Source: Macrostomum lignano (taxonomy: Eukaryota). From it: a stretch of DNA of 64,000 bases. Location: positions 124,001 to 188,000 of the forward strand of contig NIVC01000886.1 in assembly GCA_002269645.1 (NCBI GenBank). The letters run 5' to 3'. Numbering within the stretch: position 1 is the first letter of the stretch; each line of letters starts with the position of its first letter. Below are positions 1-64,000 of the stretch, piece by piece. Position numbers and translations under genes: made by a program. The notes under the pieces were generated by a model, which saw only the letters and a program-made list of their open reading frames with translations, had not been told where the DNA came from and did no database searches.

Positions 1-1490
1 TTCTAACCGATACATTTCCTTTTGTGTTCTTTTGTTTTGGCTTCTTTTTATATGGCCTATACTTAAGGAATTCTAAACCCTACACCAACTCACAGCGCCA
101 ACTAATAGCACCAGTTTAGCGCGCAAATTGAGGGCTCCAATTATAGGCGACGCACTGATGGCGCCATGACAGGCCGCAGTGAAGGGGCAGCAGGAAAAGG
201 GCGCCATGGCTGCAGAGGCTGCTTGGCTGCTGAGGCCGGAGTTCTGAGTGCCGGAGCCGGTGCTGCCGAAGTGCCGGTGCTGCATTTGGGCGCCGGTCCT
301 TAGCGGCTGTTCTAGCGGGGTCACTAGAAAAGAAGCTCAAAGTTGCAGTGGGGCCGCAGAAGCCCCTCAACTCAGTGTACTGGATTCGCGCCTGTTGCAA
401 AATGCCCTAGTGTCGCACTGCTCAAACTCAAACTGCAGCAGGAGCAGAAAAATGATGGAAACAAGCAAAAAAGTGTGTGAAAAAAGTGTTCTGCATCACA
501 AATCTTCATGGGTGACTTTTTATGGTTGGTAACATAAACACTGAAGTCGTTCTCCGATTACAATGAAAATCGTGTCAGATGTGAAGAATTCGGTCAGCTT
601 TAAAGCGAGACCAAAATTGCAAAATTCAGTGTTGCTATTCCCGAATTATCAACAATTTTGAGCAGAAAGTCAGCCCATCTTTACAAGCTGTTCTTTGGAA
701 ACAAACTGACCTGCCTTGGGAGCTGGGCCGCCTGGGCCTTCCACGCCTACTGTGCTCCCTGGCCAGCCCATCCATTGCGTCATGTTGTACGCTCGTTATT
801 CAACGCTTCAGAATCATTATTTAATAAGACTACTAAAAATACATTCATGAGACAATGTGCTTGTGCATGTGGTTTAGGAGGTAGACAATTATTGATTTTT
901 CACGAGTGGCGAAGCCACCATTGCTCTGGGGTGGGGCCACAGACCCTTTGAATATTCTAATCTAAATGGTCTGTAGGTGGGGCAGAGGTTCCGCTTTTCA
1001 GTGTGCGTGCGTTTTGGCCTCACTTCTGCCAATGTGCATTTAGTTTTACTCATTTTTCTGAGGGGTAAGGATTCCTATACTTGCGCTGTCAGCCCTCCCG
1101 ATGTACGGCAATGACTTTCTCTGACGGCCGCGTGCGCTCGGTTTTCTCTCCCAGCCTTTCATTCCAACCTGCGTTCGATACTTCTGTCGCTAACCGCTGC
1201 TTTGCTTGCTTTTACTGCCCCTCTCCCTCCCACCGCTGCTCTGAGTGGTCTCCAAGCCCAATTTGCTCTCTTCTGTCTTTTCTTGCTATCTTAAGTATCG
1301 TGTTTTCTTGCTGCAGAGCCTCCTGTCTGCTTTGAAAAGTTCTGTTTTCCCTGCGAGTCTCTGCCTGCCGCTCCGTCAGCAGACTGGCGATCATTCAGAA
1401 CTGGCCATCGGTGAGTCCTGCTCTGCCCTGCTCTGGCTGGCGTTGTAGTGAGCTGTCTGTTAGACTTGCAATTGCTCACCGTCTTGTTAT
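1..1490 (+). repeat. 5' flank and probable 5'UTR exon of ankyrin-cGLR copy 1, paralogous to 14578-16692 (tandem segmental duplication)
   Basis: Collinear similarity to 14578-16692 (ttctaaccgat..., aaaccctacaccaact, ggccatcg|gtgagtcctgctctgccctg). Shared splice donor at 1411 and 16606. Confidence 0.8.
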
Positions 1491-3667
1491 AATACTGTAT
1501 GCAGCTAGCATTTCGCTTGCTTGTTACTATTATTGCAAATGAATTTGAGAATAATTTAAAATATTTGTGCATTAATTCTTGCACTCAGCTTTTGTCTCCA
1601 AACCATGCAGAATTGAAATATTTTAAACTCCCTGAGTCTTTTCCAGCTCCCTACGCTATTTCTCCCTTCTCTCTATCCTTCCCTTCTTTTCTCTCCCTTT
1701 TTCTCCTCTCTTTCGCTTCCAACTTCCCTCTTTCTCCCTCACTCCTTTAAGAAGAAACACATGCAAATTGAAATGTCAGCACACACATGATAGAATTATT
1801 TTTACTTTTCAGTCAAAAACAACACACCAAGAATATGAGCCAACAAGATCAACTCAGTGCTTATGACGCTGCTAGCACAGGAAATATTCAGGAAAGAGAA
1901 GACAACGCCTATTTTTTACCCAAAACTGTCTTAAACATTGCTTCAAGAGATGGTCAGTTAGAAGTCGTCAAGCTTATTGTGACTAATGTCGCTGACCAAA
2001 CAAGCAGGGATCAGTGCTGCATTGAGGCGGCGGAATATGCTGCAATCACAGGTCAGTTAGCAGTCGTCAAGTTTCTCGTCGAGACAGTCGCTGACCGAAC
2101 AAACAGAGATCAGTGCTGCATCAATGCTGGTAAATCTGCTGCATTCAATGGTCACTTAGAATTGGTGAAGCTTCTAATGCAAACAATTGCTAGCAAAACA
2201 AAAAGAGATCAGTGCTGCATCAACGTTTCGGAATTATCTGCAAGAAATGATCGGTGGAAAGTCGTCAAATTTCTCGTGCAAACAGTCGCTGACCAAAGAA
2301 AAAGAGATCAGTGCTGCATTGAAACCGCAAAATCTGCTGCGGCCAAGAATCAGTTAGAAGTCGTCAAGTTTCTCGTCCACATGGTCGCTGACCAAACAGA
2401 CAGAGACCACTGTTGCATCGAAGCTGCAAAATCTGCTGCATTCAACGGTCAGTTAGAAGTCGTCAAGTTTCTCGTCGCTGAGCAAGGAAACAGATATCAC
2501 TGCTGCATAGAGACTGCGAAATATGCTGCGAGCAATGGTCAGTTAGAAGTGGTCAAGTTCCTCAGCTCGTGTCTCTCAAGTCCGAATCAAAGAGCGAATC
2601 TTCGTTTCCAATGCGCAGTCGCGGCTTGCTCTCGTCTTTTCGAAGATGTCGTTGCCTCCCTCGGCCTCGAGTCCGACTGGCTCTTCCAATCCAGCACCAT
2701 CCTCAGCTTCACTGCAGCAATGGCCATCCAAGGCAGGAACTCTGTTCTCACTGACACCCTCTCTCGAATGCAGCCAGTTCACATCACACAGCTGCTCCGT
2801 CTCTCCATCTCTCAAAGACACGTCGCTCTTGCTGTCACACTGATCAATGATGAGCGAGTCAGCAAAGAGCATGTCGATCTGCCAGACAGCACTGGAGCCA
2901 CTGCTCTCATGCTGGCAGCTGATGCAGGTCATCACGAGCTCATTGAGAAACTCATCGATCTCGGTGCGTCAGTGCGTGCTGAAGACAGTCAGGGTCGGAC
3001 TGCTCTGTCACGAGCGTGCGAAGCCGGTCACGTGCGAGCAGCCAAGGCTCTGATGGACAGAGGAGCGGATGCGAGTCATCGAGACGGTCAGGGTCTGACG
3101 TGTGCGCAGGTGGCACAGCGATTTGAGCAGCGGCAGGTGCTGCGGCTGCTGGATCTCAGTGCAGCGGGGTGAGTGAGGCGAGAATTTTGCCAGTTCAAAA
3201 CACTATTGGTAAACTTTCAACTTTAAAAAAAACTGTTATATTTCTGCTTTATGACTGACTGTTGATAGTGCAAGAAAATTTGCTCGAAATGCGCTCCGTT
3301 TTGATGTTTTCTTTTATATCTTCTGTGGAAATATTTTAACAGATTTGAAATGATTCAGACAAAAGTGGTCAGTTATACATAGGGGCAAAATAGTTGAACC
3401 CTCTCTTTTCACTTTTCTCTTTTCTTGGAACTCTTATTAAAAACTTCAAGCACTGAAGTCTTATGTCTTCGATCCAGCAAATGTATTTTTCACTTCCGCA
3501 TTGCAGAAGCCCAGAGGCCAGGCAGGCAGCCGCTCACCGCTTGAATTCGGGCCTCCATCGGTGAGTCTGACCGGTTTGGCTTTCACAGCCGCATTGCGCC
3601 TTCCAACAGGTTGGCAGCTTGGGGCAGAAATTGCAGCAAAACTCAGCAGGGTTGAGATTGGGTTGGA

Positions 3668-3815
3668 CTGAGTGCTGCAGCAGCTGCACTCTCAGCTCTC
3701 CTGCTTGAGATGCCAGTCTGAGTGCTGCAGCAGCTGCACTCTCATCCCTCCTGCTTGAGATGCCAGTCTGAGTGCTGCAGCAGCTGCACTCTCAGCCTCT
3801 CAGCTCTCCTGCTTG
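3668..3815 (+). repeat. About 50-bp intronic tandem repeat (about 3 copies), also present in copy 2 at about 22208-22370
   Basis: Unit ctgagtgctgcagcagctgcactctcagctctcctgcttgagatgccagt is repeated in the same intron of both paralogues. Confidence 0.75.
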
Positions 3816-4707
3816 TTCTGTCCATCCAACTCCGAAAAGTCACCCACACACATCTCGGATCATTTCAGACTCTCAGACGACTCCCAGCAAGACAGGCGCC
3901 TGAGCGAGGAGCTGTATCGACTGCTCAGCGATGCGGGATTTACCTACCGGAGAGCAAACTGTCAGCAGAGACTGGCTGACTGGCTGCAACATGTCGCTCG
4001 AGTCCTCACACAGGATGGCAGGCAGATGACGGGCAGCTACGCAGAGGGCTGGGCCAACAGTCTGGTGCAAGTGAACGGCAGGACAGCTGCAGACTCGGAC
4101 ATTGACTGGACTGTGCTGGTTGCTGGGCAGCAGTTCCATCTGGAACGTGGCTGCAACAGAGATCGGCAGCAATGCAAAGACGCCACTCGGCTGTAGGTCA
4201 CGGAGGGCCACGCACAGGTGGCAGTGGGAGCAGGTGAGTGAGGCTGGGTTCATCATCAGAATGCTGAGATCCGCATGCAACTGGAAGCAAGTTAACTTTG
4301 CTCAATTTTAAATTCGCAACCGAGTGGCGCCCAGCCTCCAGCAGCTTCTGTGACTGCGAATGTCGGCCTGGGTGCTGAAACAAGCGGCAGGCAAAATTGA
4401 ATTGAAAACTCTGATGCCGACTGGCTGAGCCGGGCCATTGGCTTTTGAATTCACAGCTCCGGTTGCAGCAGAGTGGGTGCAGCGGTGCTTGGGTGACCCA
4501 CGGTAGGCAGCATGGCTCTGCTGAGGTGCCACTGCTCTCACTTGGAAAATTTCAAACAAAATAAACCGAAGCCGCCCTGACTGCCTGATTGGTGCCTTGC
4601 TGCGGGGCACTGAGTCCTGATGATGCTTGAGCAGTTGTGCTGAGCTGCAACCTGATGAATTAAAATTTGGTGGTGAATAAACAGGCATTAGCGGGCGTAG
4701 GTATATT

Positions 4708-4895
4708 TGGTAATAATAATAATATTTGATTACACCTGTCCCCCATTGGGCCAGATGTGCAACCGACAGCTCAGCCGCAGCTATATTGCGCGGCGCATCT
4801 GAAGGCTGCGTACGGCTGTTCAGTCCAAGGACTGAGTCGTTTCCACACACACCCTCAATTACCCCAGCTAATGCTGCACCCATTTTACAACTTAA
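4708..4895 (-). mobile_element. 5'-truncated SINE-like element with (TTA)n tail, in intron 3 of copy 1
   Basis: Reverse complement of about 14020-14198 (aatgggtg...cagcattagctggggtaattgagggtgtgtgtgg...caggtgtaatcaa then (tta)n). Absent from the equivalent intron of copy 2. Confidence 0.7.
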
Positions 4896-7800
4896 ATTTA
4901 GCAAGTGTGTAAGCGCGTAAGAAATTTCGACCAGGAGGGCCAAGTCAGACTTGCATCCTATTTTCCATTCTCCTACTTACATCTCCTCAACTTTTCAACC
5001 CAAACAATTTGCACGTTTGGATGCGAGCGCACATTTTCCATTCTCTCTCATTCAGCTAGCTCGTTTATCACTGATGACAAAATTTTAGCTTTAACTCGTA
5101 GCTAGAAAGAAATGAGTTAGGTAAAAAAATTGACCCTTATGTTTTTAAAACACCTTTTATTGGACAGAAAAATACTCGAAATCCCCATCCAGCAAAGAAA
5201 AAATCGGAAGTTTCAAACCAACCCATCTCTTTTACTGGCCAAAATGCGAATATCCGCTCACCGCGCTCCGCAGGCAGCCAACCTGCAGTGGCGGCCACGG
5301 CGTGTGGTGTGCGGCCTGCACAGGACACGTGTCATGCGATCCAGTGCTGCAGCAGTTTCTGTGAGAACAGAATTAGAAAACTGAGTGAAAGCTTGGATAA
5401 AGTTCACCTCGTTCGGGCAACCAGACCGAGCTCGACAAACGAGCTCAGAGTGAGTTTCAGCTTCCATGAGAAAGACACCATGAGACAGCTGAGCACAGTC
5501 CAGGGCCAGCTGTTCACACTCATCAAGTTCATCTTCAAGAGACACTTGCCGCTCACGCTGGACACACCTGGACTCAAGACCTACCATGCAAAGACTCTGC
5601 TCTTCGTAATGTTGGAGAAGCTCGAAGACTCGGAAAGCTCAAGCGACTCGGAAAATTTAAAAGATTCTACACAAGTTGAAGATTGGCAGCCCCAAAATCT
5701 GATCGCTCTGCTCAATGAGTCTCTAGACATGATGCTGAGCTTCATCGACTCGAGCAGCTCTCCCGATGAGTGCATGCCGCACTTCTTCATGCCCGACGCT
5801 CCGCTCTACTTCAAGAACGCTGGAATCGGCGGCGACTTCGACAAAACGAAGGCGAGGGTTCGAGACCGACTTTGTGAGCTGAGAAGCGACATCGGCGGAG
5901 TGGTCGAGCAGCTGAGGAGACTCGTGAGACCTCTGCAGTCAGAGAAGTTCTACTTTCACCTTTTCACTCTGCTTCCTCTGACAGCGCCGCCTGCTGTCAC
6001 GGAGATCAGGGAAAGAAGTGGCTATCCAGAAATGTACTACAAGTTCGCAGACGTGTACAGTGTGGTGCACCAGTGTGTGAGCGAGCTGCAGTCGGAATCG
6101 AGCGACAGAGACACCCTGATGAGGCAGCTCAGTCTCCTGCATGAGCTGCAGTGGTGCAAGTGCGCCGCCCTGTGCATGACCGCCATGGCGCATTTGAAGT
6201 TCGGAGAATATGAGGAGGCTGAGAGACTCGCGAGGGAGCTGCAGAGACATCAGGTTGAGTCAGGGTTGGAGCCAGATTATATTCAAAGAGACATTGATTT
6301 TGGCCCCACTAAATTGCCAGAGGACTCAGACTGGGCGTGGAGGTTTTGCCTCCCCTGCGACTCTCCGCCTCGCTTCCCATTCCTTCCCGAGTTCACGCAG
6401 ACTCTGTTCACAGCCAGACTGTCGCAGCCTCTCTCCTCCCACCTGTACGTGAACTTCCGCTGCCTGAGCTTGAGTCTCCAAGCTGAGCTGCTCCGCAATC
6501 GCGCACCTGCAATCAAACTGGAGGATTGGAAGCGAGAGCTGGAAGAAGACCCGGACTTGGAGGAGCTGCTCACTCTGGCTCACTACAGCGACTGCCGCGA
6601 GCATGTGGAGCTCAGCCTGCAGCAGATGGAGATGATCGAGAAAGAGAGACGCGTCGCCATGGAGACGCAGGACGAGGAGAAGATCGGCTGGGTCAGGCAG
6701 AAGCGGTGGCGAGTTTCGAACCGCAGCGGCAGCGACAGCGGCGCTCACCGCAGCAGGGAAGATGAGGAGCGGAGGCTGTGGGCGAAGGCGAGGCTGCGGC
6801 GAGACGGGGCCGACTTGGGGCGCCTGGTTGCCATGGAAACTGCAGCGGAGCAGAGAGACAGCTGGACTCACGCCAAGCTCAGTCGGATGACACTGCAGTG
6901 ACCTGGACTGGACTGGAATTTCAGACCCATAACTGTGTACTAGCTCGTAGTTCCGTTGAGTTTCTCTATTTTTTTCTCTTCAATTCAATTGAGTCTAAGT
7001 GAGATTCAATTGAGCTTTGTAACTTGTATTTTAAATAATTTTTGTTTAAGGTCTTAGATTATTGTCTGTACATGCTATCACCCCTTGTTTCCCTTTCCCT
7101 TGTTTTTTTTAGTTGCTTTTTAGGAACTGAGCACATCGAGAGCCATCGAGTGCGAGCAGCCCTCCTGCTATGAAGTGCAGTTTTGCACATTTGTGCTGCA
7201 ATTCAATTCACACTGCATGCTGAATTGCTTTTTCCATTCAAACTGTGTGTCTGCTTTGATGCGGGCTTTTCTCTGCGATTTTGTTCTGTGGACTTCAATA
7301 TCCAATTGCCAATGCTTTTTATTAAAATATTCAAGCCAAATGCACAGGTAGCAGTTATCTGCATAAACCTGGAAAATTGAAAAGTCGGCTGGGTCAGGGA
7401 GAAGCTGGAGAGACTTGATGCAGCAGCTTGAGTTGAATTCGGAATTTTGTAAGCATTTGTGGATTTCAAGAATTTTTGTTTTAAAACAAAACAGTTTCTG
7501 GTAAACATTTTACATGTATTTTTATGTCCTAAAATATTGTGTGTACATGCTCCTTAAATATGTCAGCACAATTAACATGTGAATGTTTTCATCATGTACT
7601 TCCATCACATACTTTCATCACATACTTTCATCATGTACTCTGCAGCGACTGCCAGCCTGATATTCAGTGACTCTCAGCTATTTGATCGATTGCTGTCATG
7701 TGCCAGTGATCATAATAAAAACAAGCGTAAATTATAAAATGCGTTCAACCCTACTGTCAGTAGTTGTACTCGTGGGTTCCTTAATTTATAATATTTAGCA

Positions 7801-8289
7801 TGTTTGCTTGCTTTTTACGATATGCAAATACATTTAACTCACTATGTTTGCTTTTAATGCTGCCTTTGACGTGCTGCAAGCTAAAAGTTTTCTGATATTT
7901 TAACAGTAGGAATATCAAACCATTTTTCCGCCCGTCGAACTACGAAAAGGGGCGGGGAATTTCCCACCCCCTGACAATTTTTTTTGCTGCGCTGGAACGG
8001 AGCAACGCAGACACACAAAAATCAAGAACACGGGCTAACTTTTTGTTGCGCACCTTCTCAAACAAGAATCAAGTCGCCAGCCCTCCGGACCGTCGAGATA
8101 TTCGACAATTCTGCCAGAAGGTCGGATTTTACCCATAAGCGCTAGTGTATTCAGTGCACCCCTGTGCGCCGATCAGCACTGCGCCTCAGTGCAGCCTTGC
8201 CAAGTCTTTAAATTTCATCAGCACGTCGACCACATGTGTCTGCATCAGCTCTGACTTTGTTGGTCACTGGCCTTCTCCCAGACGGAGCT

Positions 8290-8730
8290 TCTAGACCTTC
8301 AAGAGGTGGCACCAAGTGACTACGGACACGCTGTTGCAAATTATCTTGTTTCGCTGATCAAGCCTCGATAGTGGGCAAATCTCAACTGCTAGGTATCCTC
8401 AGCTAGTCTATCGAGCATTCCGTCATCACCCTGACGCCGTCGGCACCTTCAACAGATGACACCAGGCGACTATAAAAACCCTGATGCAAATTTCTCGAGT
8501 TTCGCCGATCAAACCTTTACAGTGGGCAAGCCTCAACTTTTGGACACCCTCAGCTGGTCTCTCGAGCATTCCGTCACCACCCTGACACCGTCGGCACCTT
8601 CAACAGGTGGCATCAGATGACTATGGACATCCTTTCGCAACTATATCAGGTTTTTCTTATTAAGCTTCAATAATGGGCAAACATTAACTGCTAGGCAACC
8701 TCAACTGGTTTCTCAAGCATTCTGTCGGCA
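8290..8730. repeat. Degenerate tandem repeat, period about 151 bp, about 3 copies
   Basis: gtgggcaa/atgggcaa at 8371, 8522 and 8673; cgagcattccgtca..accctgac.ccgtcggcaccttcaacag recurs. Confidence 0.75.
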
Positions 8731-8947
8731 TTCTTCTGCTTGACTCAGCTGCAGGGGCTCCGTGCATCTGGATGCAGTGAGGAGTGAGGGTTTTAAATGT
8801 ACATCCGTCATATGTACAGCTGCTCGTCTATTTTATCAGGCTGACAAAAATAATACTTAAAAGGCAAACTTGCATTGCATTGCACCCTAATTTTAGGCCT
8901 GACGACGAGGCCAGAGGCTGGAAACCGGTATCCTCGTATAATGCTAA

Positions 8948-9932
<985 letters not shown>

Positions 9933-10229
9933 CATCCTCGCAACGGATTTTCCATGAAGGTAGCGATGTCTGGCAAAACAGCCGTGACCCGAGATGGCCA
10001 TGGTAGCTTCGAGTTCAATTGCTGAGACCATTTTTCGAAAGCAGTTTCTTTTCCGAAATTCTACGAAATCTCCCTGACAGAAGCACAGCAGTTGAATCAC
10101 TTGCATCTCTTGGAATATTTTGGCTGAACAGCTTTCTAGGAAATAAAGACTGCAAATATGCAAGCCTTTTGACAGAATAAGGCACTTAATTTTATAGAGT
10201 TACTTCTTTCTGCCATAACTCTCTTTGGT

Positions 10230-10512
10230 GCCACTGACTCATCTGTATTGGCGCCACTGACTCATCTGTATTGGCGCCACTGACTCATCTGTATTGGCGC
10301 CACTGACTCATCTGTATTGGCGCCACTGACTCATCTGTATTGGCGCCACTGACTCATCTGTATTGGCGCCACTGACTCATCTGTATTGGCGCCACTGACT
10401 CATCTGTATTGGCGCCTCTGACTCATCTGTATTGGCGCCACTGACTCATCTGTATTGGCGCCACTGACTCATCTGTATTGGCGCCACTGACTCATCTGTA
10501 TTGCGCCAAAGA
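10230..10512. repeat. 23-bp tandem repeat (gccactgactcatctgtattggc), about 12 copies
   Basis: ccactgactc at 10231 and 10254, then every 23 bp. Confidence 0.95.
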
Positions 10513-10671
10513 CTCATCCGAATTGGCGCCACAGGTGAGTGGCGCTCTGCAAATATTTGATCCCGTTTTTTACTGAAAGCCTCGTAAAGCCCAGCTTCAT
10601 TTGAAAACTCACAGATTCGGCCTTCGTTTTAATAGTAGCCTTGAAACTAAATAAACCGAAGTTAGCTCCTA

Positions 10672-10912
10672 GTTGCTAAGAAAATTAAGATTATCAAGCT
10701 GATCTGGTTGCTAAGGAAACCATCAAGCTGATCCGGTTGATAAGGAAATCATCAAGCTGATTAAGTTTCTAAGGAAACCATCACGCTCATCCAGTTGCTA
10801 AGGAAATCATCAAGCTGATCCGGTTGCTAAGGAAACCATCACGCTCATCCGGTTGCTAAGGAAACCATCAAGCTGATCCGGTTGCTAAGGAAATCATATT
10901 TCTATAGCAACG
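10672..10912. repeat. 29-bp tandem repeat (atcaagctgatccggttgctaaggaaacc), about 7-8 copies, each with an RFX X-box-like motif
   Basis: atcaag at 10693 and 10722; GTTGCTAAGGAAAC at 10707-10720, 10823-10836, 10852-10865, plus variants. Confidence 0.85.
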
Positions 10913-10979
10913 CTGCTTCAATCGAAAGCTGAGAATGCTTCTCAGAAACAGTGCTCAAACCCGAACAAATCTGCAATCC

Positions 10980-11600
10980 AGCATCATTCATCTGCATCAT
11001 TCGCAACCAGAAATTCGAAGCAATGAACGAGCCTTATTGGAATGCATGTCTCATCTGCCACCCAACTTTTACTCAGAGCTCAGAGCCGAGCCGCTTCCGA
11101 TGCTCAGCCACTGAGCGCCACAGCGAGAGCCGCCTCAACAATGCCATGGAGTCGAGGCACACAAATCGAGGACCTTCCGTGAGTCAGCAAAGGCTCGTGT
11201 AGTGCCTTGCAAAGAGTTCCTTCAGATGTTACCGGTCCGGAATATCTGAGACACAAGGCCTGCTGTAGGAAGCAGCTGGGCCGGCGTCGCTAGCAAGGCC
11301 AGCTCCGACGCTTCCCCTGCCGCTGGCAGAGCCGCCCCATGCGGCTGCAAGGCGCCCTGAAACCGCCCTGCAGCTCGGAGACTTCATCATGGGCTTCTGG
11401 CCGACAAATGGCGAAGCACGCAGGTGGCCAGCAATTGTTTGCCAACCGCACCGAGTCACCAAATGCACGAGGGGCGTCAGCTCGGCAGACAAAACCTATG
11501 CTCAATTTCTGGACAGCCCGCCTTCGAGCTCCTGACTGCACCATTGGCGCCACCCAGAAGCAAATGAAGTGGTGCCACCCATGCGCCTCTCCGAGCCAAT
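10980..11600 (+). pseudogene. Relic of a PHD-like plus PWWP-like chromatin-reader gene
   Basis: Frame of 11344 reads LQLGDFIMGFWPTNGEARRWPAIVCQP...TYAQFLDSPPSS* (TGA 11533-11535). Upstream FICIIRNQ...NACLICHPTF resembles a decayed PHD finger. Recognition is by eye only. Confidence 0.35.
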
Positions 11601-11919
11601 TGAAGAAGGCGGAGGCCATGCATGAGGACAGCCGATTGGAATTGTTTGAAAAGCAACCAAAACTGCATGGCTGACTTCACTTTGGGAACTTTTCGCTTTT
11701 CATTCATCTCCAACTACAGTTGCATTCGTAATTGTTACTTTGTTAATGCAATGTAACTCAACGTTGTGCAGTCTAGCTACTTCATATAATTAAACAATGC
11801 ACTCTTGTATATGAGGTCCAATACTTAAATTCATGTTATGACTGCAATTCTATTTTTTCTACTTGGATCTGTAAATACGCGCTCGTATATATGTAAGTAA
11901 GTATATATACGAATGTATC

Positions 11920-12110
11920 TACTTCTCATCGTCTACTACATCTCAGCTTCACCTCTATCTACTTCTCAGCTTCTCCCGTATCTCAGCTGCGTCTCTATCT
12001 ACTTCTCAGCCTCTCCCGCATCTCAGCTGCGTCTCTATCTACTTCTTAGCCTCTCCCGCATCTCAGCTGCGTCTCTATCTACTTTTCAGCCTCTCCCGCA
12101 TCTCAGCTTT
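11920..12110. repeat. 40-bp tandem repeat, about 4.5 copies
   Basis: ctctatctac at 11953, 11993, 12033, 12073. Confidence 0.85.
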
Positions 12111-12115
12111 AATAT

Positions 12116-13980
12116 TTGTCTTCTTATCCATCGACAAACAACGCTGTTGACGATGCCATCCGAAGCGCCACCTCCGCAGGGCTCGACCAACGGAATCGGC
12201 TCGTATGGCCGACAATCAACGCCTTGACTGGTCGCAAGAAGAAAACGGTGCTAAACTTGACCGGCGACACGCCAGAAGTGCGCAGAAATGAGCTACGCGA
12301 CTTCTTCGCCGATATCGTCAACGCGCCGCCACCGCCTCTGCCAGAAGTGTAGCCACTGCCGCTCGAGACGCGCTGCCGTCGCAGGAAGATTTCAACACCC
12401 AGCCAGTGACCAGCAACGACGTTGTGCAGTTCGCTCGCCAGGCGCCGGGAAGTCGCGCCCCGGGACCGGACGAGGTGCCTATCGAGGTGCTGCGAGTCAC
12501 AAGGGTCGCCATTGAGGTGGCTCGTGTGATGAACGGTGTCCTTTCTGGAGATGCCGCGCCCCGCGAGTGGACAACCGCGCACATCGTCGCGATCCCGAAG
12601 AAGCCAGGCACGACACGGAAGGAGGAGCACAGGGGATCTCGCTTATGTCCTGCGCCGCGAAGCTGTGCAACCGGCTGCTGCTGGCTCGGTTACAGCCTGT
12701 GTTGGACCAGTTCCTGCGAACTGAGCAGAACGGGTTCCACCCACATCGCGGCACAGTGACGCAGATCCTAGCCCTCCGCCGCATCATCGAGGAGGCGCGC
12801 ATCCATCAGTCAAGTCTCGTGGTGATCTTCATTGATTTCCTCAAGGCCTTCGACTCGCTGGCTCGCGGCGCGCTGCCTCTCGTGCTTCGTGCGTACAATG
12901 TACCGGAGCAAGTGATTTCCGCCATCATGGCGATGTACCAGGACACGACCGCTTCGGTGATGACGCCAGATGGACTGTCAGACCAATTCAGCACGTCGTC
13001 AGGCGTGCTGCAGGGTGACACTTTGGCGCCTTTTCTGTTTGTGCTGGCACTGGACTGGGTGCTGAGAACCGGCCTGCCCAACCTGGATGACGGCTTCCTT
13101 TGAGAAGACGCACGAGTCGGCGGCACCCGGAGAAGTGGCTCTCCGTTCTCGGCTACGCGGACGACCTCGCGCTACTTTCATCGACGGCTGAAGGTGCCCA
13201 GCGGCTGCTTGATGGCCTGACGGCGGCAGCGTCGCGGGTCGGCCTTAAGCTGAACGCGAGGAAGACGGTAGTGTTCACGGTGCCCTCCGACTTGCCGGCC
13301 GAGATCAATTACCGAGACGCTGCCGGGAATGCATTTATGCTTACCCGCTGCGAGCGCTTTGTGTACCTCGGCGGTTCCGTGCCGGACGTTGCCGACGACC
13401 TGAAGAGACGACGAGGACTGACCTGGGCCGCATTTCGATCTGTGCGCTCCGTGCTCCAATCTGAGGCCCTGGACGACGGGCTCAAGGCTCGGCTGTTTCA
13501 GGCAGTCGTCGAGACTGTCCTGTTGTACAACGCCGAGACTTGGACCCTGACGGACGCCTTGGAGAGGCAGCTGAACGCTGCGCATGCGGCAATGCTGCGT
13601 GCGGCTTTCGGAGTGCGCAGCGGCCCAGGCAGCGAGACCAATGCCGCGCTCTACACTAGGGCGCGCCTGACGCGGCCTTCTGACCTGCTGCGCGGGCGGC
13701 GACTTCGACTGGCTGGCCACGTCATCCGGTCGGAGGCCCGCTGTCCTGAGCCGCTACACGACGTGCTGCTGCTCAAGCTGCAGGGACCGCGGAGGCGAGG
13801 CCAAGGGCGAACGGTGCGATACCCTGACCGACTTCTGAGTGACGCTGGCGCCCCAGACCAAGCAGGGGGATGCGACTTCCTGAGGGCAATGGCCCAGAGA
13901 CGCGCTTTCTGACTGCTCCCCCCTTTCTGGCTACTGCGTGGCCGGCGGGAGCAGTACCTTGTTGTAGTTGTTGTTGTTGT
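12116..13980 (+). mobile_element. 5'-truncated, degenerate non-LTR retrotransposon (RTE-like LINE), reverse transcriptase region
   Basis: RT motifs across shifted frames: APGPDEV, EWTTAHIVAIPKK, RGISLMS, EQNGF, FIDFLKAFDS, GVLQGDTLAPFLF, YADD, YLG, LLYNAETWTL. Stop at 12350 and at least 3 frameshifts. 3' stem-loop ctgctccc...gggagcag followed by a (TTG)n tail. Confidence 0.92.
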
Positions 13981-14198
13981 GCTTGAGCAAGACACTTAAC
14001 TCTGCATTTCACCCACCTGTATAATGGGTGCCAGCATTAGCTGGGGTAATTGAGGGTGTGTGTGGCGACCCCGTCCCCCAAAGTCCTTGGACTGAACAGC
14101 CGTACGCAGCCTTCAGATGCGCCGCGCAATAGCTGTGGCTGAGCTGTCGGTTGCACATCTGGCCCGATTGGGGCAGGTGTAATCAATTATTATTATTG
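13981..14198 (+). mobile_element. 5'-truncated SINE-like element with (TTA)n tail
   Basis: Second copy (inverted) at 4708-4895. ttgagcaagacacttaac...cacccacctgtataatgggt resembles the conserved central domains of invertebrate SINEs (CORE/Nin-type; recalled, not searched). Confidence 0.7.
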
Positions 14199-14577
14199 AG
14201 TCAAAGCGATCAGGAGGGTCAGTCTGGAGTCCATTTTTCTCGCGCATCAGACCGCTCGTAGCCCTTCGGTTGCCCCTCTCCCTGGGAGGGGGCGCAGCTT
14301 CTCCCCTCTCCGCTCGGCCTCATTGCACGGACTGACCTCGCCTGTCGACCATCGCCCTGCCTCTCCTGCCAGTCGGGATGTCTCGCCGTTTTCGCTTTGT
14401 CTGACACCCTGCCGACTGGCTCTGCCTTGTACCCGAGGCTGGCGTTGACGTCAAGTCGCTTTGCTCGGTATCTGGAATGGATGCTGGCTGCCACACTCTC
14501 TTCACACTCATGTCCCCGCTACTGAGTTCTAATTGTCCCGGTTATGCGTCTTATCTTTCACGTTTACTTTTTGAACT

Positions 14578-16692
14578 TCTAACCGATCTTTTCCCTTAGT
14601 GTTTTTTTGCTTTGGCTTTTTTTATATAGCGTTTACTTGAGGACTTCTAAACCCTACACCAACTAACGGCGTCAAGTAATAGCGCCAGTTTAGCGCGCAA
14701 ATCGAGGGCGCCAAATATGGGCGCCGCACTGATGGCGCGCCAATGCCAGGCGCAGTGCAGGGGCAGCAGGAAAAGGGCGCCAATGCCAGGCCGCAGTGAA
14801 GGGGCAGCAGGAAAAGGGCGCCAATGCCAGGCCGCAGTGAAGGGGCAGCAGGAAAAGGGCGCCAATGCCAGGCCGCAGTGAAGGGGCAGCAGGAAAAGGG
14901 CGCCAATGCCAGGCCGCAGTGAAGGGCAGCAGGAAAAGGGCGCCAATGCCAGGCCGCAGTGAAGGGGCAGCAGGAAAAGGGCGCCAATGCCAGGCCGCAA
15001 TGCAGGGGCAGCAGGAAAAGGGCGCCAATGCCAGGCCGCAATGCAGGGGCAGCAGGAAAAGGGCACCAATGCCAGGCCGCAGTGAAGGGGCAGCAGGAAA
15101 AGGGCGCCAATGCCAGGCCGCAGTGAAGGGGCAGCAGGAAAAGGGCGCCAATGCCAGGCCGCAGTGAAGGGGCAGCAGGAAAAGGGCGCCAATGCCAGGC
15201 CGCAGTGAAGGGGCAGCAGGAAAAGGGCGCCAATGCCAGGCCGCAATGCAGGGGCAGCAGGAAAAGGGCGCCAATGCCAGGCCGCAGTGAAGGGGCAGCA
15301 GGAAAAGGGCGCCAATGCCAGGCCGCAGTGAAGGGGCAGCAGGAAAAGGGCGCCAATGCCAGGCCGCAATGAAGGGGCAGCAGGAAAAGGGCGCCAATGC
15401 CAGGCCGCAATGCAGGGGCAGCAGGAAAAGGGCGCCAATGCCAGGCCGCAATGCAGGGGCAGCAGGAAAAGGGCGCCAATGCCAGGCCGCAGTGAAGGGG
15501 CAGCAGGAAAAGGGCGCCAATGCCAGGCCGCAGTGAAGGGGCAGCAGGAAAAGGGCGCCAATGCCAGGCCGCAATGAAGGGGCAGCAGGAAAAGGGCGCC
15601 AATGCCAGGCCGCAATGCAGGGGCAGCAGGAAAAGGGCGCCAATGCCAGGCCGCAGTGAAGGGGCAGCAGGAAAAGGGCGCCATAGCTGCAGAGGCTGCT
15701 GAGCTAAGTTGGCTGTGGGAGTTCTGAGAGCGGAGCTTAGTGCTGCATTTGGGCGCCGGTCCTCAGCGGCTGTCCTGGCGGGGTCGCCAGAAGGGCAGCT
15801 CAAAAGTTCAGTGGGGCCGCAGCAGCCCCTCAGCTCAGCCGCTGGATTCGCCCCTGCTGCAAAATGGCCGAGTGCCGCACTGCTCAAACTCAAACTGCAG
15901 CAACAGCGGAAAATGGTAAAAAACAGCAGAGAGCAAATGCTCGGGGTGAGTGGCAGGTGGGCGAGCGGTCAGCCTGGCTACACGGGAGGCGTGGAAGCTT
16001 CCAGAAAAAAGTGTTCTGCATCACGAATTTTCAATGTTGAGTTTGCAGAACGGTGAATAATTGTGAATTGTGATGAATTTGGCCAGTTTTAAAGCGAAAC
16101 CAAGTTTTTCAAAATTTGAGCAGACAGTCAGGTGCCTCCGCCCAGCTTGACCTGCTGTTCCTTGGAAACGAAGTGGCCTTGCCTGGGCCTTCCACGCCTC
16201 TTGTGCGCACTGGCCAGCCTATTGATTGCTTTGGGGTGGGGCAAAGGTTCCGTTTTTGGATTGTGAGTTTTTTACCCGCTTTCTTGCCAATGTACAGTCA
16301 AGTTTTACTCATTTGTCTGAGGGGTAGGGATACCTGTGCTTGCGCTGTCAGCCTTCAGATGTACGGGAATGACTTTCTGTGACGGCTGCGTACGATCGGT
16401 TTTATCGCACTGCCTCCCTTCCAACCGGCGAAGAAAAGGGAGAAGTGAGGCTTCTGTCGCTAACCGCTGCTTTGTTGGTCTCTCTGCCCCATCCGCGGTC
16501 TTCTTCCTCTTCCTCCTATTTCAAGTACCGACGTGATTCCTTGCGCGCCTCCACCTTCTCTGCGACCTGCGAGTCTCAGCCTTGCGAGTTCAAAACTGGC
16601 CATCGGTGAGTCCTGCTCTGCCCTGCTTCAGTCTGCTGGGTTTGCGTTAGAGTTGAAGCTGAAGCTGTCAATTAGGCTTGCGATTGCTCACC
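14578..16692 (+). repeat. 5' flank and probable 5'UTR exon of ankyrin-cGLR copy 2, paralogous to 1-1490
   Basis: Collinear with 1-1490 apart from the 41-bp array expansion; donor catcg|gtgagt at 16606. Confidence 0.8.
14739..15682. repeat. 41-bp GC-rich minisatellite (ccaatgccaggccgcagtgaaggggcagcaggaaaagggcg), about 23 copies
   Basis: Direct reading; single unit at 160-206 in the paralogous segment. Confidence 0.97.
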
Positions 16693-16721
16693 GAGTTTAC
16701 GACTTTACGCTGAATTTGTAC

Positions 16722-18960
16722 CTTCTAGCTCCCCTCCATCCCAGTGGGGAATTTCAGTACGCCCAACCGTGCGCTGACGGCGGCGCCCCTTATTGAGCGC
16801 TCGTGTGCCGACGCGTACGGTATAGGACTACGCCGCGCGGTTGCCCCGAACGGTGCGGGGCGCACGGTTAGATTTATATCGAATATACTACTTTTATCCT
16901 ACTAATAGTAGTATGCTTAGCACATGCAAGAAAAACTTTTTTGCATTTGCAGGCATATTGTACGTACCGCTTATTGCATGAATTTCCCAAGGAATAACTA
17001 TAAGAGTGTTTACAATTACTTGAACTATAAATGAACTGCTCGTTGCGCTGAATTTCATTTTATTTGTGTATTTACAGAACAACTTATAAATGAGAAGAAA
17101 AACTTACACTAACGAAATTTTGAGAATACGTAAGATTTCTACATGCAAGCACATTTCTGACAATTACATGAAATTACATCTAACAATTGTAATTATGAAA
17201 TAAAAGCAGCATTAAAGTTGATGTTAACAACGGTATAGTGTCCATAAAAAACTAAAAAGTAAGAACTATAACGGAATAGATAAGAATTAGAATAGAAAAG
17301 ACAAAAAATCATTTACGCAAAAGTAAGTTCATTTCAAGCATTATAGATACGGGAAACAAGCCTGTAAACTGTCTCCTACATTTATAGATTTATTCGACGA
17401 GTTGTGACGAGTGTAAGCTAGGATTTATACGCATACGGCTTGTTTCTCGCCTCTCCTATGGTTTCTGCCCTTTCTGGCACCATCTCTCAAAAATTTCTGA
17501 CCCCTCTAACAAAGCTTTTGCGCCTTCTGTGACAAAGTTTCTGAAGCCCTTTGAAAGTAACCCATTCTACTGTATCGGTGTTCAGCAGTCGCAACTGTCG
17601 ATACTTATTGATTTACATGCAAAAAATTCAGTCATTAATAGTGGTCAGTGTCCCTCTGATCATCCTCAGACTCGAACGATGACACAAATCTCTGAAATGG
17701 CACCAGCCGCTGCACTAATTTGCGGCTCTTACGGCCCTGGCACTTGCTTTGTGGCGCTTGGCGCTTGTTATGAGTTGACGGCGGTGCAGCTGAGGCAGCT
17801 GAGGCGGACAACCTTCTGTCGTTAGAAGGCTTCGATGCCGGATCTGCTGAGGAAGCAGACGACCCCTTAGGGCCGCTATTATTGGTAGGCGTTGATGCAG
17901 GGGCAGCGGGCCGATTGGCTGCTGCAAGTTCAGGCTGTCGCCGATGTATTCTCCCAGCAATTCTGTCGTTGCCGCGTTTGAGCTGATCCACAACGACAGT
18001 TTTTACATTGTCTCGGGAGGGACGCCCAAGCTCTTCAGACGGGCCATAGATGGTGATGGCATCTGTGGGTTCAAAAGTTGACCGGTATATATTGTGGAGC
18101 CAAATTACGAAGCGCTAAGTTAGATTTCCTTAGTTTTGTATGTTAAATGAAGAATTGTTTTTACATTTTGCTAATACTTGTACGCCCATGTTGCCCATCT
18201 CCCCTTTTAAAAGTAAAAAGGAATAAGTAAATATTTATTTAGTGTAATAGACAGAAAGTCCATACCTTGAAATCTCTCAATGAATACGGCACTAAAAGCC
18301 AATTCGCCATCTGATAGAATAGTCTCAATGCCAGCGTAATGGGCTCTCGCCTGCAGGTCATTGCCCTTAAAGTTTATGACCGCCTGCATATTCGCCGACA
18401 GAGTGCAGTCCAGCATAGCCCGGATAGAATCCTGCCATCTCTGTCTGCTACACAGACGCGGTAGAAGCCTCTGGAAATAGTTGTGGTAATGATATACATT
18501 CTGTATTTTCAATGTATTTTCAACGTATATAAAGAGCTTTAAAGTTGATTTTCTGTCATACTACTCACTAGCTATAATCAGTAGAGTAACTAGCAAATTT
18601 TGTGTAGTTTAAGTTTGAAATTTAATTTATCGAAAATTTAACTTAAAAATGCTGAGTTTCTAATTCTAACACATTTTGCATGGGCAGATGCTAAATATAT
18701 TTTTGTTGGCTAAATATAAATATAATTTACCAAGGATGCTAAATGCTCCACTGGCCGCTCGTCAGCAAACTGAACGTTACTGCTCCCAGCTTCTGATAGG
18801 CCAAAAGGTGGTCTCTGGCGCAGCGTCTGGGTCCAGTGAAGCTGAAATCCGCGTCAGCTCAGCACACATTCCCGACACCTCTGTTGAGATGCTCCACGAG
18901 CTGAATATGCCGTACCTCGGACTCTCGAAGGCGACTTAGCTGCACAAATAGCAACCCAAG
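16722..18960 (-). mobile_element. Inserted segment with a degenerate DUF4806/BEN-like gene and a palindromic end, inside the first intron of copy 2
   Basis: Not present in copy 1. Minus-strand pieces: FWPIRSWEQ (with stops), WQDSIRAMLDCTLSANMQAVINFKGND, and a terminal exon-like piece ending at 17635. Inverted repeat aaccgtgcgc/gcgcacggtt at about 16765-16870. Confidence 0.3.
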
Positions 18961-19003
18961 AAAACTGTCCAACGGGCCCGTGTGGCGTCTTTCAAATTGG
19001 TCA

Positions 19004-20333
19004 CTGTGATCTGTCACTCTGGGTTGGGACCTGAGCACTGTGATCTGTCACTCTAGGCTGGGACCTGAGCACTGATCTGTCACTCTGGGTTGGGACCTGA
19101 GCACTGTGATCTGTCACTCTAGGCTGGGACCTGAGCACTGAGATCTGTCACTCTGGGCTGGGACCTGAGCACTGTGATCTGTCACTCTGGGCTGGGACCT
19201 GAGCACTGTGATCTGTCACTCTGGCCTGGGACCTGAGCACTGTGATCTGTCATTCTGGACTGGGACCTGAGCACTGTGATCAGTCACTCTGGGCTGGGAC
19301 CTGAGCACTGTGATCTGTCACTCTGGGCTGGGACCTGAGCACTGTGATCTGTCACTCTGGGCTGGGACCTGAGCACTGTGATCTGTCATTCTGGACTGGG
19401 ACCTGAGCACTGTGATCAGTCACTCTGGGCTGGGACCTGAGCACTGTGATCTGTCACTCTGGGCTGGGACCTGAGCACTGTGATCTGTCTCTCTGGGCTG
19501 GGACCTGAGCACTGTGATCTGTCACTCTGGGCTGGGACCTGAGCACTGTGATCTGTCACTCTGGGCTGGGACCTGAGCACTGTGATCTGTCACTCTGGGC
19601 TGGGACCTGAGCACTGTGATCTGTCACTCTGGGCTGGGACCTGAGCACTGTGATCTGTCACTCTAGGCTGGGACCTGAGCACTGAGATCTGTCACTCTGG
19701 GCTGGGACCTGAGCACTGTGATCTGTCACTCTGGGCTGGGACCTGAGCACTGTGATCTGTCACTCTGGGCTGGGACCTGAGCACTGTGATCTGTCACTCT
19801 GGGGTGGGACCTGAGCACTGTGATCTGTCACTCTGGGCTGGGACCTGAGCACTGTGATCTGTCACTCTGGGCTGCGACCTGAGCACTGTGATCTGTCATT
19901 CTGGGCTGGGACCTGAGCACTGTGATCTGTCACTCTGGGCTGGGACCTGAGCACTGTGATCTGTCACTCTGGGCTGGGACCTGAGCACTGTGATCTGTCA
20001 CTCTGGGCTGGGACCTGAGCACTGTGATCAGTCACTCTGGGCTGGGACCTGAGCACTGTGATCTGTCACTCTGGGCTGGGACCTGAGCACTGTGATCTGT
20101 CACTCTGGGCTGGGACCTGAGCACTGTGATCTGTCACTCTGGGGTGGGACCTGAGCACTGTGATCTGTCACTCTGGGCTGGGACCTGAGCACTGTGATCT
20201 GTCATTCTGGGCTGGGACCTGAGCACTGTGATCTGTCACTCTGGGCTGGGACCTGAGCACTGTGATCTGTCATTCTGGGCTGGGACCTGAGCACTGTGAT
20301 CTGTCACTCTGGGCTGGGACCTGAGCACTGTCA
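19004..20333. repeat. 34-bp minisatellite (ctgtgatctgtcactctgggctgggacctgagca), about 39 copies
   Basis: atctgtcactct at 19143 and 19177, continuing at 34-bp spacing. Confidence 0.97.
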
Positions 20334-20615
20334 TTCTGAGCTGCTTGCCAACCAACTGGCTGAAGCAGCGGCAAAGTGGGAGAGAAAAACTCACCAAGGC
20401 GGTTTAACAAGGCACTTTCCTGTGCACCCGAGCCGCCTCATCCAACTGATGCGATTTCAAGCCATTCGTTGTTTTGCTTTGAACAGATCAAAACAAACTG
20501 CAACTCTGACAGCAGCAGTTTTTTATATATTCGTTTTCTCCTTCCCTCTCCTTCACCCATCAACAGGAAAGTATTTTTCTTCTAGTGAAAAGCACTCACC
20601 GGTGAACCAAGCAGA

Positions 20616-23600
20616 ATGAGCCAACAAATCAGTGCTGACGAGGCAGCCAAAACAGGAAATATTCAGGCGCTCAGCCACTATCTGGATTTTCAACAAACAG
20701 AAAAAGACATATATAACTTCTGCAAAGGCTGTTCACAAATTGCCGCATTCAAAGGACAGTGGGAAGTCTTCAAGTTTCTCGTGCAGAGAATCGCTGACCA
20801 TACATATGCAAACAGAGATCACTGCTGGATCGAGGATGCCGAATTTGCAGCACTCAATCGTCTTTGGGACGTCGTTAAGTTTCTTGTGCCGACAGTCGCT
20901 GACCAAACAAAAAGAGATCACTTCTGCATCGAGGCTGCGAAATATGCCGCAAGCAAGGGTCACTTGGAAGTCGTAAAGTATCTCGTGCCTATGTTAGATG
21001 ACCAAAAAAAAAGAGATCACCTCCGCATCGAGGCTGCGAAATATGCTGCAAGCAATGGTCACTTAGAAGTCGTCAAGTTTCTCGTGCCTACACTAGCTGG
21101 CAAAACACAAAGAGATCAGTGCTGCATCGAGGCTGCCAAGTATGCTGCAACTAATGGTCACTTAGAAGCCATCAAATATCTCGTGGCGACAGTCTCTGAC
21201 AAAACACAAAGAGATCAGTGCTGCATCGAGGCTGCTAAATTTGCTACAGAATTGAATCAACGAGAAGTGATGAAGTGCCTTCTTTCTTGTTTTTCAACCC
21301 TGGATCTCGGTTTGCAATGGGCGGTCGAGGCTTGCTCTCGTCTTCATAAAGATGTTGATGCCTCCCTCGGTCTCGAGCCCGACTGGCTCTTCCAATCCAG
21401 CACCATCCTCACCTTCACTGCAGCAATGGCCATCGAAGGCAGGAACTCTGTTCTCAACGACACCCTCTCTCGAATGCAGCCAGTTCACATCACACAGCTG
21501 CTCCGTCACTCCATTTCTCAAAGACACGTCGCTCTTGCTGTCACACTGATCAATGATGAGCGAGTCAGCACAGAGCATGTCGATCTGCCAGACAGCACTG
21601 GAGCCACTGCTCTCATGCTGGCAGCTGATGCAGGTCATCACGAGCTCATTGAGAAACTCATCGATCTCGGTGCGTCAGTGCGTGCTGAAGATAGTCAGGG
21701 TCGGACTGCTCTGTCACGAGCGTGCGAAGCCGGTCACGTGCGGGTAGTCAAGGTTCTGATCGACAGAGGAGCGGATGCGAGTCATCGAGACGGTCGGGGC
21801 CTGACGTGTGCGCAGGTGGCAGAGCGATTTGAGCAGCAGCAGGTGCTGCGGTTGCTGGATGCCAGTGGAGCGGGGTGAGTAAGGCGAGAATCTTTTCATT
21901 ACAAACAAAGACAAAGACAAAGACAAAGACAAAGAATAATCTTTGCGTCTCATGGAACGGCGAAATATAAGAGACCCCTTGTGAACAGATGTTTTATTTA
22001 AATGCAATACTTGAGTAGAAGCAAAAACACTGCTGTGAGAACCCTGGCTTTCCTTCCCGCATTGCAGAAGCCCAGAGGCCCGACAGGCAGCCGTTCACCG
22101 CTTGGATTCGGGCCTCCATCGGTGAGTCTGACCGATTAGGCTTTCACTGCCGCATTGCGCCTTCCAACAGGTTGGCAGCTTGGGGAAAAATTGCAGTGAA
22201 ACTCGGCAGGGCTGAGATTGGGTTGGACTGAGTGCAGCAGCAGCTGCACTCTCAGCTCTCCTGCTTGAGATGCCAGTCTGTGTGCTGCAGCAGCTGCACT
22301 CTCAGCTCTCCTGCTTGAGATGCCAGTCTGAGTGCTGCAGCAGCTGCACTCTCAGCTCTCCTGCTTGTTCTGTCCATCCAACTCAGAGCAACTCCCGCAC
22401 ACACATCTCGGATCATTCCAGGCTCTCAGACGACTCCCAGAAAGAAAGGCGCCTGAGCAAGGAGCTGCATCGACTGCTCAGCGATGCGGGATTCACCTGG
22501 CAGAGAGCAAAGTGTCAGCAGAGACTGGCTGACTGGCTGGAAGAAGTCGCTCGAGTCCTCACACAGGATGGCAGGCAGATAACGGGCAGCTACGCAGAGG
22601 GCTGGGCCAACAGTCTGGTGCAAGTGAACGGCAGGACAGCTGCAGACTCGGACATTGACTGGACTGTGCTGGTTGCTGGGCAGCAGTTCCATCTGGAAGG
22701 TGGCTGCAACGGAGATCGGCAGCAATGCAGAGACGCCACTCGGCTGCAGGTCACAGAGGGCCACGCACAGGTGGCAGTAGGAGCAGGTGAGTGAGGCTGG
22801 GTTCATCATCAGAATGCTGAGATCCGTATGCAACTGGAAGCCCAATAACTGCTCAATTATACGTATAATCAATTGTATATTTTTAAGTAGCACCCAGCCT
22901 CCAGCAGCTTTAAATTGAATTGAAAACTCTGATGCCAACTGGCTAAGCTGGGTCATTGGGTTTTGAATTCACAGGCTCCGATTGCAGCAGAGTGGGTGCA
23001 GCGGTGCTTGGGTGACCCACGGTAGGCGGCATGGCTCTGCTGAGGTGCCGCTGCTCTCACTTGGAAAATTTCAAACAAAATAAACCGAAGCCGCCCTGAC
23101 TGCCTGATTGGTGCCTTGCTGCGGGACACTGAGTCCTGATGATGCTTGAGCAGCTGTGCTGAGATGCAACCTGATGAAGCCAGAGCACCTGAAGCTGAAG
23201 CTGGGCGGACTCAGTGGGTGCAGAGGCTCATGCCTCACAGGTGCACTTGTTTGGCTCTGCAGAGAGCGCGAAATTCTGTGGCGTCTCACCGAGCAGCTTG
23301 GGTTGCAAACTGGGCCAGACGGAGAGCATTACAACCCTCGCCACACAGCGAGAGGCGCCCCCACTCCCACTGGAGTCTCTAACGCCCTTTGCAGGCTAGA
23401 CCACGCCGCCCACAATGTACACATTTTTATTGATAAATAAGAATAGCTCGTGTGTATTGGTTAGTAGATGAAAATGGAGTTACAAAAGCAACCTTTTTAC
23501 TTGAGGGGGAAATTTCATTGGACAGTCAAATACCCGAAATTCTCTACCAGCCAAGAGAAAATCTGCAGTTTCAAACCAACTCATCTTTTTCACTCGCCAC

Positions 23601-25274
23601 AAAGCGACTCTCCGCTCACTGCACTCTGCAGGCAGCCAACCTGCAGTGACAGCCACGGCGTGCGGTGTGCGGCCTGCACAGGACACGTGCCATGCGATCC
23701 AGTGCTGCAGCAGTTTCTGTGGGGACATAATTGCAAAACTGCTTTCATCCAGCACGATTTGTCCATTGAATTCTAAGAAAGTTCACCTCGTGCAGGCGAC
23801 CAGACCGAGCTCGATCAACGAGCTCAGAGTGAGCTTCAGCTTCCAAGAGAAAGACATCATGAGAGACCTGAGCACAGTCCAGGGACAGCTGTTCACACTC
23901 ATCAAGTTCATCTTCAAGAGACACTTGCCGCTCACTCTGGACACACCTGGACTCAAGACCTACCATGCGAAGACTCTGCTCTTCACAATGCTGGAGAAGC
24001 ATGGCACAGATCCTTTAAGTGAGGCTTGGCAGCCCCACAATCTGATCGCTCTGCTCAAGGAGTCTCTCGACATGATGCTGAGCTTCATCGACTCAAGCAG
24101 CTCGCCCGATGAGTGCATGCCGCACTTCTTCATGCCCGACGCTCCGCTCTACTTCAAGAACGCTGGAATCGGCGGCGACTTCGACAACACGAAGGCGAGG
24201 GTTCGAGACCGACTTTGTGAGCTGAGAAGCGACATCGGCGGAGTGGTCGAGCAGCTGAGGAGACTCGTGAGACCTCTGCAGTCAGAGAAGTTCTACTTTC
24301 ACCTTTTCACTCTGCTGCCTCTGACAGCGCCGCCTGCTGTCACGGTGATCAGGGAAAGAAGTGGCTATCCAGAAATGTACTACAAGTTCTCAGACGTGTA
24401 CAGTGTGGTGCACCAGTGTGTGAGCGAGCTGCAGTCGGAATCGAGCGACAGAGACACACTGATGAGGCAGCTCAGTCTCCTGCATGAGCTGCAGTGGTGC
24501 AAGTGCGCCGCCCTGTGCATGACCGCCATGGCGCATTTGAAGTTCGGAGAATATGAGGAGGCTGAGAGACTCGCGATGGAGCTGCAGAGACATCAGGTTG
24601 AGTCAGGGTTGAAGTTAATCGATATTCCGACAGTATATATTCGAGTCAATTACAGGCAAAAATCAAAAGTAAAACTGCCAGAAGACTCAGACTGGGCGTG
24701 GAGGTTTTGCCTCCCCTGCGACTCTCCGCCTCGCTTCCCATTCCTTCCTGAGTTCACGCAGACTCTGTTCACAGCCAGACTGTCGCAGCCTCTCTCCTCC
24801 CACCTGTACGTGAACTTCCGCTGCCTGAGCTGGAGTCTCCAAGCTGAGCTGCTCCGCAATCGCGCACCTGCAATTAAACTGGAGGATTGGAAGCGAGAGC
24901 TGGAAGAAGACCCGGACTTGGAGGAGCTGCTCACTCTGGCTCACTACAGCGACTGCCGCGAGCACGTGGAGCTCAGCCTGCAGCAGATGGAGATGATCGA
25001 GAAAGAGGGACGCGTCGCCATGGAGACGCAGGACGAGGAGAAGATCGGCGGGGTCAGAGAGAAGCTGGAGGGACTGCAGAAGCTGACTGAGGTGGGTTCG
25101 AGTCCGAGACCGAGCCTCGAGGCAACAGCTGGAGTCCCCAAAGTCGAGTCGCAAATTTCAGGTCGGAAAAAAATTGTTTTTCTTGTATTTTGTTTTTTTG
25201 CTTTTGTTTGTACATTTTTAGGAAACGAGCACATCCAGAGCTGGCGAGACCTTATGAATCGCTTCTGCTTTTGA
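20616..25274 (+). CDS. Ankyrin-repeat / cGAS-like receptor (Mab-21 family nucleotidyltransferase) fusion protein, copy 2, intact, about 1106 aa
   Basis: ATG at 20616 after acceptor ttcttctag. Exons 20616-21874, 22068-22121, 22422-22786, 23632-25274 (GT-AG; phases 2,2,1; 3321 nt; no stops). NTase signature GSYAEG...DSDID plus third Asp in QDTCHAI. Mab-21 C-lobe LKTYHAKTLLF and CMPHFFMPD; TPR-like AMAHLKFGEYEEAERLA. Confidence 0.85.
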
Positions 25275-25326
25275 TTGCGCAAGTATGGTTAATTTTGTAT
25301 CTGTCTAATTTAGCAACTGAAATGCT

Positions 25327-25703
25327 GCTTTCATCATGTTTTTGATTTTATTAGAGGCACGGGGGTTGTGTGCACCCTGGCGCACTTTAAGCGACATGGG
25401 CACACAACCGGCGAGAGGCATTACTGCCCATTCCGCCGACTCCCCTGAGCAGGCATACAAGCGCGCGGATACGTACGCAGGCACACACTCACACAGGAGT
25501 GTACAGCGGCCCTAACTTTATTTTATCGTTAGGCATGTACACTTCACTGCACCTTGGGGGGTTGGCTCTCAAGGCCGTTAATTGCACGAGCAGAGCCAAG
25601 CCGAGATTCCAATCCAGCCCCAAATTAATGTGACTGCACTTGGAATCGAGCCTGGGTCGCTGGCACACCAGAGCAGCTGCGCTACCGCTGGGCTACGGCC
25701 CCC
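25327..25703 (-). mobile_element. tRNA-derived SINE, full length
   Basis: Minus strand begins GGGGGCCGTAGCCCAGCGGTAG. A-box TAGCCCAGCGG (25685-25695) and B-box-like GGCTCGATTCC (25642-25652), then about 300 nt of non-tRNA body and an A-rich end. Related fragment at about 29705-29790. Absent from copy 1. Confidence 0.8.
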
Positions 25704-26345
25704 TCGCTTACATCATGTACTTTCATCATGTACTCGTGTAATTTGCAGCGACTAACAGACTGACCACATTCAGTGACTCCCCGTTATTTGATCCATTGGT
25801 GTCATGTCCCAGTAATCATATTGAAAAAACAATCGCAAATAATAAAATGCCATTATCCCTACTGTCAGTAGTTGTACTTGTAGGCTCCTTCATTACAAAT
25901 ACGCTCTTATTTAGCATGTTTGTTTGCTTGTGACCATTTGCAAATATATTTTAACTCACGATTTTTCTTTTAATGCTGTCTTAAACGTGACGCAAACTAA
26001 AAAATTTTCTGATGTTTTAAGCAGCTTTTTTTAATAAACAACATTTCATAATTCTGGCCTTCATGAAATTCTTTCCTTTCTCCTCTTCTTTCTCTCTATT
26101 CTCTACCCCCTCTACGCTCTCCTCTCTGACTCTCCCCTCCTTTCTCTCCTCCATCCCCCTTCCAACTCCTCTTTTCATTATCTCCCCTCTTCTATTCCCT
26201 CTCCTCTCTTTTTTCATCCCTCATCTTCTATTCCTCTCCTTTTCACTCATATGGCCCAATCAAACAGATAACTGTAGTAATGGGTGCAAATGGATATAAT
26301 ATTACGTTGTTACGAGAGTCTCGTAACTTTAATAAATAAGTTTTG

Positions 26346-28838
26346 CTCCCTCATGAACATTCAGTGACTGACAGCCTGACAGCTCCATCATGAACATACA
26401 GTGACTGACAGCCTGACAGCTCCCTCATGAACATTCAGTGACTGACAGCCTGACAGCTCCCTCCTGAACATTCAGTGACTGACAGCCTGACAGCTCCCTC
26501 ATGAACATTCAGTGACTGACAGCCTGACAGCTCCATCATGAACATACAGTGACTGACAGCCTGACAGCTCCCTCATGAACATTCAGTGACTGACAGCCTG
26601 ACAGCTCCCTCCTGAACATTCAGTGACTGACAGCCTGACAGCTCCCTCATGAACATTCAGTGACTGACAGCCTGACAGCTCCCTCCTGAACATTCAGTGA
26701 CTGACAGCCTGACAGCTCCCTCATGAACATTCAGTGACTGACAGCCTGACAGCTCCCTCATGAACATTCAGTGACTGACAGCCTGACAGCTCCCTCATGA
26801 ACATTCAGTGACTGACAGCCTGACAGCTCCATCATGAACATTCAGTGACTGACAGCCTAACAGCTCCCTCATGAACATTCAGTGACTGACAGCCTGACAG
26901 CTCCATCATGAACATTCAGTGACTGACAGCCTGACAGCTCCCTCATGAACATTCAGTGACTGACAGCCTGACAGCTCCCTCATGAACATTCAGTGACTGA
27001 CAGCCTGACAGCTCCCTCATGAACATTCAGTGACTGACAGCCTGACAGCTCCCTCATGAACATTCAGTGACTGACAGCCTGACAGCTCCCTCATGAACAT
27101 TCAGTGACTGACAGCCTGACAGCTCCCTCATGAACATTCAGTGACTGACAGCCTGACAGCTCCCTCATGAACATTCAGTGACTGACAGCCTGACAGCTCC
27201 CTCATGAACATTCAGTGACTGACAGCCTGACAGCTCCCTCATGAACATTCAGTGACTGACAGCCTGACAGCTCCCTCATGAACATTCAGTGACTGACAGC
27301 CTGACAGCTCCCTCATGAACATTCACTGACTGACAGCCTGACAGCTCCCTCATGAACATTCAGTGACTGACAGCCTGACAGCTCCCTCATGAACATTCAG
27401 TGACTGACAGCCTGACAGCTCCCTCATGAACATTCAGTGACTGACAGCCTGACAGCTCCCTCATGAACATTCACTGACTGACAGCCTGACAGCTCCCTCA
27501 TGAACATTCACTGACTGACAGCCTGACAGCTCCCTCATGAACATTCACTGACTGACAGCCTGACAGCTCCCTCATGAACATTCACTGACTGACAGCCTGA
27601 CAGCTCCCTCATGAACATTCAGTGACTGACAGCCTGACAGCTCCCTCATGAACATTCAGTGACTGACAGCCTGACAGCTCCCTCATGAACATTCAGTGAC
27701 TGACAGCCTGACAGCTCCCTCATGAACATTCAGTGACTGACAGCCTGACAGCTCCCTCATGAACATTCAGTGACTGACAGCCTGACAGCTCCCTCATGAA
27801 CATTCAGTGACTGACAGCCTGACAGCTCCCTCATGAACATTCAGTGACTGACAGCCTGACAGCTCCCTCATGAACATTCAGTGACTGACAGCCTGACAGC
27901 TCCCTCATGAACATTCAGTGACTGACAGCCTGACAGCTCCATCATGAACATTCAGTGACTGACAGCCTGACAGCTCCCTCATGAACATTCAGTGACTGAC
28001 AGCCTGACAGCTCCATCATGAACATTCAGTGACTGACAGCCTGACAGCTCCCTCATGAACATTCAGTGACTGACAGCCTGACAGCTCCCTCATGAACATT
28101 CAGTGACTGACAGCCTGACAGCTCCCTCATGAACATTCAGTGACTGACAGCCTGACAGCTCCCTCATGAACATTCAGTGACTGACAGCCTGACAGCTCCC
28201 TCATGAACATTCAGTGACTGACAGCCTGACAGCTCCCTCATGAACATTCAGTGACTGACAGCCTGACAGCTCCCTCATGAACATTCAGTGACTGACAGCC
28301 TGACAGCTCCCTCATGAACATTCAGTGACTGACAGCCTGACAGCTCCCTCATGAACATTCAGTGACTGACAGCCTGACAGCTCCCTCATGAACATTCAGT
28401 GACTGACAGCCTGACAGCTCCCTCATGAACATTCAGTGACTGACAGCCTGACAACTCCCTCATGAACATTCACTGACTGACAGCCTGACAGCTCCCTCAT
28501 GAGCATTCAGTGACTGACAGCCTGACAGCTCCCTCATGAACATTCAGTGACTGACAGCCTGACAGCTCCCTCATGAACATTCAGTGACTGACAGCCTGAC
28601 AGCTCCCTCATGAACATTCAGTGACTGACAGCCTGACAGCTCCCTCATGAACATTCAGTGACTGACAGCCTGACAGCTCCCTCATGAACATTCAGTGACT
28701 GACAGCCTGACAGCTCCATCATGAACATTCAGTGACTGACAGCCTGACAGCTCCCTCATGAACATTCAGTGACTGACAGCCTGACAGCTCCCTCATGAAC
28801 ATTCAGTGACTGACAGCCTGACAGCTCCCTCATGAACA
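26346..28838. repeat. 37-bp minisatellite (ctccctcatgaacattcagtgactgacagcctgacag), about 67 highly homogeneous copies
   Basis: Unit starts at 26346 and 26383, continuing throughout. Confidence 0.98.
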
Positions 28839-28839
28839 T

Positions 28840-29140
28840 CAGCTACGTTATCTATTGCTCTTCTTGTAGTAATTTTGTAGAAATGGAATGCTTTAATCGG
28901 TACTTTGTTTTTTTGACTAATTAGCTTATTTGCTTGCTTATGGCGATTTCTAAATAAATTCGAAAATATGGGAGGAATTGGTGCAAGAGTTTTTAACTCA
29001 CCATTCATTTTTGCTTTTAATGCTGCCTTTGAAATGCGCCGCAAGCTTCAAACATTCTTGATGATTTACACTCGTTATATTCACAAAAATTTAATTCTTT
29101 CTCGGCTTTAGCTCGTATAATGCTTGGATTTCATGAAATT
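28840..29140 (+). repeat. Third partial copy of the cassette 3' flank
   Basis: tttaactcac...ttgcttttaatgctgcctttga matches about 7830-7870 and about 25945-25990. Confidence 0.65.
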
Positions 29141-29167
29141 CCTCAAGTCATTCACCTGAAGTCACTA

Positions 29168-29346
29168 AAGTGAACCCCCTGCCAGATCCCTGCAGTGAAT
29201 CCCCTGCCAGATCCCTGAAGTGAATCCCCTGCCAGATCCCTGCAGTGAATCCCCAGCCAGATCCCTGAAGTGAATCCCCAGCCAGATCCCTGAAGTGAAT
29301 CCCCTGCCAGATCCCTGAAGTGATCATCCCCTGCCAGATCCCTGAA
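29168..29346. repeat. 25-bp tandem repeat (tgaatcccctgccagatccctgaag), about 7 copies
   Basis: tgaa at 29171 and 29196, continuing. Confidence 0.9.
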
Positions 29347-30539
29347 GACAACAATGCCTGCATGAAACGCTGACAAAAACAACAAAGGTCAGCCAGGCAG
29401 TCGAAGAATCCCCCATGGCAGCCTGCTGCATCAGCAGCTGCACCTCCTGAACGTCTGGCTGTGGGTGGCGACTCGGCGCGGATGACTCGCTCTGAGGCAG
29501 CTGAAGTGCAGCAGCCAGCGCCGCGTTAACCTGCGGTTCGAGCGACTCCGTCAGCGTCCTGGTTTCGGCGTTGCCTGGAGTTTTTCACGCTGCAATACCG
29601 CCTTCACACAGCCGAAGGTAGTAGTCTAAAGATTACATAGTAATAACAATCTGTCTCAATATCTCAAATAGAAACAACCTGTCTCAGACGTTTGCATTCT
29701 TATATACACACGCTCGTACAGGATGTACAGCTGACCTGACATTCAAAACGTCAGGCATGTACACATCTCTTTGCCTTTGGGGTTGGCTCTTGTTGTGATT
29801 GACAATGCTTGCGCAATGAACTGACCATTGACAATTAAGTATTGACCTTATTGAATGCGTGGGCGTATACTGTACTCAGACTAGAATGAGTAGGTGATTG
29901 CGTATCGATTTGGCAATGCAACGTGCAAGTAGGAGTCCTATATCCTAAAAATGAGTTGTCTGTATGTATGTATGTATATGGGTATGCGATTGATTTCAGA
30001 AAAAACGGCTCAACCGATTTTCTTCAAACTTGCACCATTCGATCAGAAATTTTTCTGGGACGGTACATGCATCTTAGCTAAGAAATTGCTAAATGTGAAA
30101 GGGATTAAATATTCGAAAAACATGCTTTTTTGCAAAGGTCAAGCAAAATTTCGACTTGAAATGCATTGTAAGAATGCTAGAGAAAAAACTGACTGGCTGA
30201 ATTTCAATTCTGATAAAGATTGCATCGCAACAAATTGAAAACAGTGTCGAAGAAATGCACACACGACTTGATTTAAATTGCGTAACCATATTGCCAACTT
30301 AAATTGAGACTGATTCTGGCTGACTGAGAAATTGATTATGTCATAACTTTTTACTCCAAATGACTTGATGTAAGAATTGAATTATAAGGGCCACAATTCA
30401 TGTGCTCCAATTGAAATAAGATAGCCTAGATGCGAACAGACTGTACTGCTAATGTAGCAATCTGGGTTCGAATCTAAGTAGCGCAAAATGATTTTTTATT
30501 AAAACAACTTAAAAACAAAAAACTGCTAAACATAAAAGA

Positions 30540-31025
30540 AGCGCAATGTCAAACATAAAAGAGCCACCATGTCAAAAATAAAAGAGCCACCATATCGAAC
30601 ATAAAAGAGTTACCATGTAAAACATTAAAGAGCCACCATGTTAAACATAAAACAGACACCATTAACAACATTAAAGAGCCAACCATTTCGAACATTAAAG
30701 AGCCACCATGTCGACCATTAAAAGAGCCACCATGTCGAACATACAAGAGCCACCATGTCAAACATAGAAGAGCCACCATGTCAAACATTAAAGAGCCACC
30801 ATGTCAAACATTAAAGATATACAATTTCAAATGTAAAGGTATAAAGCGCCATGCCAATTTAAAGGAGCCACTATAAAGCTAAGGAAATTGTTGCACTAGC
30901 TACTTATTGTCTGGTGGATGCTTGCTATTTGGGGATGCTTGCTATCTGGGGGATGCTTGCTATCTGGGGGATGCTTGCTATTTGGGGATGCTTGCTATCT
31001 GGGGGATGCTTGCTATCTGGGGAAT
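30540..31025 (+). repeat. Left Helitron-internal block: 23-bp repeat (aaagagccaccatgtcaaacatt), unique spacer, then 17-18-bp repeat (ggatgcttgctatctggg)
   Basis: Same three-part block recurs in direct orientation at 39215-40415. Confidence 0.9.
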
Positions 31026-31640
31026 GAATGGGAATGCGCCCAGTAAAGTAGTATTTTTGTCGCCAGGCTAGAGAACTATAAATGTAGACTGCGAGAAAAG
31101 ATTGTACATTATAAAATCTCCCCGTGCACAATTGACAAACTAACTTTAAATGCTGGAGAGAGGGATAGTGAGAGAGTGAAATACATGCACATATATACAG
31201 TGTCTAATTGATTCACAATATACGAACCATGTTGAGACTGACCCTCCAAAATGTAATAAAACCGTCTGATTATAAAAAAGTCCAAAAGTGCCACAGAGAA
31301 AGATGTACATTGGCTACTGAGGCTTGCGCCTGCTTCAGAAAATTTATCTGAATCCTTTCACATAGGAGAGTTAGAGTTAGGTGTTTGAGATAGAGTATTG
31401 AATAATAAAAAAGTCCTGACCAATTAGCAGGCGGGTATTGGAGTGAATTTAGGCTTGCTGTACACACTGACAGTCTAACAGTGTACAAATGGTGTCCAGC
31501 TTTTTGGGATTGGGTTGTTGCTGAGTTTAAAACGCGTGACATTATAGACTTCATACCTTTCTCGTTTCTCGCACACAACCCCTACTATCCTTTCTTTTCA
31601 TTATCACTCAAAATTCTTATCTTTCAATTTGAATTCCAAT

Positions 31641-34600
31641 ATGGCTCGACGTGGCACCAGCGCATTGAAGAAGAGCAGAGATGCCAAGAAGAAGCGTCAG
31701 CAAGAGAGTGCCGTTCAGCGAGAGGAGCGGCTGGCTGGACTGCGGCAGCAGAAGAATGAGCGAACGGCCATGGAGACTGACGCGCAGCGAGAAGAGCGGC
31801 TGGCTGGACACCGGCAGCAGGAGGCTGAGCGAAGGGCAACGGAAACCGACGCTCAGCGAGAAGAGCGCCTGACGAGACTCCGGCAGGAAAATGCTGAGCG
31901 AAGGGCAATGGAAACCGACGCTCAGCGAGAAGAGCGCCTGACGAGACTCCGGCAGGAAAATGCTGAGCGAAGGGCAACTGAAACCGACGCTCAGCGAGAA
32001 GAGCGCCTGACGAGACTCCGGCAGGAAAATGCTGAGCGAAGGGCAACGGAAACCGACGCTCAGCGAGAAGAGCGCCTGACGAGACTCCGGCAGGAAAATG
32101 CTGAGCGAAGGGCAACGGAAACAGACGCTCAGCGAGAAGAGCGTAGATCTGGAGACAGAACTCGTGCGGAGAAGCGACGCGCTTCAGAAACCGAAGAGCA
32201 ACGAAGAGCTCGAGTGGAAGCCGAGCAAATTCGCCGTCGAGGAGTGTCGGCTGGCAGGTAGGATGACATTTTAATTGGAGCTATATATTTTATAGCTATA
32301 TAAAATCCAAGTGCCCATTGTGCCTAATTCTGGGTATTTTCTATCTTAGCTGATGTTTTATTGGTACTTGGGCATATAATTAAAAACTGGAATCTGTTTC
32401 GTGCATTTTTCCTAATCTTTTCAGGTCGATTGCTTTCCAAGAATTTTTATTTAAGAGATCAGTATAGAATAGCATAAAATTTATTCGTCACTACTTTAAT
32501 AACCGACAAATGAAGTTGTGTATAATTTTTTCCTATATTCCAGGTTTGATAGTAGTGAGTTGGCCACACCGTCTGTGGTACCTTTTGATGCGTTGCGCAT
32601 AATTCGCATTCCTGGTGATGGGAACTGTTTTTTTTATGCAGTCTGTGATCAGTTGCAGGGCACTCCACTTGAGACCGATGCGGCATCTTTAAGACACGAG
32701 CTGACGAGCCGTGTAGTGCAGATTATGCCAGAATTGATTGAACAAGGCTTTGTTTTGCCAGAAAATGCTGATTTCATTGTTGATTCATCTTTTTCTGAAG
32801 GCACATATGTGCCTGATGAAGTTGTTCCGCTTTTAAGCCGTTGTTTTAATGTTGATCTGGTGATTTATCAAGAAAATGGCACTGTATTGCAGTACTGTAT
32901 GTCCCCTTTGCAGCCACCGATTGCAATCGTCCGAATTCTTTTGCGTCATGAGCATTATGAGTCATTGCGATTTGCTAATCCGATTCCAGTTTCTGAGCCC
33001 ATTGTAGATGCAGAGGAGCCAAGATTAACTCAACAGGGTGCAGGTCATTTTGGCGCAAGACCTGCTCAAGAGAGGTAGGTCATTGGTGTGACTGGTCATC
33101 ATAATTTATTTGTCATCGAACTCAAGTTGTTTTATTCTAATATTTTTTTGTAAACTGAAAGATTAACTGGGAAAACTGTTTGCCATTAATCCTTTCTAAT
33201 CCTAATCCTTCTAATCACAGGCCAGAACGGATAATCAGGCCTGAAGCGCCAGCCCATAACTGTGGCCCAATGGACAGAGCATGCGACCAATGCGGTGCAT
33301 TACTTTGGTGCTCTGAGACGAGGAATTTCTGCTGCGCCAAAGGCAAGGTAAAGCTGCCCAGCCGCACCGTGCCTCAAGTGCTGGCGGATCTGTACCTGGG
33401 GCGGCACAGACTGAGTGCCAAGTTCCTGACCAACATTCGGAGTTACAACTCGGCGCTGCACCTGACATCGCTGGGTGCCAAACTGCGGTTGGTGCCAGGC
33501 TGGTGTCCCAGCTTCATCATCAGCGGCCAGTTGCATCACAACACGGCGCCGCTGTTTGCAGAAGATTCAGCTGAGCCCCATGGCTGGCAAGTGTATTTCA
33601 ATGATCGCGAACTTGAAAGCCGCCAGAGTCTCAGCCAGAAGGTGAAGCCGGAACTACTGGAGCTGTTGCAGACGCTGCTTCACGAATGCAACGGCTATGT
33701 CCGCAGCCTGAGGGCAGTCGCTCATCGAATCAGTCAAGATCCGGAGTTGGGAGATGCGCGAATCGTGATTCACCCTGACCGTCGACCATCTGGGGAACAC
33801 ATTCGGTATGTCTGCAAGACATTCTAATAAGATATTTTGCGTAATAAATTATCCAATTATCCAATTATCCAATTTGTACAAACTCAGTATCCCACAAACT
33901 CCGTTCAAAATAAGGCGCTACAACTTGCCTACGGCGAACGAGGTCGGTATCCTGATTGTGGAGGACAATGAGAACACACCGGCCAGTCGGGACGTGGTGA
34001 TTCAACTGCGTGGAGGCGGTTCCCAGAGAATCAGCGAGACGCACCGCTCATACGACCCGCTGGAGTATGTGCTGCTGTTCCCGAATGGCGAAGATGGCTG
34101 GCACCCGGAGTTGCTGATGAGTAATGGCAAGAAATTGACGCCCATGAAATACTATGCGAGCGAAATCATGGTGCGAGCGGGCCAGTTCAGTGTGCTGCAC
34201 TATGGCCGAAGATTATTTCAGCAGTACTTGGTGGACATGTGTGCCAAGATTGAGGCAGAGAGGCTGCTGTATTTGCGGACCCATCAGCAGGACCTGCGCA
34301 GCGAGACGTACAGCGGTCTGCGGGACGCTCTGTTTGCAGCTGATGGCAGGTCTACCGACAGAGATCCGAGTGACATAGGCAAGCCCGCGCATGTGCTTCT
34401 GTCTTCGAGCTTCGTTGGCGGGCCAAGGTACCTGATGGAGAGGCTACAGGACGCTATGACCTATGTTCACAAGTTCGGTAAGCCGGACCTGTTTGTCACC
34501 GCAACGTGCAATCCGAAATGGCCGGAGATCAGCGCTCAGCTTCTGCCTGGACAGCGGGCAGAAGACCGGCCCGACATTGTTAGCCGAGTCTTTGAAATGA

Positions 34601-37600
34601 AGAAGAAAGCTCTGCTGGCCCAGTTGACCAAGCGCTATGGGAAAGAGGCCGCTCACGTTTGCTCACTGGAGTACCAGAAGCGTGGTGAGTAAAAATTCTG
34701 ACTTGCAAGAATCAAAGTTTTAAGATTTATTAAAATTTAGATTTACAAAGGTTTTGTGATATTTTTTAATACTTTTTTTGACGCTCCAGGTCTTCCTCAT
34801 GTGCACTTTCTGCTGTGGCTCGTGAGCGGTCAGCGAGTGACTCCGGACCGATACGATGACATCGTGTCTGCCGAGATTCCGGACCCAGAGCAGCAGCCTG
34901 TGCTGTATGAGCTGGTGAAGACGCACATGATCCATGGCCCCTGCGGCAAGGAGAATCCGGCGTGTCCTTGCATGGAGAATGGCGAATGCAGCAAGGGCTT
35001 TCCGAAAGAGTTCCAGCAGGTGACGCTGACCAGCGATACTGGCTACCCACTGTACCGCAGACTATCGCCTGAGATGGGCGGATTTACAGTGGACAAACTG
35101 TTCAAAGGCCGGAGCATTCGCATGGACAACAGGGAAGTTCAAACGCTAATATATTGCTTAGTTGTGCATTGCTGCTTTTGTTTCTGAAAGTTAATGATAT
35201 TATTTTTTCATTAAAACAGGTGGGTCGTTCCGTACAGCCCTGAACTGTTGCTCCACTTTGCGTGCCACTTGAACGTCGAAGTTTGCGCCACTGTGAAGTC
35301 GGTCAAGTACGTGATCAAGTACCTGTTAAAGGGTGGCGACATGGCGACGTTCAAAGTCGATGCCAATAGGAATTCTACTGAACCGAGAGAGCAGGCAGTG
35401 GGTAACCAGCAGCCGACGCAAACGACACGAAATGAGCCGCGGCGTGATGAGATTAAGGAGTACCTGTCCGCGCGCTACATTGGTCCAATGGAAGCCGTGA
35501 ATACCATCTTGGGCTTTGAAGTAATTCGCATTCTAATTATTATTGGCTCATTTTAACCAGAGCTGTGAAACCTCATCATAGTATAAATTGAATTTCCATC
35601 GAAACTTAAAGGCTGTATATTTTCCTTTCACTTTCTGATCAGGTGCACAACAGGTTTCCGGCGGTCATCCGACTCTGCGTTCACAAGTCGGAAGAGCAGC
35701 TCGTGTATTTCAACGAGGGGACCGCAAGAGCAAAAGCGAGAACGCCGAAGGATTCGACGTTGACGGCATTTTTCAAGCTGTGCCGTATTGACGAATTTGC
35801 TGGGTCCTTGCTCTACACGGACGTGCCGTCCTACTTCGTGTGGCACTCCAGTGAAAGAGAGTGGCGGCGGGCCAAGCAGGGTGTGCGAGTCGATGGCCAT
35901 CCGGGTGTAGTGCGGAACAAAAACGTTGCACGCATGTATACGGTGAGTCCAAGAGCAGGTGATTTATTTTACGTTCGAATGCTCCTTTTGAATGTTAGGG
36001 GACCGACTAGCTTCGAGGCGCTGCAGACCGTGGACGGCGTTGTGCATCCGAGCGCCAAGGCTGCTTGCATGGCCCTTGGCCTGCTGCAGCGAGATGATCA
36101 CTGGCGGCGGTGTCTAGCTGAGGCCGTTCAGTCAAGAATGCCAAGAGCCCTGAGACATCTTCTGGCCGTAATTCTCATATGGGGTGAGCCTGAGGATGGC
36201 AGCGACCTCTGGTGCAGTTTTGCCGAGGATCTCAGCGAGGACCTGCGGTTCCACCACCGAGACTTGAGCACCGAGGAGATTACTGACCTGGCGCTGCGTG
36301 AGCTTCAGAGCATGCTGATCTCCATGGGCGGGAGAAGCCTGCCAGAGTACGGCCTGCCTGCGGCCTCCGTGACACCTCAAGATGGACCAATGCAGTTTGA
36401 TACGGTTGAGCAAGCACTGATTACTGAGGCGCGCTTACCAATGCTGACAGATGAGCAGAAAGCGGTGTACGAGTCCGTGACTCAGAATCTTGTGGACGGC
36501 ACCAGCGGCTTGCACTTCCTGGACGCACCTGCTGGCACTGGCAAGACCTTCCTGCTGGAGGTTCTGCTAGCCTTCGTGCGCAGCCGGGGTGAAGTCGCTC
36601 TCGCCGTTGCGGCTTCTGGAATCGCAGCGACTCTTTTGCCAGGTGGACAGACGGCGCATTCAACGTGAGTAATTTATTGTCAATATTTCAAAAAGCAGTT
36701 GTAAATATTTCGTGTGCTGTAAATATGTTCGGCATGGTGAAACTATTTGTCTATGCCAGGTTCAAGATACCAATTCGGGCGATCCGTTCGAGCAAAGACG
36801 TGTGCGCTGTTGGAGCGCAGTCCAAACAGGCCGCTTTATTTCGGACAGTGCGTCTAATTGTCTGGGACGAGATTTCTATGACAAACCGGAAGGATTTGGA
36901 GGCCGTCGACCGGTGCTTGCGAGACGTGCGGAAGCAGGACGTGCCATTCGGCGGAGTGGTTTTCGTTTGCGCTGGGGACTTTCGCCAGCTGCTGCCCGTT
37001 GTGGTGCATGGGACTCGAGCCAACAGCGTCATGGCGTGTGTCAGCAGATCCCCACTGTGGAAATTTTTCCGGCGGCATCGCCTTACAAGAAACATCCGAT
37101 TGCTGAGCAGTTCCGATTCTGCAACGTATTTGAGATACACCGAGCTACTCAAGCAGGTAAGTTTGTTTTCATCAGTTTATTTATTGGAAGATTTAAGGAT
37201 GTTCGGTTTCTTTCGTGTTGAGAGCTCCATTTTAAAAAGTGTGGCTTATTCAAGAATGCCTTGCTTAAAGTCTGTCTAGCGTTTTAAATATTTGACTTTT
37301 AACTCCCCCAGATCGGATCCGGAACAATTGAGCAGGATGCAGAGGAGAAAGTGTCTCTTCCTGCTGAGATCATTATTTCTGCGGAGGCGCCGCTCAATGA
37401 TCTGATAAATTTTGTGTACCCATCGTTTGAGGCCTCAGTGGAGAGGGACGGCTACTTTGCAAGCCGAGCGATCCTGGCGCCGTACAATGACTCAGTGGAT
37501 GCCATCAACGAGACGTGCCTGGGCATGTTCCCCGGCAGCCTGCGGGAGTACCGCTCAATAGACAGTGTGGCCGATGAGGATGCCGCTACGCACTTCCCGC

Positions 37601-38076
37601 CTGAGTTGCTCAACCAGCTGGATGCCCCGAACTTTCCGATTCACTTGCTGAGGCTAAAAGTGGGTATGCCAGTAGTTCTTCTCAGGAACATCAACCCGCC
37701 ACGATTGTGCAATGGTACGCGGCTGATCATACTCGCAATGGGCGAGAACGTGCTTAGATGCAAGATTGCCGCCGGCCAGTTCACGGGAGACGAGATTCTT
37801 CTGCCGCGAATCCCGCTGATTCCTAGCAATGCGGACCTCCCCGTCAGTTTTAAGCGGCTGCAGTTCCCTGTGAAGCCGAGTTTCTGCCTGACGATTCACA
37901 AGTCGCAGGGACAGTCTCTGGACACAGTTGGCATTGACCTGTCAGTCGGTTGCTTCACGCATGGCCAGCTGTACACGGCGCTGTCACGAGCAAAGAACGC
38001 GGCAAATGTTCGCGTCCGGATTCCGGGAACAAGGACCAGAAACGTTGTGTTTCCAGAAGTTCTCACTGAAGAGTAA
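31641..38076 (+). CDS. Helitron RepHel protein: STPR-like 23-aa repeats, OTU-like protease, Zn knuckle, HUH/Y2 Rep, Pif1-family helicase (1776 aa if spliced)
   Basis: Exons 31641-32257, 32544-33074, 33221-33805, 33915-34684, 34790-35132, 35220-35520, 35643-36664, 36760-37156, 37312-38076 (5331 nt, no stops). Motifs: ETDAQREERL (69-bp period), GDGNCFFYA/HYESL, CDQCGALLW..CC, EYQKRGLPHVH, KYVIKY, DAPAGTGKT, WDEISM, GDFRQLLPV, TIHKSQGQSL, HGQLYTALSR. Intron 5 donor reads GG rather than GT. Confidence 0.9.
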
Positions 38077-39214
38077 TTTATTTATCGTAAAAAATGAGGG
38101 GTGAGCAATAATTTTCCTTATTATTGCAAAAGGCTAGAAAGTATATTCATTTATTTTTAAGGAAAAATAGAATAATTATTTCCCATATCTCTTAAGTAAT
38201 AGCTCTCATTCTCTAAAATAATAGCTGTCAATAGCTCTCATTCCTAAAAGAATCGCAGGAAATTTATTGCCCCAACCTCATTTCTAACGAAGCGTAGATA
38301 TTGCGTGGCAGTGAGTACGAGCTAATAGCTGATGAACTTTATGTTGAAGCTCAATTAGGCTTATTTTATTCATTGTATAAATTTTTACAGTCAATTTGCA
38401 CTTTACAGTTAATTTGTATTTTAAGGCAATTTCATATTAGCCGAAAGTAACTTTTGAAACAAACCTTCTTTTGCACTGCTTTTAATGAATTCAATCTTTG
38501 ATGAGCAGTTAATTTTGTCTTTTATTTTTCCCCTGAAATTTCATTATAATTTGTGTAAAAACTTTACTTATTTTATATCGCAAATTTATGCAAAAGACGA
38601 AACAATTTTGTTTTTAGTTTTCCAAGGTTCGCAAAAACTTAACATTAGAGTGAATTTTAGTATATGGATTTTTACGCAAACTACGAGTGACAGTCTTTTT
38701 TCAAAAATCTAAAATATCTCAAGTCACCTGTAACAACTGTGGACTGTAAGCTCATAAAAAACGATTTGCATCAACTTGCGACGGGGCCTTCGTCTTCCAT
38801 ATATTGAAAGTTGAATAATATACGAAACTCACAAGATGTCAATTTTAACTAAGACGAAGGCCCTGAATGAAGCTTTTGTCTTACTTCATTTCTTAATCTT
38901 TGGCGAAACAAATATGAATAGTCTGTGGCAAAGCGCAAAGGCTAAGGAAATAGAGCCAAACTGATTGTTCTGACTATGGATTTGAGGGCAGGAATGAGCG
39001 AATCCGAGGGCTGCGACTATAGACTAACGTAGAGTATTAAAGGAACTCATCTGGTCACATGCAGCCATTGCACACGCTATGTATACGTGACATATCGGTT
39101 GTACTTTTAATGCCATGTTCATAAGTTTCACTTTGTACTTTTCAAGTTTATTCGCAAAAAAATACAAAAAATTCTTGCGTTACAAACGTCAAAAACGTTT
39201 AACAAACGTTAAAA

Positions 39215-40415
39215 ATTAAAGAGCCACCATGTCTAACATTAAAGAGCCACCATGCCAAACATCAAAGAGCCACCATGCCAAACATTAAAGAGCCACCATG
39301 TCAAACATAAAAGGACCAACATGTCAAACATTAAAGAGCCACAATGTCAAGCATAAAAGGACCACCATGTCGAACATTAAAGAGCCACCATGTCAAAAAT
39401 TAAAGAGCCACCATGTCAAGCATAAAAGGACCACCATGTCGAGCATTAAAGAGCCACCATGTCTAACATTAAAGAGCCACCATGTCGAACATTAAAGAGC
39501 TACCATTTCAATCATTAAAGAGCCATCATCACATTGAGGTGCCACCAGGTCAAACATTAAAGAGCCACCATGTCAAAAATAAAAAAGCCACCATGTAGAA
39601 CATTAAAGAGCCATTATGTCAAACCTAAAAGAGCCACCATGTCAAACATTAAAGAGCCACCATGTCAAACATTAAAGAGCCACCATGTCGAACATTAAAG
39701 AGCCACCATGTCAAACATTAAAGAGCCACCATGTCGAACATTAAAGAGCCACCATGTCGAACATTAAAGAGCCACCATGTCGAAGATTATAGAGCCACCA
39801 TGTCGAACATTAAAGAGCCACCATTTCAATCATTAAAGAGCCATCATCACATTGAGGTGCCACCAGGTCAAACATTAAAGAGCCACCATGTCAAACATAA
39901 AAGAGCCACCATGTCCAACATATATGTGACTCCATGTCAAACATTAAAGAGCCACCATGTCAAAAATTAAAGAGCCACCATGTCTATCATTAAAGAGCCA
40001 CCATGTCGAACATTAAAGAGCCACCATGTCAAACATTAAAGAGCCACCATGTCGAACATTAAAGAGCCATTATGTCAAACCTAAAAGAGCCACCATGTCA
40101 AACATTAAAGAGCCACCATGTCGAACATTAAAGAGCCATCATGTCAAACACTAAAAAGCCACCATGTCAAACATAAAAGATACACAATTTCAAACGTAAA
40201 AGTAAGCGTCATGCCAATTTTAAAGGAGCCACTATAGAGCTAAGGAAATTGTTGCACTAGCTACTTATTGTCTGGTGGATGCTTACTATTTGGGGATGCT
40301 TGCTATCTGGGGGATGCTTGCTATCTGGGGGATGCTTGCTATCTGGGGGATGCTTGCTATTTGGGGGATGCTTGCTATCTGGGGGATGCTTGCTATCTGG
40401 GGGATGCTTGCTGTC
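39215..40415 (+). repeat. Right Helitron-internal block: expanded 23-bp repeat, spacer, 18-bp repeat
   Basis: aaagagcc at 39241 and 39264, etc. Spacer ...aggaaattgttgcactagctacttattgtctggtggatgctt is shared with about 30880-30920. Confidence 0.9.
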
Positions 40416-41289
40416 TTGGGATGATTTCTTTTTGCATTACACTTTATTTGAGCAGTTTGTCTGTTGTCTTTGTCAAGGCTTTATTTGGCTGTCTTTTTGT
40501 TACTTGTAGAGAACAGAGATTCTATACAGATGCCCCCCAACGGGGGGCGAAGATTGCTAGTTTCATCTCTATAAATATATTGTGAGCGAGATTTGTGTCT
40601 CGCCGATAAAAGCTTCAATCAAAGAAGCTCTCTGTTTTAATTAGAACACAACAGCTCTTTTGGCTGCAAATCGCACGGCAACCCCCTTAGCCAATTTTTG
40701 AGCTCACAAGCCCCAAGTGAATGTAGCCGCCTCGGGAAATCGAACCGAAGAGATGCTTTGCCCCGAAAGTACACGATCAGCAACTCTAACATTTTTCAGT
40801 GCACCGCATGACTCTGACTCACTACTGTCTACTTATTTTGCAGATTGTTAGTGGTATGTAAGGAGAATGCTGTGGTACATTGCATGATTATTATTTATTA
40901 GCTGTCTATTATTATGAGATGTGACAGAGTTAGCTCATTGTAAAATAATTTCGGGCTCAGCCTTCGAAAAGCAACTTTGTTGAGAGTATCATTGGCTGGC
41001 TTGAGCTGAATATGGGTGCAAATTTAACTCAAATACAACTGGATAAGTCTGTGCTCAGATGCCGTAGTTACTCAGGAATCTCTGAGCTCTATAATCCTGT
41101 CTACATTGATATGATAGCTGATTTACTGTTATAGCTTTTTCCGGTCATTTTTATTGACTTTTTAAACACTTCAAACTGAATTCAAATTGTGCTCAGTAAT
41201 GTCTCTCTGTCACTTTCTGCCGCACCGGCATTCTGCCTTCATTTTGCAACAACCTTCGCCTTACATCTGCTTCATATCCACTCCCTCCA

Positions 41290-43075
41290 GCATCCTTCCA
41301 TTCCCCTCTGCCTCCATCTCCCCCTCCCTGCATCTCCCATCTCCCTCCATCTCCCCCTCCCTCCATCTCCCTTCTCCCTCATCTCCCCTCTACCTCCATC
41401 TCTTCTCTCCCTCCATATCCAGCCTCCCTCCATCTCCCCTCTCCCTCCATCTCTTCTCTCCCTCCATCTCCCCTCTCCCTCCATCTCACTTCTCTCTCCG
41501 TCTCCCTTCTCCCTCCATCTCATCTCTCTCTCCGTCTCCCCTCTCCCTCCATCTCCCTCTCCCTCCATCTTCCCCCTCCCTCCATCTCCCATCTCCCTCC
41601 ATCTCCCCCTCCCTCCATCTCCCCTCTCCCTCATCTCCCCTCTACCTCCATCTCTTCTCTCCCTCCATCTCCCATCTCCCTCCATCTCCCATCTCCCTCC
41701 ATCTCCCCTCTCCCTCCATCTCCCCTCTCCCTCCATCTCCCCTCTCCCTCCATCTTCCCTCTCCCTCCATCTCCCCTCTGCCTCCATCTCCCCTCCCTCC
41801 ATCTCCCATCTCCCTCCATCTCCCCCTCCCTCCATCTCCCCTCTCCCTCATCTCCCCTCTACCTCCATCTCTTCTCTCCCTCCATATCCAGCCTCCCTCC
41901 ATCTCCCCTCTCCCTCCATCTCTTCTCTCCCTCCATCTCTCCTCTCCCTCCATATCCAGCCTCCCTCCATCTCCCCTCTCCCTCCATCTCACTTCTCCCT
42001 CCATCTCCCCTCTACCTCCATCTCTTCTCTCCCTCCATCTCCCATCTCCCTCCATCTCCCCTCTCCCTCCATCTCCCCTCTCCCTCCATCTCCCCTCTCC
42101 CTCCATCTCCCATCTCCCTCCATCTCCCATCTCCCTCCATCTCCCCTCTCCCTCCATCTCCCCTCTCCCTTCATCTCCCCTCTCCCTCCATCTTCCCTCT
42201 CCCTCCATCTCCCATCTCCCTCCATCTCCCATCTCCCTCCATCTCCCATCTCCCTCCATCTCCCCTCTCCCTCCATCTCCCCTCTCCCTCCATCTCCCGT
42301 CTCCCTCTATCTCCCCTCTCACTCCATCTCCCCTCTCCCTCCATCTCCCCTCTCCCTCAATCTCCCGTCTCCCTCCATCTCCCATCTCCCTCCATCTCCC
42401 ATCTCCCTCCATCTCCCATCTCCCTCCATCTCCCCTCTCCCTCCATCTCCCCTCTCCCTCCATCTCCCGTCTCCCTCTATCTCCCTCTCACTCCATCTCC
42501 CCTCTCCCTCCATCTCCCCTCTCCCTCAATCTCCCGTCTCCCTCCATCTCCCATCTCCCTCCATCTCCCATCTCCCTCCATCTCCCATCTCCCTCCATCT
42601 CCCCTCTCCCTCCATCTCCCCTCTCCCTCCATCTCCCGTCTCCCTCTATCTCCCCTCTCACTCCATCTCCCCTCTCCCTCCATCTCCCCTCTCCCTCAAT
42701 CTCCCGTCTTCCTCTATCTCCCCTCTCACTCCATCTCCCCTCTCCCTCCATCTCCCCTCTCCCTCAATCTCCCGTCTCCCTCTATCTCCCCTCTCACTCC
42801 ATCTCCCCTCTCCCTCCATCTCCCCTCTCCCTCAATCTCCCGTCTCCCTCTATCTCCCCTCTCACTCCATCTCCCCTCTCCCTCCATCTCCCCTCTCCCT
42901 CAATCTCCCGTCTCCCTCTATCTCCCCTCTCACTCCATCTCCCCTCTCCCTCCATCTCCCCTCTCCCTCCATCTCCCCTCTCCCTCAATCTCCCGTCTCC
43001 CTCTATCTCCCCTCTCACTCCATCTCTCCTCTCCCTCCATCTCCCCTCTCCCTCCATCTCCCCTCTCCCTCCATA
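41290..43075. repeat. About 17-bp polypyrimidine minisatellite (ctccctccatctcccct)
   Basis: Direct reading; source of the Pro/Ser/Leu/His ORFs. Confidence 0.93.
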
Positions 43076-43699
43076 TTCAATTTTCCTGAATCTCCCATCT
43101 CCCCTTCCATCTTGATAACAACAGAAAAAACTATAACAATTTGCTCTAAAAAGCCAATGCACTCAGCTAAGAAGGCTGTACGCAGTCCCAGCATCCAATA
43201 ATGTTCATCACTATCGGACTCAACCATTCCGCACAAAACTGCTTCACCAATGGGGTGAGTCTGCAACCAGTGCCTCCAGCTCTGAGCAGCCGTCACGCAG
43301 AGCAAGGGATTAATTTATGCCCATTTCTATGCATATAAATATGAATATGGCCAAGTATTGTATTATATGAGTATAAAAACTTGCCAATCCTTTTTGCCAG
43401 CTGTTTTCGAGTCTGAGGAGTCTGGGAAGAGAAAAAAATCACCAAGCTGAGGAACTCAACTTTCTATAACTCTATAATATACACACACATATATATATAT
43501 ATAAACTGCCTCGTCTGTGCATTTCACCGCCATCTGCATGCCGGCTATCTTTGCGCGCCTTCAGTGAGTCATGATTGCCGGCAAGATCAGCTGCCTGTTT
43601 CGGAACTGGCTGCAGAAATATCAGCCTGCACCTGAGCAGCATGGGGTGAGCGGCTCTCACGGCTGTTGTGGCTGCGACAGTGAGGTCTGCTGTCTTGCT

Positions 43700-45690
43700 G
43701 CCTCTCTTTCTCTCTGTCTCCCTGTCTCTCTAACTCCCTCTCTCTGTCTCCAGCTGTCTCTCTAGCTCCCTCTCTCTGTCTCCCTGTCTCTCTGTCTCCC
43801 TCTCTCTGTCTCCCTCTCTCTGTCTCCCTGTCTTTCTGTCTCCCTCTCTCTGTCTCCCTCTCTCTGTCTCCCTGTCTCTCTGTCTCCCTCTCTCTGTCTC
43901 CCTCTCTCTGTCTCCCTCTCTCTGTCTCCCTCTCTCTGTCTCCCTGTCTCTCTGTCTCCCTCTCTCTGTCTCCCTCTCTCTGTCTCCCTGTCTCTCTGTC
44001 TCCCTCTCTCTGTCTATCTCTCTCTGTCTCCCTCTCTCTGTCTACCTCTCTCTGTCTCCCCCTCTCTGTCTCCCTCTCTCTGTCTCCCTCTCTCTGTCTC
44101 CCCCTCTCTGTCTCCCTCTCTCTGTCTCCCTCTCTCTGTCTCCCTCTCTCTGTCTCCCCCTCTCTGTCTCCCTCTCTCTGTCTCCCTCTCTCTGTCTCCC
44201 TCTCTCTGTCTCCCTCTCTCTGTCTCCCTCTCTCTGTCTCCCTCTCTCTGTCTCCCTGTCTCTCTGTCTCCCTCTCTCTGTCTCCCTCTCTCTGTCTCCC
44301 TCTCTCTGTCTCTCTGTCTCCCTGTCTCTGTCTCCCTCTCTCTGTCTCCCTCTCTCTGTCTCCCCCTCTCTGTCTCCCTCTCTCTGTCTCCCTCTCTCTG
44401 TCTCCCTCTCTCTGTCTCCCTCTCTCTGTCTCCCTGTCTCTCTGTCTCCCTCTCTCTGTCTCCCTGTCTCTCTGTCTCCCTCTCTCTGTCTCCCTGTCTC
44501 TCTGTCTCCCTCTCTCTGTCTCCCTGTCTCTCTGTCTCCCTCTCTCTGTCTCCCTGTCTCTCTAACTCCCTCTCTCTGTCTCCCTGTCTCTCTGTCTCCC
44601 TCTCTCTGTCTCCCTTTCTCTGTCTCCCTGTCTCTCTGTCTCCCTCTCTCTGTCTCCCTCTCTCTGTCTCCCTGTCTCTCTGTCTCCCTGTCTCTCTAAC
44701 TCCCTCTCTCTGTCTCCCTGTCTCTCTAACTCCCTCTCTCTGTCTCCCTCTCTCTGTCTCCCTGTCTCTCTGTCTCCCTGTCTCTCTGTCTCCCTCTCTC
44801 TGTCTCCCTGTCTCTCTAACTCCCTCTCTCTGTCTCCCTGTCTCTCTGTCTCCCTGTCTCTCTGTCTCCCTGTCTCTCTGTCTCCCTCTCTCTGTCTCCC
44901 TGTCTCTCTAACTCCCTCTCTCTGTCTCCCTGTCTCTCTGTCTCCCTGTCTCTCTGTCTCCCTGTCTCTCTGTCTCCCTCTCTCTGTCTCCCTGTCTCTC
45001 TGTCTCCCTCTCTCTGTCTCCCTCTCTCTGTCTCCCTCTCTCTGTATCCCTCTCTCTGTCTCCCTCTCTCTGTCTCCCTGTCTCTCTGTCTCCCTCTCTC
45101 TGTCTCCCTGTCTCTCTGTCTCCCTGTCTCTCTGTCTCCCTGTCTCTCTGTCTCCCTCTCTCTGTCTCCCTGTCTCTCTGTCTCCCTCTCTCTCTCTCCC
45201 TCTCTCTCTAACTCCCTCTCTCTGTCTCCCTGTCTCTCTAACTCCCCCTCTCTGTCTCCCTGTCTCTCTAACTCCCTCTCTCTGTCTCCCTGTCTCTCTG
45301 TCTCCCTGTCTCTCTGTCTCCCTCTCTCTGTCTCCCTGTCTCTCTGTCTCCCTGTCTCTCTGTCTCCCTCTCTCTGTCTCCCTGTCTCTCTGTCTCCCTC
45401 TCTCTGTCTCCCTGTCTCTCTGTCTCCCTCTCTCTGTCTCCCTGTCTCTCTGTCTCCCTCTCTCTGTCTCCCTGTCTCTCTGTCTCCCTCTCTCTGTCTC
45501 CCTCTCTCTGTCTCCCTCTCTCTGTCTCCCTGTCTCTCTGTCTCCCTCTCTCTGTCTCCCTGTCTCTCTGTCTCCCTGTCTCTCTATCTCCCTCTCTCTG
45601 TCTCCCCCTCTCTGTCTCCCTCTCTCTGTCTCCCTGTCTCTCTGTCTCCCTGTCTCTCTGTCTCCCTGTCTCTCTGTCTCCCTCTCTCTC
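43700..45690. repeat. 14-16-bp polypyrimidine minisatellite (tctccctctctctg)
   Basis: Direct reading. Confidence 0.95.
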
Positions 45691-45984
45691 TCCTTCTCTT
45701 TGCCCCCTGTCCCCTATCGCCCTAGGGGATAGGGGACATATATACCGCTATAAAGTTTTATTTGTATCATGAGAGCAAGAGATATAATGAGAAGTAGCAC
45801 TGCTTTTAGGACAGCCCTCGTAACTTTTATATTCCAAAATTCATCCGGAAATAAAAAAGTTGTATGGAATGAAAATTTTATTGCACTACACTTTAAACTT
45901 TTATCATTTCGTAAATAGCTGATTAACAATAATAAACTGAAAATAAGAAGAAGCTAACAAAAGAGAGGCCGAAAAGAAGAGGTA

Positions 45985-48640
45985 CGCAGGAGAAGAGAGG
46001 TAGACAAGAGAGGAGAGGTAGACAGGAGAGGAGAGGTAGACAGGAGAGGAGAGGTAGACAAGAGAGGAGAGGTAGACAGGAGAGGAGAGGTAAACAGGAG
46101 AAGAGAGGTAGATAGGAGAAGAGAGGTAGACAAGAGAATATAGGTAGGCAGGAGAATATAGGTCGACAAGAGAGGAGAGGTAGACAGGAGAGGAGAGGTA
46201 GACAGGAGAGGAGAGGTAGATGGGAGAAGAGAGGTAGACAGGAGAGGAGAGGTAGACAAGAGAAGAGAGGTAGACAAGAGAAGAGAGGTAGACAGGAGAG
46301 GAGAGGTAGACAAGAGAAGAGAGGTAGACAAAAGAAGAGAGGTAGACAAGAGAAGAGAGGTAGATAGGAGAAGAAAGGTAGACAAGAGAAGAGAGGTAGA
46401 CAAGAGAGGAGAGGTAGACAGGAGAGGAGAGGTAGACAGGAGAGGAGAGGTAGACAAGAGAGGAGAGGTAGACAAGAGAAGAGAGGTAGACAAGAGAAGA
46501 GAGGTAGATAGGAGAAGAGAGGTAGACAAGAGAATATAGGTAGGCAGGAGAATATAGGTCGACAAGAGAGGAGAGGTAGACAGGAGAGGAGAGGTAGACA
46601 GGAGAAGAGAGGTAGATGGGAGAAGAGAGGTAGACAGGAGAGGAGAGGTAGACAAGAGAAGAGAGGTAGACAAAAGAAGAGAGGTAGACAGGAGAGGAGA
46701 GGTAGACAAGAGAAGAGAGGTAGACAAAAGAAGAGAGGTAGACAAGAGAAGAGAGGTAGATAGGAGAAGAAAGGTAGACAAGAGAAGAGAGGTAGACAAG
46801 AGAGGAGAGGTAGACAGGAGAAGAGAGGTAGACAAGAGAGGAGAGGTAGACAAGAGAAGAGAGGTAGATGAGAGAAGAGAGGTAGACAGGAGAAGAGAGG
46901 TAGATGGGAGAAGAGAGGTAGACAGGAGAGGAGAGGTAGACAGGAGAGGAGAGGTAGACAAGAGAAGAGAGGTAGACAGGAGAGGAGAGGTAGACATGAG
47001 AATATAGGTAGACAGGAGAAGAGAGGTAGACAAGAGAGGAGAGGTAGACAAGAGAAGAGAGGTAGACAAGAGAAGAGAGGTAGACAAGAGAAGAGAGGTA
47101 GATAGGAGAAGAGAGGTAGATAGGAGAAGAGAGGTAGACAAGAAAGGAGAGGTAGACAGGAGAAGAGAGGTAGACAAGAGAGGAGAGGTAGACAAGAGAA
47201 GAGAGGTAGATGAGAGAAGAGAGGTAGACAGGCGAAGAGAGGTAGACAGGAGAGGAGAGGTAGACAGGAGAAGAGAGATAGACAGGAGAGGAGAGGTAGA
47301 CAAGAGAAGAGAGGTAGACAGGAGAAGAGAGGTGGACAGGAGAAGAGAGGTAGATAGGAGAAGAGAGGTGGACAGGAGAAGAGAGGTAGACAAGAGAAGA
47401 GAGGTAGACAGGAGAATATAGGTAGACAAGAGAGGAGAGGTAGACAGGAGAGGAGAGGTAGATGGGAGAAGAGAAGTAGACAAGAGAAGAGAGGTAGACA
47501 AGAGAGGAGAGGTAGACAAGAGAGGAGAGGTAGACAGGAGAAGAAAGGTAGACAGGAGAGGAGAGGTAGACAAGAGAAGAGAGGTAGATGAGAGAAGAGA
47601 GGTAGACAGGAGAAGAGAGGTAGATGGGAGAAGAGAGGTAGACAGGAGAGGAGAGGTAGACAGGAGAAGAGAGGTAGACAGGAGAGGAGAGGTAGACAAG
47701 AGAAGAGAGGTAGACAAGAGAGGAGAGGTAGACAGGAGAGGAGAGGTAGACAAGAGAGGAGAGGTAGACAAGAGAAGAGAGGTAGATGAGAGAAGAGAGG
47801 TAGACAGGAGAAGAGAGGTAGATGGGAGAAGAGAGGTAGACAGGAGAAGAGAGGTAGACAGGAGAGGAGAGGTAGACAAGAGAAAAGAGGTAGACAGGAG
47901 AGGTGAGGTGAGGTAGACAAGAGAATATAGGTAGACAGGAGAAGAGAGGTAGACAAGAGAGGAGAGGTAGACAAGAGAAGAGAGGTAGACAAGAGAAGAG
48001 AGGTAGACAAGAGAAGAGAGGTAGATAGGAGAAGAGAGGTAGACAGGAGAAGAGAGGTAGACAAGAGAGGAGAGGTAGACAAGAGAGGAGAGGTAGACAA
48101 GAGAAGAGAGGTAGATGAGAGAAGAGAGGTAGACAGGAGAAGAGAGGTAGATGGGAGAAGAGAGGTAGACAGGAGAAGAGAGGTAGACAGGAGAGGAGAG
48201 GTAGACAAGAGAAAAGAGGTAGACAGGAGAGGTGAGGTGAGGTAGACAAGAGAATATAGGTAGACAGGAGAAGAGAGGTAGACAAGAGAGGAGAGGTAGA
48301 CAAGAGAAGAGAGGTAGACAAGAGAAGAGAGGTAGACAAGAGAAGAGAGGTAGATAGGAGAAGAGAGGTAGACAGGAGAAGAGAGGTAGATAAGAGAGGA
48401 GAGGTAGACAGGAGAAGAGAGGTAGACAAGAGAGGAGAGGTAGACAAGAGAAGAGAGGTAGATAGGAGAAGAGAGGTAGACAGGAGAGGAGAGGTAGACA
48501 AGAGATGAGAGGTAGACAGGAGAAGAGAGGTAGACAAGAGATGAGAGGTAGACAGGAGAGGAGAGGTAGACAAGAGATGAGAGGTAGACAGGAGAAGAGA
48601 GGTAGACAAGAGATGAGAGGTAGACAGGAGAGGAGAGGTA
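45985..48640. repeat. 18-bp polypurine minisatellite (agaggtagacaagagaag) with higher-order duplications
   Basis: Period 18. Rare variant ggtcgac at 46162 and 46558 (396 bp apart); ggtgaggtgagg at 47902 and 48231. Confidence 0.95.
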
Positions 48641-49144
48641 GATATGTGACACAACAAACCTCATCACACAGCATTTCAATCCAGTTCAACTCGCACGCAC
48701 TTCAATCTCAAACTCGAACTACAAATGCAGCAGCAGCAACTCACGCATGTTTTTCAAGCTATATTCTGGACCCCGGAAGCCTCAGGATTATTAGTATTTA
48801 GACTGGCCATATTGAACTGCAGTCAATGGGGGCCACTGAATGTCAGACCTCATGACTGAGTGAGTTGTGACTGCGGATTGCTGCTAAAAAACCAGAAGTG
48901 CTCAATAAAGCTCGTAGATGAACTCAATTAAACCTCTGCTGGAGTTTGGGGAGAGAGTTAAAATAAACTGCTCACGAGGCATCTCAGGAACTTGGAAATG
49001 ATTGCTTTTTTAGGAGAAATTGGGGGATTTTAAAAGAGAGAAAGAGAGCTGTTTGAAAAGGAGTGGGGCAGAGTTAAGAGAAAGACAAATCAAGTGGGAC
49101 GATAGAGTCTATAAAAAATACAGAGTAAGAAGCCATAGGCCACC

Positions 49145-49815
49145 GTCCCAGATCCTCAGTTGCTGGGCCAGCCTCCCAGATCCTCAGTTGCTGGGCCAGC
49201 CTCCCAGATCCTCAATTGCTGAGCCAGCCTCCCAGATCCTGAGTTGCTCAGCCACCAGCCTCCCAGATCCTCAGTTGCTGGGCCAGCCTCCAGATCCTCA
49301 ATTGCTGGGCCAGCCTCCCAGATCCTCAGTTGCTCAGCCACCAGCCTCCCAGATCCTCAGTTGCTGGGCCAGCCTCCCAGATCCCCAGTTGCTGGGCCAG
49401 CCTCCCAGATTCTCAGTTGCTGGGCCAGCCTCCCAGATCCTCAGTTGCTCAGCCACCAGCCTCCCAGATCCTCAGTTGCTGGGCCAGCCTCCAGATCCTC
49501 AATTGCTGGGCCAGCCTCTCAGATCCTCAGTTGCTCAGCCACCAGCCTCCCAGATCCTCAGTTGCTGGGCCAGCCTCCCAGATCCTCAGTTGCTGGGCCA
49601 GCCTCCCAGATCCTCAGTTGCTCAGCCACTAGCCTCCCAGATCCTCAGTTGCTGGGCCAGCCTCCAGATCCTCAATTGCTGGGCCAGCCTCCCAGATCCT
49701 CAGTTGCTCGGCCACCAGCCTCCAGGATCCTCAGTTGCTCGGCCACCAGCCTCCAGGATCCTCAGTTGCTGGGCCAGCCTCCAGGATCCTCAGTTGCTGG
49801 GCCACCTGCCTCCCA
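49145..49815. repeat. 28-bp minisatellite (cagcctcccagatcctcagttgctgggc) with longer variants
   Basis: cccagatcc at 49147 and 49175. Confidence 0.93.
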
Positions 49816-50559
49816 GACCCTCGCGTGTCTAAAGGTCACTCTTTTAAGGACCTTCAAACGAGCATTGATTGCTTTTTCATTTAATGTTTACACAATAAAT
49901 TTCCTTAACCACAAACCCAATTCTAATTTTGCCAGAAAGCAGTTTTCAATCTCAGGCATCACTGAAAGCCCAATTAACAATTCCTCGCTTTTAGAGGCCT
50001 TCCAGAAAAAAAACACTGGATTTTCTAGTAGCCATCTTCAGTGCTCTTCTCTGCTTTTCCTCCTAGCTGTCCGACAGAAGACTGATGAAGAGCCGAATGC
50101 TTGTTGAACGCTTGGCATACCGAAAATTTCTCATTTTTTCGTAATGAACAGCCAAGACTGCTGGCATAGTTAGTGGCTATTAAGTAAACATCTGGGAATT
50201 TCTCCCAAAATCAGATCGATGCAGACTCGTGCTCCAGTCGATGATCAAACTGCTCTTAGTATTTTTGGCACACAGAGCAACTGCATCTATGCATCCTATA
50301 GCATGCACTTAATAGTGTGTGGTGTGCGGTGTGTGCTTTCACTCTGGGGTCGGTCTTTTCATTCTGCAGACTCTTTAATTGATCTACGAGTACACTCTGA
50401 CAAGAATCTTTTCCTGTCACTCTGCATCTTATTTCATCACTCTGTATTCTCTTTATTCACTCGGAATCATCTTTTGTCACTCAGCGACCCCCTGTTTCAC
50501 ACACTACCGTAAATTGTCTTGTAACTCTCCAGCCTCTCAAGTCTCTCGTTCTATTCTTT

Positions 50560-52855
50560 CTGGTCACTCCCATTCTTACTGGTCACTCTCAATTCTCTCT
50601 GGTCACTCTCAATTCTCTCTGGTCACTCTCTATTCTTTCTGGTCACTCTCCATTCTTTCTGGTCACTATCAATTCTCTCTGGTCACTCTCTATTCTCTCT
50701 GGTCACTCTCTATTCTTTCTGGTCACTCTCCATTCTTTCTGGTCACTCTCAATTCTCTCTGGTCACTCTCTATTCTTTCTGGTCACTCTCCATTCTTTCT
50801 GGTCACTCTCCATTCTCTCTGGTCCCTCTCAATTCTCTCTGGTCACTCTCAATTCTCTCTGGTCACTCTCTATTCTTTCTGGTCACTCTCCATTCTTTCT
50901 GGTCGCTCTCAATTCTCTCTGGTCACTCTCTATTCTCTCTGGTCACTCTCTATTCTTTCTGGTCACTCTCAATTCTCTCTGGTCACTCTCTATTCTCTCT
51001 GGTCACTCTCTATTCTTTCGGGTCACTCTCCATTCTTTCTGGTCACTCTCTATTCTCTCTGGTCACTCTCTATTCTCTCTGGTCACTCTCTATTCTCTCT
51101 GGTCACTCTCTATTCTCTCTGGTCACTCTCCATTCTTTCTGGTCACTCTCTATTCTTTCTGGTCACTCTCCATTCTTTCTGGTCACTCTCAATTCTCTCT
51201 GGTCACTCTCTATTCTCTCTGGTCACTCTCTATTCTTTCTGGTCACTCTCCATTCTTTCTGGTCACTCTCAATTCTCTCTGGTCACTCTCTATTCTTTCT
51301 GGTCACTCTCCATTCTTTCTGGTCACTCTCCATTCTCTCTGGTCACTCTCAATTCTCTCTGGTCACTCTCAATTCTCTCTAGTCACTCTCTATTCTTTCT
51401 GGTCACTCTCCATTCTTTCTGGTCGCTCTCAATTCTCTCTGGTCACTCTCTATTCTCTCTGGTCACTCTCTATTCTTTCTGGTCACTCTCAATTCTCTCT
51501 GGTCACTCTCTATTCTCTCTGGTCACTCTCTATTCTTTCGGGTCACTCTCCATTCTTTCTGGTCACTCTCTATTCTCTCTGGTCACTCTCTATTCTCTCT
51601 GGTCACTCTCTATTCTCTCTGGTCACTCTCTATTCTCTCTGGTCACTCTCAATTCTTTCTGGTCACTCTCTATTCTTTCTGGTCACTCTCTATTCTCTCT
51701 GGTCACTCGCTATTCTTTTTGGTCACTCTCCATTCTCTCTGGTCACTCGCTATTCTTTCTGGTCACTCTCCATTCTCTCTGGTCACTCTCTATTCTCTCT
51801 GGTCACTCTATTCTTTCTGGTCACTCTCCATTCTTTCTGGTCACTCTCAATTCTCTCTGGTCACTCTCTATTCTCTCTGGTCACTCTCTATTCTTTCTGG
51901 TCACTCTCCATTCTCTCTGGTCACTCTCTATTCTCTCTAGTCACTCTCTATTCTTTCTGGTCACTCTCCATTCTTTCTGGTCACTCTCTATTCTCTCTGG
52001 TCACTCTCTATTCTCTCTGGTCACTCGCTATTCTTTCTGGTCACTCTCTATTCTCTCTGGTCACTCTCTATTCTTTCTGGTCACTCTCTATTCTCTCTGG
52101 TCACTCGCTATTCTTTCTGGTCACTCTCCATTCTTTCTGGTCACTCTCTATTCTCTCTGGTCACTCTCTATTCTTTCTGGTCACTCTCCATTCTTTCTGG
52201 TCACTCTCAATTCTCTCTGGTCACTCTCTATTCTCTCTGGTCACTCTCTATTCTTTCTGGTCACTCTCTATTCTCTCTGGTCACTCTCTATTCTCTCTGT
52301 TCACTCTCTATTCTCTCTAGTCACTCTCTATTCTCTCTGGTCACTCTCTATTCTCTCTAGTCACTCTCTATTCTCTCTAGTCACTCTCTATTCTCTCTAG
52401 TCACTCTCTATTCTCTCTAGTCACTCTCTATTCTCTCTGGTCACTCTCTATTCTCTCTGGTCACTCTCTATTCTCTCTGGTCACTCTCTATTCTCTCTGT
52501 TCACTCTCTATTCTCTCTAGTCACTCTCTATTCTCTCTGGTCACTCTCTATTCTCTCTAGTCACTCTCTATTCTCTCTAGTCACTCTCTATTCTCTCTAG
52601 TCACTCTCTATTCTCTCTAGTCACTCTCTATTCTCTCTGGTCACTCTCTATTCTCTCTGGTCACTCTCTATTCTCTCTGGTCACTCTCTATTCTCTCTAG
52701 TCACTCTCTATCCTCTCTAGTCACTCTCCATTATTTCTGGTCACTCTCAATTCTCTCTGATCACTCTCTTTTCTCTCTAGTCACTCTCTATCCTCTCTAG
52801 TCACTCTTTATCCTCTCTAGTCACTCTCTATTCTCTCTAGTCACTCTCTATTCTC
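50560..52855. repeat. 20-bp pyrimidine-rich minisatellite (ggtcactctctattctctct)
   Basis: Direct reading; ends about 50 nt before the acceptor at 52908-52909. Confidence 0.96.
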
Positions 52856-52909
52856 AACCCAATTGCTCAAAATCTGTCATTTGTCTTTCCGCTCCCCCCC
52901 CCCCAACAG

Positions 52910-57186
<4,277 letters not shown>

Positions 57187-57187
57187 G

Positions 57188-57740
57188 GATGGGATTAGAT
57201 TGGATTTGATGGGATGGGATGAGATGGGATGGGGTGAGATGGGATAAAATGGGATAAGATAGGATGGGATGAGATGGGATGGGGTGAGATGGGGTGGGAT
57301 GGGATAAGATGGGATGGGGTGAGATGGGATGAATTGGGATGAGATGAGATGGGGTGAGATGGGATGAAATAGGATGAGATGGGATCAGATGGGATCGGAT
57401 GGGATGGGATGGGATGGGATGGGATGGGATGGGATGAGAGGGGATGGGATGGGATGGGATGAAATGGGATGAGATGGGATGGGATGGGATGGGATGGGAT
57501 AAAATGGGATGAGATGGGATGGGATAGGATGAGATGGGATGGGATGGGATAAAATGGGATAAAATGGGATGAGATGGGATGGGATAGGATGAGATGGGAT
57601 GAAATGGGATGGGATGGGATCGGATGGGATGCGATGGGATGGGGTGAGATGGGATGGGATGCGATGGGATGGGATGAAATGGGATGAGATGGGATGGGAT
57701 GGGATGGGATCGGATGGGATGCGATGAGATGGGATGAAGA
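57188..57740. repeat. (GGGAT)n pentanucleotide repeat
   Basis: Direct reading. Confidence 0.95.
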
Positions 57741-58574
57741 TAGAATGAATTTGGCATACATTCGTGCATGGCTAAATTTCTTATCATCTTTGCATTATTT
57801 TCTAGCGTATTTTCCGTCCGATTTTCTTCTATTTCTACTGGCAGTAGACGAACCGGTAATCAGTGTTATAATTATCGAAATTTAACTAAAACGAAATCAT
57901 CCAATTTAATTAAGAAAACCCAGACGGAGAGTTATATTATACGCTGTGTAACTCTCTCATCCCAGATCCTCATGAGTCCCAGACCGGGATATTGCATTTT
58001 TCTGGGAATATTCATCTACCTTCGGGCAAGGGGGAAGAAAGTTGAGCAAAGGCAGCGTGGCGAATGAGAGAGGAGTTTTTAGGAAAAATTCCTAGTGAAT
58101 TGCAGGAAAACTGGCATCGATGCAAATCAAAGGAGCTGGCGCTCTGAATAGGGAGAAGGGAGATGAGGATAGATATTTTTATGCCCCAGTCTTAGGCCTT
58201 ATATTTTGAATATTAATATACAGTAGAGCCGGTGAATTCTCTGTTAATTAGAGACATTTGCCCGCGAATTTCGCTTGAGGCTGCCGACTTTGGAGATCTA
58301 ATTTTATAGATAAGATGGGGGCGCTTTGATTCTGGTACTGCTTCATCCTGATTATTTCTGCTTAAAATGCACAAAGCGATATTATTATAGCAGTTTGGGA
58401 AGAGTTAATGAGAGAGTTGCAGGGCAGATGGACAGATGCGAGCAAGTAGAAGGGTAGATGGAGAGATAGAGAGAAGTAGAGATGTAGTGGGTAGAGAAGT
58501 AAAGAAGTGATGGATGAGATATAAAACAATTGGTAGATACGAAAGATTATAAAGGAAGAAAGTTGGGTGAAAGA

Positions 58575-61500
58575 TAGAGATGGAAAGGCTGAGAGGAGAG
58601 AGTGAGATGGAGAGAGAGGCTGAGAGGGAGAGAGTGAGATGGAGAGAGAGGCTGAGGAGGAGAGAGTGAGATGGAGAGAGAGAGGCTGAGAGGGAGAGGG
58701 TGAGATGGAGAGAGAGGCTGAGGAGGAGAGAGTGAGATGGAGAGAGAGGCTGAGAGGGAGAGAGTGAGATGGAGAGAGAGGCTGAGGAGGAGAGAGTGAG
58801 ATGGAGAGAGAGGCTGAGAGGGAGAGAGTGAGATGGAGAGAGAGGCTGAGAGGGAGAGAGTGAGATGGAGAGAGAGGCTGAGAGGGAGAGAGTGAGATGG
58901 AGAGAGAGGCTGAGGAGGAGAGAGTGAGATGGAGAGAGAGGCTGAGGAGGAGAGAGTGAGATGGAGAGAGAGGCTGAGAGGGAGAGAGTGAGATGGAGAG
59001 AGAGGCTGAGGAGGAGAGAGTGAGATGGAGAGAGAGGCTGAGAGGGAGAGAGTGAGATGGAGAGAGAGGCTGAGGAGGAGAGAGTGAGATGGAGAGAGAG
59101 GCTGAGAGGGAGAGAGTGAGATGGAGAGAGAGGCTGAGGAGGAGAGAGTGAGATGGAGAGAGAGGCTGAGAGGGAGAGAGAGAGATGGAGAGAGAGGCTG
59201 AGAGGGAGAGAGTGAGATGGAGAGAGAGGCTGAGAGGGAGAGAGTGAGATGGAGAGAGAGGCTGAGAGGGAGAGAGTGAGATGGAGAGAGAGGCTGAGAG
59301 GGAGAGAGTGAGATGGAGAGAGAGGCTGAGAGGGAGAGAGTGAGATGGAGAGAGAGGCTGAGGAGGAGAGAGTGAGATGGAGAGAGAGGCTGAGAGGGAG
59401 AGAGTGAGATGGAGAGAGAGGCTGAGGAGGAGAGAGTGAGATGGAGAGAGAGGCTGAGAGGGAGAGAGTGAGATGGAGAGAGAGGCTGAGAGGGAGAGAG
59501 TGAGATGGAGAGAGAGGCTGAGAGGGAGAGAGAGAGATGGAGAGAGAGGCTGAGAGGGAGAGAGTGAGATGGAGAGAGAGGCTGAGAGGGAGAGAGTGAG
59601 ATGGAGAGAGAGGCTGAGGAGGAGAGAGTGAGATGGAGAGAGAGGCTGAGGAGGAGAGAGTGAGATGGAGAGAGGCTGAGAGGGAGAGAGTGAGATGGAG
59701 AGAGAGGCTGAGGAGGAGAGAGTGAGATGGAGAGAGAGGCTGAGAGGGAGAGAGTGAGATGGAGAGAGAGGCTGAGAGGGAGAGAGTGAGATGGAGAGAG
59801 AGGCTGAGGAGGAGAGAGTGAGATGGAGAGAGAGGCTGAGGAGGAGAGAGTGAGATGGAGAGAGGCTGAGAGGGAGAGAGTGAGATGGAGAGAGAGGCTG
59901 AGAGGGAGAGAGTGAGATGGAGAGAGAGGCTGAGAGGGAGAGAGTGAGATGGAGAGAGAGGCTGAGGAGGAGAGAGTGAGATGGAGAGAGAGGCTGAGGA
60001 GGAGAGAGTGAGATGGAGAGAGGCTGAGAGGGAGAGAGTGAGATGGAGAGAGAGGCTGAGAGGGAGAGAGTGAGATGGAGAGAGAGGCTGAGAGGGAGAG
60101 AGTGAGATGGAGAGAGAGGCTGAGGAGGAGAGAGTGAGATGGAGAGAGAGGCTGAGAGGGAGAGAGTGAGATGGAGAGAGAGGCTGAGGAGGAGAGAGTG
60201 AGATGGAGAGAGAGGCTGAGAGGGAGAGAGTGAGATGGAGAGAGAGGCTGAGGAGGAGAGAGTGAGATGGAGAGAGAGGCTGAGAGGGAGAGAGTGAGAT
60301 GGAGAGAGAGGCTGAGGAGGAGAGAGTGAGATGGAGAGAGAGGCTGAGAGGGAGAGAGAGAGATGGAGAGAGAGGCTGAGAGGGAGAGAGTGAGATGGAG
60401 AGAGAGGCTGAGAGGGAGAGAGTGAGATGGAGAGAGAGGCTGAGGAGGAGAGAGTGAGATGGAGAGAGAGGCTGAGGAGGAGAGAGTGAGATGGAGAGAG
60501 GCTGAGAGGGAGAGAGTGAGATGGAGAGAGAGGCTGAGGAGGAGAGAGTGAGATGGAGAGAGAGGCTGAGAGGGAGAGAGTGAGATGGAGAGAGAGGCTG
60601 AGGAGGAGAGAGTGAGATGGAGAGAGAGGCTGAGGAGGAGAGAGTGAGATGGAGAGAGGCTGAGAGGGAGAGAGTGAGATGGAGAGAGAGGCTGAGGAGG
60701 AGAGAGTGAGATGGAGAGAGAGGCTGAGAGGGAGAGAGTGAGATGGAGAGAGAGGCTGAGGAGGAGAGAGTGAGATGGAGAGAGAGGCTGAGGAGGAGAG
60801 AGTGAGATGGAGAGAGGCTGAGAGGGAGAGAGTGAGATGGAGAGAGAGGCTGAGAGGGAGAGAGTGAGATGGAGAGAGAGGCTGAGGAGGAGAGAGTGAG
60901 ATGGAGAGAGAGGCTGAGAGGGAGAGAGTGAGATGGAGAGAGAGGCTGAGGAGGAGAGAGTGAGATGGAGAGAGAGGCTGAGAGGGAGAGAGTGAGATGG
61001 AGAGAGAGGCTGAGAGGGAGAGAGTGAGATGGAGAGAGAGGCTGAGAGGGAGAGAGTGAGATGGAGAGAGAGGCTGAGGAGGAGAGAGTGAGATGGAGAG
61101 AGAGGCTGAGAGGGAGAGAGTGAGATGGAGAGAGAGGCTGAGAGGGAGAGAGTGAGATGGAGAGAGAGGCTGAGAGGAGAGAGTGAGATGGAGAGAGAGG
61201 CTGAGGAGGAGAGAGTGAGATGGAGAGAGAGGCTGAGGAGGAGAGAGTGAGATGGAGAGAGGCTGAGAGGGAGAGAGTGAGATGGAGAGAGAGGCTGAGG
61301 AGGAGAGAGTGAGATGGAGAGAGAGGCTGAGAGGGAGAGAGTGAGATGGAGAGAGAGGCTGAGAGGGAGAGAGTGAGATGGAGAGAGAGGCTGAGAGGGA
61401 GAGAGTGAGATGGAGAGAGAGGCTGAGGAGGAGAGAGTGAGATGGAGGGAGAGGCTGAGAGGGAGAGAGTGAGATGGAGAGAGAGGCTGAGAGGGAGAGA

Positions 61501-61875
61501 GTGAGATGGAGAGAGAGGCTGAGAGGGAGAGAGTGAGATGGAGAGAGAGGCTGAGAGGGAGAGAGTGAGATGGAGAGAGAGGCTGAGGAGGAGAGAGTGA
61601 GATGGAGAGAGAGGCTGAGAGGGAGAGAGTGAGATGGAGAGAGAGGCTGAGAGGGAGAGAGTGAGATGGAGAGAGAGGCTGAGAGGGAGAGAGTGAGATG
61701 GAGAGAGAGGCTGAGAGGGAGAGAGTGAGATGGAGAGAGAGGCTGAGAGGGAGAGAGTGAGATGGAGAGAGAGGCTGAGAGGGAGAGAGTGAAATTAAGG
61801 GAGAGGCTGAGGAGGAGAGAGTGAGATGGAGAGAGAGGCTGAGAGGGAGAGAGTGAAACTAAGGGAGAGGCTGAG
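58575..61875. repeat. 32-bp polypurine minisatellite (gagagtgagatggagagagaggctgagaggga), about 100 copies
   Basis: tgagatgg at 59341 and 59373, continuing. Confidence 0.96.
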
Positions 61876-62519
61876 AGAGAAAATGTGAGAGATAAAGATA
61901 AAAATTGCTCAGATAAAGCGGTTTCGCAATTCTGGCTGATCAATACACGGTACAACTAAATAGAAATAAAGAGAAGCTTGATCGGATATAAGAATAATAT
62001 TCTACACTAAACTCATAGCCACAGGCGCAATCTACATTCGTTAGCTCGTGATGCAAAGGAGGTTTTATTATTTGTGTAATAAATCAACGCTCGAGCTGTC
62101 CAACCGGCCCCGCCACTCACCCACGAACTTTCTTTGTGCTCCAACTCGAGTGGAGGCTTCACAATCGCCTCCTCAAGCAACCCTGGCCAAATTGTATAAG
62201 GCAACTAGGATCCCCCATAACCTGGCATAGCAACCGACTCGTCTGCATCATCTGCATGCTTCGCTGCATGCCCGCCAGCCCAGCAAAAGTGCACCGACAG
62301 GAGGCAGAGACTTGAGCAAATTTCAGTTATGCGATAGGTTTTGGATTAGTTGCTAGAGTAGCGGCTTGGCCTGACCGGCTGGGCAAACAGTTTGCGGATT
62401 CTGGGATTTTCTCCCCGATCTGGGGACTGAAAATTACGGCTGGGGTTGTTCGGGGGAAACTTTTTTATCCGACACTCAGTCGGTGCAGTCGCTCAGTTGA
62501 TCAGCTGATCATTTCGTTC

Positions 62520-63260
62520 CTCAGTCACTCAGTCAGTCATCAGTCAGTCAGTTAGTCACTCAGTTAGTCATTCACTGATTCACTCAGTCAGTCACTAATT
62601 CACTGATTCAGTCAGTCAGTCACTCATTCACTGATTCAGTCAGTCACTCATTCATTGATTCACTTAGTCAGTCACTCAGTAACTCAATCACTCAGTCCCT
62701 CAGTCAATCAGTCACTCAGTAACTCAGTCGCTCAGTCACTCAGTCACTCAATCACTCAGTCACTCAATCACTCAGTCACTCAATCACTCAGTCACTCAAT
62801 CACTCAGTCACTCAATCACTCAGTAACTCAGTAACTCAGTCACTCAATCACTCAGTCACTCAGTCACTCAATCACTCAGTCACTCAATCACTCAGTCACT
62901 CAATCACTCAGTCACTCAATCACTCAGTAACTCAGTCACTCAGTCACTCAATCACTCAGTCACTCAGTCACTCAATCACTCAGTCACTCAATCACTCAGT
63001 CACTCAATCACTCAGTCACTCAATCACTCAGTAACTCAGTCACTCAGTCACTCAATCACTCAGTCACTCAGTCACTCAGTCACTCAGTCACTCAGTCACT
63101 CAGTCACTCAGTCACCCAGTAGTCACTCAGTCAATCAGTAACTAAACCACTCAGTCAGTCAACCATTCATTGATTCACTCAGTCAGTCACTAAGTCACCC
63201 AGTAGTCAATCAGTCACTCAATCACGCAGTCACTCAGTCACCCAGTAGTCACACAACCAA
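62520..63260. repeat. 8-bp repeat (cactcagt/cactcaat)
   Basis: Direct reading. Confidence 0.9.
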
Positions 63261-63412
63261 TTAGTCATGTCATTTCTTCGTCACTGCATAATTTAATCAC
63301 TCACTCACTACTGCACAACTAACTAAAATCCCACTAAATCCCGACACACTAGCAGCTGGCATTTTAATCCCTCGCTCAGCTTTCACAACAGAAGCTGAGC
63401 ACCGCAACTCAC

Positions 63413-63637
63413 TGATTGGCTGGCTCAGCACTAGCAGGTCCTCGTGTAGCGCACGTGTCCACTCAGCACCCGGCAACCTCAGCCTCAGCCATCCCTCAGT
63501 CTCCACCTCAGCTCTCCTCCCCTGCCATCCACTCAGCTCCCAGTCGAGCTCCGCGTGCCCACGCACTCCTGCAAGCTCCTCTCTGGTTAAGAAACTCGGC
63601 AGGTCCGCCTTCTTCTCGGCTTGATAATAAGGCTGCT
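63413..63637 (-). CDS. Candidate internal exon of an unidentified minus-strand gene
   Basis: Pyrimidine tract plus cactag acceptor and gtgagt donor; 225 nt, symmetric phase 1, stop-free, ordinary composition (EQPYYQAEKKADLPSFLTREEL...LLVLSQPI). Confidence 0.45.
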
Positions 63638-64000
63638 CTAGTGAGCACAGATCGAGTTGAGAGAGAGAGACAGAGAAAGAAAATAAGGTTACAGCAGCAG
63701 CAACATAAAAAATCGCACCCCAACCTCTCACATCTCCCACTTCATCTAATTAACCGCTCGGCAACTCCAGTCTCCAGAATCTACTGAGTTTTACTTTTTT
63801 ATAAGTTATTATAGCACTATAGTGAGCCGCCAAAGGATCACAGGATAAGGGCGGCTATGCTACCTCAAGGCTAAGTAAACATTTTCAAAGCCGAAATTAA
63901 GAAGAAACCATGTCGCATTCGTGCGCTCAGCGAAATGCAAGAATTCGGTGAGTTTTCCTGGAAATAAAAATTCCAAGTTTGTTCAAAATTGCTAAAATGA

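Follow-up and report, generated by a model that had tools for sequence, protein, structure and literature searches.

An unannotated four-exon gene of Macrostomum lignano joins an ankyrin-repeat array to a cGLR domain

Organization of the locus

The window analysed here is a 64,000-nucleotide stretch of Macrostomum lignano contig NIVC01000886.1 (assembly GCA_002269645.1, positions 124,001 to 188,000 of the forward strand). It carries two related genes, referred to below as copy A and copy B, and their surroundings contain minisatellites and a Helitron. The features under discussion are given in window positions; a slash marks an exon boundary.

1835..6901, + strand: copy A, a paralogue in tandem with copy B and on its strand; exons 1835-3168, 3507-3560, 3869-4233 and 5274-6901
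20573..20585, + strand: acceptor-like polypyrimidine tract and AG, 30 nt 5' of the copy B ATG, as read from the sequence
20616..21874, + strand: exon 1 of copy B, with the start codon and the region of ankyrin repeats (aa 1-420); it ends in phase 2 (GCGGG/gtgagt)
21875..22067, + strand: intron 1 of copy B, 193 nt (gtgagt...tgcag)
22068..22121, + strand: exon 2 of copy B, a 54-nt micro-exon (cag/A...CG/gtgagt), entered and left in phase 2
22122..22421, + strand: intron 2 of copy B, 300 nt
22422..22786, + strand: exon 3 of copy B, 365 nt (ccag/G...GCAG/gtgagt), ending in phase 1; N-terminal half of the NTase core
22787..23631, + strand: intron 3 of copy B, 845 nt, phase 1
23632..25274, + strand: exon 4 of copy B (acceptor tgcag/G); third Asp, Mab-21_C lobe, tail and stop codon (25272-25274)

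Once joined, exons 20616-21874, 22068-22121, 22422-22786 and 23632-25274 form a single open frame of 1106 codons. The resulting CDS spans 3321 nt, its first in-frame stop is the one at 25272-25274, and its splice sites follow the consensus GTGAGT...AG. A sequence-only reading of this DNA had proposed that one spliced gene encodes a single chain of about 1100 aa, with ankyrin repeats and a cGAS-like NTase, and the joined frame supports that proposal. The ankyrin ORF at 20616-21878 has 420 codons and terminates in GCG GGG TGA, with the TGA lying inside the GTGAGT donor; the claimed overlap of stop and donor is thus confirmed, exon 1 ending at 21874 in phase 2. It is equally correct that the 54-nt exon and the NTase exon continue in phase (2/2, with the joined frame open) and that a phase-1 intron supplies the third catalytic Asp (QDTCHAI), since exon 3 ends in phase 1 and exon 4 opens with RPAQ-D577-TCHAI.

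Several smaller features accompany this layout. The N-terminus encoded by exon 1 (MSQQI..) resembles that of the M. lignano gene model P0002 (MSQQIT..). Exon 2 encodes (G)SPEARQAAVHRLDSGLH(R), and its skipping would preserve the frame because 54 nt is a multiple of three. In-frame Met codons are absent from exons 2 and 3, and the processed mRNA would therefore not allow translation of the NTase alone. Intron 1 harbours an (ACAAAG)5 microsatellite and is not alignable between the two copies, while intron 2 carries a 50-nt tandem repeat of 2.8 copies (22228-22367). Within exon 4, the segment 25162-25221 may be a further in-frame intron of 60 nt (AG/gtcgga...ttttag/G); when retained, it encodes a hydrophobic stretch of 19 aa. 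The acceptor-like tract upstream of the copy B ATG has a counterpart in copy A, ttttacttttcag, located 22 nt 5' of the copy A ATG. The tract at 20573-20585 might represent a candidate spliced-leader or 5'-UTR acceptor; trans-splicing affects 38.8% of M. lignano genes (PMC5730564).

Splice junctions in related gene models

The M. lignano gene models were built from RNA-seq with StringTie/TACO (PMC5730564), and both the junction-spanning peptides and the intron phases of copy B are also present in them. The layout of P0001 (BOX15_Mlig000394g2), whose locus was mapped exon by exon, is identical to that of copy B in the positions and phases of its exons and introns (2/2/1), including the 54-nt exon and the gtgagt donors. 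The exon 2 peptide occurs at the same place in P0001, P0023 and P0040, and the other relatives have linkers of 9-64 aa at this point. A more distant model, P0024, is only 46% identical to copy B and has a phase-2 and a phase-1 intron at the same codons, these introns being 565 and 77 nt long and unrelated in sequence to those of copy B. The codon split by intron 3 in copy B is split in P0001 as well as in P0024 (by the 77-nt intron in the latter). It is also important to note that the closest database protein is 84-85% identical to copy B, and that the DNA identity of copy B to the fetched M. lignano loci is only 84-96%.

Comparison of the two copies

Copy A shares the four exons of copy B and contains a 99-nt ANK repeat in 6.3 copies. 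Identity between the copies amounts to 94.0% in intron 2, 92.6% in exon 2, 94.5% in exon 3 and 95.1% in exon 4. The earlier statement that all junctions are conserved in both paralogues is therefore accurate as a description but uninformative as an argument, intron 2 being as well conserved as its flanks. The 54-nt exon is indeed open in both copies, and the AGG versus CGA change in an Arg codon is real, being found among four differences in this exon (two synonymous and two non-synonymous). However, recent duplication or gene conversion suffices to account for shared junctions and an open micro-exon, so they are not in themselves a sign of selection, and we rejected paralogue conservation as evidence for the micro-exon.

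The use of both paralogues as evidence had also overlooked an in-frame TAG at 4194-4196, which interrupts the NTase exon of copy A between the DxD and the third Asp, where copy B has CAG. Because of this codon, copy A as assembled is a pseudogene. The copies differ at the C-terminal end as well: a T-rich segment is read through in copy B, and a different, Arg/Ser-rich end is common to copy A and the M. lignano protein PAA68676.1 (BOX15_Mlig016402g1, model P0004). The dN/dS ratio of copy B versus copy A ranges from 0.3 to 1.6; exon 3 has the value of 1.6, and most of the gene lies at 0.5-0.7. Such values indicate weak constraint, though copy A is itself broken.

These observations raise the question of whether copy B might be an unexpressed or decaying duplicate, that is, an incipient pseudogene in a repeat-rich region. 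The premature TAG in adjoining copy A, the inter-copy dN/dS, the minisatellites and the Helitron around the locus, and the absence of database proteins more than 85% identical to copy B are all in line with such a fate. Nevertheless, we consider it unlikely. The 3321-nt frame is open over all four exons with intact splice sites and catalytic residues, closely related M. lignano loci are transcribed, and copy A alone, or else the rapid evolution typical of expanded immune families, can explain the raised dN/dS.

Domains of the copy B protein

The N-terminal region consists of tandem 33-residue ankyrin repeats, as seen both in Pfam matches (Ank_2, E=1e-29; Ank, E=8e-24) and in the periodicity of exon 1, where a 99-nt (33-aa) tandem repeat runs for 4.4 copies (20809-21245). 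Canonical ANK repeats follow at approximately aa 320-410.

For the C-terminal part, residues 421-1050 were modelled with AlphaFold (AF2) on an alignment of 40 relatives, giving a pLDDT of 89.4 and a pTM of 0.90. The best 50 Foldseek matches of this model in the PDB were all cGAS or MAB21L1 (E down to 5e-7, target TM 0.5-0.57), aligning over 350-400 columns on targets of 340-360 residues at a sequence identity of 14-16%. By predicted structure, the domain is thus homologous to cGLR/CD-NTase enzymes, and the assignment to the cGAS/Mab-21 fold, for which a structure search pointing elsewhere would have been fatal, stands. An initial model, built on nine close relatives, reached a pLDDT of only 57 (below 50 in the NTase core) and was superseded by the 40-sequence alignment; its Foldseek matches were already cGAS and MAB21L1, with E of about 0.04 over some 150 columns. 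A sequence-profile search of the PDB returned only cGAS, cGLR1 and MAB21L1 (E 0.003-0.05) when run with a trimmed alignment, used instead of the untrimmed one, whose results were swamped by ankyrin proteins.

In Pfam, the matches expected by the sequence-only reading were only partly obtained: Ank_2 and Ank were clear, and Mab-21_C was found at threshold (24.1-26.1 bits against a cutoff of 24.1; aa 662-732, 23937-24149), but the NTase-core model PF03281 gave no match in the copy B protein. A cGLR is expected to show sequence homology over the NTase core as well as the C-terminal helix bundle; here, in both the Mab-21_C and the PDB profile matches, it was detected in the helical lobe only.

The active site is complete. 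Exon 3 encodes I-T-G493-S494 (22579-22590), D515 (22651-22653) and D517 (22657-22659), and exon 4 supplies the third catalytic Asp, D577 (23682-23684), which gives the motif I491-T-G-S494, X20, D515-I-D517-W, X58, Q-D577-T. Residues G73, S74, S94, D95 and D97 (numbering of the 630-aa query) show at least 90% conservation among the 40 relatives, and the same holds for the whole G/S/D/D/D set, including the third Asp, down to 23% identity. In the AF2 model, strand 68-72 is followed by the GS, and the DxD opens strand 95-109 (630-aa query numbering). Motif, conservation and model together support the claim of a full GS/DxD/D set in an NTase of the cGAS/Mab-21 fold.

Among the criteria of Li et al. 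(2023) for cGLRs are the active-site motif h[QT]GS X8-20 [DE]h[DE]h X50-90 h[DE]h and a looser form of it, G[S/G] ... [E/D]h[E/D] X50-90 [E/D] (PMC9980059). Copy B matches the looser form throughout and departs from the strict one only at the flanks of the third Asp (Q-D-T), which are non-hydrophobic; the 20 residues between its GS and DxD are the most that the motif allows. The strict expression was rejected as a family test on account of the Q-D-T flanks and also of many distant relatives that have VGS rather than [QT]GS; conservation over the 40 aligned relatives was used in its place.

Copy B has the two-lobed fold of human and mouse cGAS and of Drosophila cGLR1, in which the NTase core is paired with the helical lobe (Mab-21_C), and, like cGAS and animal cGLRs, it carries the [DE]h[DE]...[DE] triad as well as the GS loop. 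What sets it apart from cGAS and cGLR1 are two additions, the ankyrin array at the N-terminus (about 420 aa) and a domain at the C-terminus (about 250 aa). Unlike the basic cGAS and animal cGLRs, with which its identity is only 14-16%, it has a near-neutral or acidic pI (7.3 for the cGLR core, 5.8 for core plus tail), and nucleic-acid-sensing cGLRs in the study of Li et al. have pI above 8.5 (PMC9980059). The developmental Mab-21 proteins MAB21L1 and MAB21L2 also share the fold and are among the best structural matches. However, Mab21L1/2/3 are marked in the tree of Li et al. as having no predicted functional active site (PMC9980059), whereas copy B has a complete GS loop and triad, both of them conserved.

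The tail (approximately 24366-25103, about 250 aa) is family-specific, and its AF2 model contains only helices and a small sheet. It had been described as TPR-like, which was not borne out: a Pfam search with E values up to 5 found neither TPR nor any other family in residues 801-1050 of copy B or in eight relatives.

A Macrostomum-expanded family

A profile search recovered at least 89 clusters (50% identity) at E<1e-30; in Macrostomum, the ANK-cGLR architecture has undergone a very large expansion. M. lignano accounted for 38 of the 39 word-search matches, for 19 of the 20 clusters sampled in a search of representatives, and for every named family member sampled. Most of the members sampled have ANK and Mab-21_C together, and one product combines the two in each of dozens of M. 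lignano models, with identity down to 23-30%.

This architecture and gene family were already catalogued in 2023, and copy B is a further copy. Fusions of cGLRs to ANK or TPR modules are described by Li et al., whose Tables S2 and S3 include M. lignano proteins classed as cGLRs that bear Ank_2 domains (PMC9980059). Among the listed proteins, PAA68676.1 (P0004) as well as P0001 have the same order as copy B, ANK-linker-cGLR-tail, with 83-85% identity over cGLR and tail and the same catalytic residues. P0004 has a linker that differs in sequence from that of copy B and is shorter by six residues. Copy B is nevertheless a distinct paralogue, and its N-terminal 33-aa array differs in number and sequence. 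The ANK-, TPR- and death-domain-fused cGLRs of Stylophora pistillata (Li et al. 2023) follow the same concept of a cGLR core with a protein-interaction repeat module; they come from a coral, that is, from another phylum, and are likened to copy B by concept rather than by sequence or domain order. Our literature search found no papers dedicated to flatworm cGLRs, and no M. lignano row was found in the per-species table of cGLR and STING counts of Li et al. (PMC9980059). Overall, copy B is an unannotated paralogue in an ANK-cGLR family that is known but uncharacterised and is expanded in Macrostomum.

Five M. lignano catalytic-domain constructs, including PAA68676.1 (83% identical to copy B), were cloned and purified for a screen of 140 enzymes; they bear no active label or note in the screen table and are not among the 15 characterised actives (PMC9980059). 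Together with the report that Platyhelminths lack most of the cGLR pathway (Li et al. 2023, PMC9980059), this could point to a cGAS/Mab-21 fold that does not serve cyclic-dinucleotide signalling, whether as a MAB21L1-like scaffold, as a nucleotide-binding regulator or as an enzyme with another product, e.g., linear oligonucleotides. MAB21L1 matches the structure as well as cGAS does, the GS-DxD spacing lies at the limit of the motif, and the third-Asp flanks are atypical. We find this explanation distinctly improbable: the conservation of the triad and GS loop down to 23% identity is hard to explain without catalysis, the screened constructs had no ANK region, and Li et al. ascribe in vitro inactivity to missing ligands (PMC9980059).

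Hardly credible, finally, is the absence of any fusion, with the ankyrin ORF stopping at the TGA (21876-21878) and the Mab-21 part being a separate gene of the same transcription unit, expressed, e.g., by spliced-leader trans-splicing: polycistronic precursors are common among M. lignano transcription units (PMC5730564), a spliced leader might in theory be joined to the acceptors at 22067 and 22421, and intron 2 offers an in-frame ATG (ORF 22270-22794), but that ATG sits in the 50-nt tandem repeat, exons 2-3 have no Met before the catalytic residues, intron phases are conserved, and ANK and Mab-21_C stand in one product across those dozens of models.

Proposed function and significance

In our opinion, the best explanation of copy B, and a probable one, is a four-exon ANK-cGLR gene working as a cytosolic innate-immune sensor with a second-messenger output. 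The predicted protein of about 1100 aa comprises an ankyrin array in which canonical ANK repeats come after degenerate ones of 33 aa, a short variable linker encoded by the 54-nt micro-exon, the cGLR (cGAS-like receptor) domain with its NTase core and Mab-21 helical lobe, and the tail of about 250 aa. If expressed as its relatives are, it would reside in the cytosol as an innate-immune sensor, its cGLR domain producing a nucleotide second messenger, putatively a cyclic dinucleotide, by means of D515/D517/D577 and the G493-S494 loop. Synthesis would presumably be controlled by a binding partner of the ankyrin array, the tail or both, and read out by a downstream receptor. As the catalytic domain has none of the basic character of nucleic-acid-sensing cGLRs, a protein ligand, or one of some other non-nucleic-acid kind, would be more probable than dsDNA or dsRNA.

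As far as annotation is concerned, a complete ANK-cGLR has been recovered from a gene that is invisible to an ORF-only reading, and its neighbour turns out to be a broken copy. The biological gain is modest, since ANK-fused cGLRs, those of M. lignano included, have already been published and cloned. It is tempting to go further and suppose, although we hold it to be rather unlikely, that Macrostomum ANK-cGLRs form a fast-diversifying repertoire in which variable ankyrin arrays, instead of a basic groove, recognise non-nucleic-acid ligands and switch on a second messenger, possibly acting through a non-canonical-STING receptor. If true, this would take place in a phylum from which cGLR signalling is reported to have been largely lost.

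To our knowledge, the ligand is known for none of the cGLRs that carry an added repeat domain, and Macrostomum is an animal amenable to both transgenesis and RNAi. Given these two circumstances and the large expansion of the family, full-length Macrostomum ANK-cGLRs would be a reasonable place to seek a non-nucleic-acid cGLR ligand.

Structure of the fused gene

The gene at 20616-25274 encodes a single-chain ankyrin-fused cGAS-like receptor (ANK-cGLR), whose catalytic set is complete and conserved. The features of the locus and its surroundings are:

1800-1812 (copy A) and 20573-20585 (copy B): acceptor-like polypyrimidine-AG sites, 22-30 nt upstream of the start codons
1835-6901, forward strand: copy A, tandem paralogue
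3668-3801 (copy A) and 22228-22367 (copy B): 50-nt tandem repeat in intron 2, ~2.7 units
19002-20331: 34-nt minisatellite, 39 copies, 96% matches, directly upstream of copy B
20616-25274, forward strand: copy B, the four-exon gene
25162-25221: candidate short in-frame intron, 60 nt, T-rich, bounded by AG/gt...ag/G
26345-28839, 41293-48642, 50550-52855, 54795-55779 and 58586-61877: very long minisatellite arrays, periods 14-37 nt, up to 147 copies
33808-38076, forward strand: Helitron ORFs with Helitron_like_N, PIF1 helicase, Pif1 2B and UvrD_C domains

Judging by its domains, 33808-38076 is a Helitron transposon, possibly degraded, as these domains are spread over several frames. The minisatellite arrays account for the extreme GC/AT skews, long artefactual ORFs and a 'pentapeptide repeat' Pfam match in the regions they occupy.

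The ankyrin ORF (20616-21878, 420 codons) ends in GCG GGG TGA and, as a sequence-only reading of the region had noticed, its TGA falls within a consensus GTGAGT donor. Joining 20616-21874 (ankyrin), 22068-22121 (54-nt micro-exon), 22422-22786 (N-terminal NTase core) and 23632-25274 (third catalytic Asp, Mab-21_C and tail) yields a 3321-nt frame with zero internal stops. All three introns have a gtgagt donor and a polypyrimidine-cag acceptor, and the splice coordinates and phases (2, 2 and 1) proposed in that reading are borne out by the open frame and consensus sites. Since exon 2 has a length divisible by three, inclusion of this predicted exon in copy B stays putative from sequence alone. 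The ATG of a mechanical ORF running into the NTase exon (22270-22794) falls inside the intron 2 tandem repeat.

The acceptor-like sites upstream of both start codons would fit spliced-leader trans-splicing or an upstream 5'-UTR exon. At the other end of the gene, 25162-25221 might be spliced out as a short in-frame intron; retained, it would add a hydrophobic stretch of 19 residues (KKIVFLVFCFFAFVCTFLG) close to the C-terminus. Hydrophobic C-terminal segments also occur in a few annotated relatives (the M. lignano database proteins P0018 and P0024), and for this reason a membrane anchor is conceivable.

Comparison of the two copies

Copy A lies on the same strand and has the same four exons as copy B. 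Identity between the copies is 92.6%, 94.5% and 95.1% in exons 2, 3 and 4, and 94.0% and 85.9% in introns 2 and 3, while intron 1 could not be aligned. The junctions are kept in both copies, as had been claimed, but this is weak evidence: because intron 2 is as similar as the exons, the shared junctions and open micro-exon are no better conserved than the neutral DNA beside them. The synonymous difference reported in the 54-nt exon (AGG versus CGA, Arg) is real. What had been overlooked is an in-frame TAG at 4194-4196 in the NTase exon of copy A (CAG in copy B), situated downstream of the DxD motif and ahead of the third catalytic Asp; therefore, copy A is a pseudogene as assembled.

It is possible that copy B is likewise a decaying duplicate, given its broken neighbour and the relaxed dN/dS between the copies, which reaches 1.6 in exon 3 (based on 3 synonymous and 15 non-synonymous changes) against 0.3-0.7 for most segments. 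Against this stand the intact frame, splice sites and catalytic residues of copy B.

A 99-nt (33-aa) ankyrin-like repeat is present in 4.4 units in copy B (20809-21245) versus 6.3 in copy A (1952-2563), and dS in these N-terminal repeats is 0.64 versus 0.04-0.18 elsewhere in the gene, although repeat alignment out of register may inflate the former value. Such differences in copy number and dS suggest that the repeats turn over while the 3' part is homogenised, or that the 3' part has undergone gene conversion. The pattern would be compatible with an enzymatic chassis that is kept homogeneous and carries a variable recognition module.

Fold and active site

Of the domains expected in the spliced protein, Pfam recovered ankyrin repeats (Ank_2, E=1e-29) and, at threshold level, Mab-21_C (24.1 bits in the full protein and 26.1 when trimmed; cutoff 24.1), but its NTase-core model found no match. 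The only PDB sequences matched by the family profile were cGAS, cGLR1 and MAB21L1 (E 0.003-0.05). An AlphaFold model from 9 close relatives was poor and was superseded by one built with 40 relatives, down to 23% identical (pLDDT 89.4, pTM 0.90). The best 50 PDB matches of this model are all cGAS or MAB21L1 (E down to 5e-7), extending over 350-400 columns, approximately the entire catalytic domain of the targets; the structure search that had been proposed as a refuting test thus recovered the predicted cGAS/Mab-21 fold.

Li et al. 2023 (PMC9980059) recognise cGLRs by three criteria, namely an active-site motif, homology in both lobes and structural homology as predicted by modelling. The active site of copy B reads I-T-G493-S494, X20, D515-I-D517-W, X58, D577. 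In the model, GS follows the first strand, DxD opens the second and the third Asp opens a later one, a predicted placement as expected for an NTase. The GS/DxD/D set is therefore complete, as proposed, with conservation of at least 90% for G/S, S-D-x-D and P..D...A in the 40-sequence alignment; the sole departure from the strict cGLR motif is that D577 is flanked by Q and T, not hydrophobic residues. The protein may have a non-CDN or scaffold function, as MAB21L1 does, yet conservation of the catalytic triad argues against this.

H528, C540, H552 and C585 (H108, C120, H132 and C165 of the 630-residue query, residues 421-1050) lie around the third-Asp strand, are at least 90% conserved among the 40 relatives and form a candidate structural metal site. 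The tail, described earlier as TPR-like, is not TPR by any test applied, Pfam finding nothing in the last ~250 residues of the protein. It includes the motifs DWAWRFC and FLPEF and is specific to this ANK-cGLR family.

Relatives and family

The C-terminal 630 residues matched 39 proteins, all but one from M. lignano, and most carry ankyrin repeats and Mab-21_C in a single product. These BOX15_Mlig models derive from genome-guided RNA-seq assembly (StringTie/TACO, TransDecoder) with experimentally supported gene boundaries (PMC5730564). One of them, P0001, reads ...LLDASRAG/SPEARQAAAHRLDFGLHR/LSDDSQ... and ...AGAG/SQPAVTATACGVRPAQDTCHAIQ... across the junctions, and its locus has a layout identical to copy B (54-nt exon, 365-nt exon, phases 2/2/1, gtgagt donors). 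In P0024 (46% identical), the phase-2 intron between the ankyrin and NTase parts is retained, as is the phase-1 intron, which splits the same Gly codon (AG/SQPAV); these introns (565 and 77 nt) are unrelated in sequence to those of copy B, and the micro-exon is absent from the locus. Linker length across relatives varies from 9 to 64 residues. That the ankyrin and Mab-21 parts may be two separate genes is countered by dozens of fused relatives and by the lack of a start codon in the NTase part, as methionine is absent from exons 2 and 3, so that the NTase is not a stand-alone product of processed mRNA.

A profile search covering 1.84 billion representatives returned 550 proteins at E<1e-3; at E<1e-30 there were 89 clusters, defined at 50% identity. 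Many matches span the whole cGLR and tail profile and are preceded by a ~500-residue N-terminal extension; weaker ones (E ~1e-10) cover only the Mab-21_C region. Twenty strong clusters were looked up, and 19 of them, every one with an organism name, are from M. lignano. Among nine clusters scanned, eight had ankyrin repeats and eight Mab-21_C, mostly below threshold. P0046 contains two cGLR and tail units in tandem (residues 4-588 and 749-1317) and in P0005 the second unit is partial. Such proteins are either tandem-domain fusions, a type that Li et al. also describe, or gene models in which adjacent paralogues were merged.

Prior knowledge and possible function

Whether this architecture was already catalogued had been left open; it was. 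In the account of Li et al. 2023 (PMC9980059), single-domain proteins make up 87% of cGLRs; TPR or ankyrin modules occur in some, and ankyrin fusions are figured. M. lignano accessions with Ank_2 hits appear in their domain table, among them PAA68676.1 (P0004), which is 83% identical to the window protein. Their screen table includes five M. lignano constructs (#89-93), starting past the ankyrin region and extending into the tail, with a blank Note column (PMC9980059). The 15 characterised active cGLRs come from insects, anemones, molluscs, hydras and corals, and in-vitro inactivity of many others was ascribed to unknown ligands (Li et al., PMC9980059). Our literature search found no paper devoted to flatworm cGLRs, and Macrostomum is evidently an exception to the reported platyhelminth loss of most of the cGLR pathway.

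The protein is probably a cytosolic sensor, in which synthesis of a nucleotide signal would be controlled through ligand or partner binding; the putative role of the ankyrin array could be any of three, namely sensor, autoinhibitor or docking module. The pI is 7.3 for the catalytic core and 5.8 for core plus tail, whereas dsDNA- and dsRNA-sensing cGLRs exceed 8.5, and acidic cGLRs were proposed to bind non-nucleic-acid ligands (Li et al., PMC9980059). These values would weakly favour a non-nucleic-acid ligand, as suggested earlier.

Overall, gene structure and enzyme family were correctly inferred from raw sequence. With DNA identity of only 84-96% to the M. lignano loci compared, the gene is either a new paralogue or the orthologue of a sister species, within an already catalogued, functionally uncharacterised ANK-cGLR family. 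That family is still a reasonable place to look for a cGLR ligand other than nucleic acid.
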